Positions 1 to 64,000 of a stretch of DNA of 64,000 nucleotides are shown here, in pieces (positions within the stretch are counted from its first letter, which is position 1; every line of letters begins with the position of its first letter). A model generated the notes under the pieces. The model saw only the letters and a list, made by a program, of their open reading frames with translations, did no database searches and was not told the origin of the DNA. Made by a program: the position numbers and the translations under genes. Source of the stretch: Terriglobia bacterium. GTDB taxonomy: Bacteria; Acidobacteriota; Terriglobia; JAIQFV01. The DNA is taken from NCBI GenBank assembly GCA_020073085.1, contig JAIQFV010000009.1, positions 60,162 to 124,161 of the forward strand, given 5' to 3'.

Positions 1-1727
1 ATCTCCTTCCCCAGGCGCCGAGGCGGAGTGTCCCTATAATCAATCTCCACTTGATGAGTGCCCGCAGGGAGTTTGAGCACCATGATGCCGAGCCCCTTGT
101 CAGTACTGAGGGCCGCCGGGCGGCCATCCACTGTGGCGGTCCAGCCGGGATAATTGAACGTCCGGATCCTCACCTCATCACTCCGGTCCAACGTGATACG
201 CAGGAGGCGGTGTTCGGGTTTCCATTGCTCGATCGACACGCGACCGTTCCCATGGGCGAGCGTCACACGGCCGAGCGGGGGAAGATCTTCGATGTTCGCG
301 GGCGCGGTGCTCGGGATAATCACATCGTTGAGGTGCTGGGACTCAGGCTCGAATCTCACCGCCCCCCACATGGGCGCTACAACCGTCCGAATACTGAAAG
401 CCGCACTTCCCAGCGTCATCAGGGCCGCAAGGGCGGAAAATGCGATGAGCCTGGATTTGTGCTTTTCACGACGGGCATCGAGAGCGGATTCGATCGCAGC
501 CCCTGCCAGCAGAGCCACCACCAAGGTCGTGATTGTTAGCATCCGCCATGAGAACACGCCGACCTCAATCTCAGGGATTCTGCGGCCGAGAGGAGCCGAA
601 GCCCGTGTCATCATGAAACACGTGAACCCTCCTAACACGGACCACAGCACCACATGCTCCTTAAATCGGGGTGATACACCCTGACCGCGGGTCTTCAGCG
701 CTAGCAACGCAATGGCGGCCGCCCCCATCGCCGCCGTTCCAAAGATCCAAATGTCATCGATCCGCTTGAAAAACTCGGGATTGTCCTTCGTGTATTCTGC
801 GCGGGCAAACACATAGGTCTCGTGGTAAGGCCAATCCTGCTCAATGATCTCGTGGCGGATGAGATTCTGTTCCACGGCGGCTGGGTACAGGTAGGCCGCC
901 GACAAGCCAAGGGCGAGGGTCATTCCACCTGCAACATACAATGCCCCTTTCAGGTCCCGGTGATGAATCATCAGGATGAGCACCAACAAGCCAAGCGCCA
1001 GCGTGAACTGAAATGCGGTCGGCGGGTGAGTCCACAGAAAGGCGCCATAACTCAAGGCCAGTCCCATCACGTTGAGCAAAACTTTCCTCGCCTGCGTGGA
1101 TTTCCCCTCACCTGCAACACGCTGCGGGAGCTCCTCCAAAGCTCCTTCTTGATCCCGCGCCGTTCCCTTCCCTTCCCTGAATAACCGTTCGGTGAAAAGC
1201 AGAACCAGGGGCATCCAAACGAAGGCCAGCAGTTCGGCTATCGCGCCTCGCTGATACTGGTCCAAAAGATAGTAGGGGAAGAAGGCGTAAGCAGCCATGG
1301 CGACGCAGGCCGCGGGGCGCGACATCAGCCGGTGCGCGTAAACATAGAGGGCGCCAGCGGAGCAGACCCTGATCAGGAGCTGCACCGTTAGAATCACCCA
1401 GATCCAGTTGCGAAGAAAGGGGTAGAAGACTGATGTGAGATAGTAGATTCCGGGAGGGTAAAAACTCGTGGTGGGCGCTCCATACCCCTGATTCGTATCC
1501 TCCTCCCACCGGGGATAAGACTCACCGGCTGCAAGGCCGGCATAAAACGATTTCATCTGGTCAAGGTGCAACCCCAGGTCATGGGTGTCCGGCATCCGGA
1601 GGCTCCAAATGCTATCGCCTGGATCCCTCTCCCCCAAAAAGTAAAAAGGCATCACGGCCACTAATGACAGTCCGAGGCACAGGAGCAAGACTCCCCATCG
1701 CGTGCCACGCTCGCCTACTTCATTCAT
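1..1727 (-). CDS. Polytopic integral membrane protein, possibly a YfhO or membrane glycosyltransferase-like protein. The C-terminus runs off the window edge.
   Basis: By-eye reverse-complement translation from the ATG at 1727 gives more than 570 codons without a stop (MNEVGERGTRWGVLLLCLGL..., with many hydrophobic helices). It is missing from the ORF track, probably because no stop codon lies inside the window. The plus-strand ORFs at 51-684 are shadow frames. Confidence 0.5.
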   Translation of the reverse strand, partial: MNEVGERGTRWGVLLLCLGLSLVAVMPFYFLGERDPGDSIWSLRMPDTHDLGLHLDQMKSFYAGLAAGESYPRWEEDTNQGYGAPTTSFYPPGIYYLTSVFYPFLRNWIWVILTVQLLIRVCSAGALYVYAHRLMSRPAACVAMAAYAFFPYYLLDQYQRGAIAELLAFVWMPLVLLFTERLFREGKGTARDQEGALEELPQRVAGEGKSTQARKVLLNVMGLALSYGAFLWTHPPTAFQFTLALGLLVLILMIHHRDLKGALYVAGGMTLALGLSAAYLYPAAVEQNLIRHEIIEQDWPYHETYVFARAEYTKDNPEFFKRIDDIWIFGTAAMGAAAIALLALKTRGQGVSPRFKEHVVLWSVLGGFTCFMMTRASAPLGRRIPEIEVGVFSWRMLTITTLVVALLAGAAIESALDARREKHKSRLIAFSALAALMTLGSAAFSIRTVVAPMWGAVRFEPESQHLNDVIIPSTAPANIEDLPPLGRVTLAHGNGRVSIEQWKPEHRLLRITLDRSDEVRIRTFNYPGWTATVDGRPAALSTDKGLGIMVLKLPAGTHQVEIDYRDTPPRRLGKE

Positions 1728-2527
1728 CTTTCGCACTCAAGGACTGGATTTGACTCTGTCTCAAAGACCGCCGCTTTCAGTCCGGACAGAGGTGGAATGA
1801 GAATACGAAATCACCACACAGATGCACAACGGGAAATCGCGAGATCAGCACGAATATTGGGGATCCCATTTGTGCACGGAAAATTTCGACTTCCTCTCCC
1901 AAGGGGGATTGAGGACATCGATTCGGGAAGGCACCGACTCCACATCCCGATTCGCCATCTTACCAAGCTTCTGAAATACCTTGAGGAATTACTCCAGAGA
2001 ATTTGAAGATCAGAGATCAAATTCTTCGACATGAGAGACGATATTAACTGCTCAAAAAAGATCGCGCATTCGTCGACAAACACTTCCACCTGATGGGCCA
2101 TGGAAGTGGGAAGCGTCGAAGCACGAAGCTAGCCTTACCTTCTTGGACGGGCAAATCGAGTGGGGTTGGCCCTCGAACAGTCTGCTTCCGCCGAGGTCAG
2201 AAATGCCTTTACGAATCTGAGACGAACAATCCCGGAATCGGACATAATGAGCCCGGCATTCAACACAGAAGTTGCCTTATGTCATTCAAAATAGATTGCC
2301 ACACTTACCGTCATCCGTGGCGTGGTAATTGCGGCAGCAAGGATGACCCTTCTGGATCGGTGCCGGGCTGTTGCCGACCGAGTTTAGATCAGTGGAGGCA
2401 CAAAACATTTCTGAAAGCCTCATTCTCACTATTGCGTGTCTCATAGGATCTCGGGCAGACTGGGCGAACGATTGTTGCCGTCTGTTCCCTGAGACTGCCG
2501 ACTGACAGTTTTCTTCTGGCGACTTAC

Positions 2528-4900
2528 ATGGGAACTCTGTTCCAAGACCTCCGTTACGGGCTTCGAATGTTTTCCAAGAATCGGGGCTTCACCCTTGTGG
2601 CGGTCTTCACCCTGGCGCTGGGCATCGGCGCTAACACAGCGATCTTCAGCGTGGTGAACGCCGTGCTCTTGCGTCGGTTGCCATATCCGGACCCTGACAG
2701 AATCGTCACCATCAACGACCTGGGTTACCTGGACCGTCTCTCAGCATCCAATTCCGATCATTTGAGTTGGAAGGACCACGTTCAGTCGTTTGAAAGTGTG
2801 GCATCGTATCAAGTCGGCGAAGTGAACCTGACGGGAGGGGACGAGCCGGAACGAGTGCTGACTGCGCAGGTGACGCGCGATTTCTTTCGTGTCCTCGGGG
2901 TGAGGGCCTCCCTGGGCCGGGATTTTTCTTCCGAACCCACCGGCGGCGCGCCGGACATCGTGCTCAGCGATGGATTGTGGCGACGCCAATATGGAGCGGA
3001 CCCCAATCTTATCGGGAAGTCGGTGATACTCAATGCCAGGGTAGTCACGGTGCGGGGTATCATGCCGCCGCGGGTAGAGTTCCCAGAAGGAGTCAATGCC
3101 TGGGTCCTCCCCGGAACGGGCAACGACACGATCATCCGACAAGTCATACTCCCTCGCCCGATTGCCCGGCTCAAACGAACGTTGTCTCTGGCCCAGGCGC
3201 AAGCTGAAATGGACGCGATCACAGCACGGGCACAGGCCGACGATCCGAGCCTAAAGACCAAGTCTGGAACCCTGCTGACCCCCTTGCAGGTCAGCTTGGC
3301 GCGCGGCAGTCGGACTGCGCTGCTCGTTTTGTTGGGAGCAGTCGGATTTGTGCTGTTGATCGCTTGTGCCAACCTCGCCAATCTACTGCTTGCCCGTGGG
3401 GCCCAACGAACCCGGGAGTTTGCCATTCGAATTGCCCTCGGCGCCAGCCGCCTTCAGTTGATCAGGCAATTGCTCACGGAGAGCGTTTTGCTTTCTCTGG
3501 CAGGGGGAGTACTGGGTGTGTTCATGGCGGAGTGGGGCGTCACTCTCATGCTGTCGTTCCTTCCCATCGACCTGCCCAGGATAAATCCTATTGAGATCGA
3601 TGGCTGGGTGCTGGGGGCAACGGCGTTGCTCGCGGTGGCGGTCGGGCTCTTATTCGGGCTGGCTCCATCGATCATTGCCTCCAAGCCTGACCTCACTCAA
3701 TGTCTGAAGGAAGGCTCACAATCCCCCGCAAGCCGCCCGCGTCGGCGGCTCCAGGGCGCCCTTCTGGTCTCTGAGGTGGGGCTGGCATTCGTTCTGCTGA
3801 TCGGGGCGGGGCTGATGATCCGGACCATGCTGCGTCTGCTCGGGGTCGATCCGGGTTTTCAGGCAAGACGGGTTCTGACGCTGGACATTTCACTGCCTAC
3901 TTCGAAATATATCCACCCCTCTCAGATCAGTTCTTATTACAAGCAAGTGCTCATCCGGATTGAAGCCCTGCCCGCAGTACTCTCTGCTGGGGCGGTGACC
4001 CATCTCCCTCTGGCCGGCGGCGATGACGCTCTCTTTCCAATCCGCCCGGAAGGACGTTCCGGACCGATCGAAGCTTATGCCCCCTATCGCACTGTGACTC
4101 CGGCTTATTTTTCAACCTTGGAAATTCCACTGCTGCGAGGCCGTTTCTTCAGCGCCCAGGATGCTCAAAGCGAAACGAAGCGCGCGATCGTGAACGATGC
4201 CCTGGCACGCCGCTTATGGCCGGGCGAGGATCCGATTGGAAAACATATTAAACTCATTGACGAATACGAAGTTGTCGGAGAGGTCGGGGCGGTCAGAGAT
4301 TACGACCTTCAAGATTCCGGGGGGCCATTGTTGTATGTCTCAATGCAGCAAAGCCCGTCACCTGCGATGAGCCTTGTCATTCGGACTTCAGGTGATCCTA
4401 CCCCACTGATTTCGACCATCCGGGGCCAAGTTTTGGCAGTCGATAAGGATCAGCCCGTGTCGAAAATCACGACGATGGATCGTGTCATTCTCAACTCCAT
4501 CTCGTCGCAGCGATCACACATGCTTTTGTTGACCTTTTTTGCGGCGCTGGCCCTTGTCCTCGCAGCCGTGGGTGTCTATGGGCTCGTTGCCTACCAGGTG
4601 GCGCAGCGCACCCATGAACTTGGCGTTCGTCGGGCGCTCGGCGCGCTGCCAGGGGATGTGCTATGGCTCGTGGTCCGCGAAGGGGTGACGCGGGTGGCGA
4701 TAGGAGTCCTCCTTGGCTTCGCTGTCGCGCTGGGTCTGAGCCGCGTCATCGCCAATTTCTTGTTTGGGGTGACGCCGACCGATCCTCTGACCTTCATCTT
4801 CGTCTCCCTCGTGCTGATTGCGGCGGCGCTCGTCGCCTGCTACGTCCCGGCTCACCGGGCGACGAAGGTCGATCCGGCGATGGCGCTGAGGTACGAGTAG
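2528..4900 (+). CDS. ABC transporter permease with a duplicated FtsX domain, MacB-like (ADOP family)
   Basis: 790 aa. The N-terminus reads [20 protein letters not shown] followed by a TM helix. There are two FtsX 4-TM blocks ([14 protein letters not shown]... and [20 protein letters not shown]...) and the C-terminus ends [16 protein letters not shown]. Confidence 0.85.
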
Positions 4901-5160
4901 GGGTGGCGCAGACGGCTCGTCTGCAAAGGGCTGAGTTGACGGTGGCAGACGAGGACGTCTGCCCCACGAGGGTCGTTCTCGTGGTAACATTGCAGTCCGG
5001 ACGAGCGCCGGATAACAGCAAATCAGACTTGCGGAGGTGAAGGATATATGGTCAAAGCAATTGTTCTACTGATTGTCGTCCTCATCCTCCTGAAATTCGT
5101 ATCGGTATAACCATTTTCCAGTCTCGACATTTTTGAATCGATCAAGGGACTTCACCCGTC

Positions 5161-5964
5161 ATGAGATGCAACGGTAAGAATGCATGCAGATTCCGATTCC
5201 ATCTTCTCCTGCTGATCGCAGCCTTTTCGGTCTCTTGTGGACTCTTTTCGCAGGATAGCGGGCCAAAGCGAGATGAGTGGCAACACCCGCAAGTGGTGAT
5301 GGATGCGCTGCACATTGATCCCGGGAAAATTGTCGCCGACGTCGGGGCCGGAGAAGGGTATTTCACGTTTCATCTGGCAGAGCGCGTCGGGCCCCGGGGC
5401 AAGGTCTATGCGGAGGATATTAGGAACGATGACGTGGAGGAGATCCGTCGGCTGGCTGAGGAAAAGCACCTCACCCAGATTGAAGCCCTGCACGGTGAAC
5501 CGGGCGATCCCAAATTACCCGAAAACTCGTTGGACGTTGTCCTTGTTATGAACTCCTACCACGAATTTCGATCCTACGATGCCATGCTGCAAGCCATCTT
5601 CAAGGCGCTGAAGCCGGACGGACTGCTCGCAATCATCGACTCCCCCACCCCTCCAGGTAGTTCCCGCTCCGACTATTACCCCCGACACCGTATTCCCGAG
5701 GAATTGGTCCGAGAAGACGTCGCCCACGCCGGGTTTCAATTTCTCCGCAAGGAGCCGGGCTTCACAAATCCGGCGAACAAAAAGGATTTCTATTTCTTGA
5801 TTTTCGAGAAACCCAAGCAACGTGCGGGAATTGCGGATTTCGAAATTCGGATTGCGGAGACTCAGGCACTTCCAATGCTTCTATTCCAGAATCCGAAATC
5901 CGCAATCCACAATGGTGAATGTAGTCACGACTTCAGTCGTTACTCCAGGGTTAGTAACGACTGA
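5161..5964 (+). CDS. Class I SAM-dependent methyltransferase with an N-terminal signal peptide
   Basis: It has the VADVGAGEGYFTFHLAERVGPRGKVYAEDI SAM-binding motif I followed by LKPDGLLAII. The hydrophobic N-terminus is likely a signal peptide. The 3' end runs into the repeat R1 and the hairpin region, so the true C-terminus is uncertain. Confidence 0.65.
   Translation: MRCNGKNACRFRFHLLLLIAAFSVSCGLFSQDSGPKRDEWQHPQVVMDALHIDPGKIVADVGAGEGYFTFHLAERVGPRGKVYAEDIRNDDVEEIRRLAEEKHLTQIEALHGEPGDPKLPENSLDVVLVMNSYHEFRSYDAMLQAIFKALKPDGLLAIIDSPTPPGSSRSDYYPRHRIPEELVREDVAHAGFQFLRKEPGFTNPANKKDFYFLIFEKPKQRAGIADFEIRIAETQALPMLLFQNPKSAIHNGECSHDFSRYSRVSND
5827..5912. repeat. Heptad-armed palindromic element, R class (GGATTGC/GGATTTC arms)
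   Basis: The left arm is attgcggatttcgaaattcggattgcgg and the right arm is ccgaaatccgcaatccacaat. The same arm sequence recurs at 12013-12112. Confidence 0.6.
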
Positions 5965-5980
5965 AGTCGTTACTACGGGA
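5925..5980. terminator. Near-perfect 24-bp stem-loop between convergent genes; candidate bidirectional terminator
   Basis: The sequence gtagtcacgacttcagtcgttact..agtaacgactgaagtcgttactac forms the stem. It lies between the + methyltransferase and the - qor gene. It has no strong U-tract. Confidence 0.4.
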
Positions 5981-5981
5981 A

Positions 5982-6950
5982 TTAGGGGAGAAGCAACACC
6001 TTCCCCGTCGTCTTTCTCGCTTCGAGCTCACGGTGTGCATCCGCTGCGTCTTTCAACGCATAGGTTGCACCTATCCTCAATTTCAATTCCCCGGATTCCA
6101 CCCAGCGCAGCACCTCGCCGGCACGCCATAACAATTCTTCCCGGGTTGCCGCGTAATTCGCGAGGCTGGGCCGGGTCATGAAGAGTGATCCCCCCTTTGC
6201 AAGCAAGGAAGGATCAAACGCCGGAACGGGTCCGCTGGATTGACCGTACAGGGCCAACATCCCTCGCGGAGCAAGACAATTCAGGCTTTTCAAATACGTG
6301 TCTTTCCCCACCGAATCATAGGTGACCTGCACACCGCGACCATCCGTCAGACGTTTCACCTCTTGCTCAAAATCCCGTTGGGTGTAAAGGATCACCTCAT
6401 CCGCCCCCGCTTCGCGGGCGAGCTGGGCTTTGGCTTCGGTGGAGACGGTTCCAATCGCCCTGGCGCCGATTCGACTGGCCCGCTGAATAAGCAGGAGTCC
6501 AACTCCCCCGGCGGCGGCATGGATCAGGGCGGTGTCTCCCTTCTTCAACGGGTAGGTCGAGGTGGTAAGGTAATGCGCCGTCATCCCCTGTAACATGGCT
6601 GCGGCCCCCTGTTGAGCATCGATTCTCTCCGGGAGTTTGACGAGCCGCCCTGCCGGCACCAGGGCGTACTCGGCGTATGAGCCCGAGGTCATCGCGTACG
6701 CCACGCGGTCACCCACGGCCACTTCGGACACGCCGGGTCCCAACGCCTCCACTCGCCCGGAAGCCTCCATTCCAATCACTGTTGGAAGAGTCAATGGGTA
6801 GAGACCCATCCGATGGTAAACGTCAATGAAGTTCACTCCAATCGCTTCGGTTTTTACGAGAGCCTCTCCCGCCTTCGGGCTCGGCGTGGGCACCTCTTCA
6901 TACTTTAAAACTTCAGGTCCACCGTTGTTGCGGACGAGAATAGCTTTCAT
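5982..6950 (-). CDS. qor: NADPH:quinone oxidoreductase (zinc-independent MDR family)
   Basis: 322 aa. Begins MKAILVRNNGGPEVLKYEEVPTPSP.GEALVKTEAIGVNFIDVYHRMGLYP. Contains the AAGGVG nucleotide-binding motif. Confidence 0.85.
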   Translation of the reverse strand: MKAILVRNNGGPEVLKYEEVPTPSPKAGEALVKTEAIGVNFIDVYHRMGLYPLTLPTVIGMEASGRVEALGPGVSEVAVGDRVAYAMTSGSYAEYALVPAGRLVKLPERIDAQQGAAAMLQGMTAHYLTTSTYPLKKGDTALIHAAAGGVGLLLIQRASRIGARAIGTVSTEAKAQLAREAGADEVILYTQRDFEQEVKRLTDGRGVQVTYDSVGKDTYLKSLNCLAPRGMLALYGQSSGPVPAFDPSLLAKGGSLFMTRPSLANYAATREELLWRAGEVLRWVESGELKLRIGATYALKDAADAHRELEARKTTGKVLLLP

Positions 6951-7267
6951 ACTGGGTTCTGACCTCCCTTTTCAAAGAATATATGGTGTCTATTCCCGTG
7001 GAGAGCCAATGATATCCACTGGCGTCCGGATTATGCAAATTGATTCTGTGATTTGAGCTCAAGTCTTTCAAGGCAAGTTATCCATCAGTATGCCGTGAAG
7101 TGACAATGTGAGGGTGTCCGGTTTTGCGACAAAACAATCCCATTAGCGGGCAAGTGGAGAGGGTCGTCGGATTATCAGAAGAAGCGCTAAACAGTGTAGT
7201 TACAATTAGATATAAAGAAAGCGCTACTCGGCATTAAAGTTGCCCATAATGGATGTGGAGGAGACCC

Positions 7268-8521
7268 ATGGACATACCAAGGAAGTCGGCAGCACGGCAG
7301 CGGCTGATCAAGCGGATTATTTACATTACCCTCGCCATTATACTTATCTCGGCGACGACTGTGGTTTTGTCGCGTTTGAAGCCTGCTGCGCCAACTGTTG
7401 AACGCGCGACTGTCTGGATTGATACAGTGAAACGGGGGCCCATGTTGCGCCAGGTTCGAGGTCTGGGAACGCTCGTCCCAGAGGAGATCCGCTGGATCCC
7501 CGCCAGCACCGAAGGCAGGGTGGAGCGGCGACTGGTCGAACCCGGGACTGCGGTCAAACCCAGCACGGTGCTTTTGGAACTCAGCAATCCCAGCCTCGAT
7601 CAAGCCGCACTCGATGCCGAAATGCAGGCCAAAGGTGCCGAGGCGCGGTTGGCTGACTTACGGGTGACCCTCCAGAGCCAGTTGCTGACCCAGAAGGCGG
7701 GGGCCGCCCAAGTGGAGGCCGACTACAAGCAGGCGCAATTGAGGGCTGACACCGACGCCGAGCTGGCGCGGCAAGGGCTGACCGCCGATTTGAACCGCCA
7801 GTTGTCGGCGCTGGCCGCGGATCAACTCGCGAACCGCAATCGTATTGAAAAGGAGCGATTGGCCATCAGCGGCGAATCAATCAAGGCCCAGATAGCTGTC
7901 CAGCAAGCTGAGGTGGACCGGTTGCGCGCCCTGGCCGGCTTGAAACGCCAACAAGTCGATCAGTTGCATGTGCGAGCCGGCCTGGACGGCGTGTTGCAAC
8001 AAGTTCCCGTGGAAATCGGACAGCAGGTAACTGCGGGGACAAACCTCGCGCGCGTGGCAGAACCCCGGAAATTGAAAGCGGAGTTGAAGATTGCGGAAAC
8101 ACAGGCCAAGGATGTGCAAGTCGGGCAATTGGCATCGATCGATACGCGTAATGGCATCATTTCCGGTCACGTCATACGGATTGATCCGGCGGTTGTGGCG
8201 GGAACGGTGACGGTGGATGTGAAACTGGAAGGAGCTCTGCCCGATGGAGCGCGGCCGGATTTGAGCGTGGAAGGGACGATTGAGCTCGAACGGCTTGCGG
8301 AGGTCCTCTATGTCGGCCGGCCCGTACAGGGACAAGCCTTCAGCACGGTGGGACTTTTCAAGCTGGTTGAAGATGGCAAGGAAGCGATTCGCGTACCGGT
8401 CAAGCTGGGACGCAGTTCGGTCAACACGATCGAAATCGTTGAGGGGTTGCAAGTAGGTGACTCGGTGATTCTCTCCGACATGTCCGCCCAGGACCGGTCG
8501 GACCGGATCCGCTTGAATTGA
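7268..8521 (+). CDS. HlyD/MacA-family periplasmic adaptor (membrane fusion protein)
   Basis: It has an N-terminal TM anchor and a long coiled-coil region (AEMQAKGAEARLADLRVTLQSQLL...), followed by a beta-barrel C-terminus. A GGAGGA SD precedes the ATG at 7268. The first gene of a putative three-gene operon (adaptor, ATPase, permease; 7268-12013). Confidence 0.8.
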   Translation: MDIPRKSAARQRLIKRIIYITLAIILISATTVVLSRLKPAAPTVERATVWIDTVKRGPMLRQVRGLGTLVPEEIRWIPASTEGRVERRLVEPGTAVKPSTVLLELSNPSLDQAALDAEMQAKGAEARLADLRVTLQSQLLTQKAGAAQVEADYKQAQLRADTDAELARQGLTADLNRQLSALAADQLANRNRIEKERLAISGESIKAQIAVQQAEVDRLRALAGLKRQQVDQLHVRAGLDGVLQQVPVEIGQQVTAGTNLARVAEPRKLKAELKIAETQAKDVQVGQLASIDTRNGIISGHVIRIDPAVVAGTVTVDVKLEGALPDGARPDLSVEGTIELERLAEVLYVGRPVQGQAFSTVGLFKLVEDGKEAIRVPVKLGRSSVNTIEIVEGLQVGDSVILSDMSAQDRSDRIRLN

Positions 8522-8528
8522 AGATGCG

Positions 8529-8627
8529 GTTGTCAGTTCTCAGTTGCCAGTGAAAGGCAAATTGCTATCAGCTCTTTACTGACAACTGGGAACCGGTCAC
8601 TGGCAACTGCTTTCGGCAACTGAGAAC
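8529..8627. repeat. Heptad-armed palindromic element, Q class (CAGTTGC/CAGTTCT arms)
   Basis: The arms are gttgtcagttctcagttgccag ... ctggcaactg..caactgagaac. It occupies the intergenic gap immediately upstream of the ATPase start. Confidence 0.6.
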
Positions 8628-8646
8628 TTCTTCCTGAGGAGAATAC

Positions 8647-9351
8647 ATGATCGCCAACAACGTTTTGATTAAGCTGGAAGGTGTCACAAAAGTATTCTTC
8701 ACCGACGAGGTGGAAACGCATGCCTTGTCGGGGATCCATCTCGACATCCATTCGGGCGAGTACGTTGCGATTGCCGGCCCGTCGGGGTGTGGCAAGTCCA
8801 CTTTGCTGTCGATCCTGGGGCTGCTCGACACTCCCACGGAAGGTCATTACACCTTGAACGCCACGCCGGTCGAAGCACTGAAGCCTTCGGAGCGGGCCCG
8901 CATCCGCAACCAGGAAGTGGGTTTCATTTTCCAGAGTTTCAATCTGATTGGCGACCTGACCGTGTACGAAAACGTGGAATTGCCGCTGACTTATCGGGGA
9001 ATGCGGGCCGTGGAGCGGCGGGAACGCGCAAAGGAAGCACTCGAGAAGGTGGGGATGGGTCACCGGTCCAAGCACCTGCCGAGCCAGTTGTCGGGTGGGC
9101 AACAGCAACGCGTCGCTGTGGCGCGCGCGTTGGTGGGTCGTCCCTCCATCCTGCTGGCGGACGAACCGACCGGAAACCTGGATTCGAAGAACGGCGAAGC
9201 CGTCATGGAACTATTGCGGCAACTGCACCGGGACGGGGCGACGATCTGCATGGTGACACACGACGCGCGCTTTGCCGCCCATGCCGACCGCTCCGTACAC
9301 CTGTTTGACGGCCGCGTGGTGGAAGAAAGCATGGAAGCCGAATCAGTTTGA
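8647..9351 (+). CDS. ABC transporter ATP-binding protein, MacB/LolD type
   Basis: Contains a Walker A ([15 protein letters not shown]), the signature [15 protein letters not shown] and a Walker B ([12 protein letters not shown]). Confidence 0.9.
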   Translation: MIANNVLIKLEGVTKVFFTDEVETHALSGIHLDIHSGEYVAIAGPSGCGKSTLLSILGLLDTPTEGHYTLNATPVEALKPSERARIRNQEVGFIFQSFNLIGDLTVYENVELPLTYRGMRAVERRERAKEALEKVGMGHRSKHLPSQLSGGQQQRVAVARALVGRPSILLADEPTGNLDSKNGEAVMELLRQLHRDGATICMVTHDARFAAHADRSVHLFDGRVVEESMEAESV

Positions 9352-9361
9352 ATTGCAGAAT

Positions 9362-9540
9362 TCAGTTCTCAGTTCTCAGAATTAAATTCTCAGTTGCCAG
9401 TAAGAACCTTTAGCCCGGAAGAATGACCCTGACAGATGCAAACAGAGAAGATGTTTTAAAGTGCATCCTTCGTTTCAAGACATAGAGTCGGCCGACAGCT
9501 AACAAGGGTTTACTGGCAACTGAGAACTGACAACTGACTG
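9362..9540. repeat. Heptad-armed palindromic element, Q class
   Basis: The arms are cagttctcagttctcag..ctcagttgccag ... ctggcaactgagaactgacaactg. Confidence 0.6.
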
Positions 9541-9565
9541 CAGACCACTTCTCGAGGCAAGCCCG

Positions 9566-12013
9566 ATGGATTCAATCCTGGCCGACATCCGGTACAGCCT
9601 GCGTCTGTTGTTCAAACACCCCGGCTTCACGGCCGTCGCCATTGCCACGCTGGCGCTGGGCATCGGAATCAACACCAGCATCTTCACTGTGTTCAACGCC
9701 CTTGCATTGCGCCCGCTTCCCGCGAAGGATCCCGGTAGTGTAGTGAGAATCTACGAGTCATTCGAGGATGGACCCCGATATGGATCCGCCTCCTACCCGG
9801 ACTTCATGGATTTCCGCGAACAAAACAATGTTCTCTCAGGGCTGGTTGCTTACACAGGAGCGGCGCTGCGGCTGGGCGAGAGCAGTGATCCCAACACCCC
9901 CACCGAATCGTTTCAGGGCACACTCGTCTCGGGAAATTTCTTTTCCGTCCTTGGAGTTGACGCGGTTGTTGGTCGAACTTTCATTCCGGAAGAGGATAAG
10001 ACACCCGGTTCGCATCCCGTGACGGTTTTGAGCTATGGTTTATGGCAAAGGAGGTTCGGTTCAGATCCCGGGGTGGTGGGAAAAACGCTGATTCTGAATT
10101 TCCATCCGTACACCGTGGTCGGGGTAGCTCCCAAGTGGTTCACCGGCTTGGAACCGACGGCCACGGATCTATGGATACCCCTGATGATGGAGGCTGAGGC
10201 GGTGCCCGGCGGCAACATCCTCAATAATCGCAATACCCATCGGCTCAAACTGGTGGGCCGGTTGAAACCCGGGGTGAGCCTGAAGCAGGCTGAAGCCCAA
10301 ATTTCAACCCTTGCCGCCCAACTCGATCGAACCGATGGCCAGCCTGTTGCCAAGACCAGAAAAGTCAGCGCGACGATCACCCCGAGCTCATTTCTGGATC
10401 CTACTGACCAAGCGAATGTTATTCCGGTCGCCATCCTTATGATGACTGCCGTCGGACTGGTCCTCCTCATCGCCTGTGCCAATCTCGCCAATCTGTTACT
10501 TTCGCGGGCCGCCTCACGGCAAAAAGAGATTGGAATCCGGCTGTCCTTGGGGGCCACCCGGGGCCGGCTGATCCGACAACTTTTGACCGAGAGCACCCTG
10601 CTTTCTCTGGGCGGGGGAATCACCGGACTTCTCCTTACTTTCTGGATTACGGACCTGCTCCTCAGGTTCGTCCATCCTCCGGGGGAGCTACCGCTCGCCA
10701 TCAATGTGAGCCCCGATGTCAATGTCTTCGTATACGCCCTGTTAATCTCCCTTGCGGCCGGAGTTGCGTTTGGCCTGCTCCCGTCCATGCAATCCACGAA
10801 GCTGAACCTCACATCGGCCTTAAAGGATGAAGGCACCCCCTTCGGACAACGGATCAGCCGCTCTCGACTGCGAAGTCTACTGGTGGGAGCACAGGTCGCG
10901 GTCTCCCTGGTCTTGTTGATCGGTGCCGGCTTGCTGGTGCGAGCGCTTCACAATGCCCAAACGACCGACCCGGGATTTGCCATGAAGGATGTCTTCGTTC
11001 TGTCCCCCGATCTGCGACTGCATGGCTACACCCCGGTCCGTGCTGCCGAATTTGACCGGGAACTTGTGGACAAGCTCCAATCCCTGCCGGGAGTCGAGTC
11101 CGTGGGGATGGCCTGGGTCATCCCCCTGGGCTCATCATTCTCCGATACCAATGTGGAGATCGAAGGCCACGAGACTCCTCCCGGGAAAAAATCGCCCATG
11201 GCCAATGTCAATTTTGTTTCCGGAAAATATTTTGATGCACTGGGCATTTCGATGGTTCATGGCCGAACTTTCACCGAACAGGAGATGGCGAAGGATTCGA
11301 AGGTTGCCCTTGTCAATGAATCGTTTGCACGACGCTTTTGGCCGGGAGAAGATCCCATTGGAAAACGGTTCAATTACGGCATTGAAATTGTTGGGGTCGT
11401 GAAGGACACCCGGAGCGTTTATCTCTGGTCATCGAGCGAGCCCATCGCGTATCGAACGGTCGAGCCGGATTTCCAGCCGGACATGAAATTCTTCGTTCGA
11501 ACTGACGGCAACTCAAAATACCTCTCGACGACGTTACCGGGGATTGTCGGAAGCATCGACGGCAGCGTACAGACTAATGTCAAAACGCTGGAAGATAATC
11601 TTCAGGGATGGCTGTGGCCCTCCCGCATGGGAGCGATGCTCTCCGCTGCACTCGGCCTGCTGGCCCTCTTGCTGGCCTCGGTGGGCATTTACGGCGTGAC
11701 CGCTTACGCGGTCAGCCAGCGGACCCACGAGATTGGCATTCGCCTGGCGCTGGGTGCGGAGCGGCGCGCTGTGCTTCACCTGGTTTTGAGGCAGGGAATG
11801 CGCCCGGTCATCGCAGGGATTGCCGCCGGCCTGGTGATTTCCATTGCGGCGACGAACCTGCTGGCAAAGTTCCTCTATGGGTTGAGCGCCGTTGATGTGG
11901 TGACGTTTGCCCTCGTGTCGGCGATTCTCGCGGCCGTGGCCGCGCTGGCGAATTACCTCCCTGCGCGTCGTGCGGCAAGAGTCAATCCGATGGTGGCGTT
12001 GCATTATGAGTAG
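9566..12013 (+). CDS. ABC transporter permease, duplicated FtsX (ADOP family)
   Basis: 815 aa. The N-terminus reads ILADIRYSLRLLFKHPGFT, with two FtsX blocks. The C-terminus ends PARRAARVNPMVALHYE. Confidence 0.85.
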   Translation: MDSILADIRYSLRLLFKHPGFTAVAIATLALGIGINTSIFTVFNALALRPLPAKDPGSVVRIYESFEDGPRYGSASYPDFMDFREQNNVLSGLVAYTGAALRLGESSDPNTPTESFQGTLVSGNFFSVLGVDAVVGRTFIPEEDKTPGSHPVTVLSYGLWQRRFGSDPGVVGKTLILNFHPYTVVGVAPKWFTGLEPTATDLWIPLMMEAEAVPGGNILNNRNTHRLKLVGRLKPGVSLKQAEAQISTLAAQLDRTDGQPVAKTRKVSATITPSSFLDPTDQANVIPVAILMMTAVGLVLLIACANLANLLLSRAASRQKEIGIRLSLGATRGRLIRQLLTESTLLSLGGGITGLLLTFWITDLLLRFVHPPGELPLAINVSPDVNVFVYALLISLAAGVAFGLLPSMQSTKLNLTSALKDEGTPFGQRISRSRLRSLLVGAQVAVSLVLLIGAGLLVRALHNAQTTDPGFAMKDVFVLSPDLRLHGYTPVRAAEFDRELVDKLQSLPGVESVGMAWVIPLGSSFSDTNVEIEGHETPPGKKSPMANVNFVSGKYFDALGISMVHGRTFTEQEMAKDSKVALVNESFARRFWPGEDPIGKRFNYGIEIVGVVKDTRSVYLWSSSEPIAYRTVEPDFQPDMKFFVRTDGNSKYLSTTLPGIVGSIDGSVQTNVKTLEDNLQGWLWPSRMGAMLSAALGLLALLLASVGIYGVTAYAVSQRTHEIGIRLALGAERRAVLHLVLRQGMRPVIAGIAAGLVISIAATNLLAKFLYGLSAVDVVTFALVSAILAAVAALANYLPARRAARVNPMVALHYE

Positions 12014-12112
12014 ATTGCGGATTTCGGATTGCGGATTTCGGATTACTCAACCCCAGCCGAGGGAATCTATCGCCCATCATTGCGGCATCCGAAATCCGCA
12101 ATCCACAATCTG
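12013..12112. repeat. Heptad-armed palindromic element, R class (GGATTGC arms)
   Basis: The arms are gattgcggatttcggattgcggatttcggatt ... ccgaaatccgcaatccacaatc. A paralog of the 5827-5912 element. Confidence 0.6.
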
Positions 12113-12226
12113 AAATTGGATTGGAACGTGGAGGGCATGAGAGATGCCCCTTCCACTCTTGATCACAGTGCCAAAACCCGGAGGCAGGCAAGAAACCTGC
12201 GCTCCAAACCTGACAAGGAGAATGTA

Positions 12227-12859
12227 ATGAAATCGAAGCTCATCGTCCTCGGCGTGTCAATCTTGACGCTGCTGCTATCGCTCCCCCGGCTCGTCCAGGC
12301 CCAGCCGAAGCAGCCCGCCATTGTCGCCTTTGGGAGCGACTCCCCGGAGCGGGGAACCACGCGCGTCGGGTACTGGAACACACAGAAGAACATGGGCACC
12401 GGCCAGTTTGCCGTCAATTACGGTCGTCCCGTGTGGAACAAGGATTATGAGGATCCCGCGAAGTTCGATCCCATGACCAAAGGCAAGACATGGCGGATGG
12501 GGAGCAACTTCTGGACGGTGCTCGACACGGATATGCCCCTCAAGATTTCCGGGAAGACCGTCCCCGCGGGGCTCTGGTATCTCGGCCTGCATCGGTCTGA
12601 GGACGGTAAGCAATGGAGTCTTGCGTTTATCGACCCGGTCAAGGCCCGGCGTGAACACGTTGATGCTTCGGAAATCGGCCGGGCGCCCACTGAATTCATG
12701 GTGCCGGTGACCATGGACCCTCCCGGCGATCTGAAAGAAAAGCTTGCAATCGACCTGGTTTTCAAGCGGCCCGATATTCAAAATGTCACTCTCAAAATTG
12801 CCTGGGGCACGCTCCGATTGAGCGCTCCGATCATCGTGCCGGTCCCAACCGGGAGCTAG
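12227..12859 (+). CDS. Hypothetical secreted protein
   Basis: An AAGGAGA SD lies 7 nt before the ATG. The N-terminus is a signal peptide (MKSKLIVLGVSILTLLLSLPRLVQAQ). The upstream in-frame extension to 12029 only reads through the R-class repeat. Confidence 0.6.
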   Translation: MKSKLIVLGVSILTLLLSLPRLVQAQPKQPAIVAFGSDSPERGTTRVGYWNTQKNMGTGQFAVNYGRPVWNKDYEDPAKFDPMTKGKTWRMGSNFWTVLDTDMPLKISGKTVPAGLWYLGLHRSEDGKQWSLAFIDPVKARREHVDASEIGRAPTEFMVPVTMDPPGDLKEKLAIDLVFKRPDIQNVTLKIAWGTLRLSAPIIVPVPTGS

Positions 12860-12896
12860 ATTACGAAGGCTGGGTTCGTGCTGAAACCTTGAATGA

Positions 12897-13033
12897 GGTG
12901 TCAGGTGCCGGGTGTCAGGTGTCAGAGTTCAAAGACATCACAGAATCTCGATGCTGCTTTTCTGATTACTGATTCGCTCGGCGGTTGGCAAAGACTATTG
13001 CATTAATCTGCCTGACACCCGACACCTGACACC
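12897..13033. repeat. Heptad-armed palindromic element, G class (GGTGTCA/GGTGCCG arms)
   Basis: The arms are ggtgtcaggtgccgggtgtcaggtgtcag ... cctgacacccgacacctgacacc. The right arm ends about 20 nt before the ADOP start codon. Confidence 0.65.
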
Positions 13034-13053
13034 TTTTTGACATGGATTGAAAA

Positions 13054-15606
13054 ATGGAAACCCTGTTTCAGGATCTTCGCTTCAGTCTTCGGATTCTGCT
13101 GAAGAATCCCGGCTTCACCCTGGTGGCGGTGCTGACCCTGGCCCTTGGCATCGGGGCCAACACCGCCATTTTCAGTGTTGTCAATGCGGTGCTGCTCCGG
13201 ACTCTCCCCGTCCCCCGTCCCCAGGAGTTGGTTGTTCTTGGAAACCCGGATGCCCATGGGATGAGTAATGGGAGCAGTTCGGGCGACCGGGACATTTTCT
13301 CCTATCACGAATTCGAACAGCTTCGCGATCAGAACCGGGTCTTCTCGAGCATCTTTGCTGCAGCGAGCTCCGTGAACTCCATGGACGGCTACTTCGACGA
13401 GACCGGGACGAGCGAACCTGCCGAGCCTGTCAAGGCCAGCCTTGTCAGTGGCGCTTTTTTCTCTGTGCTGGGTGCCAAGCCCATTCTCGGCCGGACCTTT
13501 ACACAGGAAGTCGACAGGGTCCCGGGAGTGAACCCGGTGGCAGTCATCAGCTATGATTTTTGGAGACGGCGGTATAGCCGGGATCCTTCCGTACTGGGAC
13601 GCACGGTCCGACTTCGTCAAACCACTTTTGAGATCATCGGGGTCACAGGTCCCGGATTTTTTGGTGAAACGGTCGGTGAATCGCCGGATTTGTGGGTGCC
13701 CTTGTCGATGCAAATGGCCGTGATCCCTGGAAAAAATCTCCTGGTCGATCCAAACAGCATCATGGAGAGAACCATCTGGATACAAATCATGGGGCGGCTA
13801 AGACCCGGGGTGAGTTTGGAACAAGCCAAGGCGAGCATCAACGTGACGTTTCAGCAGATGCTTCAAACGGATGCCAGTCCGAGCCTGACGGCAGACCAGC
13901 ACAAGGAGTGGATGGATCAACGAATTGCCCCGACGAGCGCCGCGAAAGGCGCATCGACGCTGCGGGGACGCTTTACCGATCCCCTCCGGATTTTGATGGG
14001 ATTGGTCGGACTCGTGCTTCTGATTGCCTGTGCCAATGTAGCCAACCTCCTGCTCTCGCGCGCGACCATGCGTCAGAAGGAAATTGCTATGCGGCTTGCA
14101 TTGGGTGCCCGGCCCTCCCGCCTGGTGCGACAGCTCCTGACCGAGAGTCTCCTGCTCGCGTTGGTGGGCGGAGGCGTCGGCCTTGTTCTCGCGCAATGGG
14201 CAAACAGTTTGCTGGTGCGCCTGGCGTCCGGCGGGCCGGACCTGATCTCGGTTGATCTTCATCCCGATGCTCGCATCCTGGGATTCACGCTTGCCCTCTC
14301 CATCCTCACCGGGGTCATGTTCGGATTGATCCCCTCGCTTCACTCGGCTCGGTTCGATTTGAACTCCATCCTCAAAGGCAGCGGCCGGGGTGCCACCGCT
14401 GACCGCGGCCGCAACCCCATCTCCAGAATGCCCGTGGGCAAGATCCTGGTCGTGGCGCAAGTGACCATATCTCTGCTGCTGCTGGTGGTGGCGGGACTTT
14501 TCGTGCGGAGTTTTCAAAAACTCGTGAACGTCGACCTCGGTTATAAACCTGACCGGTTCTTGTTGTTCCGAATCAACCCGCTTCAAAGCGGTTACCAAGG
14601 CGCCGCCCTGCTTCAGTTTCACCGGACCCTGCTGGAAAAAATCGCAGCAATTCCCGGCGTGCAGGGGGTGACCCTTTCGGAAAATGGTTTGTTCAGCCAC
14701 ACCGAGTCCGCCGACCCCATCTGGGTGGAGGGCTACACGCCGAAGACAGGCCCCGACAAGCATGCGCGATTCGATCAGGTGGGTCCCCGCTATTTTTCGA
14801 CGGTGGGCATCCCTGTGGTAGTGGGTCGTGATGTTGATCCGCACGATGGCGGAAATGGTCCGCGGGTCGGCTGGATCAATCAGACCATGGCCCGATTCTA
14901 TTTTCCAAATACGAATCCGCTGGGAAAACATGTCCGTGACGAGTATCCCGACAACCCCGGGGAATTTGAAATCGTGGGGGTCGTCGCCGATGCGAAGTAC
15001 AACAGCCTTCGGGAAAAGACGCCGCGACGGTTCTATGTCCCCTTTTTCCATCCGATCACCGAGGTGGCCGCCGCTAACTTCGAGATTCGCACCCGGGCAG
15101 AACCGGCGGCAGTCGCGGCTTCGCTCCGCGATCTGGTAAAGTCGTTGGATCGATCCCTCCCCACGCTGCATGTCCATACAATGACGGAACTGGTCGACCA
15201 ATCGTTGGCGCGGGAGCGCCTGATCACCAGTCTATCCGGATTATTTGGGACCCTGGCGGTGTTGCTCGCTTCCATTGGGCTTTACGCCGTCATGGCGTTT
15301 GCGGTGGCTCGAAGAACGAATGAGATCGGCATCCGCATGGCCCTGGGAGCGCAGCGCCGAAACGTCCTGGGGATTGTCATGCGGGAAACCTTGGTGCTGG
15401 TCCTGCTCGGGATCGGCATCGGACTGCCCGTGGTCTTTGCCACCACACGCCTGCTTTCACAACTGCTCTTTGGGCTGACGCCCGTCGACCCCGCCACAAT
15501 CTTGATGGCCACGGTGGGGATGATTTCAGTCGCTGCCCTGGCAGCCTATCTCCCGGCCCATCGGGCAAGCCGGGTGGATCCCATGGTGGCATTGCGATAT
15601 GAGTAG
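13054..15606 (+). CDS. ABC transporter permease, duplicated FtsX (ADOP family)
   Basis: 850 aa. Begins METLFQDLRFSLRILLKNPGFT. The C-terminus ends PAHRASRVDPMVALRYE. Confidence 0.9.
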   Translation: METLFQDLRFSLRILLKNPGFTLVAVLTLALGIGANTAIFSVVNAVLLRTLPVPRPQELVVLGNPDAHGMSNGSSSGDRDIFSYHEFEQLRDQNRVFSSIFAAASSVNSMDGYFDETGTSEPAEPVKASLVSGAFFSVLGAKPILGRTFTQEVDRVPGVNPVAVISYDFWRRRYSRDPSVLGRTVRLRQTTFEIIGVTGPGFFGETVGESPDLWVPLSMQMAVIPGKNLLVDPNSIMERTIWIQIMGRLRPGVSLEQAKASINVTFQQMLQTDASPSLTADQHKEWMDQRIAPTSAAKGASTLRGRFTDPLRILMGLVGLVLLIACANVANLLLSRATMRQKEIAMRLALGARPSRLVRQLLTESLLLALVGGGVGLVLAQWANSLLVRLASGGPDLISVDLHPDARILGFTLALSILTGVMFGLIPSLHSARFDLNSILKGSGRGATADRGRNPISRMPVGKILVVAQVTISLLLLVVAGLFVRSFQKLVNVDLGYKPDRFLLFRINPLQSGYQGAALLQFHRTLLEKIAAIPGVQGVTLSENGLFSHTESADPIWVEGYTPKTGPDKHARFDQVGPRYFSTVGIPVVVGRDVDPHDGGNGPRVGWINQTMARFYFPNTNPLGKHVRDEYPDNPGEFEIVGVVADAKYNSLREKTPRRFYVPFFHPITEVAAANFEIRTRAEPAAVAASLRDLVKSLDRSLPTLHVHTMTELVDQSLARERLITSLSGLFGTLAVLLASIGLYAVMAFAVARRTNEIGIRMALGAQRRNVLGIVMRETLVLVLLGIGIGLPVVFATTRLLSQLLFGLTPVDPATILMATVGMISVAALAAYLPAHRASRVDPMVALRYE

Positions 15607-15762
15607 GTGTCAGGGATCGGGTGTTAGGTGTCAGTTTGCCGGACTGGGGAATCCAAGAACACTTGCGACCGAAGCCAGAGGACAGAAGTCAGAAGAATCA
15701 AGAACCAATCGCTTACGTCGCTGACTCTCCACCCTGACACCTGACACCCGACACCTGGCACC
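15604..15762. repeat. Heptad-armed palindromic element, G class
   Basis: The arms are ggtgtcagggatcgggtgttaggtgtcag ... ccctgacacctgacacccgacacctggcacc. The core contains cagaagt/cagaaga heptads. Confidence 0.65.
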
Positions 15763-15775
15763 TTAAGGAACATCG

Positions 15776-18202
15776 ATGGAAACATTATTTCAAGATCTCC
15801 GGCACGGCCTTCGTTTACTGACGAAATCGCCCGGGTTCACCGTGGTCGCGGTGCTGACGCTCGCCCTGGGAATCGGCGCCAATACGGCCATTTTTAGCCT
15901 TGTCAATGCGTTCCTCCTGAAGCCCCTCGCATTCCCCCAGGAAAGTCAACTGATGGTCCTCACCGGCCAAACCCGCCAGGAGAAGCGAACCGGAATCTCC
16001 TATCCGGATTTTGAGGATTGGCGGAGGCAAAGCGGGTCTTTCTCCGCCCTTTCCACATGGATGACACAGAGTGTGAATCTGACCGGGGTGGAAGAGCCGC
16101 AGCGTGTGCGCGGCGGATTTGTCTCCGCCAATTTCTTCGATGTGTTGGGCATTAAGCCCGCGCAGGGCCGCGCCTTCCTCCCGGGAGAAGATCAGCCGGA
16201 GGGGGCGCGCGTCGTAGTGGTGAATTACGGCCTGTGGCAAACGCGCTTTGGGGCCGATCCGGGGTTTGTCGGAAAACAACTCACTCTCAATGGCGCAGTG
16301 TTTACGGTGGTGGGAATCCTCCCGCCATCCTTCGAGTTTCCGTTGGACAAGGATCGGGATGAAATCTGGATGCCCGTGTCCAGCTATCCCGACTTTTCTC
16401 GAGATCGCAGTGTCTCTAATCTCGTGGCGATCGGCCGCCTGAACCCAGCCACCACCCTTAGCCGGGCACAGGCGGAGATGAATACCATCGCGCAACGACT
16501 TGCGCAGGAGTACCCGGATATAGACGGGCAGCGCGGTGTGGTGGTCGCGCCCTTGCACGAAGTGGCTGTGGAAGAGGTGCGAACCTCCCTCCTGGTGCTG
16601 TTCGCCGCCGTGGGCTTTGTCCTGCTGATCGCGTGCGCCAATGTGTCAAACCTGATGCTTGCCCGAGCGTCCGGGAGACGGAAGGAACTAGCTCTGCGTT
16701 CCGCCCTGGGCGCCAGCCGTGGTCGATTGATCCTGCAGATGATCACGGAAAGCGCCCTGTTGTGGCTGGCAGGAGGGGCACTCGGCCTCCTGGTGGGCGA
16801 TTGGGCTCTACAGGCTATTCAGGCGTCGGCGCCCTTGGCTTTTCCCCCCGGCCTTGTCCCTCGCCTGGACGGAGTGGTCTTCGGGTTTACATTGTTGGTG
16901 GCGGTCGTGACCGGATTCCTTTCGGCGCTTGCTCCCGCGCTTCAGTTCTCCCGGCCGGATTTGAACAACACCCTCAAAGAGGGTGGGAGAATCTCAGGCG
17001 AAGGATCAGGTCAAGGATGGTCGCAGAAGCTGCTCCTGGTATCGCAGGTCGCACTTTCGTTGGTGCTTCTGGCCGGCGCAGGCCTGATGCTGAAGACGGT
17101 CCTCCGGCTCTCGGACATCAGTCCGGGGTTTCGCCCGGAGGATCTTCTGACCCTGGAGTACCGTCTACCTGACACGAAATACCCCGAGCCCGCACAACAA
17201 TGGAATTTCCACCGTGAGGTGGTCGACCGCGTGAGCGGGCTTTCGGGTGTGCGGTCGGCCTCGGTCTCCCTGGGAATCCCATTCAGTGGAAACATCGGCT
17301 CGGATCCGATGGTTTTGCTGGATCGCCCGGAACCTCCTCCAGGGGAAGAACCGATCGCGGAAACCAACCTGGTCGATACCCATTACTTCAAAACCATGGA
17401 AATCCCGCTCCTCGAAGGACGGTTGTTCTCCGACCAGGATCGGGCCGGAACACCTCGCGTCGCGATCATCAACCAGAACATGGCGCGGCGCTATTGGCCG
17501 GGACGTGATCCGTTGGGAAGCCAAATCCGGGTGCGCGATGAGTTGGCGCTCGTGGGGAGTGGACCGTCGACGATCATCGGCGTCGCCGGCAACGTGAAGC
17601 AGGAGGACCTGGAGGACCCGGCAAGCGCGCAAATCTATTTTGCCTTCCAACAGAACCCGTTCAAGTTCGCCACCCTGACCGTTCGGACACAGGGCGATCC
17701 CATGCTGTTTGCCAACACAGTTCGTCGGGCGGTGTGGTCAGTGGACAAGGACCAGCCCATGTGGAAGGTACGTTCCCTCGAATCGATGCTTGACCGCTCT
17801 CTTCGCGCGCGGCGGTACTTGATGTTCTTGCTCGGTATTTACGCAACCCTGGCGCTTGGGTTGGCAACGCTCGGGATTTACGGAGTACTTTCTTACGCGG
17901 TGAACCAGCGCTTCCAGGAAATCGGCGTGCGGATGGCTTTGGGGGCACAAACCGGAGATGTATTTCGTCTGGTCATTCGAGAGGGGATGCAATTGGTGCT
18001 TGCCGGCCTGGGGATCGGACTCGCCGGCGCCTTTGCTCTGACGCGATTGATGGCAGGATTGTTGTTCGGGGTGACGCCCACCGACCCATCAACGATGGCC
18101 GCCGTGTCAGCACTTCTGACGGGAGTGGCATTCCTGGGATGCTATTTGCCGGCGCGCCGGGCAACCCGCGTCGATCCGATGGCCGCACTGAGATGCGAGT
18201 AG
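15776..18202 (+). CDS. ABC transporter permease, duplicated FtsX (ADOP family)
   Basis: 808 aa. Begins METLFQDLRHGLRLLTKSPGFT. The C-terminus ends PARRATRVDPMAALRCE. Confidence 0.9.
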   Translation: METLFQDLRHGLRLLTKSPGFTVVAVLTLALGIGANTAIFSLVNAFLLKPLAFPQESQLMVLTGQTRQEKRTGISYPDFEDWRRQSGSFSALSTWMTQSVNLTGVEEPQRVRGGFVSANFFDVLGIKPAQGRAFLPGEDQPEGARVVVVNYGLWQTRFGADPGFVGKQLTLNGAVFTVVGILPPSFEFPLDKDRDEIWMPVSSYPDFSRDRSVSNLVAIGRLNPATTLSRAQAEMNTIAQRLAQEYPDIDGQRGVVVAPLHEVAVEEVRTSLLVLFAAVGFVLLIACANVSNLMLARASGRRKELALRSALGASRGRLILQMITESALLWLAGGALGLLVGDWALQAIQASAPLAFPPGLVPRLDGVVFGFTLLVAVVTGFLSALAPALQFSRPDLNNTLKEGGRISGEGSGQGWSQKLLLVSQVALSLVLLAGAGLMLKTVLRLSDISPGFRPEDLLTLEYRLPDTKYPEPAQQWNFHREVVDRVSGLSGVRSASVSLGIPFSGNIGSDPMVLLDRPEPPPGEEPIAETNLVDTHYFKTMEIPLLEGRLFSDQDRAGTPRVAIINQNMARRYWPGRDPLGSQIRVRDELALVGSGPSTIIGVAGNVKQEDLEDPASAQIYFAFQQNPFKFATLTVRTQGDPMLFANTVRRAVWSVDKDQPMWKVRSLESMLDRSLRARRYLMFLLGIYATLALGLATLGIYGVLSYAVNQRFQEIGVRMALGAQTGDVFRLVIREGMQLVLAGLGIGLAGAFALTRLMAGLLFGVTPTDPSTMAAVSALLTGVAFLGCYLPARRATRVDPMAALRCE

Positions 18203-18346
18203 GTGTCAGGTGCCGGGTGTCAGGTGTCGGGTGCCAGAAAACCGAATTACTCTGTTCTTTTACTTGTCTGCCGTTACCTCAAAGGACAGGCATTCCAAGA
18301 ACTGTGGGACTCTTCGCCCTGGCACCTGACACCCGACACCTGATAC
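18201..18346. repeat. Heptad-armed palindromic element, G class
   Basis: The arms are aggtgtcaggtgccgggtgtcaggtgtcgggtgccag ... ggcacctgacacccgacacctgatacc. Confidence 0.65.
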
Positions 18347-18365
18347 CTTATCGAAAAAAGGAAAA

Positions 18366-19985
18366 ATGAACATCTCGACGACAATGAATCCCAATCGCAC
18401 TAAACCCAAAGCTCTGATTGCCGACGACCAGACTGATGTCCTGGAAGCACTGCGGCTTTTGTTAAAGGGGGAAGGGTTTCACACGGAAACAGTCACTTCG
18501 CCCGCAGCGGTCATGACGGCCCTTCAAGACCAGAATTTTGACATCCTCCTGATGGATCTCAACTATGCCCGCGACACGACTTCCGGACAGGAAGGATTGA
18601 ACCTGCTTTCCCAGATTCGCGAACTCGATGCCACCCTTCCGGTCGTCGTGATGACCGCCTGGGGGACCATTGAGTTGGCGGTCGAAGCCATGCATCAAGG
18701 GGTTCAGGACTTTGTCCAAAAGCCCTGGGAAAACGAACGCCTGATGAGCATTCTTCGGACCCAGGTTGATCTCGGACGGTCGCGCCGCAAGCTACTTCAC
18801 CTGAAAACTGCAACTAAGAGTCTGGGCGAAAAAATCCGGGAGGTCTCCGAACTCAAACCCCTCATGGAGATTGTCTCTGCACACCTTCAAAGCGCTTTGG
18901 AGAGCGAGTCCATTGTGGTCTTCACACGCGCGCCCCATGAGCCAGCCTTCACGGTGGCTTCTTCCGTAGGTTTTCCGGAGGACGATATCGGCCGCTTAAG
19001 ATTTGACCTCAGCAGCCCGATCTTTGAGCTCCTCGAGGACCTGGTCCGGGTCGAAGGACAGGACTTCCCTTCCCACGAGAAATCCAAGCTGGAAGAGATG
19101 AAGGCCGCCCTCCTTGTCCCGGTTCGAATGGAAGGGACCCTCGTGGCTTTCCTTACCGTGGGATGTAAGAGAACGGGCCAGAGATACGATGAGCAGGACA
19201 GCAAGTTTTTGTCCACCATCGCAGGGCAAGTCGCCGCGGCCGTCAACCACTTGCGCTGGCAGGAGCAGGAGCGAGAGTTCAAGGAAGCCCGGGAGATCCA
19301 GCAGGGGTTGTTGCCCAAGGAGATCCCTCAGATCGCGGGATTTGAAATATCCGGGGCGTGGCAGCCCGCGCGCGCGGTGGGGGGAGATTATTATGATGTT
19401 TTCAAACTCAGCGACACGCAGATCGCCCTCTGCATCGCCGACGTGGTGGGTAAGGGAATGCCTGCGGCCTTGCTGATGTCCAATGTCCAGGCCGCTGTCA
19501 AAGCCTTTGCTTCGGAATTTGTTTCACCGAAGGAATTGTGCGCCAAGGTGAATCGCGTGATCAGCGGCAATATCGCCCCGGAGAGGTTTATCACGTCTTT
19601 TTACTGCGTCCTATATGCCCGGTCAAAGAAACTCGTATATACCAATGCGGGACACAACGCCCCGATGCTGGTGCGTCGCGACGGCTCGCTTTCCCGTCTG
19701 ACCAGAGGGGGCGCGGTGCTGGGGGTGTTTCGCGATGGCCACTACCAGGAGGCGGAGGTGGAGTTGATCTCCGGCGATCGCCTCATTTTGTTCACCGATG
19801 GGGTGACCGAATTGACCAACCCGGAGGGTGACGAATTCGGAGAAGATCGGCTCATTGAACTGGTGCGTGCAAATCTTCATTTGGGCGCCGATGAGCTGCA
19901 GCAGAAGGTAATGAACGCCATCGTGGAATTCAGCGGCGGAGAATTTCAAGACGATGCCACCATGCTGGTGCTGGCGGTGGAGTGA
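18366..19985 (+). CDS. Response regulator with a receiver domain and a PP2C-type (SpoIIE/RsbU-like) phosphatase output
   Basis: The N-terminal receiver has ALIADDQ..LLMDLNY..VVVMTAWG. The C-terminal PP2C region has GAWQPARAVGGDYYDVF, CIADVVGKGMPAALLMS and LFTDGVTE. Confidence 0.8.
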   Translation: MNISTTMNPNRTKPKALIADDQTDVLEALRLLLKGEGFHTETVTSPAAVMTALQDQNFDILLMDLNYARDTTSGQEGLNLLSQIRELDATLPVVVMTAWGTIELAVEAMHQGVQDFVQKPWENERLMSILRTQVDLGRSRRKLLHLKTATKSLGEKIREVSELKPLMEIVSAHLQSALESESIVVFTRAPHEPAFTVASSVGFPEDDIGRLRFDLSSPIFELLEDLVRVEGQDFPSHEKSKLEEMKAALLVPVRMEGTLVAFLTVGCKRTGQRYDEQDSKFLSTIAGQVAAAVNHLRWQEQEREFKEAREIQQGLLPKEIPQIAGFEISGAWQPARAVGGDYYDVFKLSDTQIALCIADVVGKGMPAALLMSNVQAAVKAFASEFVSPKELCAKVNRVISGNIAPERFITSFYCVLYARSKKLVYTNAGHNAPMLVRRDGSLSRLTRGGAVLGVFRDGHYQEAEVELISGDRLILFTDGVTELTNPEGDEFGEDRLIELVRANLHLGADELQQKVMNAIVEFSGGEFQDDATMLVLAVE

Positions 19986-19987
19986 GG

Positions 19988-20178
19988 AGCAGCTGTCAGT
20001 GGTCAGCAACCGGCCGTAACCGATCAGCTATCGGCTGTCAGGTATGAGTAGAGCAAAACATGTCAAAAGACTTAATCACTTCGTTGATCTGATCATCTCA
20101 ATCTGATGCTATCTGAGAGTCAAATGCTGACAGCTTATTACTCGCAACCGACCACTGACCACTGGCCACTGACAACTT
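19988..20178. repeat. Heptad-armed palindromic element, C class (CAGCTAT/CAGCGAT arms), carrying a micro-ORF
   Basis: The arms are gcagctgtcagtggtcagc..gatcagctatcggctgtcagg ... gctgacagc..accactgaccactggccactgacaac. Confidence 0.6.
20044..20106 (+). CDS. Candidate micro-ORF, family A (MSRAKHVKRLNHFVDLIISI, 20 aa)
   Basis: Its N-terminal 9 aa and most of its nucleotides are shared with the 26-aa copies at 26109, 22815(-) and 25530(-). It appears to be a shortened or degenerate member. Confidence 0.3.
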   Translation: MSRAKHVKRLNHFVDLIISI

Positions 20179-20188
20179 TCTGGAGACG

Positions 20189-22694
<2,506 letters not shown>

Positions 22695-22696
<2 letters not shown>

Positions 22697-22902
22697 GTGT
22701 CGGGTGTCGGCAAGCAGCCGTCAGCATTCAGCTATCAGCCATCAGGTGAAATTGGATTCATATGATTGGACTCAACGAGCTGTTCTCGTCTTTTGACATC
22801 TTTCACTCTAATCATAGCTGCCTGCTGATAGCTGATCGCTAACGGCTAATCACTGACAACTGAGAACTGACAACTGCTTGCTGACACCTGGCACCCGACA
22901 CC
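22695..22902. repeat. Composite nested palindrome with G-class outer arms, C-class inner arms and one Q-class right arm, carrying a micro-ORF
   Basis: From the outside in: gtgtcgggtgtcgg then cagccgtcagcattcagctatcagccatcagg, then the core, then ctgatagctgatcgctaacggctaatcactg, then gacaactgagaactgacaactg, and finally ctgacacctggcacccgacacc. Confidence 0.6.
22735..22815 (-). CDS. Candidate micro-ORF, family A (MIRVKDVKRREQLVESNHMNPISPDG, 26 aa)
   Basis: 81 nt, exactly the same length as the copies at 26109-26189 and 25450-25530. The differences between copies are mostly synonymous or conservative (I/V, R/K, ccg/cca/cct Pro). Confidence 0.4.
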   Translation of the reverse strand: MIRVKDVKRREQLVESNHMNPISPDG

Positions 22903-22916
22903 TTCTGGAGGTTAAG

Positions 22917-25352
22917 ATGGAAACCATATTCCAGGATCTTCGCTACGGCTTCCGGATGCTGCTGAAGAATCCCGGCTTCACCGCTGTGGGCATTTTGACG
23001 CTGGCGCTTGGGATTGGCGCCAACACGGCAATCTTCAGTGTCGCGGATGCATTCCTGCTGAAGCCGCTTTCGATCCCCAACGAAAATCGCCTGGTGGTCG
23101 CTCTTGAAGTGGGGCCGAATCAGAGAGGCGATGATACCTCCAGTGTCTCTCCTGCCAACTTTGAGGACTGGAAGAGGCAGGCCAAAGCCTACGAAGCCAT
23201 GGCCGCTTATGATTGGGCGAATGTCAATCTGACCGGTCAGGGGGAGCCCGAGAAGGTCCAGGGATTCGAAGTCACCTCAAATTTCTTCGGGGTCGTGGGT
23301 ATCCAGCCCACTCTGGGCCGGGTTTTCCTTCCCGAGGAGGAAAACCGCGGACATGAACAGGTGGTGATTCTCAGTCATGGCCTGTGGCAACGCCGGTATG
23401 CTTCAGACGCCAACATTGTTGGTAAGAACGTGACGGTTGACGGAAGCACCTTTGAGGTCGTCGGAGTCATGCCCGCGGGGTTCAACTTCCCCACCACCGC
23501 GGAGTTGTGGATGCCGCTCGCACTGGACTCAGCGGCCCGCAGCGTTCGAAACTCACACTACCTGTTTGCCCTAGGTCTGCTCAAACCCGGGATGTCCACC
23601 TCCTCCGCACGAGCCGAATTGAAGACGCTTGCAGCGCAGTTGGCCCAGGCTTACCCGACCACCAACAAGGGTTGGTCAGTTCGTGTCACGTCCATGCGGG
23701 ATTTTGTGACCCAGGACTTAACGCGCCAGTACACCCTGATGTCCGTGGTGGCAGTCGCCTTTGTGCTCCTGATCGCCTGTGCCAACGTCGCCAATCTCCA
23801 GTTCGCCCGGGCCACGAGCCGCCAGAGAGAGATGGCCGTGCGGGTGTCCCTGGGCGCAGGCCGCTGGCGGATCATGCGGCAGCTCTTGACAGAAAGCATT
23901 GCGGTGTCCTTGCTGGGAGCGGCACTCAGCTTGCTTTGGGCCCAATGGGCCATCGAACTTATCCTGGCACACATGCCTCCGGAGACCGCCAAATTTATCC
24001 CCGCCTGGAATCATATCCGCCTGGATTACCGGGCCTTCTTATACACTTTGACCCTGGCCCTGCTGACCGGGATCCTCTCCGGGTTGATCCCTGCTTTTCA
24101 GAGCTCAAAGCCGGACCTGAACGAAGCCCTAAAGGAAGGCGGGCGCAGTGCATCGGCCGGCCAATCGAAACATCGTCTGCGAAGTTTCCTGGTCATGGCT
24201 GAAGTGGCGTTGGCCCTGATTCTGTTGGTGGGATCCGGATTGATGGTGAAGAGCTTTAGAGCCCTGCTGAATCTGAACCAGGGACTTGACCCGAACAATG
24301 TCCTCACCCTCCGCGTCAATCTCCCCCCGGGCAAGTACAAGACGCCGCCGCAAAGGGCGGCCTTCTATGACCAGGTGCTGCAGAATCTGAAAATGATCCC
24401 CGGATTCGAAGCTGCTGCCACTGCAACCAATATCCCCTATGGGGATTATGGGAGCAACGCGCTCATCAGCGTGGAGGGCAAGCCCTCAGTGAATTCCTCG
24501 GACCTCCGCTCGGCCACGAACCAGGTCATTAGCCCCGACTATTTTCGAATGATGCACATTCCGCTGCGAGCAGGGCGCGAGCTCACCGGCCAGGACGGGA
24601 AAGATTCTCCACCCGTGGCGGTGGTGAGCGAGTTGCTGGCGCGCCGGAACTGGCCCAATCAAGACCCGATCGGCAAACGAGTGAAGTTGGGGCTCGAAAA
24701 CAGCAGCTACCCCTGGATGACCGTGGTGGGCGTGGTCGGCGACGTCAAATATGACTGGAGCGAGCGGGATCCGAAACCCGCCCTCTATCATCCATTTCAA
24801 CAAGCTCCCTCGCTGAACTCTTACGTGGCGATCCGCTCCCAGGGTGATCCCAGGCAGTTCATCTCGGCGGTGCGAGACGCGATTGCCCGGGTCGATCCCC
24901 AACAACCCCTCTCCGACATTAAAACGTTGGACAAGGTGATCTCAGATTCCACGGTCGGCATTGCCTATGTTGCCGTCATCATGAGCGTCCTGGCAGTCAT
25001 CGCGTTGATTCTTTCGACCGTGGGCGTCTTCGGGGTGGTGTCTTATCAGGTGACGGAGCGAATCCATGAAATCGGAATCCGCATGGCCCTCGGCGCCAAC
25101 CCGCGCGATGTGCTGGGGATGGTTGTTGCCCGCGGAGCCTGGTTAACATTCGTCGGCTTGGGAGTTGGACTCGTTCTCTCGATCGGCCTGGCGCGCCTGT
25201 TGGCCAGCCTGATCTTTGGAATCGAGGCGATGGATTGGCTCACCTTCGGAAGTGTTTCTGTGACACTCGCCCTGGCCGCCCTGCTGGCCAGTTATCTCCC
25301 CGCTCGGCGCGCCACCCGGGTGGATCCGGTGGTCGCGCTGCGGCATGAATGA
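22917..25352 (+). CDS. ABC transporter permease, duplicated FtsX (ADOP family)
   Basis: Starts at the METIFQDLRYGFRMLLKNPGFT methionine. The upstream in-frame Met at 22878 lies inside the repeat. The C-terminus ends PARRATRVDPVVALRHE. Confidence 0.9.
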   Translation: METIFQDLRYGFRMLLKNPGFTAVGILTLALGIGANTAIFSVADAFLLKPLSIPNENRLVVALEVGPNQRGDDTSSVSPANFEDWKRQAKAYEAMAAYDWANVNLTGQGEPEKVQGFEVTSNFFGVVGIQPTLGRVFLPEEENRGHEQVVILSHGLWQRRYASDANIVGKNVTVDGSTFEVVGVMPAGFNFPTTAELWMPLALDSAARSVRNSHYLFALGLLKPGMSTSSARAELKTLAAQLAQAYPTTNKGWSVRVTSMRDFVTQDLTRQYTLMSVVAVAFVLLIACANVANLQFARATSRQREMAVRVSLGAGRWRIMRQLLTESIAVSLLGAALSLLWAQWAIELILAHMPPETAKFIPAWNHIRLDYRAFLYTLTLALLTGILSGLIPAFQSSKPDLNEALKEGGRSASAGQSKHRLRSFLVMAEVALALILLVGSGLMVKSFRALLNLNQGLDPNNVLTLRVNLPPGKYKTPPQRAAFYDQVLQNLKMIPGFEAAATATNIPYGDYGSNALISVEGKPSVNSSDLRSATNQVISPDYFRMMHIPLRAGRELTGQDGKDSPPVAVVSELLARRNWPNQDPIGKRVKLGLENSSYPWMTVVGVVGDVKYDWSERDPKPALYHPFQQAPSLNSYVAIRSQGDPRQFISAVRDAIARVDPQQPLSDIKTLDKVISDSTVGIAYVAVIMSVLAVIALILSTVGVFGVVSYQVTERIHEIGIRMALGANPRDVLGMVVARGAWLTFVGLGVGLVLSIGLARLLASLIFGIEAMDWLTFGSVSVTLALAALLASYLPARRATRVDPVVALRHE

Positions 25353-25593
25353 CAGTTGCCAGCAAGCAGTTGCCAGTTGTCAGTTCTCAGTTCTCAGTTG
25401 ACAATCGCAAGAGGTTAGTGCTCAGCTATCAGTTTTCTGCAATCAGCGATCAGCCTTCAGCTGAAATAGGATTCAATGGACCGGGAGTAATGAAACATTC
25501 GAATCTCTTGATATGTTTGACCTCAATCATAGCTGACTGCTGAGAGCTGATCGCTGACGGCTGGTTGCTGGCAACTGACAACTGGCAACTATC
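25351..25593. repeat. Composite nested palindrome with Q-class outer arms and C-class inner arms, carrying a micro-ORF
   Basis: The outer arms are cagttgccagcaagcagttgccagttgtcagttctcagttctcagttg ... ggttgctggcaactgacaactggcaact. The inner arms are cagctatcag..cagcgatcagccttcagctg ... agctgactgctgagagctgatcgctgacgg. Confidence 0.6.
25450..25530 (-). CDS. Candidate micro-ORF, family A (MIEVKHIKRFECFITPGPLNPISAEG, 26 aa)
   Basis: 81 nt. The peptide is conserved with the copies at 26109 and 22815(-) through synonymous and conservative codon changes. Confidence 0.4.
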   Translation of the reverse strand: MIEVKHIKRFECFITPGPLNPISAEG

Positions 25594-25614
25594 TTTCAGA
25601 TCGGAGATTCCTCG

Positions 25615-26019
25615 ATGCCATCCTCTCGCGAGATCGGATATGCTCTGTTGCGAGTGACCTTGGGTGTCCTGTTTGCGACCTACGGGATCGGAAAATTCCG
25701 GATGGGGGTCGGCAACTTTGCCGGCATGATGGAAAAAGAGTTCACCGGGAAACTCCCGATGGTCATGGTCTCGCCGTTCGGTTATCTAGTACCGTTCGCT
25801 GAACTGCTGGTCGGTGTCCTGCTGACCTTCGGGCTTTTCACCCTTCTCGCGCTCACCCTGGCCGGGCTGCTCATGATTGCACTGACCTTCGGGATGGCCC
25901 TCTTGGGGCAGGCTCCCGTTGTCGCGCAAAACCTCACTTACGTCCTGGCGATTTTTGTTCTTTTGTGGACCGCGGAAAATAATGGATATTCATTGGATCG
26001 ACTGCGGCAGGGTAGGTAA
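25615..26019 (+). CDS. DoxX-family membrane protein
   Basis: 134 aa. Begins YALLRVTLGVLFATYGIGKF. Four predicted TM helices. Confidence 0.7.
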   Translation: MPSSREIGYALLRVTLGVLFATYGIGKFRMGVGNFAGMMEKEFTGKLPMVMVSPFGYLVPFAELLVGVLLTFGLFTLLALTLAGLLMIALTFGMALLGQAPVVAQNLTYVLAIFVLLWTAENNGYSLDRLRQGR

Positions 26020-26023
26020 CACT

Positions 26024-26244
26024 TGTCAGTTGTCAGTTGCCAGAAATAAGTTGCCAGGTCTCACTTGCCATCAAGGAGCTGTCAGCGATCGGCCATCAGC
26101 AGTCAGCTATGATTAGAGTGAGACACATCAAACAATATGAGGACTTCATTGATTCCAGTCACTTGAATCCGATTCCAGCTTATGGCTGATAGCTGAATGC
26201 TGACAGCTCTTTACTGGCAACTGACAACTGAGAACTGACAACTG
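26024..26244. repeat. Composite nested palindrome with Q-class outer arms and C-class inner arms, carrying a micro-ORF
   Basis: The outer arms are tgtcagttgtcagttgccag..gttgccag ... ctggcaactgacaactgagaactgacaactg. The inner arms are gctgtcagcgatcggccatcagcagtcagct ... ggctgatagctgaatgctgacagc. Confidence 0.6.
26109..26189 (+). CDS. Candidate micro-ORF, family A (MIRVRHIKQYEDFIDSSHLNPIPAYG, 26 aa)
   Basis: The start codon is the last heptad of the left C-arm (cagctATG). The stop TGA lies inside the right arm (ggcTGAtagctg). Confidence 0.4.
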   Translation: MIRVRHIKQYEDFIDSSHLNPIPAYG

Positions 26245-26269
26245 TATTTCCAACTTCACCCCCGGGGGA

Positions 26270-26938
26270 ATGATGATCAAACTCGTTGATTTGGAGAAGT
26301 TCTACGCTCATGGTGTTTCAAAGACCTTTGTGCTGCGGCGCGTGAGTTTTGATGTCCAGGAGGGAGAGTTCGTATCGATTATGGGCCCGTCGGGTGCAGG
26401 CAAATCCACGGTGCTCCATATCCTGGGGATGTACGACAGCGACTGGAGCGGCGAGTTCTATTTCCTCGACCAGCCGATTCACAAACTCGACAGGAAGAAA
26501 CGGGCGGAATTCAACAAGAAGTATGTCGGCTTCGTTTTTCAAAGCTACCACCTGCTGGACAACCTGACGGTCTATGAAAACCTCGAGATCCCCCTCTCGT
26601 ACCGGGACGTCAAGAAGAGTCAGCGAGAGAGCATTGTGTGCGATGTCCTGGATCGATTTCAAATTGTGGGCAAGAAGGATCTCTTTCCAAACCAGCTCTC
26701 CGGGGGACAGCAGCAGTTGGTGGCCGTCGCCCGAGCCGTGATCGCCAACCCCAAAGTCATTCTCGCCGACGAACCCACGGGGAACCTGCACTCCAGCCAG
26801 GGCGAGGAGATCATGGAGCTCTTCAAGAAGCTGAACGCCGAGGGGGCCACCATCATACAGGTCACTCATTCCGACAAGAATGCTTCTTACGGCAGCCGCA
26901 TCATCAAGCTCCGCGACGGATGGGTCGTGAATGATTAG
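26270..26938 (+). CDS. ABC transporter ATP-binding protein, MacB/LolD type
   Basis: Contains a Walker A (GPSGAGKSTVLHILG), the signature LSGGQQQLVAVARAV and a Walker B ([11 protein letters not shown]). Confidence 0.9.
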   Translation: MMIKLVDLEKFYAHGVSKTFVLRRVSFDVQEGEFVSIMGPSGAGKSTVLHILGMYDSDWSGEFYFLDQPIHKLDRKKRAEFNKKYVGFVFQSYHLLDNLTVYENLEIPLSYRDVKKSQRESIVCDVLDRFQIVGKKDLFPNQLSGGQQQLVAVARAVIANPKVILADEPTGNLHSSQGEEIMELFKKLNAEGATIIQVTHSDKNASYGSRIIKLRDGWVVND

Positions 26939-26949
26939 CGTTCCTGCCC

Positions 26950-27385
26950 CGGGTGCCACAGGCATCATGCTTGGGTGCCGCAGGCATCGTGCTCTTTACG
27001 ATGCCTGCGCCAGGTTCCCGATAAGAACACTGGCTGTTCCCGCAACGTCCCTGAAACGACAGATGGGGTGCCGCAGGTATCGTGTTCTTTACGATGCCTG
27101 CGCCAGGTTCCCGATGAGATCACGGGCTGTTCCCGCAACGTCCCTGAAACGACAGATGGGTGCCGCAAGTATCGTGCTCTTTACGATGCCTGCGCCAGGT
27201 TCCCGATGAGATCACGGGCCGTTCCCGCAACGTCCCTGAAACGACAGATGGGTGCCGCAGGCATCATGCTCTTTACGATGCCTGCGCCAGGTTCCCGATG
27301 AGATCACTGGCTGTTCCCGCAACGTCCCTGAAACGACAGATGGGGTGCCGCGGGCATCGTGCTCTTTACGATGCCTGCGCTGGAA
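26950..27385. repeat. Tandem direct repeat with a 92-bp unit, about 4.6 copies, each holding an internal 11-bp hairpin
   Basis: The unit is ggtgccgcaggcatcgtgctctttacgatgcctgcgccaggttcccgatgagatcacgggctgttcccgcaacgtccctgaaacgacagatgg. Copies differ by only a few SNPs. Each has the stem gcaggcatcgt / acgatgcctgc. Confidence 0.85.
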
Positions 27386-27524
27386 CCCTGTTCTAGCACG
27401 CCCTGATGGCCTCGCCCCGATCCATCGGGGCGGGGGCCTTTACGAGCGGATCGAAGAGATTGAGCTCTGAGCCTCAGCAGTCTTTTCATTCTTCAAATGT
27501 CTTGATGTTCGGACCCTGCCGGTT

Positions 27525-27917
27525 TTATGCTCCCGGCATGCAATTCTTCAAATACTCTTTTATTCTCTCCTTGTCCTCAATTTCCTGATCCCCTTTGAAA
27601 TACATCTCGATAAACTCGACTTTTAAGATTTCCCGGTAAAACGCGTAAATCACTCTGAGACCGCTCTTTGAACCGCGCCCTTTTAATGCTCTGCAGGCAA
27701 ATTTCTTCAGCTTGTAAATCTCAACTGCCTCAGTGCCGAATCCTTGGACTCGAAAGACACTTTGGTTGTCAATGTCCTTGAGATGGTAAAGCTCGATGGC
27801 GTCCCGCTTCGCGGTCTGCAAGTCAGACTCGAGGGTTCTGAATCTCTTGAGTAATTTCCTGAAGTCCTTTGTGAAGGAAGCCGTCTCGCAGTAGTCAATC
27901 CTCGTCGGAGGTTCCAT
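27525..27917 (-). CDS. RelE/ParE-fold toxin candidate, partner of the Panacea-domain antitoxin
   Basis: The C-terminal region reads GLRVIYAFYREILKVEFIEMYFKGDQE, which resembles the RelE core (yRiiYrvd..v.vl.ighRkd). It overlaps the upstream antitoxin stop by 23 nt. The start is taken as the internal Met (MEPPTRIDYCETASF...). Confidence 0.55.
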   Translation of the reverse strand: MEPPTRIDYCETASFTKDFRKLLKRFRTLESDLQTAKRDAIELYHLKDIDNQSVFRVQGFGTEAVEIYKLKKFACRALKGRGSKSGLRVIYAFYREILKVEFIEMYFKGDQEIEDKERIKEYLKNCMPGA

Positions 27918-28683
27918 AGTCACGGACTGAAGTGTCAGCAGTTCGATAAAATACCGACTCGTAATCCAACTTTTTTCCTGATTGGGCGCTAATCCAGGGG
28001 ACATCTTTGTGGGAGAGATCAGAGAGAGCCGTGGCTGTCAGATCCGAAAGGCGCCGCATTTCCCAGTCAATATGCTCCTTTTCCTGGCCGTTTAGAATAC
28101 TCAAATCGGGCACTGTCGCCGGATTGACCAGGTACTTTGTCTGGGGGTATTGATAAAATTTACTCTTGACCGGTTCCACATCGCCTTTCTTCACGAGTTC
28201 GTCAATCAGCTTATCAAAGAGAAGCGGCGTAGGGCCATGTTGGTTCTTCAGGTAGACCAAACCCATTAATTGCTCTTCATGTTTCTCGTAATAATCAAAA
28301 TCAATGAAATAGAGCAGCTTGTACAGGGCGGTCATACCAATGTTCGGCTTGCCACCGACTTCTTTGAGGATATAGAGCAGGACCTGCTTGAATTTGTCCA
28401 TCCTCTCCTGCGGGACACTGATTCTGAACTCTTCTCTTCGCTTTCTTGGCTGAATCTTACCTTTCTCAACTCTTACGGTGACATGAGGTTCCTCTTCCCG
28501 TATGAAACTTTCAAATGGGATGCCAAAAACCTCCGCCAGTTTCCTTGCCTCCGACAGATTCAACTCCCGCTTACCTTGCTCAATCTGGACATATGTCGGT
28601 CGCGACATTCTGACTTCTGACGCCAAATATTCCTGCGTCAGCTTGCGCTTCTCACGCAATTTTCGAATAAATTCTGAGAGCAT
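27895..28683 (-). CDS. Antitoxin candidate with an N-terminal HTH-XRE domain and a C-terminal DUF4065 (Panacea) domain
   Basis: The N-terminus has LREKRKLTQEYLASEVRMSRPTYVQIEQGKRELNLSEARKLAEVFGI, a Cro/C1-type HTH. The C-terminus has KLLYFIDFDYYEKHEEQLMGLVYLKNQHGPTP, typical of DUF4065. Confidence 0.65.
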   Translation of the reverse strand: MLSEFIRKLREKRKLTQEYLASEVRMSRPTYVQIEQGKRELNLSEARKLAEVFGIPFESFIREEEPHVTVRVEKGKIQPRKRREEFRISVPQERMDKFKQVLLYILKEVGGKPNIGMTALYKLLYFIDFDYYEKHEEQLMGLVYLKNQHGPTPLLFDKLIDELVKKGDVEPVKSKFYQYPQTKYLVNPATVPDLSILNGQEKEHIDWEMRRLSDLTATALSDLSHKDVPWISAQSGKKLDYESVFYRTADTSVRDYGTSDED

Positions 28684-28746
28684 AATTGTTCACCTGCCTA
28701 CTATCTGAAGTCCCACGCCAGCTCCGTCTAATTCTCAACTGTTGCA

Positions 28747-28775
28747 ATTATATTCTGTGTCAATATATTTATCAA
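28747..28775 (-). promoter_or_regulatory. Sigma-70-like promoter for the antitoxin-toxin operon
   Basis: On the minus strand: TTGATA, then 17 nt, then TATAAT. It lies about 60 nt upstream of the antitoxin ATG in an AT-rich leader. Confidence 0.45.
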
Positions 28776-28880
28776 TTATAATGTAAAGAATACGGACAGT
28801 CGATCTTGCCTGTGACAGCGCAAAATCATACCCCCGTGATAACGCAAATGTCCCCCATCCCCCATCCCTGAATGGGATGC

Positions 28881-28918
28881 CTTCAAAAGCCCAGGGTTGC
28901 GTTCTGTGCAACCCTGGG
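28881..28918 (-). terminator. Rho-independent terminator candidate
   Basis: The stem cccagggttgc / gcaaccctggg has a 7-nt loop. On the minus strand it is followed by CTTTTGAAGG, directly downstream of the DUF433 gene end. Confidence 0.5.
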
Positions 28919-28980
28919 TACCGGAGCCTTTATTAATTTAAATTAACAGAGAACAATGGGATCAAGCTGCTCGGAGGTGG

Positions 28981-29746
28981 GGGAACTCGTAGCGTAGCGC
29001 TTCTTGGATTTCCGACTCTGCCCTGCCATAGTCTTCCGCTAGTACTTCAATCGAGTCGCCGGCATGGAATCGTTCTGCTATGACAGCTGTGGAAATACCC
29101 GTGCCAACGAGGGTTTACCAAAAGAAATCATGGGGTCAATCACCACGATCTTGGGGTCCTCGGAGAGTTTCCCAAGTCTCAATTTTCTCGTGAAGGGATA
29201 GAGGCGTTGGGCAAGGCCGGCCTCGTCACGCTCCACACGTCTGAGATAAGCCTTGATGATCTCCCTCATGGCAAACTGGCCTTTTTGGGAAACGTTGATG
29301 AGACGGTCGGATTCCTGGATGAACAGATTTAAGCCATCCGTTTGAAACCACGGCTCAGCCAACGGATGCTCATATTTGGATTTTTCCATCAGGTATTCGA
29401 TAGCAGACCTGACGTTCTTCAGAGGAACCCGATGGATTTGACGGATCGCATCCAAAACATGCGCTTCTACAAGGTTTATAAACGAGAGCAGGGGAAGAGC
29501 TTTATCTGGCAATGATAATACTGGTTTAAAATGCTTCCTTCCCTTCCGAGTGGGATAGTATCTGCCTCCCACCCAGGGACGGAGTGTTGCCAAAGGGATT
29601 CCCAAATAATGACCTGCTTCGGCAGTCCCGTAGGACGGGATCTCACGGGGATCCAGGCCGTCGTAGATGGCAAAATTCCTTGCTTTTGAAATGGATCCTG
29701 CCATCGGTCGCCACCCCCCGAAGAGACTTCTGCTACAGAGCCGCAA
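28981..29746 (-). pseudogene. DUF433-domain protein gene carrying a -1 frameshift in the DUF433 motif
   Basis: Frame 0 reads ...DPMISFGKPSLARVFPQLS* with a stop at 29078. The neighbouring frame continues (x)LVGTGISTAVIAERFHAGDSIEVLAEDYGRAESEIQEALRYEF to 28981. That matches the DUF433 consensus GKPvIrGTRI.V..vl...a.G.s.eeIledYP.Lt.edi.aAL.Y. A 1-nt deletion is inferred near 29096-29100. Confidence 0.55.
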
Positions 29747-30011
29747 GCGTTACAGTCGATTTCGAGCGCAGATTATCCAATCTGTAGGATTCTGGCATAT
29801 CCACAGGTCTTTCACAGGCGAATGTCCTGTGAATTCCACTCTTATGCACCAAGAATGATTGATGGAGTGTGAACCCAATTGAATATTCCGCCAATCTTTA
29901 TGCTGGGAATTGTCGAATGTCGCAGCCTGACCCCAGTTGTTCTGCAATCTTGGCAAATGCTTTGACGAGGAGCCCCAATAACCTGCTTTCCTCCTGAGGC
30001 GGCGGTGACCC

Positions 30012-30243
30012 AACTCCGTAGGAGTGGCATAGTTATAGACCGGCCTGCTTTCTCTTCCGCTTCGGTTGAACCCCGTCAGGGGTGACATCTGAGCTGCTAT
30101 GCTCATCCACGAAGAGAGATCCATTCTCAAATCTGGGGGGAGGAGGGCTGGTTCGCAGCCCCTATGCCACCCCTGACGGGGTTCAACCCAGAATGAAGAG
30201 AAGCAGTCGGGGAAGGCTATAAAGATACCACTCCTACGGAGTT
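30012..30243. repeat. Large palindromic element (two ~75-bp inverted arms around an ~83-bp core); MITE-like or structured RNA
   Basis: Arm 1 is aactccgtaggagtgg...ggttgaaccccgtcaggggtg. Arm 2 is its reverse complement at about 85% identity (cacccctgacggggttcaacc...ccactcctacggagtt). Confidence 0.6.
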
Positions 30244-30753
30244 GGGGTAGGACCCATTCAAAATGAACGCGTGTCGGCTGCGAAGGCGGGGGGCGGGCGC
30301 GATCGAGCGTGTTATCAGCGCCGCCTGATCAACCGTTTTTACTGGCAAGAAATTTTCTGCGAGCTGCGTTGGCGCCTTTATCTATATAAGTCTCAGGGGC
30401 GTCTGAAAAATATTCAACTTTTGCAAATTAGCCCTGTCCAGTTCTGGCTTGTCCAGATTAGGATTAGGGCCGAATAGATGCGACTGTCTGTATCCTGCAG
30501 CTTTGCCAACCCCTCCACCGACTGGGTGGTCCGGGTCATTTGGTTGCGGCGAGCGCGGAATCGACGGTCCTGTGTGAATTCAGGGAAGAGCCCCCACCGG
30601 GCACAGAGCACCCGGCGTGGCTACCAAGGCTCTGGGAATCGCAACCGTCGGCTGAAATGCGCGTGGCAGCGATGCCAAACTTATCTGTACTCAACTGTGG
30701 TTGTCCTCAAAGCTTCCTTGACCTATAAACATTTCCAATTTCTCCCCTAACCA

Positions 30754-31356
30754 ATGCCCATCGACCCCAGTCTAATGAATCGGATGGAAGGGAATGATGC
30801 TGCTGCCGTGGCTCAGGTGTTGGCCGGCGATGAGGGTGCCTACCGCATGCTCGTCGAACGGCACAGCCGCAGTATCTTCCGCCTGGCTTATCGCATGACG
30901 GCCAATGAACAAGACGCCGAGGACGTGGTTCAGGAAACGTTTCTTCGCGCCTACCGGCAGCTGAAGCGGTTTGAGTCACGGTCCAACTTCGGCACCTGGC
31001 TGTATCGTATCGCGGTGAATTGTTCACTGGACCTCATCCGAAAACGACGGCGGCACGACGACCACCCGTCGGAGCCTTCCTCCGAGGAAGAAACCATGTA
31101 TCAACTGAGGGACGAACGCCCCACACCGGATCGAGTCGTTTTGGGCGGCGAAATACAGAGGAAAGTGAACGCTGTGCTGTCAACCCTTGGCCCCAAAGAG
31201 AGGGCCGCCTTCTCGCTGAGGCACTTTGAGGGGATGAGCATTGAAGAAATAGGCCTGGTGTTGGGGGTTCGTCCGAGTGCGATCAAGAACAGCATTTTCC
31301 GGGCCGTCCAAAAGCTGCGGCGCGAATTACAACCCGTGGTTCATTTGACTCCATGA
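30754..31356 (+). CDS. RNA polymerase ECF sigma factor (sigma-70 family)
   Basis: Region 2 reads ETFLRAYRQLKRFESRSNFGTWLYRIAVNCSLDLIRKRRR. The region 4 HTH reads LRHFEGMSIEEIGLVLGVRPSAIKNSIFRAVQKLR. Confidence 0.85.
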   Translation: MPIDPSLMNRMEGNDAAAVAQVLAGDEGAYRMLVERHSRSIFRLAYRMTANEQDAEDVVQETFLRAYRQLKRFESRSNFGTWLYRIAVNCSLDLIRKRRRHDDHPSEPSSEEETMYQLRDERPTPDRVVLGGEIQRKVNAVLSTLGPKERAAFSLRHFEGMSIEEIGLVLGVRPSAIKNSIFRAVQKLRRELQPVVHLTP

Positions 31357-32114
31357 AACATCTAACGGAAGAACAACTCATCCTTCATTACTACCGGGAC
31401 TTGGCCGATACCGCAGCCGTTGAGGCGCACCTGGCACTGTGTGATGAATGCCGTCGCCATCACGAGGATCTGCGGGCCACCCTGGATACGGTGGAAGCGC
31501 CCAGCCTTCCGCAGCGATCGGAAAGCTATGGAACGGAGGTATGGACACGCCTTCGACCTCGTCTGGAAAAACCTCCCCGCATGGACTGGATGGTGCTCCT
31601 TCAGTCGCGCCGTCTGGTTGCGCTCGGAACCGTCGCCGCACTCGTCGTTGTCGCATTCCTGGCCGGTCGATTCTGGCCAAGACCGGAAGTGTCCCCGCCT
31701 CAGGTCATCTCAGCGAAAGCGCAGGACCGGATTTTCCTCCTGGCGGTCGGTGAACACCTGGACCGTTCGCAAAGGGTGCTGCTGGAACTGTTGAATACCC
31801 CATCGGATGAACCGGTGAATATCACTGCCGAACAGCAACGGGTCGAAGATCTGGTCGCCGCGAACCGCATCTACCGCCAGACGGCGACCCGCGCGGGAGA
31901 GCCGGGAATCGCCAATGTTCTGGATGATTTGGAGCGGGTCCTGCTCGAAATTGCCCGCGGCCCCTCGGAGTTGTCGGCCGCCGATCTCAAGGAAGTCCGG
32001 CAACGGATTGAAAACCAGGGAATTCTTTTCAAGGTACGAGTGACCGACTCGACCGTGCACGAGCGGGAGCGCATAAGCGTGCCGGGAGCAGGAACCGTCA
32101 CGGGAAAAATTTGA
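31353..32114 (+). CDS. Anti-sigma factor with a zf-HC2 domain
   Basis: Its start overlaps the sigma gene stop by 4 bp. The N-terminus has HLALCDECRRHHEDL, a putative zinc finger, then one TM helix (LVALGTVAALVVVAFLAG). Confidence 0.75.
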   Translation: MKHLTEEQLILHYYRDLADTAAVEAHLALCDECRRHHEDLRATLDTVEAPSLPQRSESYGTEVWTRLRPRLEKPPRMDWMVLLQSRRLVALGTVAALVVVAFLAGRFWPRPEVSPPQVISAKAQDRIFLLAVGEHLDRSQRVLLELLNTPSDEPVNITAEQQRVEDLVAANRIYRQTATRAGEPGIANVLDDLERVLLEIARGPSELSAADLKEVRQRIENQGILFKVRVTDSTVHERERISVPGAGTVTGKI

Positions 32115-32115
32115 C

Positions 32116-33543
32116 ATGGGGGCCCACATGAAAAAAGTCAATGGGATCGTCATAAGCATCATCACCTTACTGGTCGCTTCAGCACTCATGGCCTCACAGG
32201 GAATACCGGGAAATTCTAATCCGATCGTGCATCGGGTGATTCCGTCTGCATCCGCGGGGGTCCGGGGCGTTGAACAGTTGGCGGTAGTGCCGGTTGATAC
32301 TTCCGCCGTCGACCGGGACGTTTATGGTGACGAACAAGATATTAAGGAACAGAAGAAAACTAAGCGGACTGAAGAAGAAAAGGAGGTGCAAAAAGAGACG
32401 AAGAGGGAAATTACCCGCACTCGAGACCAAGAGGAAGCCCTCTATGACCGCGGAACACAGGCTTTGGACCAGGGCCACTGGGATCGAGCTGTTGAAATCT
32501 TTGGTCAAGTGGTTGAACTTCATGCCCGACATACTGATGGTGCGTTGTACTGGAAGGCCTATGCCCAGAATAAGCTGGGTCAGAGAACGGAAGCCCTGGC
32601 GGCGCTGGCCGAGTTAAACAAGTCTTTTCCGCAAAGCCGCTGGATTAATGATGCCAAGGCCCTGGAAGTGGAAATCCGATCGCAGGCGGGCCGGCCAGTC
32701 TCTCCTGCCAACGAGGGAGATGAAGACCTCAAACTCATGGCCATCAACGGATTGTTGAACAGCAACCCGGACCAGGCCATTCCGCTTCTGGAGAAGATTC
32801 TCACCGGCAACCAACCTCCCAGGATCAAAGAAAGAGCCCTTTTTGTGCTGAGCCAGAGCGGTTCCCCCAAGGCGCGGGAAATCATCGGTCAGGTCGCCCG
32901 GGGACAGTCCAACCCCGATTTGCAGCGAAAGGCGGTCCAGTACCTGGGATTGTTCGGCGGAAAGGAGAGCCACAAGCTGCTGTCTGACATTTATGCCTCC
33001 AGTTCAGATGTCTCCTTAAAGAAAACGATCCTCCGCAGCTTCATGACCTCGGGGGAACGCGGATTTCTCTTGGAGGCGGCCAAGAGGGAGAAGAATCCGG
33101 ATCTGCGCCTCGAAGCCATACGCCAACTGGGCGTGATGGGGGGCCAGACTGAATTGTGGGAGATCTATCAGGCCGAGCCTTCAGTCGAGGTCAAAGAACA
33201 GATCCTCCACTCCATGTTTGTCGGAGGAAGTTCGGACAAGCTGCTCGAAATCGCCCGAAATGAGAAAGACCCGAAACTCCGACGGGCCGCCATCCACAGC
33301 CTGGGGCTCATGGGCGGAAAGAAGACCGGTGAAGCATTAGTGTCAATTTACACCAGCGAGCGGGATCCGGAAATACGAAAAGCGGTGATCCAGGGATTGT
33401 TTGTACAAGGCAACGCCAAAGCGTTAGTTGAGCTGGCCCGCAAGGAAACCGACCCCGCGATGAAGAAGCAGATCGTTCAACAGCTCTCGGTCATGGGTTC
33501 AAAAGAGGCCACTGATTACTTGATGGAAATCATAAACAAGTGA
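32116..33543 (+). CDS. HEAT-repeat (PBS-lyase-like) protein with a TPR-like N-terminal region
   Basis: It carries repeated motifs such as LRLEAIRQLGVMGG, LRRAAIHSLGLMGG and IRKAVIQGLFVQG. It has a signal or TM segment and a charged KE-rich linker. Confidence 0.7.
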   Translation: MGAHMKKVNGIVISIITLLVASALMASQGIPGNSNPIVHRVIPSASAGVRGVEQLAVVPVDTSAVDRDVYGDEQDIKEQKKTKRTEEEKEVQKETKREITRTRDQEEALYDRGTQALDQGHWDRAVEIFGQVVELHARHTDGALYWKAYAQNKLGQRTEALAALAELNKSFPQSRWINDAKALEVEIRSQAGRPVSPANEGDEDLKLMAINGLLNSNPDQAIPLLEKILTGNQPPRIKERALFVLSQSGSPKAREIIGQVARGQSNPDLQRKAVQYLGLFGGKESHKLLSDIYASSSDVSLKKTILRSFMTSGERGFLLEAAKREKNPDLRLEAIRQLGVMGGQTELWEIYQAEPSVEVKEQILHSMFVGGSSDKLLEIARNEKDPKLRRAAIHSLGLMGGKKTGEALVSIYTSERDPEIRKAVIQGLFVQGNAKALVELARKETDPAMKKQIVQQLSVMGSKEATDYLMEIINK

Positions 33544-33550
33544 AACGCAG

Positions 33551-33592
33551 GCAGGGCGATCCACTCTAGCGGGTCGCCTTGCATTTAGGCAC
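33551..33592 (+). terminator. Stem-loop terminator candidate
   Basis: The stem is ggcgatcc..gggtcgcc, followed by ttgcattt. It shares the 17-mer caggcagggcgatccac with the hairpin at 57441. Confidence 0.3.
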
Positions 33593-33817
33593 TTATCAAC
33601 AGCATTTGTGCCGTCAAGGATAAGGAGATTTGCCATTCGGAAGCCAGGAATACAGGAAGGTAAAAACCTTCAATCTGACATGAACCTAATCATCCCACAC
33701 CGGCGGGCTTCCCATCGACAACCCTCTGGCTTCCTGGTTTCCTAATAGAATCTGGTTTTGGTTCCGGCTCGTCCGGCCTTGAAAGTTAATAATTCTTTAC
33801 CAGCGCCGAGGAGGTGT

Positions 33818-34924
33818 ATGTTGAAGAATGCGAGAACCTGCTCTCTCTGGGTAAGCGCGATCTCCCTGATGGTGGTAACGACCTCCCTTGCCCAAGTCCC
33901 CCACTTCACCAATGCCCGCGTCCAGACTCTCTCTGCGAGCACCGGTTTGGAACGCGAATTTCGAGCGCTTCTCCGCCGTCAGGCAGAACCTGCCTGGGCG
34001 GGTTACACCGTCCCGATGATCCCGGGCGGCGGGACCATGTGTTGTTATGAGTCCAACTCGGATTTCCGCTCCTCAGGGGCCTGTGGCCGATGTCAGCTTG
34101 AGGATCACGCGGAAAGTTTCAGCACTCCGAAAGATGGTTCCAAGAGTGTTAAGCTGGAATCTCCGGAACTTTTGATCGTTCTGTTTCGTCTAAAGGACAA
34201 GAACATTCAGAAGATACGATTTTTCTCACAGGAGTGTGAGCTGGATGCGGGTGGATTGCCTGTTTACTGGTTGACTGAAGTTCGACCCTCCGAGAGCGTT
34301 GCATGGCTCTCTACCTATGCGACAGACCGGTCATCCGGGGAGGAGGAACAATCCAGGCACCTTCGGAATTCGGCGGTCGCCGCCATTGCACTCCATGCCG
34401 ATGAGGCTGCGGACCGGGCGCTCAGTGAGTTTGTCGCGCCCGCTCAGCCGGAAGCGCTGCGAAGAGACGCTGTTTTCTGGCTGGGAAGTGCTCGAGGAAA
34501 GCGTGGTTTTGAAGTTGTCCAACACATCGTCCATGAAGACCCTAGCGAAAAGGTCCGGGAGCACGCCTTGATTGCGTTGTCAATCAGCAAGGAACCGCAA
34601 GCGGTGGACACCATGATCGAAGTGGCGCACCAGGACGGCAACTCTCACGTCCGGGGCCAGGCATTGTTCTGGCTCGCGCACAAGGCGGGCCAAAAGGCCG
34701 TTGGCGCCATCACGGATGCCATCGAAAAGGACCCGGAAACCGAAGTGAAGCGTCGTGCTGTCTTTGCCTTGAGCCAGCTCCCCAAGGATGAGGGGGTTCC
34801 CAAACTCATTGAAGTCGCCCGGACGAACCGCAATCCTGCAGTTCGCAAACAGGCCATCTTCTGGCTGGGCCAGTCGAAAGACCCAAGGGCTTTGGCGTTT
34901 TTTGAAGAAATCTTATTGCATTGA
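33818..34924 (+). CDS. HEAT-repeat protein, secreted
   Basis: A GAGGAGG SD precedes the ATG at 33818. It has a signal peptide (MLKNARTCSLWVSAISLMVVTTSLAQV). Repeats include VRGQALFWLAHKAG, VRKQAIFWLGQSKD and LRRDAVFWLGSARG. Confidence 0.7.
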   Translation: MLKNARTCSLWVSAISLMVVTTSLAQVPHFTNARVQTLSASTGLEREFRALLRRQAEPAWAGYTVPMIPGGGTMCCYESNSDFRSSGACGRCQLEDHAESFSTPKDGSKSVKLESPELLIVLFRLKDKNIQKIRFFSQECELDAGGLPVYWLTEVRPSESVAWLSTYATDRSSGEEEQSRHLRNSAVAAIALHADEAADRALSEFVAPAQPEALRRDAVFWLGSARGKRGFEVVQHIVHEDPSEKVREHALIALSISKEPQAVDTMIEVAHQDGNSHVRGQALFWLAHKAGQKAVGAITDAIEKDPETEVKRRAVFALSQLPKDEGVPKLIEVARTNRNPAVRKQAIFWLGQSKDPRALAFFEEILLH

Positions 34925-34928
34925 GAAG

Positions 34929-35155
34929 AGTTGTCAGTTCTCAGTTGTCAGTGAGGAGCTGCCACACTCATTTGATTCTATTTACGGCCGCTGTAATAGA
35001 ACCAACGTCATAAAAACCATGACTCTTCTTGCGCGTTTTTCAAAGCTGATGGCTGAAAGCTGACAGGCTGAAGTTCAACTCTAACATCTCGCAACTGACA
35101 ACTGAGAACTGGCAACTGGGAACTGAGAACTGAATTCTGGCAACTTCAGTCTAGA
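34929..35155. repeat. Heptad-armed palindromic element, Q class
   Basis: The arms are gttgtcagttctcagttgtcagtg ... caactgacaactgagaactggcaactgggaactgagaactg. The right arm ends 5 nt before the ADOP-fragment start. Confidence 0.6.
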
Positions 35156-35159
35156 AATC

Positions 35160-35651
35160 ATGAATGCATTCTTCAAAGACCTCCGCTTCGGCATTCGCGT
35201 GCTGGTGAAAAGCCCGGGATTCACAGCCATCGCTGTGATCACCCTCGCTCTCGGCATTGGGGCCAATTGCGCCATCTTTAGCGCCGCTAACGCCATCCTC
35301 CGCTCTCTCCCAGTCCGGGATCCGGATCGATTGATCTGGGTTTGGGATGGTCAACCTCAGCTGAAGCAGGCGCCCGCCTCCTATACGGATTTCGTGGACT
35401 GGCGGAACATGAACCTTGTTCTTGAAGAGATGTCCGCAGGCCGCGGCGCCAACTTCAACCTGACCGGGACCGGTGATCCCGAGCGTCTCCCGGGGTTCAA
35501 ATATCAGGTGTCGCGTGTCAGGAGACAGGATGCTGGGGTTTTAGGACACTTGCGACTGAGGTCAGAGGCCAGAAGACTGAAGTCAGGAATCGGAAGACAG
35601 AAGTCAAAAGGTACAGGCTGGAAGTCGGATGAATCAAAAACCATTCTCTAA
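35160..35651 (+). pseudogene. N-terminal fragment of an ADOP permease gene (about 113 aa of roughly 800), truncated into a G-class repeat
   Basis: It begins [41 protein letters not shown], through [14 protein letters not shown]. The reading frame then runs into the gtgtcgcgtgtcagg repeat. No FtsX domain follows. Confidence 0.7.
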
Positions 35652-35699
35652 TTTTTCGCTTCTTGCACCCAGACACCCGACACCTGGCACCCGACACCT
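35505..35699. repeat. Heptad-armed palindromic element, G class
   Basis: The arms are caggtgtcgcgtgtcagg ... cccagacacccgacacctggcacccgacacc. The core contains cagaaga/cagaagt heptads. Confidence 0.6.
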
Positions 35700-35719
35700 T
35701 TGCGTATAAGGAGAAAACT

Positions 35720-36547
35720 ATGCTATCAACCCATTCACTCAAGTCTATGCTTCTCATCATTGCATCACTGCTTCTCGCAACAATCCAGGCGATGGCTTTG
35801 GGAGCAGACCCGCAAGATCGGAGTTTGAACTGCAACGACCAGTGGAAAAACGGCCGGCTGGCGACCTTCTGCGAAATGAGGGAGCAGACCATTCCGGCGG
35901 CTCGAGGGACGCTCTCCGTGGATGGCCGGATGAACGGGGGGATTGGTATCAAAGGATGGGATCGGAATGAAATCCTTGTTCGCGCCCAGGTCCAGGCGTC
36001 CGCCTCTACCGACACAGCGGCCCGCGACTTGGCCAAACAGGTTCGGATCGAAACGGGCGGAGGACAGATTCGGGCCGAGGGCCCTTCCCAAGACCATGAC
36101 CGGAATTGGTCCGTCAGCTATGAAATCTTTGTACCCCGACAGTCCGATCTCTCCCTCAAGACCCACAATGGCGGCATCGGCATCGCCGAGGTCAGCGGCC
36201 ACATCGATTTCTCAGCGCTCAATGGTGGCGTTTCTTTGAAGCGCCTGGGAGGAACGGTCAAAGGCAGCACTACCAACGGGGGTCTCTCCATTGATCTCGC
36301 GGGGAGCCGATGGGAAGGCGAGGGGCTGGACGTCAGGACCACCAATGGCGGGGTCTCCATGTCGGTTCCGGAGAACTATTCAGCCCAGTTGGAAACGGGT
36401 ACGGTGAACGGGGGCCTGGATATCGGATTCCCCGTCACCGTACAGGGTAAGTTGAACAAAGAGCTTTCTGTAACACTGGGCTCCGGCGGCCCGTTGATCC
36501 GCGCCATGACTACCAATGGAGGAGTCCGGGTTCATCGGAAGAGCTGA
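35720..36547 (+). CDS. DUF4097 (toastrack / putative adhesin) domain protein, secreted
   Basis: It has a signal peptide and repeated beta-strand units (NGGIGI, NGGVSL, TNGGLSIDL, TTNGGVSMSV, TVNGGLDIGF, TTNGGVRVH). Confidence 0.7.
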   Translation: MLSTHSLKSMLLIIASLLLATIQAMALGADPQDRSLNCNDQWKNGRLATFCEMREQTIPAARGTLSVDGRMNGGIGIKGWDRNEILVRAQVQASASTDTAARDLAKQVRIETGGGQIRAEGPSQDHDRNWSVSYEIFVPRQSDLSLKTHNGGIGIAEVSGHIDFSALNGGVSLKRLGGTVKGSTTNGGLSIDLAGSRWEGEGLDVRTTNGGVSMSVPENYSAQLETGTVNGGLDIGFPVTVQGKLNKELSVTLGSGGPLIRAMTTNGGVRVHRKS

Positions 36548-36558
36548 AGAGCAGGGTT

Positions 36559-37213
36559 CAGGTGCCGGGGGTCAGGTGTCGGGTGCCAGGTGTCAGAGGA
36601 GCGTTGGGCCAATGAACGCCCGTGAAGGCAACTGAGCCCGCAATGCCCAATCGGGGAGGGCGATGTAACTCCCAAACCCTCACCGAGCACTCTCTGCCAT
36701 AAGCTGCCGCTCGTTAGGTTTTCGCCTTCCTAAGGCTCCTAAATAGGCCAGCCAGCATACGTCCTACCTCCGCTGTCAGGTTAAGGAGCGGCTCCACGGA
36801 ATTCATTGGCACATATGATAGTCGAGACGCCAGCACTAGGTGTGTTTCCAATTCCATCAGGGAACCATTTGCCACCGAAAGATGATGTAGATAGTCTCCC
36901 AAATGTTCACGACCATGTCCTTCTGCAATGTTTGCTGGGACAGAAACAGCTGAACGCTGGATCTGACACGTTAAGCCATACATTTCTCTTCTTGGCAAGA
37001 GTTGAGTCAACTTATAGCTTTCGACGACAAGGTCCATTAACTTTTGCCAGACAACGAGGTCTCTAAAACTACGAACGGACATGGGCGCCTTCATTTCCGG
37101 GGGAAGGGTTTTACAAGAACCTATGATAATTTCAAACAATACACCAATTATGAGATTCTGCCACCCTATAACCAGCCCCTGACACCCGGCACCCGACACC
37201 TGGCACCTGACAT
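36559..37213. repeat. G-class palindromic element whose arms enclose a complete four-helix-bundle gene
   Basis: The left arm is caggtgccgggggtcaggtgtcgggtgccaggtgtcag and the right arm is cctgacacccggcacccgacacctggcacctgaca. Confidence 0.6.
36714..37094 (-). CDS. Four-helix-bundle protein (TIGR02436, the 23S rRNA intervening-sequence protein family; Avd-like fold)
   Basis: Contains FRDLVVWQKLMDL ... LTCQIQRSAVSVPANIAEGHGR ... ANGSLMELETHLVLASRLSYV. The longer upstream frame to 37262 reads through the repeat arm. Confidence 0.7.
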   Translation of the reverse strand: MKAPMSVRSFRDLVVWQKLMDLVVESYKLTQLLPRREMYGLTCQIQRSAVSVPANIAEGHGREHLGDYLHHLSVANGSLMELETHLVLASRLSYVPMNSVEPLLNLTAEVGRMLAGLFRSLRKAKT

Positions 37214-37279
37214 CTGGAATTCTCATCAATGTAAATTTTGGTTGCAGCGACTGAAGAGCCATAGCATCATGTACACCCT

Positions 37280-38803
37280 ATGCGGATCGGAATGCTGGCT
37301 CCTATTTCAAATCGGATACCTCCCCGGCAATTTGGCCCGTGGGAACGCGTGATTTCTCTTCTGACGGAAGGGTTGGTTGAATACGGACTGGATGTCACTC
37401 TGTTCGCAACCGCAGATTCGCTTACCCGGGCCCGGCTCCACAGCGTTTGCCCTCGTCCACTCTCGGAGGATTCCACCCTGGACCCACGGGTGTGGGAATC
37501 CCTGCACCTGGCCGCCGCCTTCGAACGGGCGTCGGAATTCGACCTGATTCACAACTTTGCAGATTTCGCCCCCCTTGCTTACTGCAATCTCGTCAAGACA
37601 CCCATCCTGACCACACTGTACAAGTCGGCATCGAAGCAGAATTTACCCGTCTATGAGAAATACAACGGCCGGACCCGTTACATAGCCATTAGCAAGGCGG
37701 ATCTGAAACCTCAGCTCAATTATCTTGCCACGATCTATCATGGCATAGCGCCGGAGGAGTTCACCTTCCAGCGTGAACCGGGCGACTATTTCCTGTGCTT
37801 CGGGCGCATCCACCCCGAAAAGGGGACCGCTGAAGCGATTCAGGTCGCTCGGCGCGCCAGACAGCGGCTGGTCATCGCGGGGGTGATTGACGATATGGAA
37901 TATTTTAAGCAGGAGGTCGCACCCCAAGTGGATGGAGAACACATTCAATATCTCGGGGCCGTGGGACCGGAACGCCGCAACGAACTGCTCGGTGGCGCGT
38001 GCGCCCTGCTCCACTTGGTCAAATTCGACGAGCCCTTTGGCTTCAGCGTAATTGAAGCCATGGCGTGCGGCACTCCGGTGATTGCCTGTGGCCGGGGTTC
38101 AGTCCCTGAATTGATCCTCCACGAGGAAACCGGTTTCATCGTCAGCTCAATCCCTGAGGCCGTGGCCGCGCTGGAATCGGTCCGCAAGTTGGACCGTGAA
38201 CAGGTTCGTCTTCATGTCGAACAGAACTTCAGCCGCGACCGGATGGTCGATGAATACATCCGCGTTTATATGGAAGCGTTAAGCAAGGAAGGCAAGGCGG
38301 CCACGGTCCCCCCCCAGGCGATCGCAGTGAAGGACGATCCGGTGGTGGCGGAAAATATTCCGGTTGCCGTGGCGGGCGAACCTGCCGTGGGCGCGGTCGA
38401 CGTCGCCGCTGAGGTACCACGGTTTTTCACCGAATCAGCGTTTGCTCCGACGACCTCCTCCAGTCAGGATCAATCCTCTTCGGGCAGTTTTACCGTTATC
38501 GAGGAAGGCACCGGGTACAAAGTCAGGCGCATCGAATTGCTGCCCGGCAAGCAATTGAGTTGCCGGAGGCATGCCCAGCGATCGGAGCAGTGGACGATCG
38601 TCCAGGGTCTTGGAAAAGTGCGGATTGACGGGGACGAGCGGCTTGTTCGCGTCGGTCAGAAGATCAATGTCCCCGTGGGTGTAGCCCACAGCATGGAGAA
38701 CTTTGGAGAACAACTGCTGGTCTTTATTGAAACCCAACGCGGCCCCTACCTGGGAGAAGATGATATCGAACAACTGCAGGATGACGTTGGGATAGTTCCC
38801 TAG
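37280..38803 (+). CDS. Glycosyltransferase family 4 fused to a C-terminal cupin domain
   Basis: The GT4 EX7E region reads EPFGFSVIEAMACGTPVIA. After a low-complexity linker the cupin reads YKVRRIELLPGKQLSCRRHAQRSEQWTIVQGLGKVRIDGDE...VPVGVAHSMEN. Confidence 0.75.
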   Translation: MRIGMLAPISNRIPPRQFGPWERVISLLTEGLVEYGLDVTLFATADSLTRARLHSVCPRPLSEDSTLDPRVWESLHLAAAFERASEFDLIHNFADFAPLAYCNLVKTPILTTLYKSASKQNLPVYEKYNGRTRYIAISKADLKPQLNYLATIYHGIAPEEFTFQREPGDYFLCFGRIHPEKGTAEAIQVARRARQRLVIAGVIDDMEYFKQEVAPQVDGEHIQYLGAVGPERRNELLGGACALLHLVKFDEPFGFSVIEAMACGTPVIACGRGSVPELILHEETGFIVSSIPEAVAALESVRKLDREQVRLHVEQNFSRDRMVDEYIRVYMEALSKEGKAATVPPQAIAVKDDPVVAENIPVAVAGEPAVGAVDVAAEVPRFFTESAFAPTTSSSQDQSSSGSFTVIEEGTGYKVRRIELLPGKQLSCRRHAQRSEQWTIVQGLGKVRIDGDERLVRVGQKINVPVGVAHSMENFGEQLLVFIETQRGPYLGEDDIEQLQDDVGIVP

Positions 38804-38852
38804 ACACCTTGAAGGCTCGCCTGATTTCCATCCTCAAAATTGGGATGCGCTG

Positions 38853-39656
38853 ATGCCGCACATCAATGTCAATGGAGCCCGGTTGTACTACGAGCAGCAT
38901 GGGGCGGGTCCGGAAACCATTCTTTTTGCTCACGGCCTGCTCATGAGCGGACGCATGTTCGACCGCCAGGTCGATGCCCTGAAGGATCGCTATCGATGCA
39001 TCACCTTTGACTTTCGCGGACAGGGGCAGAGTGAAGTTACCGCGTCGGGGTATGACATGGACACGCTTACCGCGGATGCGGCCGCGCTCATCCGGTCATT
39101 AGGTTGCGCGCCCTGCCATTTTCTGGGCCTGTCCATGGGCGGATTCGTCGGGATGCGGCTGGCGATTCACTCTCCCGAACTCATCAGATCGTTGATGCTT
39201 CTTGAGACCACCGCGGACCCGGAACCGAAGGAGAACGTCGGCAGGTATCGCCGGATGAACTTCGTGGCCCGATGGATTAGTCTCTCGCTCGTCGCAGCGC
39301 CGGTCATGAAGATCATGTTCGGGAGGAAATTCCTGGAGGATCCGTCCCGCGCTGCGCTCCGCGCCGACCTTCGCCGGCGTGTTCTCACCAATCATCGGGT
39401 CGGGATCTCCCGCGCGGTCATGGGAGTCATTACGCGTCAGGGCGTCGACGAGCAACTGGACCGGATCAAGACCCCCACCCTTATTCTGGTCGGCGATCAG
39501 GATGTCGCGACCGGACCGGCCAAGGCGGAACGGTTGCATTCACGGATCCGCGGCTCAAGGCTTCAAATCATCCCGGGCGCAGGTCACAGCTCGAGTCTTG
39601 AAGAACCCGAGGCTGTGAACGCGGCTGTCACCGAATTCCTGAACGGCCTGCACTGA
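38853..39656 (+). CDS. Alpha/beta hydrolase of the 3-oxoadipate enol-lactonase type
   Basis: Begins MPHINVNGARLYYEQHGAGPETILFAHGLLMSGRMFDRQV. The nucleophile elbow reads GLSMGG. Confidence 0.8.
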   Translation: MPHINVNGARLYYEQHGAGPETILFAHGLLMSGRMFDRQVDALKDRYRCITFDFRGQGQSEVTASGYDMDTLTADAAALIRSLGCAPCHFLGLSMGGFVGMRLAIHSPELIRSLMLLETTADPEPKENVGRYRRMNFVARWISLSLVAAPVMKIMFGRKFLEDPSRAALRADLRRRVLTNHRVGISRAVMGVITRQGVDEQLDRIKTPTLILVGDQDVATGPAKAERLHSRIRGSRLQIIPGAGHSSSLEEPEAVNAAVTEFLNGLH

Positions 39657-39810
39657 GGACGCCCCCCCACTTCAACACTTCTCTGAACAGCCGCGAGCAG
39701 GAAGGTACGGCTCTCTTGCCTGGCAATTCTTCGCGCGTTCTCGGCGCCTGCTGTGCGCCGTCTCAGCGGTATGCCTTTCCAAGCACAATGGACTCAAGAA
39801 CGGTCCCATC

Positions 39811-40254
39811 TCATGCCGACTGCAAAAGCCGTGCCGCCTCTTCCAGCGAATTTGACTCCCGGAGCTTTGCCAGCTCTGCCGGAGATTCCTGAACCTTCTC
39901 GAGGGCATTGAAGAACCGATCCAGAAGATCGCCGCTGTAACTGGGAAGCAAAAAGATGTGCGTGTGCGGAATCCTCTTGCCGCGCGCATAGAGCAGGACA
40001 AAATCGGGGGAGAAGGCCTTCATGATCTTGTTGGCGACAACCCGCGCCATTTGGAAGAGGCTTGCCGTCTCGTCTTCATTCAACTCGTGCCACCACTGCA
40101 CATGCCGTTTCGAAATGACCAGGCAGTGGCCCTGGGTATGGGGCTGAATGTCGAGAAGGGCGATGGAGAGTTTGTCCTCCGCGATGCGATAGGCGGGGGC
40201 AGTCCCGGCAACGATCTTACAGAAAGCGCAATCCAGATTGGTTTCCATCGCCAT
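39811..40254 (-). CDS. HIT-family (histidine triad) hydrolase
   Basis: Contains CAFCKIVAGTAPAYRIAED..QGHCLVISKRHV and the motif IPHTHIFLLP. Confidence 0.8.
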   Translation of the reverse strand: MAMETNLDCAFCKIVAGTAPAYRIAEDKLSIALLDIQPHTQGHCLVISKRHVQWWHELNEDETASLFQMARVVANKIMKAFSPDFVLLYARGKRIPHTHIFLLPSYSGDLLDRFFNALEKVQESPAELAKLRESNSLEEAARLLQSA

Positions 40255-40290
40255 ACGATAGCAGGTTTTTTCTGGGGTTCCAATGAGATG

Positions 40291-40512
40291 GAAGGTGCCA
40301 GGAACGAGGTGTCAGGTGCCAGGTGTCGGGTGTCAGGGGGCCGAGACACGGTAGCTGGAGTGTTTGAACAGATGCGACCGAGGTCAGAAGCCAGAAGTCA
40401 GAAAGATCAGACACAGTTCATTTGAGTTTCGGATCCTGCCACCTGACACCCGACACCTGGTACCCGACACCTCGTTCCGGCATCCTGACACCCGACACCT
40501 GGCACCCCACAC
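40291..40512. repeat. Heptad-armed palindromic element, G class
   Basis: The arms are ggtgccaggaacgaggtgtcaggtgccaggtgtcgggtgtcagg ... cctgacacccgacacctggtacccgacacctcgttccggcatcctgacacccgacacctggcacc. Confidence 0.6.
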
Positions 40513-40519
40513 CTCTTCC

Positions 40520-42985
40520 CTACTCCTCCCTCAACGCCGCGACCGGATCGATCCTTGCGGCCCGGCGCGCGGGGACGAGGCATGCAACAACCCCGACCAA
40601 GCTGAGAACACCGGTCACTGACGCCAGGACGACGGGATTCAAGGGCCGCACCCCATAGAGCACGCTCTGCACATATCGTCCCAGCGCCACTGTTCCCGCA
40701 ATTCCCAGCACAAAACCAACAATGAGAATTAAAATTCCTTCTTGAAGAATCAGCTTGAAGATTCTCTCGGTCGTTCCTCCCAGTGCCATGCGTATCCCGA
40801 TCTCTTTCGTGCGAAGGGTGACGGTATAAGCGAGCATCCCATAAATCCCGACGGCAGCCAGCACCAGGGCAACGAGGCCGAATCCCATCGACAGCAGCAT
40901 GGGAGACTTGCGGGTAACGAGGGATTCCTCGAGGCGTTCATCCATGGTATGCACGTCGTAAATCGGAATCTCGGCATCCAGCCCAAAAATGGCGTTTCGG
41001 ACCGCGGAGATCAGGCTGTTGGGGTTGCCCGCGGTGAGGATCGCAAGGGTTATCACCGACTGCGGGGCTTGTGAGTCGGGGAAGAAGTAAGCACCCACGC
41101 GTTCATCCGGATCAACCAGCGCCCGTTGTTTGGAGCTCTTTACGACACCCACCACGGTATACCACTTGACATCTTTGCCGGGTTGAACGAGGTCCTCGGC
41201 CCTCGAAGGTTGCCACATCCGCTTCCCGATGGGACTGCTGTTGGGCCAAAACTTGTGGGCCAGCCGGTCGTCAACGATGACGACGCGGGGAGATTTTTCA
41301 TTGTCCCGCTCGTCGAAGTAGCGCCCGTCTAGCAAAGGAATCCGCATCGCCTCGAAGTAACCGGGCGTCACCTCGATCTGGCTGGGGGAGACCAACGACT
41401 CACCTGGCCTCATCGAATACCCCTCGGCCAGGATCACACTGTCGTTGGAGTTGTCTCCAAAAGGAATCGAATCGGTGGCGCCGGCCGCCGACACCCCCGG
41501 CAAGGCGCGTATTTTTTCAAGCGCCTGACCAGTGAAGGCCCGAAGCTCGTTATCGCCTTTGTATCGCGCCTTCGGCATTCCAATCGAAGCGGTCAATACA
41601 CCTTGAGGAACAAAGCCGGGTTTGACGGCGAGCACCTGCCGGAAGCTGGCCAGAAGCAGACCGGCGCCGATGAGCAGGAGGAGCGCGAACGCGACCTGTG
41701 CCACCACCAATGTCTTTCGCAGAAGGCGGGCGCCGCGGCTGCTCGTTCCTGTCCGTCCTTCACCCCGGAATAGGGTGTTGAGATCCGTCCGGAAGGCATG
41801 GGTAATGGGAATGGCGCCGACGGCAAAGCCCACCAGTAGGCTCAAACCGAGGATGAAGAAGACCACTTTGATGTCCATCGCGATCTCGCTGCCCCGGGGA
41901 ATGTGATTGAGTCCCAGGGTGCCAAACACACGGAGTCCCCAGTACCCCAGGACTAATCCAAACAGCGCGCTGATCAGGGTCATCAACACGCTCTCCGTCA
42001 TCAATTGCCGGGCGACCCGCCAGGGGCTCGCCCCCATGGCAAAGCGCGTGGCCAGTTCTTTCACGCGGGCACTGGATCGTGCCAGGGCGAGATTCGCGAT
42101 GTTAACGGCTCCGATCAAAAGGACGAAAAGCACACCGCCCCAGAGCAGATAGAGTGTGCTCTTGATGTCCCCCACAACGTTGTCCCGAAGAGGCACGACC
42201 ACGGTGTGGAACCCCGCGTTAATAAGAAGTTGTTTGAATTCAGGAAAGCGATCGAGGTTCGCAGTGTTCAGGGCATTGACCTGGGCTTGTGCCTGTTCGA
42301 GGGTCGCCCCCGGCTTCAAACGGCCGATCATGTCCCAGCTGTTGCTGTGCCGCCCCTCTTTCGCCTCGGCCGTAAAAGCCAGCGGCCTCCACAGACGAAC
42401 TTCAGGATCCAAATACCGAAAATCCTTCGGCATGACACCCACGATGGTGTACGGATTGCCGTAAATTCGCAGATCTCTGCCTAGAATGGATCGGTCGCCA
42501 CCGTAGAGTTCCTGCCATAGGGGATAACTCAGGATGACTCGGCGCTCGTTACCGATCTCGCCCTCCTCAGGGGCAAAAATGCGGCCCAGCGTCGGCTTCG
42601 AACGCAGCAGGCGGAAGAACGACGGGGTCACGTTCAGGCACTTGGCCCGTTGGACCGAGCCCTTTTCACCCAGCGTCACCCCGGAATCGTTGTACATGGC
42701 AATTTCTTCAAACACGGTGACATCGCGGAGACGATCATAGTAGTCGGCCGCCCCGTTGCTCGATTTCTTCACGCCCACATTGGGATAGCTGTTGTACAGC
42801 GCCAGGAGGCGGCTCGCTTCCGGCACCGGCAGCGGCTTCAAAATCACCGAATGGATGACACTGAAGATGGCCGCATTGGCGGCAATGCATAGCGTTAACG
42901 TTGCAATCGCCGTAATCGCAACACCCTTGTCCTTCCACAGCAGTCTCACTCCAAACCTGATGTCTTGAAGAAAAGATTCCATCAT
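40520..42985 (-). CDS. ABC transporter permease, duplicated FtsX (ADOP family)
   Basis: 821 aa. Begins MMESFLQDIRFGVRLLWKDKGVAI. The C-terminus ends PARRAARIDPVAALREE. Confidence 0.85.
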   Translation of the reverse strand: MMESFLQDIRFGVRLLWKDKGVAITAIATLTLCIAANAAIFSVIHSVILKPLPVPEASRLLALYNSYPNVGVKKSSNGAADYYDRLRDVTVFEEIAMYNDSGVTLGEKGSVQRAKCLNVTPSFFRLLRSKPTLGRIFAPEEGEIGNERRVILSYPLWQELYGGDRSILGRDLRIYGNPYTIVGVMPKDFRYLDPEVRLWRPLAFTAEAKEGRHSNSWDMIGRLKPGATLEQAQAQVNALNTANLDRFPEFKQLLINAGFHTVVVPLRDNVVGDIKSTLYLLWGGVLFVLLIGAVNIANLALARSSARVKELATRFAMGASPWRVARQLMTESVLMTLISALFGLVLGYWGLRVFGTLGLNHIPRGSEIAMDIKVVFFILGLSLLVGFAVGAIPITHAFRTDLNTLFRGEGRTGTSSRGARLLRKTLVVAQVAFALLLLIGAGLLLASFRQVLAVKPGFVPQGVLTASIGMPKARYKGDNELRAFTGQALEKIRALPGVSAAGATDSIPFGDNSNDSVILAEGYSMRPGESLVSPSQIEVTPGYFEAMRIPLLDGRYFDERDNEKSPRVVIVDDRLAHKFWPNSSPIGKRMWQPSRAEDLVQPGKDVKWYTVVGVVKSSKQRALVDPDERVGAYFFPDSQAPQSVITLAILTAGNPNSLISAVRNAIFGLDAEIPIYDVHTMDERLEESLVTRKSPMLLSMGFGLVALVLAAVGIYGMLAYTVTLRTKEIGIRMALGGTTERIFKLILQEGILILIVGFVLGIAGTVALGRYVQSVLYGVRPLNPVVLASVTGVLSLVGVVACLVPARRAARIDPVAALREE

Positions 42986-43385
42986 CTATGGCAGTCCTTT
43001 CAGTCGAAATCCAGCGCAGCCCCAAAGGGCGTCAGTGTCCGAAGAATCCTGGGATATTCCGCCTTTCATACTAATACGTTGATGGATCTGTTTGGGTTCC
43101 CATTTAAAATTCTCTTGCCATTTTCTGATCTGGCCCTGGCTTTCCCTAACCCCTAAAACCTATCACCTCCCCATACGACCTCCCTCTTGAATTCGCGCTG
43201 TCCAAGCTCTACACTTCCACTCGGCCAGCCGCTGAAAAAAGGGTCCTCATCTTCGGATGTTTCATTTCACGGGCGACATCGGTCGTCACTCTACTGCCTT
43301 TGGGGGAGTGGCCGACAAAAGCAGAGACGATGACGCGACCCCATCAGTTTATCAGTCCCATCCATTTGAAGAAAAAGGAGGTTTC

Positions 43386-45272
43386 GTGAAACGGAAAACC
43401 ATCTGGTTTCTATCCGCCGCCCTGCTACTGGCGGGGCGCGCCAGTACGACCCCAGCGACGCTCTACTGCAATCGGTCATACACCCAACTCAGTCAGAACC
43501 CGGGAAAGCCGTACAATGCCGTGGGCTTCCTCAACAACGGTTGCACGGCCTTCCTCATTGACTCCAACCACATCGCCGCTGCGGCGCACTGTTTCGAGGA
43601 CACCTCCACGGGCGCCTGGCAAACGGGACTTCGGTTCTACCCGAACTTTCACCCGGACCGGGTCGTCGCTGACGAGAAACACGTTCCACGGGGCGACGTG
43701 ACGCATGTCGTGGTCGGCTCCCGCGCCGGGGAGTCGGTACTGGGCTCGGGAATGGACTGGGGCATTGCGCGAATTGAAAATTGGAAGGACACGACCGGCC
43801 TTGATCTGACCCCGGTGGCACTGGCCCCCTCCTTGCCGTCGCTGGGCACAGCGCTCGAAAACCCCGCCTACACACGCCATCACTTTCCTTACAATGACAG
43901 CGACTCCGTCACGTGGGACAACATGGAGTGGGACACCACGAACTGCGGCTGGGTGGGCTCCAATCATGGCATGTGGGCGATCCAAATGCACACAGCCCCT
44001 ATTTTTGACGGCACGAACCGCGATATGGTGGGCTGCAATTCCCGGTGGGCGGCGGGGATGATTCACGCAAATTGCTCCCTCACGAGCGTCTCCAATGATG
44101 TCGTGATTCATGACTGCGATACGGTGGGGGGTTCGTCGGGATCCCCCATCATATTCGAGAACGCCCAGGGCAAATGGAGTGTCATCGGGGTCGGGCATGG
44201 CGGAGGACCGGCCGACTTCTCCCAGCTGGCCCCGGTCTGCACCAACGACACCCCGGATCACCAGGACAACGGCGGGGCCAGCGTGGAACGATTCCGAGAC
44301 GCGCCCCGGTTCGCTTCAAATATCGCCGTCCATCGCCGTCCCGATAATGCAGCGGCGACGGCTGTCTTCGCAGTCGACAGCGACTTGAATCAGCTCGTCT
44401 ATCGCACGCGGTCAGGCTCCACCCCCACTTACAACAGCAGCTTCAGCTTCTGGAAGAGTCTCGACACTCCTCTCCAGGGGGTGAAACTCACCAAGGTTGC
44501 AGCCTGTTCCGTTGATGCCACTGCCAGACCCCAAGTCTTCGTCGTGGTAAACAACCAGAGAATTTTTACTCGATGGGTTCTCTCGAACGGGGGCTGGAGC
44601 TTGTGGACCGACTTTGGCCTCCAGGGAATCGCCAACACCGTGGTCGACATCGACACTTCTTCCGATACGCAGGGCCGGTGCCTCCTCTTCGTGACCACTG
44701 AGGGAGGGGCATTCGTTCGGGCAAAGGTCTCCGATTCGACCTGGGGCAGCTGGTTCACGGTCGCCAGCGGGACATTCAGGTCGATCACTGCACTCAACTA
44801 CAACGGAACAGTATGGGCCGCCATGGTGGACACCTCGGGTGAGATCTGGAGAACCTCTCTGGGTCAGGCGGGATGGACCACGCCCATAAAGCTCACTCGC
44901 CCTTCGGGAGTCAGCGCCTGGCGTGACATCGACATGACCTGGGACGAAGCCGCCCGTGGCTTCATGCTCGCTCTTCCCACCAGTGGCGGGAACATGTTGT
45001 GGTTCACTCCGATGTACGGCAATCAAGCCTGGTCCGAGTGGCGGTTCTTCGACACCCACTTGTGGGCCCCCGGCGCCACTCCACAGAACGCCCCGAACCT
45101 GCTGAGCATAACGGCCTCGAGGTGGATGGAGGATCCCGCGGGGACCACCTCACCGGTCATCTTTGCTACTGACGACAACGGCAACGTGTATTTCATTGAA
45201 TACGGCCGGGTCGGCACGCCCGGATGGATACTCAACTGGAAGTCCTTCTACCATGAGTCCATTCCATACTGA
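43386..45272 (+). CDS. Secreted trypsin-like (S1) serine protease with a C-terminal Trp-rich repeat region (beta-propeller or lectin-like)
   Basis: An AAGGAGG SD lies 5 nt before the GTG at 43386. It has a signal peptide (KTIWFLSAALLLAGRAS). The catalytic triad context is His in HIAAAAHCF, Asp in DWGIARI and Ser in GGSSGSPII. The C-terminal 300 aa are rich in W..W motifs. Confidence 0.7.
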   Translation: MKRKTIWFLSAALLLAGRASTTPATLYCNRSYTQLSQNPGKPYNAVGFLNNGCTAFLIDSNHIAAAAHCFEDTSTGAWQTGLRFYPNFHPDRVVADEKHVPRGDVTHVVVGSRAGESVLGSGMDWGIARIENWKDTTGLDLTPVALAPSLPSLGTALENPAYTRHHFPYNDSDSVTWDNMEWDTTNCGWVGSNHGMWAIQMHTAPIFDGTNRDMVGCNSRWAAGMIHANCSLTSVSNDVVIHDCDTVGGSSGSPIIFENAQGKWSVIGVGHGGGPADFSQLAPVCTNDTPDHQDNGGASVERFRDAPRFASNIAVHRRPDNAAATAVFAVDSDLNQLVYRTRSGSTPTYNSSFSFWKSLDTPLQGVKLTKVAACSVDATARPQVFVVVNNQRIFTRWVLSNGGWSLWTDFGLQGIANTVVDIDTSSDTQGRCLLFVTTEGGAFVRAKVSDSTWGSWFTVASGTFRSITALNYNGTVWAAMVDTSGEIWRTSLGQAGWTTPIKLTRPSGVSAWRDIDMTWDEAARGFMLALPTSGGNMLWFTPMYGNQAWSEWRFFDTHLWAPGATPQNAPNLLSITASRWMEDPAGTTSPVIFATDDNGNVYFIEYGRVGTPGWILNWKSFYHESIPY

Positions 45273-45801
45273 TGATGCCAGTTGCCTTCTCCCGGGTGGA
45301 TAGGAACTTAACCGAAGGAACCTGATACATTAAGAATTGATGAAGATGTTTCAATCAATCAACTCATCACGACGGCGTTGGCAGAAAGGTTATCGGCAAT
45401 GATGACGGTCGATTATCTGGAAGAGCGCGCCAAACGCGGTCGGCGCCGGAAGTTTGAGCGTGCCCTGGCCAAGATCAGGGCAGTGGAGCCTGAGGAACGG
45501 GACCGATTGTGAGGCCGAATCCGCGCGGGCATCCGATCCATCGGACCCATTGTAGATGCCACCCGGTTCTTTCTTTTTTGTCTCCGCTGACAATGCGGAT
45601 AGACCTCTTATCGTTCATCTGACCCGGTTCTGCGATACGCTTCGCGACGATGGGCTAAGTCGCTCTCGTGCCCCGGGATTATGATGAGCCTATCGCGTTT
45701 TCCACAGGAGTGCTTCACTTTAACCTGATCGAGGACACCCGCCTGAGTGGCGGCAAGCGGAACTGGTCGTTGAGCGGCTTGCTCAGTCGCCTGGCATCTG
45801 T

Positions 45802-46179
45802 TTGTCTCAAGGAGTAGTTATGAACCAAACCAAGCTCAGATTCACCGTTAGCAGTCACTTTGAGGGCAAAGATCCTGTTGTTCGCCAGATTTACGACCTT
45901 CTGGTGAGCAGAGTGAAGCGACTTGGGCCCGTTGTCGAAGAACCAAAAAAGACTTCAATTCACTTCGTTAATGAGACCGCTCTGGCGGGGGTGGCGACCC
46001 GCAAAACTTGTCTCGTTCTGACTATTAAGAGTAGCCGCCCCCTTGCCAGCCCTCGCATCCACAAGACGCTACAGGTGTCCGCGAATCGGTTTCACCATGA
46101 AGTCAAGCTTCTATCTCTCGGGGAGGTGGATGTTGAATTGATGGGCTGGCTAAAAGAGGCTTATGCCCTGAGCGCATGA
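45802..46179 (+). CDS. Hypothetical protein, possibly DUF5655-like
   Basis: 125 aa. The motif PVVEEPKKTSIHFVNETALAGVATRKTCLVLTIK is reminiscent of DUF5655. Confidence 0.45.
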   Translation: MSQGVVMNQTKLRFTVSSHFEGKDPVVRQIYDLLVSRVKRLGPVVEEPKKTSIHFVNETALAGVATRKTCLVLTIKSSRPLASPRIHKTLQVSANRFHHEVKLLSLGEVDVELMGWLKEAYALSA

Positions 46180-46186
46180 TGGAACC

Positions 46187-46903
46187 ATGATGAACAAATG
46201 GGGGATCGCAATGATCGGAATGCTTATCGGTGTGATCGCGGCCGACAGCAATTCGCAACCGAAGGCGCTGGACGAGTTGCCGGCCAGAGTCGACCACCTT
46301 GTGTATGGAACCCCGGACTTGGATACCGGGATTGAGCAGCTCGCGGAATTGCTCGGTGTGCGGGCAACTCCGGGAGGTCAGCACCCAGGCCGGGGAACGC
46401 GCAATGCCCTGATCGCGCTGGGTCCGGCTTGCTACCTGGAGATTATCGGGCCCGATCCCCAACAGCCGAAACCCGGCAGTCCGCGGCCGTTCGGTATTGA
46501 CGATCTCAAAACATCCAGGCTTGTGGCGTGGGCAGCCAAGGGCAAGGACCTGGAACAGTTGGTTTTCGAAGCGGGACGTCGCGGTGTGAAACTGGGAGAG
46601 GTTCTTTCCGGAAGCCGGCAACGGCCGGACGGCGTTCTCCTCTCTTGGCGATACACGGATCCCCATTCGGTTGTGGCGGACGGCATTGTTCCATTCTTTA
46701 TCGAGTGGGGAAAGACGCCCCATCCGGCCAGAACCGCAGTTGCAGGGGTCTCACTAATCGGACTTCGCGCGGAACATCCTGATGCGGAGCGAGTCCGAAA
46801 GATGCTTGACCCCTTTGGACTCCCCCTTCCCTTGCGGACCGGCCCTGTTCCGGCGCTCATCGCGACCGTCAGCTGTCCGCGAGGTCGGGTTGAATTACGC
46901 TAA
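46187..46903 (+). CDS. Glyoxalase-like (VOC family) domain protein with a signal peptide
   Basis: Contains VDHLVYGTPDLDTGIEQLAELLGV...YLEIIGPD. Confidence 0.55.
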   Translation: MMNKWGIAMIGMLIGVIAADSNSQPKALDELPARVDHLVYGTPDLDTGIEQLAELLGVRATPGGQHPGRGTRNALIALGPACYLEIIGPDPQQPKPGSPRPFGIDDLKTSRLVAWAAKGKDLEQLVFEAGRRGVKLGEVLSGSRQRPDGVLLSWRYTDPHSVVADGIVPFFIEWGKTPHPARTAVAGVSLIGLRAEHPDAERVRKMLDPFGLPLPLRTGPVPALIATVSCPRGRVELR

Positions 46904-47152
46904 AACTAACATTGGAAATCGAGTCATATGGGGTAATTGGTGAACCCGCAGAGTAGGGGCGTCCGCCGCGGCGTCCTTACTGAATCATACATAGTTTGTG
47001 ACTTTTTCAATGGTTTTCGTACTTGTGATGGTCTGAGTCAAGAGAACATTCGCAAACCGCGCCGCTTTATTGCTTGTAACGGCGCCCTTCTTACAGGAAC
47101 TGAAGAGCCGTATCGGGAAGAGAATTACGGACGCCGGCTCCCGGGTGTCAAC

Positions 47153-48073
47153 ATGACGGCCATGGCTGAAACGGGAAAAGAGCGAAAGGGCGAACCAACG
47201 TTTTTCGAAGTTGCAGGCCAGCGCCTCGAATACCGCTGGATCGGTCCGCAACCCGCCGAGGCCCCAACGATCGTGTTCCTGCACGAAGGTCTCGGCTGTG
47301 TGGGAATGTGGCGCGACTTTCCTGATCGTGTGGCGGGCGAGACCGGCTGCGGAGCGCTCGTCTACAGCCGGAGAGGCTATGGCGCGTCTGATCCGGTCGG
47401 CGGACCCCGCCCGGTCCGTTTTATGCATGACGAGGCGCTCCAAATCCTTCCTCTGGTAATCGCACGCTTCAAACTCCGCGACGTCATCCTGTTCGGCCAC
47501 AGCGATGGCGCGTCGATCGGGATCGTCTATGCCGGGGCGCACCCGCGCTCCGTTCGCGGGCTGGTCCTTGAGGCGCCGCACGTTTTTGTGGAACCTGTCT
47601 GCATCGAAAGCATCTCGCGTGTCGCGAAGCAATTCTGCTCGGCCGAATCTGCAGCCACGCCGGTGCTCGATCCACAAGCATCCTTGCCAACCCCCCGCAT
47701 GGATGACACAACACTGCAAAAAAATGATACCTACGAAGACGAGATGGCCGGCATGCGTCACAGGCTGGCGCGGCATCATGGCGCCAACACCGATTCGATG
47801 TTCCAGACCTGGGCGGAAGTTTGGCTGAATCCGGAGTTTCAACACTGGAACATCGAAGAGTATTTGTCCCCGATAGAGGCCCCCTTGCTGGTCATTCAGG
47901 GCAAAGAGGACGAGTACGGGACCCTCAAACAGGTCGACGCCGTAGTGACGCAGGCGCGCGGTCCGGCGGAATCGCTCCTGCTCGCGGACTGTGGTCACTC
48001 GCCCCACCGCGATCAGCCGGACCGGGTGATGTCTTCAACCCGCCGATTTGTCCGCCGGATCCTCCGCGCTTGA
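47153..48073 (+). CDS. Alpha/beta hydrolase
   Basis: Contains PTIVFLHEGLGCVGMWRDF and the nucleophile elbow FGHSDGASIG. The in-frame upstream Met at 46937 is less likely to be the true start. Confidence 0.7.
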   Translation: MTAMAETGKERKGEPTFFEVAGQRLEYRWIGPQPAEAPTIVFLHEGLGCVGMWRDFPDRVAGETGCGALVYSRRGYGASDPVGGPRPVRFMHDEALQILPLVIARFKLRDVILFGHSDGASIGIVYAGAHPRSVRGLVLEAPHVFVEPVCIESISRVAKQFCSAESAATPVLDPQASLPTPRMDDTTLQKNDTYEDEMAGMRHRLARHHGANTDSMFQTWAEVWLNPEFQHWNIEEYLSPIEAPLLVIQGKEDEYGTLKQVDAVVTQARGPAESLLLADCGHSPHRDQPDRVMSSTRRFVRRILRA

Positions 48074-48140
48074 CGCCAGGCCGGAGGTGTCGTATAGAGA
48101 AGGCTATTTTCCCAAAGACTGTTCGGACAGTCCCGCATTT

Positions 48141-48920
48141 ATGAGACTTCAGATCCTCTCAGACCTCCACCTCGGCGTAGGTGCGATGGAGGTCCCTCAG
48201 ACCGACGCGGACATCGTCATTCTGGCAGGCGACATTGCCCGCCCCAAAGAGGCTGTGTCCTGGGCCTCGGCTTTTCCGCAGCCCGTTCTGTACGTCATCG
48301 GGAATCACGAATTCTACGGTGGGAGCCTGGATCAGACGGTCGAAGAACTGAGACGCCTGTGTGCTGGAACACGGATCCGCCTGCTCGATAACGACGAGGA
48401 GGTCATCGGCGGTGTTCGTTTTCTTGGGAGCACACTCTGGACCGACTTCAGGTTATTCGATGCCGATGGCCAGCGCGAGCGTTCGATCCAGGAGGCACAG
48501 CGTTTCATGAGGGACTTCAGCCGGATCCGCACAACAGAAGCGTCCCCAACCGTTTTTACCCCGGCGGATTCGGCAAAGTTGTTTGCCCGTCACGTGGAGT
48601 GGCTTGAGAAAAAGCTGGGTGAGTATTTTCCGGGGCCGACTGTGGTGATCACTCATCACGCCCCCTCGCCGAGAAGCATCCACCCGCGCTTCATCGGATC
48701 GCTCATCAATGCCTGCTTCGTCTCAGATGCGGAAAGGATCATCGACGGCAACCGCGTCCCGTTGTGGATTCACGGACACACGCACGACAGCTTTGACTAT
48801 GTGGTGAACGGAACGCGGGTCGTCTGCAACGCGCGCGGGTATGCCAAGAACGGCATGAACGAAAACAGTCTGTTCAATCCGAGCTTTGTGATTGACCTCC
48901 CATCGGTCCCCGTTTCGTAG
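48141..48920 (+). CDS. Calcineurin-like metallophosphoesterase
   Basis: Contains MRLQILSDLHLG..DADIVILAGDI..GNHEF..ITHHAP..HGHTH. Confidence 0.8.
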   Translation: MRLQILSDLHLGVGAMEVPQTDADIVILAGDIARPKEAVSWASAFPQPVLYVIGNHEFYGGSLDQTVEELRRLCAGTRIRLLDNDEEVIGGVRFLGSTLWTDFRLFDADGQRERSIQEAQRFMRDFSRIRTTEASPTVFTPADSAKLFARHVEWLEKKLGEYFPGPTVVITHHAPSPRSIHPRFIGSLINACFVSDAERIIDGNRVPLWIHGHTHDSFDYVVNGTRVVCNARGYAKNGMNENSLFNPSFVIDLPSVPVS

Positions 48921-48943
48921 GCTCGAATCGGGGCAAATCCGTC

Positions 48944-49387
48944 ATGGTCCAAACTGAATTGCACGTGACAGAAAAGGAACTCCGGCAGATTTTGAAGGAT
49001 TCGCCGTTTGCCAGAATTTACCGTTTCAAATTACACTCCTTCTCCAGCGGGACATGCACGCTGCTTGTCCCGTTCATGAAATCCATGGAGCGCCCCGGCG
49101 GGATCATCGCGGGCGCGATCTTCATGACCGCAGCCGATGTCGCCATGTGGTTGGCCATCATGACCCGGCTGGGGAGAAAAGCCGTCTCTGTCACATCGGA
49201 AATGACAACGGCGTTTCTTAATCCGGCCCGCCGGGAAAATGTCCACTGCACGGCGAGGATCCTGAAGCTGGGGCAGAGCCGGATCTATGGAGTGGCCGAA
49301 TGCAGCAATGAGGCAGGTCAACTGTTAACCCATCACACCCTGACGTACGCCCGGATTCCCTATGGACAAAAACATAAACGACCTTGA
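48944..49387 (+). CDS. PaaI/YbgC-type hotdog-fold thioesterase
   Basis: Contains GGIIAGAIFMTAADVAMWLAI...RILKLGQSRIYGVAEC. Confidence 0.75.
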   Translation: MVQTELHVTEKELRQILKDSPFARIYRFKLHSFSSGTCTLLVPFMKSMERPGGIIAGAIFMTAADVAMWLAIMTRLGRKAVSVTSEMTTAFLNPARRENVHCTARILKLGQSRIYGVAECSNEAGQLLTHHTLTYARIPYGQKHKRP

Positions 49388-50063
49388 TGCCAACGACCCT
49401 CTCGATCGGCTTACACAACTAAAGGACCGGGGCCCCCGAGACGAGCGTTTATTGATCCGACTCAAATCTCGAACCACCGCAAGCCCCTCTTGCCCACGCC
49501 GTCGGTCCATTTCCGGATTATTTGTTCTCTCACTCCTCATTGCGCTTGCGCCTGGGAGGACGAATGGTTCGCCTGAAGAACGCCCCTTGGCGGCGATTAC
49601 CCCTGCCGGCAAGGTGTTGGTCGCAGGCGGGACCGTCATTCCGGTTTACCCCAAGCCAGGCAAGTGGTCCGAGTTGACGCGCGACTCGTCCAAGCGTTTT
49701 GAGACCCGCCATTTTGTCTATATGGTCACGGGCGAGTCTCCAGCGATTGAATTGTTTGTCACGAGGGACCGGAAAGCTGAGCCCCCCGACGGGGTGTTTG
49801 AGATGGGACTGGTGAAGGGTTTTCTGGCCGGATTTGCCACCAACGCTGGTTTCAAATTCAACAACCTCGTTTTTCGGGACCGCATGCTCGGTGCGACCAA
49901 AGTCAAATACGCTGTGCTGAGACTCACCACTGACCGGCGAACACTCTGGGTTCATGCGTATATCTACCCCCGGAAGACCTCCCTGACTTTCATCGCGATC
50001 CGCACCCAGGACGGGGCTCAAGCGGAACTTGAGAAGTACCTGGCTGGGCTTGAATTGAAATGA
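49362..50063 (+). CDS. Hypothetical membrane-anchored or secreted protein
   Basis: An ORF with an internal hydrophobic segment (SGLFVLSLLIALAP). It has no recognisable domain. It overlaps the previous gene by 26 nt. Confidence 0.45.
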   Translation: MDKNINDLDANDPLDRLTQLKDRGPRDERLLIRLKSRTTASPSCPRRRSISGLFVLSLLIALAPGRTNGSPEERPLAAITPAGKVLVAGGTVIPVYPKPGKWSELTRDSSKRFETRHFVYMVTGESPAIELFVTRDRKAEPPDGVFEMGLVKGFLAGFATNAGFKFNNLVFRDRMLGATKVKYAVLRLTTDRRTLWVHAYIYPRKTSLTFIAIRTQDGAQAELEKYLAGLELK

Positions 50064-50097
50064 GCTGGGTCCGGCGCCTGAGTTAATCCTCCGGAGA

Positions 50098-50137
50098 GGG
50101 ACAGTCCCTGGCGTGTCGGGGACTGTCCTTTTTTTTG
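50098..50137 (+). terminator. Rho-independent terminator
   Basis: The stem gggacagtccc has a 9-nt loop, then ggggactgtcc, followed by an 8-T tract. Confidence 0.8.
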
Positions 50138-50181
50138 CGTAACCTTTTTGAGTTTCTTCGGTATACATAAGTGACCGGACG

Positions 50182-50763
50182 ATGAGCGAGGTATCCAAAG
50201 GCGTGAGTTCACTGACCGATCAAGCGTTGATGCAGCAAGTGAAGGATGGCGACGTGGGGAAACTGGGCATCCTCTTTGAGCGGCACCATGGGATGTTGTT
50301 CAATTTTCTCCTCCGCCTCACGGGGGACCGGCAATTGAGCGAAGACCTCGTCCAGGAAGTTTTCGTCCGGCTACTCAAGTACCGGCACACCTATCGTGGG
50401 GAGAGCCAGTTCACGACCTGGATGTTCCAGATTGCACGCAATCTGCGCGTGGATCACTTCAGAAAGCATCGGCGGGAGGATGACTTGAACGAAGAGGACG
50501 CTGCGGAATTTACCAGTCCCGGTCCCTCGCCGGGCGACCAGGTGATCCAGAACCAGGAGATGCGACACCTGAACGATGCCCTGGATCGGCTCCCGCGGGA
50601 GAAGCGTGAAGTGCTCCTACTGACCCGGTTCCACAATTTGAAACACGAAGATATCGCAGAAATCCTTGGTTGCTCGGTTCCCAGTGTGAAGGCAAAAGTC
50701 TTTCGTGCCATGCAGGATCTGAGGGAACACTATTTTGAACTCACAGGTGAGAGAGTGTCATGA
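50182..50763 (+). CDS. RNA polymerase ECF sigma factor
   Basis: Region 2 reads EDLVQEVFVRLLKYRHTY...FTTWMFQIARNLRVDHFRK. Region 4 reads LLTRFHNLKHEDIAEILGCSVPSVKAKVFRAMQDLR. Confidence 0.85.
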   Translation: MSEVSKGVSSLTDQALMQQVKDGDVGKLGILFERHHGMLFNFLLRLTGDRQLSEDLVQEVFVRLLKYRHTYRGESQFTTWMFQIARNLRVDHFRKHRREDDLNEEDAAEFTSPGPSPGDQVIQNQEMRHLNDALDRLPREKREVLLLTRFHNLKHEDIAEILGCSVPSVKAKVFRAMQDLREHYFELTGERVS

Positions 50764-51578
50764 AATGCGATGAAGTAAGAGAACTGTTTCCGGATTTATG
50801 GGCTGGAGTTCTGGAGGAGGATACCCGATCGAAAATCCAGTCCCATCTGACCAGGTGCCCTGCCTGCCAGGATGAGAATGAAAGCCTGAGCATGGTCTGG
50901 ATGAAGCTCGGTGAGTTGCCGGAGGAAAAACCTAGTGCTGCAGTCCGGCCCCGTTTCTATGCCATGCTGGAGGGTTACAAGCAAGGGCTGGACCAAGCAA
51001 AGCCTTCACGCCGATGGCGAGAAGCAGCGGGCAGCTGGCTTGGCAAACTTCCCTATCGCCAACCGGCATTCCAGTTCGGCGTGGCTGCCGTGCTGCTGGT
51101 GGCGGGGTTTCTGGGAGGATACTTCTACAAACCCGCCGGCTCCGGCAATCGCGACGAATTGGCGCAGCTCCGGGAAGAGGTCCACGACATGCGCCAGATG
51201 GTCACCGTTTCTCTGTTGAAACAGCAGTCGGCCAGTGAACGGCTCAAGGGCGTGAGTTGGAGCAACCAGGTGATGCATCCGGATCCGGAGCTTCTCTCGG
51301 CCCTTTTGCAGACCTTGAACTACGACCCCAACGTTGACGTGCGCCTGGCGGCGATCGATGCGCTGTACCGTTTCTCCAGCGAGCCGAACGTGAGAAAGGG
51401 TCTCATCGAATCCCTTCCCCGGCAGGACTCGCCTCTGGTCCAGATCGCCGTAATTGATTTGCTGGTTCAATTGCAGGAGCGGCAATCCATCGATGCTCTC
51501 AAGCAACTCATCCGGGACCAGGACATCAACAAGGTCGTCAGAGAAAGGGCTCAATGGGGGCTCCGAAAGTTGAGTTAA
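50760..51578 (+). CDS. Anti-sigma factor with a zf-HC2 domain, one TM helix and a C-terminal HEAT-like repeat region
   Basis: Its start overlaps the sigma stop by 4 bp. Contains HLTRCPACQDE, a TM segment (FGVAAVLLVAGFLGGYF) and C-terminal VRLAAIDALYRF / IAVIDLLVQL repeats. Confidence 0.75.
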   Translation: MKCDEVRELFPDLWAGVLEEDTRSKIQSHLTRCPACQDENESLSMVWMKLGELPEEKPSAAVRPRFYAMLEGYKQGLDQAKPSRRWREAAGSWLGKLPYRQPAFQFGVAAVLLVAGFLGGYFYKPAGSGNRDELAQLREEVHDMRQMVTVSLLKQQSASERLKGVSWSNQVMHPDPELLSALLQTLNYDPNVDVRLAAIDALYRFSSEPNVRKGLIESLPRQDSPLVQIAVIDLLVQLQERQSIDALKQLIRDQDINKVVRERAQWGLRKLS

Positions 51579-51591
51579 GGAGAATCATGCG

Positions 51592-52467
51592 ATGAAGAAC
51601 CGGATAGGGATCCTTGCTGCCACCGCCGTGCTGATCGCAACGGTCATTGCTTACGGCTCCGACTGGGGAGTTCGAGACCTTCCACTGGTTGAAAAAGAGA
51701 CCATTCAGAAGACCCTCAATTTTCCGAATCCCTCCAGCACGATGGAGGTGAAGGTCGACAACGTGGATGGTTCGATTCAGGTGAGCGGATATGATGGGAC
51801 CACGGTTCAGTTGGTGGTCGAGAAAACCACTCGCGCACGTTCCAAGGAGGATTTCCAGGTTGCCGAGAAAGAGGTCGAGCTCAAGATCTCAGAGAAAGGC
51901 ATCGCGATTGAGTTGTTTGTGGACGGTCCCTTCCGATGCAAGGACGGGTCAAGCAGCCATCGCGGATCGCGGTTCGAAGGATATCTTGTCAACTTCGACT
52001 TTCAACTCAAAGTTCCAAGAAAGTCTGATCTCTATCTCCGAACGGTCAATCATGGAGAAATCGCCATTGACGGTGTTGAGGGTAAGTACGACGTCGAGAA
52101 CGTCAACGGCGGGGTCAAGATGAAAGAAGTGACCGGCTCCGGCCGCGTTTATGCATTGAATGGCGGCGTGAATGTGTTGTTCAGCAGGAATCCCAACTCA
52201 GAATCCTATTTTGGTTCGCTGAACGGCAACGTGGAGGTTGGGTTTCGCCCTGACCTGTCCGCCGACCTGCGATTCAAGACGTTCAATGGGGGTGCCTACA
52301 CTGATTTTCCGGTCACCGCTCTTCCCAACCTCACCCCGGTTCAGGAGCGGAGCAATGGGAAGTTTGTTTACAAGAGCAATCGCTTTTTCGGTGCCCGGGT
52401 GGGGGCGGGCGGTCCAGAACTGAAATTTGATGCCTTCAATGGAGACATTCGCATCACCAAACGGTGA
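51592..52467 (+). CDS. DUF4097 (toastrack / putative adhesin) domain protein
   Basis: It has a signal peptide and repeats VNGGVKMKEV, LNGGVNVLFS, LNGNVEVGF and FNGDIRITKR. Confidence 0.7.
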   Translation: MKNRIGILAATAVLIATVIAYGSDWGVRDLPLVEKETIQKTLNFPNPSSTMEVKVDNVDGSIQVSGYDGTTVQLVVEKTTRARSKEDFQVAEKEVELKISEKGIAIELFVDGPFRCKDGSSSHRGSRFEGYLVNFDFQLKVPRKSDLYLRTVNHGEIAIDGVEGKYDVENVNGGVKMKEVTGSGRVYALNGGVNVLFSRNPNSESYFGSLNGNVEVGFRPDLSADLRFKTFNGGAYTDFPVTALPNLTPVQERSNGKFVYKSNRFFGARVGAGGPELKFDAFNGDIRITKR

Positions 52468-52491
52468 AGGCCAATCCCAGGGAGAATTCAT

Positions 52492-53331
52492 ATGAAAATA
52501 GGTAATTCGATTTGCTACGCGGGCCTGGCTCTTATGCTATCCAGCGCGTCGAGCTTTGCCCAGGAAAACTATGCCGACAAAGCCACTGTCCCCTTCAGCG
52601 ACCCCTCGCGGCCGGGAACTGTTAAAGTCGGTCTTGTGGCAGGGAGTATCACGGTCAAAGGTTACGCTGGCAAGGAGGTCATCGTGGAGGCCCAAGGCCG
52701 AACAGACGGCCGCTCAAAGGGTCGAAGCCGCCCCGAACCGGAAGGCTTGAAGCGAATTCCCAACACGGCCAGCGGTCTGAACGTCGAAGAGGAAAACAAT
52801 GTGATCACCGTGGGGACCAGTTCATTCAACAAACCGGTCGACGTGACGCTTCAAGTCCCCTTTCACACTTCATTGAAGTTAAAGACAATAAACGATGGCA
52901 ACATACAGGTCGAACAGGTGGAAGGTGAGATCGAGGTGAATAACATCAACGGGGCAGTGACGCTCACCAACGTTTCCGGCAGTGTGGTCGCCCATGCGTT
53001 GAACGGCAATGTGGTTGTCAGCCTGGGGAAGGTGGACCCCGCCAAGTCCATGTCGTTCAGCTCCCTCAATGGAAATATCGACGTGACTTTTCCTGCTGAT
53101 ACCAAGGCTACGGTAGCGATGAAATCCGACCAGGGGGAGATTTACAGCGACTTTGACATCCACATGGATCAAACCGGGCACAAACCTGTCGTCGAAGACA
53201 CCCGCGGCAAGGGGGGTGCCTATCGATTCCGCATTGATAAGACCATGTACGGGACCATCAATGGGGGCGGGCCGGAGATGCAATTCAAGACCTTCAATGG
53301 AAGTATCTACATCCGTAAGAAGACAAAATAG
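52492..53331 (+). CDS. DUF4097 domain protein
   Basis: It has a signal peptide and repeats INGAVTLTNV, LNGNVVVSLG, LNGNIDVTFP and FNGSIYIRKK. Confidence 0.7.
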   Translation: MKIGNSICYAGLALMLSSASSFAQENYADKATVPFSDPSRPGTVKVGLVAGSITVKGYAGKEVIVEAQGRTDGRSKGRSRPEPEGLKRIPNTASGLNVEEENNVITVGTSSFNKPVDVTLQVPFHTSLKLKTINDGNIQVEQVEGEIEVNNINGAVTLTNVSGSVVAHALNGNVVVSLGKVDPAKSMSFSSLNGNIDVTFPADTKATVAMKSDQGEIYSDFDIHMDQTGHKPVVEDTRGKGGAYRFRIDKTMYGTINGGGPEMQFKTFNGSIYIRKKTK

Positions 53332-53527
53332 TTCCACCGACCGCAGTTCAATGGGTTTTTCTCAAACCGGATCGATTTTTTTCATATTCCACGGAACTAA
53401 ATGGCGGGTGCCCTCGTCTAACCTAATATCGGAGACACGGATAATTTCTGTCCAACTCTCGATATCCCGGGCTTCCGAGGTCCCCCGGAGTTCGGAAGTC
53501 TGATACCCACACAGGAGCCGACGACGA

Positions 53528-54241
53528 ATGAATTCTTCGAGCCCAGCCATTATTCGCATGGAAGCGGTCAGTAAGGTCTTCTTTACAGAAGAAGTCGAAA
53601 CACATGCCCTTGAAGGAACCCACCTGGAGATCAACCAGGGGGAATTTGTCGCCATTGCGGGCCCTTCCGGCTGCGGCAAATCGACTCTCCTCTCGATCCT
53701 GGGACTGCTCGACACCCCGACCGAGGGGAAATACTGGCTGAGTGGTCATGCCGTCGAGTCTCTGGACCGCGCCGAACGGGCCCGCGTAAGGAATCGTGAG
53801 ATTGGATTTGTGTTCCAGAGCTTCAATCTCATTGGTGACCTGACCGTTTTCGAGAACGTGGAGCTGCCCCTGACCTACCGCGGGATGCGGGCGGCAGAGC
53901 GCAAACAGCGGGTCGTGGCGGCTCTTGAGAAGGTCGGCATGGCCCATCGAGTCAAACACCTCCCCAGCCAACTCTCTGGCGGGCAACAGCAGCGGGTCGC
54001 CGTTGCTCGGGCCCTGGTCGGGGAACCTTCCATCCTCCTGGCTGATGAGCCCACTGGCAATCTGGACTCCAAGAACAGCGAAGCGGTTATGGAACTCCTC
54101 CATGAACTCCATCAAAAAGGGGCCACAATCTGCATGGTCACGCACGACCCTCGTTTCGCCCAGTCCGCGGAACGAACCATCCATCTGTTTGATGGTCGGG
54201 TGGTCAGCGAGGACGAAAGCGAACCAGCGGAAGTGCAGTAG
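53528..54241 (+). CDS. ABC transporter ATP-binding protein, MacB/LolD type
   Basis: Contains a Walker A ([15 protein letters not shown]) and the signature [15 protein letters not shown]. It is 75% identical to the 8647 ATPase. Confidence 0.9.
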
Positions 54242-54246
54242 AGAGC

Positions 54247-54465
54247 AGTTGTCAGTTCTCAGTTGCCAGTTGCCAGTTGCCAGAAAACAGTTGCCAGTTC
54301 TCAGTGGCCAGTTGCCAGTGAAAACCGTTTATTCCAATGGTCTTTTTTGTCGCAGATGTGTGCACAGCTGTTTCGCAGATACCCTCGATTGGGATGTGAA
54401 TCCAAATTTGATGAAAATCGCGAATCCCTTGTCATCCACTGACAACTGAGAACTGACAACTGGCT
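54247..54465. repeat. Heptad-armed palindromic element, Q class, carrying a family-B micro-ORF
   Basis: The left arm is a CAGTTGC array repeated nine times or more (cagttgtcagttctcagttgccagttgccagttgccag...). The right arm is ctgacaactgagaactgacaactgg. The core is homologous to the 58950-59135 element. Confidence 0.6.
54301..54435 (-). CDS. Candidate micro-ORF, family B (MTRDSRFSSNLDSHPNRGYLRNSCAHICDKKDHWNKRFSLATGH, 44 aa)
   Basis: It shares an in-frame peptide at about 60% identity with the minus-strand ORF starting at 59094 (MTPDFRFSPDSDTHADRGHLRNSRARACNKR...). Confidence 0.35.
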   Translation of the reverse strand: MTRDSRFSSNLDSHPNRGYLRNSCAHICDKKDHWNKRFSLATGH

Positions 54466-54491
54466 ACTGCTTTCTGACAGCTGCTTCTTTC

Positions 54492-56253
54492 ATGGAAACA
54501 CTGCTTCAAGACCTGCGATATGGCCTTCGATTGCTGGCCAATAACCCCGGCTTCACGCTGGTTGCGCTTCTCGCCCTGGCACTGGGAATTGGGGCCAACT
54601 GCGCCATCTTCAGCGTGGTGAACGCGGTCCTTCTCCGTCCACTGCCCTATCCGGAATCCAACCGCCTGATTTTTCTCGCCGAGAGAGAACCCCAGTTGGA
54701 TGGGATGTCCGTGGCTTACCCCAACTTCTCGGATTGGCGCGAACAAAACACCGTTTTTGAGAAGATCGCCGTTTTTCGACGGCAAAGTTACAACCTGACC
54801 GGAACGGGCGAGCCTGAACGGCTGATCGGTGGGCAGGTATCCGCCGATCTCTTCCCAATCCTCAGGGCCGCCCCGGAACTGGGACGCACTTTCTCCGCGG
54901 ACGAAGACAAACCTGGGGGTAATCAAGTTGTCATCTTAAGCCATGGATTGTGGCAACGTCGCTACGGGTCCGATCCGTACCTTCTGGGTAAGACCCTCAT
55001 TTTGAGCGGCAGAGCTTACACCGTGATCGGAATCATGCCGGCTGAATACCAGTTTCCCAGTCGAGTCGAGCTGTGAGTACCGGTGGGGCAGGAGTCTGGA
55101 CAACCTGGCTGGCAGGAACGCGGCAATCATCCCGGGCTTTATGGAGTAGCCCGCCTCAAGACAGGCGTATCCCTTGGCCAGGCTCGGGCCGAGATGGATA
55201 CCATCGCCGCTCGACTCGAGAAACAATATCCCCGGACCAACACGGGCAACCGGGTGACCATGAGCCCTTTGCTCGAGGTGTTTGTAAAGGAGATTCGCCC
55301 CCTCTTGTTGGTTCTTCTGGGAGCGGTCGGTTTTGTACTGTTGATTGCCTGCGCCAATGTCGCCAATCTTCAGCTCACGCGCGCGGCTGCACGGCAGAAA
55401 GAAATTGCTATTCGCATGGCACTCGGTGAGCCCTGATTACTTTCGGACGATGGGTATCCCGCTGTTGCGCGGACGCACTTTTACGGTTCAAGACACGAAG
55501 GATGCCCCCAAGGTGGTTGTCATCGACGAGAGTTTTGCAAAACAATACTGGCCCGGCGAGGATGCCATTGGACGGCATTTGACATTTGGCGGACATGATT
55601 CCAAGAGTGTTATGAACACCGTCGTGGGGATTGTAGGCAGGGTCAAAATGGAGGGATTGGATACCGACTCCAACCGCGTCCAGGCCTATCAACCCCTTAC
55701 TCAAAACACATGGAATGGAATGACCTTTGTCTTGCGGACCACGGCGGACCCTCTGGGGTTGGTCTCTGCGGCGCGAAAGCAAGTCCTCGCGGTCGACCCC
55801 GACGAACCCATGTACAATGTAAGGAGCATCGAACAAGTCTGGGAAGAGTCGGTGGCACCACAGCGTTTGAACCGGTTGTTGTTTGGCCTCTTTGCAGGAT
55901 TGGCCCTACTGCTCTCCGCCGTCGGGATCTATGGGGTGATGGCCTACGCGGTAACGCAACGGACGCATGAGATCGGGATACGAATTGCCCTCGGCGCGGG
56001 AGCTGGACAAGTGGTTCGATTGGTCGTCGGGCATGGAATGTTGCTGGCGCTGACTGGAATTGCGATCGGATTGACAGCAGCATTGGCGCTGACCCGCCTC
56101 ATGTCGACCTTTCTTTTTGGGGTCAGAGCCTTCGACCCGTTGACCTTTGTGGTTATTTCATTCTTGCTGGGAACTGTGGGCCTCGTCTCGAGCTATATTC
56201 CGGCGCGCAAGGCCACGAAAGTCGATCCCATCATTGCGCTCAGGTATGAGTAA
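54492..56253 (+). pseudogene. Decayed ADOP permease gene, with an in-frame TGA at a conserved Trp codon and an internal deletion/frameshift
   Basis: Its N-terminus ([22 protein letters not shown]) and C-terminus (PARKATKVDPIIALRYE) are intact. A TGA at 55074-55076 sits where the paralogs have the (E/D)LW(M/V)P Trp codon. The frame changes near 55425, where the first FtsX block ends abruptly (AIRMALGEP*) and the frame 1 reading ([16 protein letters not shown]) picks up from about 55345, about 80 nt upstream. The total is only about 590 codons. Confidence 0.7.
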
Positions 56254-56418
56254 GTGTCGGGTGTCAGGTGTCGGGTGTCAGAAAGACCCACTCGATTACT
56301 TTGAAACTGAAGGCGAGGCCAGAAATCGGAAGCCAGAAATCAGAAAATACATTCTTATTCCTCCTGGCATCGCTGGGGTGCCCTTTCCCTGACACCCGGC
56401 ACCTGACACCCGACACCT
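56252..56418. repeat. Heptad-armed palindromic element, G class
   Basis: The arms are agtgtcgggtgtcaggtgtcgggtgtcag ... ccctgacacccggcacctgacacccgacacc. The core has cagaaat/cggaagc heptads. Confidence 0.65.
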
Positions 56419-56440
56419 CAAATCCAATGGAGGAAAGCAC

Positions 56441-57421
56441 ATGAAACAAAGTACTCGCTGGTATTCAATCTTTGTTGTGACGCTACTGCTCCTCGCCGTG
56501 GCTCCTTTGCTGGCCCGAGACAGTGCCGAAGGTTCATTCAACCGCACTTTGAAGGTCGAGGGGCCAGTGGACCTCACTGTGGAGACCGGTTCGGGCCACA
56601 TCAATATTCGGGCCGGGGGCGGGACCGCCGTCGTAGTTACCGGCACAATCAAGGCGCAGGACTCGGCTGGAAGCCGCGCCGAGGAGCGGGTTCGGCAATT
56701 GGAATCGAATCCCCCCATCGAACAGACCGGAAATATCATCCACATCGGCCGCATCACGGACCACGACTTGCGGCAGAACATCTCCATTAGCTACGAGGTG
56801 GTGGTTCCGGCTGACACCCGCGTCCATGCCTCCACGGGTTCCGGCAGTCAGACCATCGAAGGAATCCGCGGACCCTTAAGTGTAAGCTCGGGTTCGGGCA
56901 GCCTCAAGATCCTGAATATCGGAGGCGAGGTGCGGGCAGAAGCGGGTTCTGGAAGTATCGGACTGGATGCGATCAAGGGCAGCGTCCATGCCCGTGCCGG
57001 CAGCGGCTCAATTCACGCCTCGGACATTGCAGGCGGATTCACGGCAAACACCGGCAGTGGGAGCGTGGTCGTCAGTTTGAGCGCCATAGGCGATGTAAAT
57101 GTGGAAACAGGCTCCGGCAGTGTGGAGGTCAATGGAATTCGCGGCTTGCTGGGGGCACGCACCGGCAGCGGGCGGATCCGGGTTGAGGGGGCCCCCACGG
57201 GAAACTGGAAGTTGCATACCGGGTCCGGAGGCATCGACGTGAAGCTGCCTCCGGACGCGGCGTTTGATCTGTACGCCCATACCGGCTCGGGCCGTGTTAC
57301 TACCAGCCACCCCATCACCGTCCAGGGTACCCTTCGCCCCAGCGAGATCCAGGGCAAGGTGCGCGGGGGAGGCTTTCTGCTGGATGTTCACACTGGCTCA
57401 GGCAACATTCAGATCAATTGA
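56441..57421 (+). CDS. DUF4097-like beta-helical repeat protein (GSGS repeat variant), secreted
   Basis: It has a signal peptide and ten or more repeats of the x-GSGS-φ-x-φ type (ETGSGHINIRAGG, STGSGSQTIEG, SSGSGSLKILN, EAGSGSIGLDA ...). Confidence 0.65.
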   Translation: MKQSTRWYSIFVVTLLLLAVAPLLARDSAEGSFNRTLKVEGPVDLTVETGSGHINIRAGGGTAVVVTGTIKAQDSAGSRAEERVRQLESNPPIEQTGNIIHIGRITDHDLRQNISISYEVVVPADTRVHASTGSGSQTIEGIRGPLSVSSGSGSLKILNIGGEVRAEAGSGSIGLDAIKGSVHARAGSGSIHASDIAGGFTANTGSGSVVVSLSAIGDVNVETGSGSVEVNGIRGLLGARTGSGRIRVEGAPTGNWKLHTGSGGIDVKLPPDAAFDLYAHTGSGRVTTSHPITVQGTLRPSEIQGKVRGGGFLLDVHTGSGNIQIN

Positions 57422-57443
57422 CCCCACCCACAGCGGTTTTCAG

Positions 57444-57475
57444 GCAGGGCGATCCACCGTGACCGATCGCCCTGC
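57444..57475 (+). terminator. Stem-loop terminator candidate
   Basis: A perfect 11-bp stem (gcagggcgatc / gatcgccctgc) with a 10-nt loop. The U-rich run is distal. It shares the 17-mer caggcagggcgatccac with the 33551 hairpin. Confidence 0.3.
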
Positions 57476-57571
57476 AAGCGGCACCTCCCCTGACCCCCTT
57501 CTTTTCCATTGAAAACAAAAACTTTCTTCCTTGAAGTTCGTACTATAATCTTGAGTGCGCGACCATTCACA

Positions 57572-58942
57572 ATGAAAACTCCCGACTCAGCCACGCCTCG
57601 CATCCTTATTGCAGACGACCAGCCCGATGTGCGTGAAGCGCTTCGTCTCATGCTCAAGGGTGAGGAATATGCAATTGAAGCGGTTCCTTCACCGGAGCGG
57701 GTTCTCGCCGCTCTGGAAGAACAGGATTTCGATGTCCTATTGATGGATCTCAATTACACGCGCGACACCACTTCAGGAGAGGAGGGCCTCGAGTTGTTGT
57801 CGCAAGTCCAGAAACTGGACAGCATGCTCCCGGTGGTCGTGATGACGGCGTGGGGAAGTGTTGAGTTGGCCGTGCAGGCAATGCGACGGGGGGCGCGGGA
57901 CTTTATTCAGAAGCCTTGGGAGAATGCCCGCCTGCTAACGATTCTACGAACGCAGATCGAGTTGGGTCAGGCGCTTCGCCGAGAGCAGCGGCTGGAAGCA
58001 GAGAACCGTCTCCTGCGGGCCCAGGGCAGCCCCACCTTAATCGCTAAGTCCGCAGTCATGCAGCCCATCCTCCAGCTTATTGCGCGGGTGGGTCCCTCGG
58101 ACGCCAATGTGCTTATTACCGGTGAGCACGGGACGGGAAAGGAGGTCATCGCCCGAACACTGCATGCCCTCTCCCCCCGCGCCTCCACCCCAATGGTCAT
58201 CGTCAACGCAGGTGGACTCTCCGAAGGAGTGTTTGAGAGTGAACTCTTCGGCCATGTCAAAGGGGCCTTCACGGATGCCAAAATGGACCGGGTCGGCCGC
58301 TTTGAGTTGGCGGACAAAGGGACCCTCTTTCTGGATGAGATTGCCAATGTCCCTCTCAACCAGCAGGCGAAACTTTTGCGCGTGCTGGAAACCGGCGAAA
58401 TGGAGCGGGTGGGATCTTCGAAGACCCGTCGTGTGGATGTCCGTCTCATTTCGGCGACGAATGCAGATATCGTCGCGGAGGTTTCCTCAGGCCGATTTCG
58501 TGAAGACTTGCTCTTCCGATTGAATACGGTCGAGATCCATCTCCCACCTCTCCGGGAGCGCCGCGAGGACATTCCTTTGTTAGCCATGCATTTTCTCCGG
58601 CAGTATTCCGAGCGTTACCGCAAGACCGTCAATGGTTTTGATGGAGCAGCCCTGCAAGTCATCAAGGACCACCCTTGGCCGGGAAATGTGAGGGAGATGG
58701 ATCATGCGGTGGAACGGTCAGTGCTGCTCGCCCAGGGAAATCTGGTCAAAGCGAGTGATCTGGGCCTCCGCCAAATCCGCGAAAGCACCTCTCGCCTGGA
58801 GGAAATGAGTTTGGAAGAAGTGGAGTGTCTGCTGATCCGGAAGGCCCTGAGCCGATTCGACGGGAACGTGAGTCAGGCCGCACAGGCATTGGGTTTGAGC
58901 CGGAGCGGATTGTACCGGAGACTCCAGAAGTATGGATTGTGA
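57572..58942 (+). CDS. NtrC-family response regulator (receiver, sigma-54-interaction AAA+ and Fis-type HTH domains) with a variant GAFTDA motif
   Basis: The receiver is about 70% identical to that of the 18366 protein. The AAA+ Walker A reads GEHGTGKEVIAR. ESELFGHVKGAFTDA replaces the canonical GAFTGA. The C-terminal HTH reads SQAAQALGLSRSGLYRRL. Confidence 0.8.
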   Translation: MKTPDSATPRILIADDQPDVREALRLMLKGEEYAIEAVPSPERVLAALEEQDFDVLLMDLNYTRDTTSGEEGLELLSQVQKLDSMLPVVVMTAWGSVELAVQAMRRGARDFIQKPWENARLLTILRTQIELGQALRREQRLEAENRLLRAQGSPTLIAKSAVMQPILQLIARVGPSDANVLITGEHGTGKEVIARTLHALSPRASTPMVIVNAGGLSEGVFESELFGHVKGAFTDAKMDRVGRFELADKGTLFLDEIANVPLNQQAKLLRVLETGEMERVGSSKTRRVDVRLISATNADIVAEVSSGRFREDLLFRLNTVEIHLPPLRERREDIPLLAMHFLRQYSERYRKTVNGFDGAALQVIKDHPWPGNVREMDHAVERSVLLAQGNLVKASDLGLRQIRESTSRLEEMSLEEVECLLIRKALSRFDGNVSQAAQALGLSRSGLYRRLQKYGL

Positions 58943-59094
58943 AGAGAGGAGTTGTCGGTTGCCAGTTCCCAGTTTCCAGTGAACACGGATTCCTCGGATG
59001 GTCTTTTATTGCAGGCCCGGGCACGGCTATTTCGCAAATGCCCTCGATCGGCATGGGTATCCGAATCTGGTGAAAATCGAAAGTCCGGTGTCAT
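58873..59094 (-). CDS. Candidate micro-ORF, family B (MTPDFRFSPDSDTHADRGHLRNSRARACNKRPSEE...); its 3' end is uncertain
   Basis: The first roughly 35 codons are conserved in frame with the 54301-54435 ORF. The listed ORF runs on into the 3' end of the regulator gene, which is probably not real coding sequence. Confidence 0.3.
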   Translation of the reverse strand: MTPDFRFSPDSDTHADRGHLRNSRARACNKRPSEESVFTGNWELATDNSSLHNPYFWSLRYNPLRLKPNACAA

Positions 59095-59135
59095 CCACTG
59101 GCAACTGGGAACTGGCAACTGAGAACTGACAACTC
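58950..59135. repeat. Heptad-armed palindromic element, Q class, carrying a family-B micro-ORF
   Basis: The arms are gttgtcggttgccagttcccagtttccagtg ... ctggcaactgggaactggcaactgagaactgacaactc. The core is about 75% identical to the 54320-54440 core. Confidence 0.6.
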
Positions 59136-59172
59136 TTTTCTGAAAGCTGATAGCTGCTTTTCAGGTACCTCC

Positions 59173-60513
59173 ATGAGTTCACCCCCACGATTCCGCGATC
59201 GATTCCGATTGAGCCTGGAACAGCGCCTCTTCGTCATGGCGTTGATGGCCGGATTCCCGGCGGCCCTGGTCTCGCTCATCCTCCTCTGGAAGGGAGATTA
59301 CACCTCGAAGGTCCAATGGACTCTGATGGTGGTAATCCTCGGATTCTGGTGGGGCTTCGCCTATGCGCTCCGGGGGCGTGTTGTCATTCCATTGCAGACT
59401 CTTTCAAATTTACTGGCAGCCCTGCGTGAAGGAGATTACTCCATTCGGGCGCGCAGCTCGAAGCACGAGGACAGCCTGGGAGAAGTCATCCTGGAAGTAA
59501 ATTCTCTCGGTGAAACCTTGCGAGAGCAACGTCTCGGGGCTTTGGAGGCCACCACGCTGCTTCGAACCGTGATGGCGGAAATCGACGTCTCCATTTTTGC
59601 TTTTGACGAAAGGCAGAGACTGAAGTTGGTGAACCGGGCGGGAGAGCGGCTTCTGGCACAGCCGGCGGAAAGACTCCTGGATCGTACGGCCGAGGAGTTG
59701 GGACTGGCCGACTGCCTCCAGGGCGAGGACATTCAAACGCTTCAAAAGTCGTTCCCGGGTGGCGAAGGCCGATGGGGAGTCCGTCGTAACGCCATCCGTG
59801 AGAAAGGGCTGCCCAATCACCTGCTGGTGATTTCGGATTTAAGCCGTGCCTTGCGCGAGGAAGAGCGGCAGGCGTGGCAACGCCTTGTGCGGGTCCTGGG
59901 TCATGAACTGAATAACTCCCTGGCGCCCATTAAGTCAATGGCTGGAACGCTTGAGAATCTGATCCTTCGGGATCCACTCCCGCAGGACTGGCAGGAAGAC
60001 ACACGGAGAGGCCTCAGCGTGATCGGCTCGCGAGCCGAGGCGTTGAGCCGCTTCATGGGAAGCTATGCCCGTCTGGCCCGGCTTCCTCCACCGAAGTTTC
60101 AGCCGGTGGAGGTAGGCCCCTGGATACGAAGGGTCGTCGGGCTGGAAACCCGCCTCAATGTCACCCTTCAACCCGGGCCCGAATTGACCATCCAGGCTGA
60201 CAGCGATCAACTGGAGCAGTTGATGATCAATCTCGTCCGGAATGCCGTTGACGCATCCCTGGAAACAGGGGGAGGAGTCCAGGCGGGCTGGAAGAAGAAG
60301 GGGAATTACATCGAGGTGTGGGTCGTCGATGAAGGCCCTGGCCTCTCGAATACGGCGAATCTGTTCGTCCCCTTCTTTACAACCAAGCCCGGAGGTTCAG
60401 GAATCGGACTGGTTTTGAGCCGTCAGATCGCTGAGGCTCACGACGGCAGCCTTACTCTCCGGAACCGCCCCGCGAGTCGTGGTTGCGAGGCTCGGCTTCT
60501 TTTGCCACGATGA
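59173..60513 (+). CDS. Membrane sensor histidine kinase (HisKA + HATPase_c), the likely partner of the NtrC-family regulator
   Basis: It has two N-terminal TM helices. The H-box reads VLGHELNNSLAPIKS. The N-box reads LEQLMINLVRNAVDA. The G-boxes are DEGPGL and GGSGIGL. Confidence 0.8.
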   Translation: MSSPPRFRDRFRLSLEQRLFVMALMAGFPAALVSLILLWKGDYTSKVQWTLMVVILGFWWGFAYALRGRVVIPLQTLSNLLAALREGDYSIRARSSKHEDSLGEVILEVNSLGETLREQRLGALEATTLLRTVMAEIDVSIFAFDERQRLKLVNRAGERLLAQPAERLLDRTAEELGLADCLQGEDIQTLQKSFPGGEGRWGVRRNAIREKGLPNHLLVISDLSRALREEERQAWQRLVRVLGHELNNSLAPIKSMAGTLENLILRDPLPQDWQEDTRRGLSVIGSRAEALSRFMGSYARLARLPPPKFQPVEVGPWIRRVVGLETRLNVTLQPGPELTIQADSDQLEQLMINLVRNAVDASLETGGGVQAGWKKKGNYIEVWVVDEGPGLSNTANLFVPFFTTKPGGSGIGLVLSRQIAEAHDGSLTLRNRPASRGCEARLLLPR

Positions 60514-60559
60514 TGTCCATAGTACGTTATAATGGCTCGACTAATCATGGAGGTTCAGG

Positions 60560-61285
60560 ATGAAAAAGGCCCTGGTGGCTGGTGTTGTGTTGTGTCTGGG
60601 AATTGCCGTGGCTGTGCCGGCTGTGGCGAAAGAAGGTGAAAAGGAAGAGGATCGACTGGAGGAATGCGGTCAGGTGTTGAAGGAGGTTTTAGATGTCCCT
60701 GAGGATATCCCCCAGGATCTTCTCGACAAGGCGGAATGCGTGGTGATTGTCCCTTCCACCAAGAAGTTGGCAATTGGAATTGGCGGCAGCTACGGTCGCG
60801 GGGCCATGTCATGCCGCACCGGATCGAATTTCACGGGCCCTTGGAGTCCGCCGGCCCTCTATGCGTTGGAGGGTGGGAGCATCGGCTTCCAGCTGGGCGG
60901 GCAGGAAACTGACTTTGTACTGCTGATCATGAACCCTCGCGGCGTGTCGTCCCTTTTGAGAAGCAAGGTGAAAATCGGCGCGGACGCCTCTGCAGCGGCA
61001 GGTCCAAAAGGACGCAACGCGACCGCCGATACCGACGTCGCCCTGCGTGCGGAAATTCTGACGTATTCGCGTTCACGCGGCCTGTTCGCGGGTATCTCAC
61101 TCGCGGGCTCCACATTGAGGCAGGATAGCACCGCCAACCTCCGGGTCTATCAAAAAGACGTCAGCGCGCGGGACATCGTTCGCAAGGGAGTCGTCAAGAC
61201 GCCTCAGGCCGGGCAATTGATGGTCGATGTGTTGAACAAGCGCTCTCCCAAGAACCTATCTGACCCGAATTCGCTCAAAGAATAA
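60560..61285 (+). CDS. Lipid-binding SYLF (Ysc84/DUF500) domain protein, secreted
   Basis: It has a signal peptide and contains AECVVIVPSTKKLAIGIGGSYGRGAMSCR...GGSIGFQLGGQETDFVLLIMN...VKIGADASAAAGPKGR. A GGAGG SD precedes the start. Confidence 0.75.
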   Translation: MKKALVAGVVLCLGIAVAVPAVAKEGEKEEDRLEECGQVLKEVLDVPEDIPQDLLDKAECVVIVPSTKKLAIGIGGSYGRGAMSCRTGSNFTGPWSPPALYALEGGSIGFQLGGQETDFVLLIMNPRGVSSLLRSKVKIGADASAAAGPKGRNATADTDVALRAEILTYSRSRGLFAGISLAGSTLRQDSTANLRVYQKDVSARDIVRKGVVKTPQAGQLMVDVLNKRSPKNLSDPNSLKE

Positions 61286-61505
61286 TGGCGGGATAAGTGT
61301 TCCAGAGGGGAAGGCGTAATCCCGGGCGTGAAAAGTTATCAGGCCGGATTAACCTTCCTTTTTTGGAGATCCGGGGCGCTGCTTCGACGCGTTGCTTCAT
61401 GGCCGATGCCACAGGAAGACCCTGATCCCGATCGGAGATGTTTTACTGAACCTTTCTGGTTCCCCATCGTAGTATTAGAGGTACATAACGGGAGAGGGTG
61501 AACTT

Positions 61506-61706
61506 ATGATCAAGTTCTTGCTCTGGTGCATTCTGCTGGTGCTGTGCTGGCCCCTTGCCCTACTTGCCTTGATTCTGTATCCCTTGGTGTGGCTGTTGCT
61601 GCTTCCCTTCCGGCTTCTGGGCATCGCTGTCGAAGGGGTCCTCGATTTGATTTGGGCCCTATTTACATTTCCCGCACGGGTCCTGGGTGGCTCTCCCCAC
61701 CGGTAG
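61506..61706 (+). CDS. Small hydrophobic membrane protein (66 aa)
   Basis: Two predicted TM helices (MIKFLLWCILLVLCWPLALLALILYPLVWLLLLPF...). A GGGAGAGGG SD lies 7 nt upstream. Confidence 0.45.
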   Translation: MIKFLLWCILLVLCWPLALLALILYPLVWLLLLPFRLLGIAVEGVLDLIWALFTFPARVLGGSPHR

Positions 61707-62114
61707 CCTGTCCTCTTATCCAAACGTCGCCTGGTATTGAGGGTGACGTTTATCCTGCCATCAATTTTCGCCGACAAATCAAATTCAATTCACGGGGTCA
61801 AGAGTCAAAACTCACCACCGGAAGGTAGTGGATCGTTCAGATCCTGCCTACCCACCGACGCATCCTGAACTGAGAATCCCCCCAGCAGGAGCTGGTGGAT
61901 TGTTCAGGTCCTGTCTCCCGTCAAGGTAAGACTTGAACCATCCCCTCCGCCCGGGCGGACCGTCGGGGGGATTCGAATATGAATAGGGAAGTGCTGGGTA
62001 GGTCGAACCTGAAGGATCCCCCAACTCCCGTTAGGGGAATTGACTTAACGTGAGCTGCTCCCACCCTGTCGTCAGAACCTTACGGTATCCGCTTAACCGA
62101 TGTGGGGGGGTGGC

Positions 62115-62531
62115 TCAATCCCCCATCACCTGCACAACGATGTTGCGCTGCCTTCTTCGATTGTCAAAATCGATGAAAACCACTTGCTGCCAGGTTCCCA
62201 ACGCGAGACTCCCTTGGCTCAACGGAATTGAAAGCGAAGGCTTCATCAGGGCCGCCCTGACATGGGAAAAACCGTTGTCGTCGCCCCATCGTTTGTTGTG
62301 GTCATAGGGAATATCGGAAGGGACGATCCGCTCCAGGGCACGCTTTAAGTCCTCCAGGACCCCCGATTCGAATTCAATGGTAGTGATGGAACCCGTGGAG
62401 CCAGGGCAAAAGACCGTGACCAGCCCCTCTTTCATCGCCGACCGGTTCACAATCGCGACCACCTGGCCGGTGATATCCAGGATATCGTTAAGTCCTTTGG
62501 TATTCAGCGAAAGAGTCTCGGAGTAGATCAT
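62115..62531 (-). CDS. YjbQ/UPF0047-family protein (secondary thiamine-phosphate synthase-like)
   Basis: The start is taken as [24 protein letters not shown]...[24 protein letters not shown]...[14 protein letters not shown], about 138 aa as is typical. The longer upstream frame to 62804 has an Arg/Pro-rich low-complexity N-terminus and is probably not translated. The 4-bp ATGA overlap with the upstream gene stop suggests an operon. Confidence 0.7.
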
Positions 62532-64000
62532 AGGGATTCCATGGAGGAGACTGACGTAAACTGGCGCGGGCCTCCCGATCGTCGGATCCCGAGCTTTTGC
62601 ATGCGGGAGTTCAGGGTCGTCCGGTTGATCCCCAGGCGTCGAGCGGCTCCGTGGGGCCCGCCGATCACTCCACCGGTCTCCTCCAGGGTACGGAGAATGT
62701 GCTCGCGTTCGAAATCCTCCAGTGTTCTCGCCTTCGTGGGTACCCCCTCGGCAATGGACAGGGCCGTGGCGACATGCTTCAATTCCAGGGTATCCCCCTC
62801 GCACAAGATCACTCCCCGTTCAATGACGTTTTCCAACTCGCGGATATTTCCTGGCCAAGGATATTGCTGGAGGGCCTCGATGGCTTTCGCCGAGATCTTT
62901 GTGATGTCTTTGTTGAATCTCAACGAGTGCCGATGTACAAAGTAGTGAACCAGGGGAACGATGTCATCCCGGCGATCTCTGAGGGGCGGCAGGTGCAGCG
63001 GAAAGATGTTCAAACGGTAGTACAGGTCCTGGCGGAATTCGCCGCTTTGAACCATGGCCGTCAAATCCCGGTTTGTGGCCGCGACGATGCGTACATCCAC
63101 CTTGAGGGTCTTTATGCCCCCGACGCGTTCGAACTCGTGCTCCTGCAAAACTCGCAGCAGCTTGGACTGAACGTCCTTGGGAACTTCCCCGATCTCATCC
63201 AGAAAAATTGACCCCCCGTCCGCTAACTCGAAGCGGCCATTCTTGCGGGTGATGGCGCCCGTAAAGGCCCCTTTCTCATGTCCGAACAGCTCGCTCTCGA
63301 TCAATCCCATCGGGATGGCGGCGCAATTGACCCGCACAAAGGCACGCTCCTTCCGCGGGCTGAGGTCATGGATCGCCCGCGCAATGAGTTCCTTGCCGGT
63401 TCCCGTTTCCCCTGTGATCAGGACGGTGGAATCCGTCTTCGCGACGCGTTCGACGCCGCGGAGGATCTTGCGAAGCTGGCGGCTTTGCCCCACAATTTCT
63501 TCAAAATTCTGCTCCGTCTTGATCTCCTCCTGCAAATATACATTTTCCTCTTTGAGCTGATTCTTCAACCGCGTGATTTCCTCGTAAGCCAACACGTTGC
63601 GGAGGGCGACGGCGACCTGCTTGGCCACCTGCCTTAAGAAGCCCCGATCCGTATTGTCAAAATGGTGGGCCTCCCGACTGGCAAGATTGAATCCCCCGAG
63701 TAGTTTTTCCTGGACAATCAGCGGGACAATGAGAACGGAGAGAAACCCTTCCTTCAAATAGATGTCCGTAAACCACTTGAATCGTGGGCCGGTCCGCAGG
63801 TCACTGATCAGGACAATGTCCTTGTGCTGCATCAGGTATTGACCCAGGGTATCATCTTCTAAAGGGAATTCCAGTTGAGGTTCAAACACATTGAAGTCAT
63901 CCGCCTCGGTAGGCGGGTGGTGGACTCCCCCCAACTGGATGTGCCTGGGCTCGTCAGCGGAAAGCACCACAAACAACCGGACCACTTGTTTGGCCTCCTC
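62528..64000 (-). CDS. Sigma-54-dependent Fis-family transcriptional activator (GAF, AAA+ and HTH domains). The N-terminus runs off the window edge.
   Basis: Contains [17 protein letters not shown], the canonical [18 protein letters not shown] and a C-terminal HTH ([25 protein letters not shown]). The upstream GAF-like region has no stop before position 64000. Confidence 0.8.

Follow-up and report, generated by a model that had tools for sequence, protein, structure and literature searches.

What are the palindromic 7-mer arrays that fill gene gaps in this stretch of DNA, and what keeps them there? The question arises most sharply at positions 54246–54465 of the 64-kb window (the whole stretch of DNA analyzed here), where an array of CAGTT heptads faces a complementary AACTG array across a non-repetitive core. 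As set out below, the flagged sequences prove genuine: they are inserts that form hairpins and evolve fast, and they lie in the gene gaps of an uncultured soil acidobacterium.

Anatomy of the Q-class palindromes

Tandem-repeat detection with TRF, combined with phase-chained motif counts, identified in the window seven palindromes of the form (CAGTTNN)n…(NNAACTG)n plus a right arm standing alone, together termed the Q class (Table 1). CAGTT-type left arms begin at 8529, 9356, 25367, 26023, 34929, 54246, and 58958, and AACTG-type right arms at 9512, 22852, 25568, 26213, 35092, 54438, and 59097; every copy listed in an initial annotation made from the letters alone was recovered. Chains of at least two heptads numbered 15, compared with 0.14 (maximum 2) in fifty first-order Markov shuffles. 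The arrays are intergenic, with the NAACTGA-related unit [C/G]AACTG[A/G] in at least two to three tandem copies, and seven of the eight pair with a complementary array. The lone right arm at 22852–22876 is likewise genuine and forms the middle layer of a nested palindrome (22695–22903).

For the flagged element, a left arm of nine or more heptads had been claimed; TRF reports 10.6 heptads at 74% match over 54246–54319, comprising eight exact CAGTTNN units and two degenerate ones (CAGAAAA and CAGTGGC). Its arms are very unequal (10.6 left vs 3.6 right heptads), as are those of the PF05635 cassettes considered below (2 vs 5–10 heptads), and hairpin formation alone is an insufficient explanation of array length. 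Arm complementarity among the hairpin elements ranges from 74 to 96% and all 16 of 16 elements fold better than shuffled sequences (z −2.3 to −10.4; −4.1 for the 54246 copy), the terminal inverted repeats forming a long stem around a loop. Within the arrays, TRF also detected higher-order periods of 14 and 21 nt, and the Q arms have in common a variant order of ~25 nt—CAGTTGT CAGTTCT CAGTTGC CAGTG—that is 92–100% identical between unlinked loci. The Q vocabulary is not the only one: the 64 kb contain at least 16 palindromes built of heptad repeats. The initial annotation had the Q arms and cores right and missed the several heptad vocabularies, the fixed polarity, and the cassette architecture known from intervening sequences (IVSs) and four-helix-bundle genes.

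Table 1 Heptad-armed elements and adjoining genes in the 64-kb window; fold z is relative to shuffled sequences
Feature	Position	Strand	Fold z	Remarks
Short Q-class element	8526..8628	+	-5.5	HlyD adaptor / ABC ATPase spacer
Q-class element, unique core	9356..9539	+	-5.3	ABC ATPase / ADOP permease spacer
B-family core, fourth member	19990..20177	+	-2.3	GACCACT-type right arm
Nested palindrome	22695..22903	+	-7.8	Outer P-class GGTGTCG / CCTGACA; inner arms CAGCNAT / ATNGCTG enclose a B-family core; Q right arm only (22852–22876)
Q outer arms, CAGCNAT inner arms, B-family core	25350..25590	+	-5.7	Upstream of DoxX gene
Q outer arms, CAGCNAT inner arms, inverted B-family core	26020..26244	+	-9.2	Downstream of DoxX gene
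Q-class element	34929..35145	+	-3.5	3.4 left / 6 right heptads; HEAT-repeat gene / ADOP N-terminal fragment spacer
P-class palindrome (GGTGYCR)n ... (YGRCACC)n	36552..37216	.		576-nt loop with four-helix-bundle gene
PF05635 / TIGR02436 four-helix-bundle protein gene	36714..37094	-		126 aa; 23S rRNA intervening-sequence protein, Avd-like; Pfam E 1.3e-34; NCBIfam TIGR02436 and NF008911; PDB 2GSC, E 9e-22
ABC-transporter ATPase gene	53528..54241	+		Stop codon adjoins 54246 element
Left arm of flagged element	54246..54319	+		~10.6 heptads: CAGTTGT CAGTTCT (CAGTTGC)x3 CAGAAAA CAGTTGC CAGTTCT CAGTGGC CAGTTGC CAGTG; begins 4 nt past ATPase stop codon; outer 25 nt 96% complementary to 54438–54462; inner 31 nt aligns with left arm of 58950 copy
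Core A1	54320..54437	+		No repeats, no ORF; 75% identical to 58998–59096; no Rfam match, no IVP remnant
Right arm of 54246 element	54438..54465	+		ACTGACA ACTGAGA ACTGACA ACTGGC; stops 26 nt before ATG at 54492
ADOP/MacB-type permease gene, truncated and frameshifted	54492..56253	+		Downstream of 54246 element
P-class element	56254..56418	+	-7.7	Broken ADOP gene / DUF4097 gene spacer
Q-class element with core A2 (58982–59095)	58950..59134	+	-6.6	Sigma-54 response regulator / histidine kinase spacer; arms 91% complementary; MFE -96 kcal/mol

Placement between genes and the terminator hypothesis

Heptad arrays occupy 17 of the 31 spacers of at least 80 nt in the window and none of the real divergent (promoter) spacers; one element lies 3′ of the last gene of a convergent pair. 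Element starts fall within −7 to +7 nt of the upstream stop codon in 14 of 15 cases, and element ends 11–38 nt before the next start codon in 12 of 13. The window contains no rRNA, and the elements sit between protein-coding genes. Their neighbors are mostly those described initially (an ABC ATPase, ADOP, DoxX, or regulator gene ahead of the next gene start), except that the gene upstream of 8529 encodes an HlyD-type adaptor and that upstream of 34929 a HEAT-repeat protein.

Long stable stems directly 3′ of stop codons, one of them behind a convergent pair, are features that favor transcription terminators or attenuators between genes, the function suggested in the initial annotation. This suggestion was not supported. 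A consensus scan placed no promoters in the elements and no terminators in those between 53000 and 61000, none scoring as an intrinsic terminator; the right arms are followed by at most 3–4 T rather than a U tract; and several elements part genes that need co-expression, inside obligate ATPase–permease operons or between response regulator and kinase. Moreover, one Q-armed IVP cassette (one built around a PF05635 gene, see below) has a canonical terminator hairpin of its own ahead of the element. We consequently regard termination or attenuation as highly improbable: the Q-class elements are not classical terminators. Searches against Rfam gave no match in the window at gathering thresholds, and none to the elements at E values up to 5. 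We also considered the repeated CTGA of the right arm, which places TGA stops in all three frames, as a selected feature, and rejected it since other heptad classes contain no stop codons.

Fixed polarity of the arms

Across 29 loci from several phyla, CAGTT-then-AACTG pairs outnumbered the opposite order by 36 to 1; polarity is fixed. AACTG arrays, too, lie in the sense orientation upstream of start codons (39 vs 10 in Acidobacteriota, 20 vs 1 in Cyanobacteria), and the Q right arms likewise run forward shortly 5′ of start codons, ending 11–38 nt before them. Unpaired AACTG arrays are common upstream of start codons in Occallatibacter and cyanobacteria, which suggests a possible role for the right arm by itself; Occallatibacter savannae AB23 is one carrier of AACTG arrays.

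Taken further, the right arm could be the functional unit, with (NNAACUG)n in the 5′ leader serving as a binding or standby site for a translation-related factor and the complementary left arm as its sequestering partner, so that the pair would act as a post-transcriptional switch. The sense bias just 5′ of start codons, present even in unpaired arrays, and the short distance from Q right arms to starts are in keeping with such a site, as is the likeness to TAACTGA, from which the unit differs at the first base only and with which it overlaps in taxa (Thiocystis, Cyanobacteria, Bacteroidota). However, many other heptad vocabularies behave alike, making a single sequence-specific factor unlikely, most relatives carry no elements at orthologous positions, and no candidate factor was identified. 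Binding site and switch alike are thus unlikely, in our estimation, to be what the elements are for.

Turnover of arms and spacers

The long left arm at 54246 had been taken as a product of microsatellite-type slippage. At that locus, six independent assemblies from six samples (99.96–100% identical, gapless) showed no heptad polymorphism over 54246–54465, so that slippage at this locus in this population is not supported. Slippage is supported instead by the paralogue, by an orthologue, and by cassettes of other Terriglobia. The paralogous 58950 copy has 4.5 left heptads vs 10.6 at 54246, and a relative (L127; 95% identical kinase, 86% nucleotide identity) has ~10 right heptads vs 5.4 here, its orthologous element having homologous arms around an unrelated core. 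Other Terriglobia have Q-armed cassettes whose right arms number 5, 6, 7, or 8 copies in samples that do not otherwise differ, and also 4 vs 5 copies between samples with an identical IVP; the tandem-heptamer stem thus varies between strains in the L127 orthologue and in Q-armed IVP cassettes.

Turnover extends to whole elements. Among ~39 measurable orthologous spacers, most span only 5–25 nt, arguing that the elements were gained and are not ancestral, and the expanded ones hold palindromes of other heptads; one and the same orthologous spacer carries palindromes of unrelated heptads in different lineages. The P-class element at 56254–56418, together with 54242–56253, is missing from the orthologous regions of relatives.

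Core families and exchange between arms

The cores of the 54246 and 58950 copies were noted initially as about 75% identical; we measured 75.2% over 101 nt, and 75.9% over 174 nt (E 7e-28) with the inner arm included. A second core family (B) comprises four copies in both orientations. Core copies are 68–76% identical, none recent, and no homologue of core A or B was present in ~175 fetched loci. The initial annotation had concluded that the whole element was duplicated, which is supported for the A pair; the overall picture is more combinatorial than simple duplication and includes arm/core exchange. Cores appear to have been swapped while the arms around them stayed conserved, and the breakpoints fall where arm meets core. 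Right arms, in turn, have been co-duplicated with the 5′ ends of ADOP genes: 54438–54465, taken together with the ADOP 5′ end that follows it, has homologues at 22851–23059, 35094–35299, 20145–20310, and 9512–9690. Q arms pair as well with the arms of other elements, and their co-adaptation within elements is not significant (p 0.45); P-class arms are co-adapted within elements, with native pairs at −49.4 vs −41.3 kcal/mol for non-native ones (permutation p 0.0006).

Could all of this be strictly local? Arrays might arise by slippage in tolerated spacers and become palindromic through fold-back template switching or selection for a hairpin in RNA or DNA; they would then be neither mobile nor related to IVP cassettes, and vocabularies would be shared only through biased mutation and the duplication of genes nearby. 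Such an origin would suit the unrelated-heptad palindromes within one orthologous spacer, the 14- and 21-nt periods typical of slippage, the travel of right arms with duplicated ADOP 5′ ends, the within-element co-adaptation of P-class arms (again, p 0.0006), and the way in which elements fill spacers exactly to the coding limits. Yet symmetric fold-back copying does not predict a 36:1 polarity, and local origin sits poorly with a ~25-nt variant order that is 92–100% identical between unlinked Q loci, with homologous arms retained in an 86%-identical relative, and with non-repetitive cores that recur at different loci in both orientations. Nor does it account for homologous IVP genes across phyla having the same arm classes, with class tracking IVP similarity. 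We find a purely local origin, including the lack of kinship with IVP cassettes, doubtful.

Exchange and gain also raise the possibility of classical MITEs, non-autonomous transposons whose heptad-structured terminal inverted repeats would be recognized by a transposase with its gene in another part of the genome. In cyanobacteria, some MITEs and small dispersed repeats (Nezha, SDR) associated with heptamer repeats are known, which counts in favor. The elements have conserved ~25-nt inverted termini of fixed inward polarity, these termini enclose several different cores, which occur in both orientations, and relatives differ in the presence or absence of elements. But target-site duplications are absent, the bases flanking the arms being complementary (AGAG...CTCT) instead of direct repeats; copies at 68–76% identity, none of them recent, are far from near-identical; and the 64 kb contain no transposase gene. 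For a mobile element, insertion flush with the stop codon (14 of 15 cases) would imply an unusual choice of target, and arms differ in length by whole heptads, which ends set by a transposase do not. Classical MITEs are therefore an improbable explanation.

Heptad arms around PF05635 genes

Complementary heptad or octad arms flank 22 of 23 inspected PF05635 genes, which encode four-helix-bundle intervening-sequence proteins (IVPs), plus those at two further loci (P0183 and P0124). Among the arm-flanked genes are the one in the window and one inside a bona fide LSU (23S) rRNA gene. At three independent Terriglobia loci, the arms around the IVP gene are themselves of the Q type. IVP cassettes also lie inside operons in Nostoc PCC 7120 and Anabaena sp. 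90. Similarity between IVPs goes with arm class (Spearman 0.45), reciprocal best pairs share arms, and homologous IVP genes of different phyla are enclosed by arms of the same classes. The P-class element 36552–37216 is the ORF-bearing counterpart of the ORF-less elements.

That element is the only one in the window with a four-helix-bundle ORF in its loop; none of the eight Q-class elements contains an IVP gene. When the window was searched in six frames with a profile of 13 IVP sequences (two mis-framed), the one intact gene was the only match, and no IVP remnant appeared in the ORF-less cores. Comparison of the Q cores with the non-coding parts of Q-armed IVP cassettes returned arm-derived matches only; a 26-nt similarity between core A1 and one locus (L032; z 4.5 among 56 tests) was too weak to use. 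With neither an IVP gene nor detectable IVP or cassette similarity in the cores, descent of the Q class from ORF-bearing elements is unproven. A single-seed jackhmmer search matched IVP genes in one of 120 pattern-scan loci, a false negative caused by subfamily divergence, and tblastn of the IVP against phage genomes gave no match. Our literature search retrieved no paper on heptad palindromes in Acidobacteria and, beyond the Coxiella IVS, no link between PF05635 genes and flanking heptad arrays.

A model for heptad-armed hairpins

With their anatomy, placement, polarity, turnover, the copy-number polymorphism of related elements, and an architecture that they share with IVP cassettes and an rRNA IVS observed directly, we give about an even chance to the reading that the Q-class palindromes are ORF-less, IVS-like hairpin elements with tandem-heptad stems. 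A G/T-rich 5′ arm (CAGTTNN)n and an A/C-rich 3′ arm (NNAACTG)n enclose a variable loop or core, the same build as in 23S rRNA IVSs and PF05635 (Avd-like) gene cassettes. The elements occupy intercistronic and 3′ spacers and turn over quickly at the DNA level. In the model, arms would lose or gain whole heptads via slippage, and, being near-interchangeable, would offer portable homology by which recombination could swap, copy, or invert cores between loci. Within a transcribed operon, the imperfect stem of 25–45 bp would most likely constitute an RNase III processing site. Cleavage there would part neighboring cistrons: the upstream message would end in the GU-rich half, and the downstream gene would have a leader of unstructured AC-rich heptads. 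Transcribed stems are, we infer, probably RNase III substrates; a benefit to the host is conjectural, and the elements may be largely selfish or neutral.

A broader view is possible, although we lean against it: heptad-armed hairpins may form one widespread, unrecognized selfish or mobile class, whose autonomous form would encode an Avd-like PF05635/TIGR02436 protein recognizing its own arms, and whose forms or footprints would include the 23S IVS, cyanobacterial STRR, TAACTGA arrays, and the ORF-less acidobacterial palindromes (54246–54465 among them). The tandem heptamers of cyanobacteria (~1990) and rRNA IVSs with an “S23p” ORF (of similar date) have stayed unexplained and been treated as unrelated curiosities. 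Our data put both in one frame—a hairpin, sometimes with an Avd-like gene and sometimes without, whose heptad arms keep one polarity; operons and rRNA tolerate it, and it turns over fast via slippage and arm-mediated exchange. If true, this would provide a testable origin for IVSs, would suggest a nucleic-acid partner for a protein family that is very abundant (one subfamily has at least 6,981 clusters) but has no known function, and would explain much of the non-coding DNA of soil Acidobacteria (here, 17 of 31 longer spacers). It would also be a warning for annotation, as start codons and small ORFs are miscalled across arrays that are unstable in assembly and copy number.

Comparison with known systems

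Several intergenic or intercistronic operon palindromes can shape mRNA stability and processing, including REP/BIME, REPIN, and the intercistronic RNase III sites of phage T7. Their resemblance to Q-class elements is only functional. REPs are single palindromes of 20–40 bp with GTAG or CGTC heads, linked to RAYT transposases and devoid of tandem heptads or a variable core; no RAYT gene was seen in the 64-kb window.

Heptamer arrays are known from other bacteria. The cyanobacterial STRR heptamer repeats were reportedly described by Mazel et al. in 1990. TAACTGA heptamers form intergenic direct repeats in marine Beggiatoaceae, Cyanobacteria, and Bacteroidetes. Of their 170 sets, only 1 is inverted, and they are not reported from Acidobacteria or Planctomycetes; in Beggiatoaceae they were proposed as a site for a translation-related factor (MacGregor 2015, PMC4679880). 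The Q class has nearly the same unit, its arrays likewise run forward and lie between a few and some tens of nucleotides ahead of start codons, and the taxa overlap. Whereas TAACTGA arrays have no partner arm or core, Q arrays are hairpin-paired and begin at the upstream stop codon, and in place of the direct repeats alone of TAACTGA and STRR arrays, we found seven of eight arrays paired in the window and 36 paired cases across loci.

Paired heptads are known from the P6b hairpin of the Nostoc tRNA-Leu(UAA) group I intron, whose arms are complementary 7-nt motifs (TDNGATT or NNTGAGT) and which shows length variation, stem inserts, and repeated swaps of motif class (PMC4476775). The GGATTTT/CGGATTN arms found here fit the TDNGATT motif. 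P6b differs in lying within an intron and not between genes, in motifs unlike the Q class, and in that a link to a four-helix-bundle gene or to stop/start codon boundaries is not described for it.

The nearest parallel is the 23S rRNA IVS. In Coxiella burnetii (helix 45), its stem consists of heptameric GACAGAT repeats of strain-variable number, the S23p ORF lies in the loop, RNase III excises it at the first repeat, and it is regarded as a selfish element (PMC4990558). Q-class elements differ in their location in mRNA spacers instead of rRNA helices 25/45, in having no ORF, and in cores unrelated to IVP cassettes; RNase III excision is a feature known from Coxiella and other IVSs. Many rRNA IVSs, for their part, carry no four-helix-bundle ORF. 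What the two have in common is a long stem of terminal inverted repeats, tandem heptamers, and an optional four-helix-bundle ORF; an Azospirillum 23S IVS places CAGAGGA/CGGATGA arms around an IVP gene, and the window's own element at 36552–37216 has the same build.

Anatomy and placement of the heptad palindromes

Tandem Repeats Finder (TRF) called matching arrays at every site where the initial annotation had placed Q-class palindromes, which have a CAGTTNN-type left and an NNAACTG-type right arm. Read from the sequence, the 54246-54465 element is bordered on its left by the stop codon TAG and AGAG, followed by the array CAGTTGT CAGTTCT (CAGTTGC)x3 CAGAAAA CAGTTGC CAGTTCT CAGTGGC CAGTTGC CAGTG, whose length by TRF (Table) bears out the nine or more heptads first proposed. 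A non-repetitive core of 118 nt leads to the right arm (ACTGACA ACTGAGA ACTGACA ACTGGC), 26 nt from the next ATG. The window holds 15 chains of at least two CAGTT or AACTG units at 7-nt spacing, against a mean of 0.14 in 50 first-order shuffles, with all left-type chains to the left of right-type chains. The 54246 and 58950 copies are 75.9% identical across 174 nt (E 7e-28) and 75.2% over the core alone, in agreement with the initial estimate of about 75%; their predicted folds reach -77 kcal/mol (z -4.1 versus dinucleotide shuffles) and -96 kcal/mol (z -6.6), respectively.

Q is only one of several heptad vocabularies in the window: TRF and a period-7 scan also detected GGTGTCA/CCTGACA (P), CAGCNAT/ATNGCTG, GATTGCG/ATCCGCA and CAGAAGC-type arrays, and nesting of one vocabulary inside another is frequent. 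The right arm at 22852, described initially as a lone one, is a genuine array, but it forms the middle layer of nested palindromes.

All 16 heptad palindromes catalogued in the window have fold z-scores between -2.3 and -10.4. Elements start from 7 nt inside to 7 nt after the upstream stop codon in 14 of 15 cases and end 11-38 nt ahead of the next start codon in 12 of 13. By crude gene calls, heptad arrays occupy 17 of the 31 window spacers of at least 80 nt, among them all co-directional spacers between 8.5 and 26.3 kb, and none of the real divergent, promoter-bearing ones. The window elements matched no Rfam family, and a scan found no consensus promoters within them and no intrinsic terminators in those between 53000 and 61000. 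Sequence features and operon logic thus contradict the terminator or attenuator activity once suggested for them, making intergenic transcription terminators an extremely improbable explanation. Heptad arms also contain the longest-ORF starts of three genes (Table), which automated gene calling will probably misplace.

Table. Features of the window, which is rich in ADOP-family duplicated permeases and ABC ATPases
Feature	Position	Strand	Remarks
Left arm of 54246 element	54246-54319		10.6 copies of 7-nt unit (TRF)
Core family A	54320, 58982		Window self-comparison
Core family B	19990, 22746, 25433, 26100		68-77% identical; both orientations relative to genes; window self-comparison
Right arm/ADOP 5′ block	9512, 20127, 22852, 35094, 54438		Window self-comparison
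Inserted block	54242-56440		A1 element (carrying the 54246 core), broken ADOP gene, P element
ADOP/MacB-type permease gene	54492-56253		Truncated; three ORFs of 194, 117 and 302 aa
IVP gene	36714-37094	minus	126 aa; PF05635, also TIGR02436 'four helix bundle protein'; in loop of P-class palindrome 36552-37216
DoxX/MauE gene	25615-26019		134 aa
Inverted complete B-type elements	25395-25590, 26049-26244		Bracket DoxX/MauE gene; 196 nt, 71% complementary; composite-cassette-like layout
Longest-ORF starts through heptad arms	12029-12127, 22878-22916, 35663-35719
ADOP N-terminal fragment (ORF)	35160-35651		70% DNA identity to 54438-54631
Tandem 92-nt unit	26951-27380		4.4 copies, 94% identity; directly 3′ of ABC ATPase gene 26270-26938; hairpin GCAGGCATCGTGCTCTTTACGATGCCTGC in each unit; not a heptad array; no Rfam match
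Nested non-heptad palindrome	30009-30246		Outer arms 30 nt, 90% complementary; inner 48 nt, 81%; in region of HTH and SocA/Panacea antitoxin-like genes (27895-28683)

Core and arm as separable modules

Self-comparison of the window upheld the kinship of the 54246 and 58950 cores (family A) and added a second family, B (Table). Q arms of different loci have in common the variant order CAGTTGT CAGTTCT CAGTTGC CAGTG at 92-100% identity, and a Q left arm forms as good a duplex with the right arm of another element as with that of its own (-33.9 versus -33.7 kcal/mol, p 0.45); P arms, unlike Q arms, are co-adapted within elements (p 0.0006). The right arm and the initial ~150-200 nt of the ADOP gene that follows it form one homologous block that recurs at five sites, and part of the spread in the window is therefore plain gene duplication. 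Within the right arm of the 54246 element, A-type homology joins ADOP-block homology, as would be expected of recombination through the arm.

Turnover at orthologous spacers

The histidine kinase 3′ of the 58950 element, a protein that one source names as coming from an uncultured Acidobacteriia (Terriglobia) population, serves well as an anchor for orthology. In locus L127 (kinase 95% identical in aa, 86% in nt), alignment of the arms with the window stops on either side at the arm/core junction; between them lies an unrelated core of 158 nt, and the right arm has ~10 heptads versus 5.4. The response regulator-kinase spacer carries CAGCNAT arms in L128 (kinase 86% aa) and is repeat-free in L130 (75% aa). 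In L129 (78% aa) the spacer (3604-4579) has grown to 950 nt, with GGATTTT/AAAATCC arms and an inserted IVP gene, that is, a gene for the four-helix-bundle '23S rRNA intervening-sequence protein'. A GGATTTT...AAAATCC palindrome of its own lies on each side of this gene, and the unit fits the class I motif TDNGATT of Nostoc introns. Some 39 further orthologous metagenome loci have measurable spacers, mostly of 5-25 nt; the expanded ones hold small palindromes of other heptads (TGAACGT/ACCTTCA, GCTGAAT/TTCAGCA, GGGGTTG/CAACCCC, CGGATTT/AAATCCG). Thus, elements have been gained repeatedly at the same place, and the operon does not have them as a conserved feature. A classical MITE is a very unlikely source: the elements show neither target-site duplications nor recent copies, and the window has no transposase gene.

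In L128 and L130 a DUF4097 gene directly follows the ATPase, identifying the block between the two in the window as an insertion (Table). Its split permease gene is identical in the assemblies covering it and hence a real pseudogene.

A fixed polarity across phyla

A scan for four Q-type heptads, with each species represented by one genome, returned at least 120 loci. Among the matches listed, Acidobacteriota account for ~59 (mostly Terriglobia, the cultured Occallatibacter savannae among them), Cyanobacteria for 24 and Planctomycetota for 13; others come from Bacteroidota, Thiocystis, Poribacteria and further taxa. Where arrays among these matches face each other at no more than 300 nt (29 loci), the CAGTT array comes first in 36 cases versus 1; the exception, at a contig end, probably joins two neighbouring elements. 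Other vocabularies follow the rule too: of 57 complementary array pairs, 48 have the G/T-richer arm on the 5′ side, and most exceptions pair an element's right arm with the left arm of its downstream neighbour.

Again among the matches listed, AACTG arrays before start codons lie on the sense strand in 39 versus 10 cases in Acidobacteriota and 20 versus 1 in Cyanobacteria, and CAGTT arrays follow stop codons in 37 versus 13. Occallatibacter has unpaired AACTG arrays ~20 nt 5′ of a start. This orientation is that of the TAACTGA repeats of Beggiatoaceae, which are almost never inverted and carry no report from Acidobacteria or Planctomycetes (PMC4679880). An unstructured A/C-rich leader may be tolerated beside a ribosome-binding site where its G/U-rich complement is not, which would account for the polarity. 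Control of translation by the right arm, on the lines proposed for TAACTGA, agrees with the orientation relative to genes and may operate alongside our main model, yet it leaves convergent-spacer elements and the many other vocabularies unexplained; we consider it quite improbable.

IVP cassettes and arm slippage

The core of the P-class palindrome 36552-37216 matches part of L129 and encodes an IVP (Table). This protein has PDB 2GSC as a relative and the DGR protein Avd as a more distant one, the latter relationship also being stated in PMC10053308. We inspected 24 IVP genes: one from the window, two from L129, one each from L032, L098 and L102, and 18 from plasmids (mostly cyanobacterial, by tblastn). 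A G-rich tandem array just 5′ and a complementary C-rich array at or near the stop codon flank 22 of 23, the count leaving aside one L129 gene at a contig start, whose visible downstream flank has C-rich heptads. The units are heptads (octads in two cases), for example (GGTGACA)n...(CTGTCAC)n, (GTAGGGA)n...(TCCCTAC)n, (GGGAACA)n...(CTGTTCC)n and (CAGGAGT)n...(CTTCTGA). IVP genes sit inside operons (cas6-cas4, cas10-cmr3, two ribonucleotide reductase subunits, PhoU-response regulator); in Azospirillum (L192), one with CAGAGGA/CGGATGA arms lies within a bona fide LSU rRNA gene. In Terriglobia, three independent loci (L032, L098/P0124 and P0183) have an IVP gene between Q-type arms.

Slippage of the heptads, predicted initially for the 54246 array, was seen in its IVP-bearing sisters. 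In L205-L213 the (CTGAGAA)n right arm, ~40 nt 3′ of the IVP stop codon, has 5, 6, 7 or 8 units depending on the sample, with identical IVP and otherwise identical flanks; in L201-L204 it has 4 or 5 around another identical IVP. The ATPase locus itself, however, is 99.96-100% identical without a gap in six independent assemblies from six samples, so that this population shows no visible polymorphism of the 54246 array.

IVP similarity correlates with the arm unit (Spearman 0.45 overall, indicative only since pairs are not independent): L189/L190 (80% identical) have a common unit, L032/L098 (74%) a common Q unit, and the window and Anabaena sp. 90 proteins (53%) GGTGTCA and GGTGACA. Purely local slippage and fold-back would account for the heptad variety at one orthologous spacer, but not for this co-variation, the 36:1 polarity or the order of variants that Q arms conserve, and is an unlikely origin of the arrays.

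Relation to intervening sequences

The Coxiella IVS has a 28-bp terminal stem with two or three strain-variable GACAGAT heptamers and an S23p ORF in its loop, and RNase III cuts at the first repeat (PMC4990558); repeat-built stem and loop ORF are features it has in common with IVP cassettes. Q-class elements resemble both in their heptad-built stem, fixed polarity, tolerance within transcription units and heptad-step length variation; unlike IVP cassettes, they lack an ORF. We therefore file them as, most likely, ORF-less, IVS-like hairpin elements, while finding no sequence trace of ORF-less copies deriving from ORF-bearing ones. By analogy with IVS experiments, the transcribed stem would be cut by RNase III, which in an operon would separate the cistrons and leave A/C-rich heptads as a downstream leader. 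Breakpoints and interchangeable arms suggest that cores may move between loci, and flip, through recombination in the arms. Since most orthologous spacers have no element, we regard the elements as largely selfish or neutral passengers, with placement filtered by selection.

The literature searched gave no account of abundant paired, core-bearing heptad palindromes in Acidobacteria, of their fixed polarity, or of near-universal complementary heptad flanking of PF05635 genes. Heptamer repeats, TAACTGA arrays, the Coxiella IVS heptamers and the heptad-built P6b hairpin of Nostoc introns (PMC4476775) are already on record; tentatively, all of these might belong with the present elements to a single unrecognised class.
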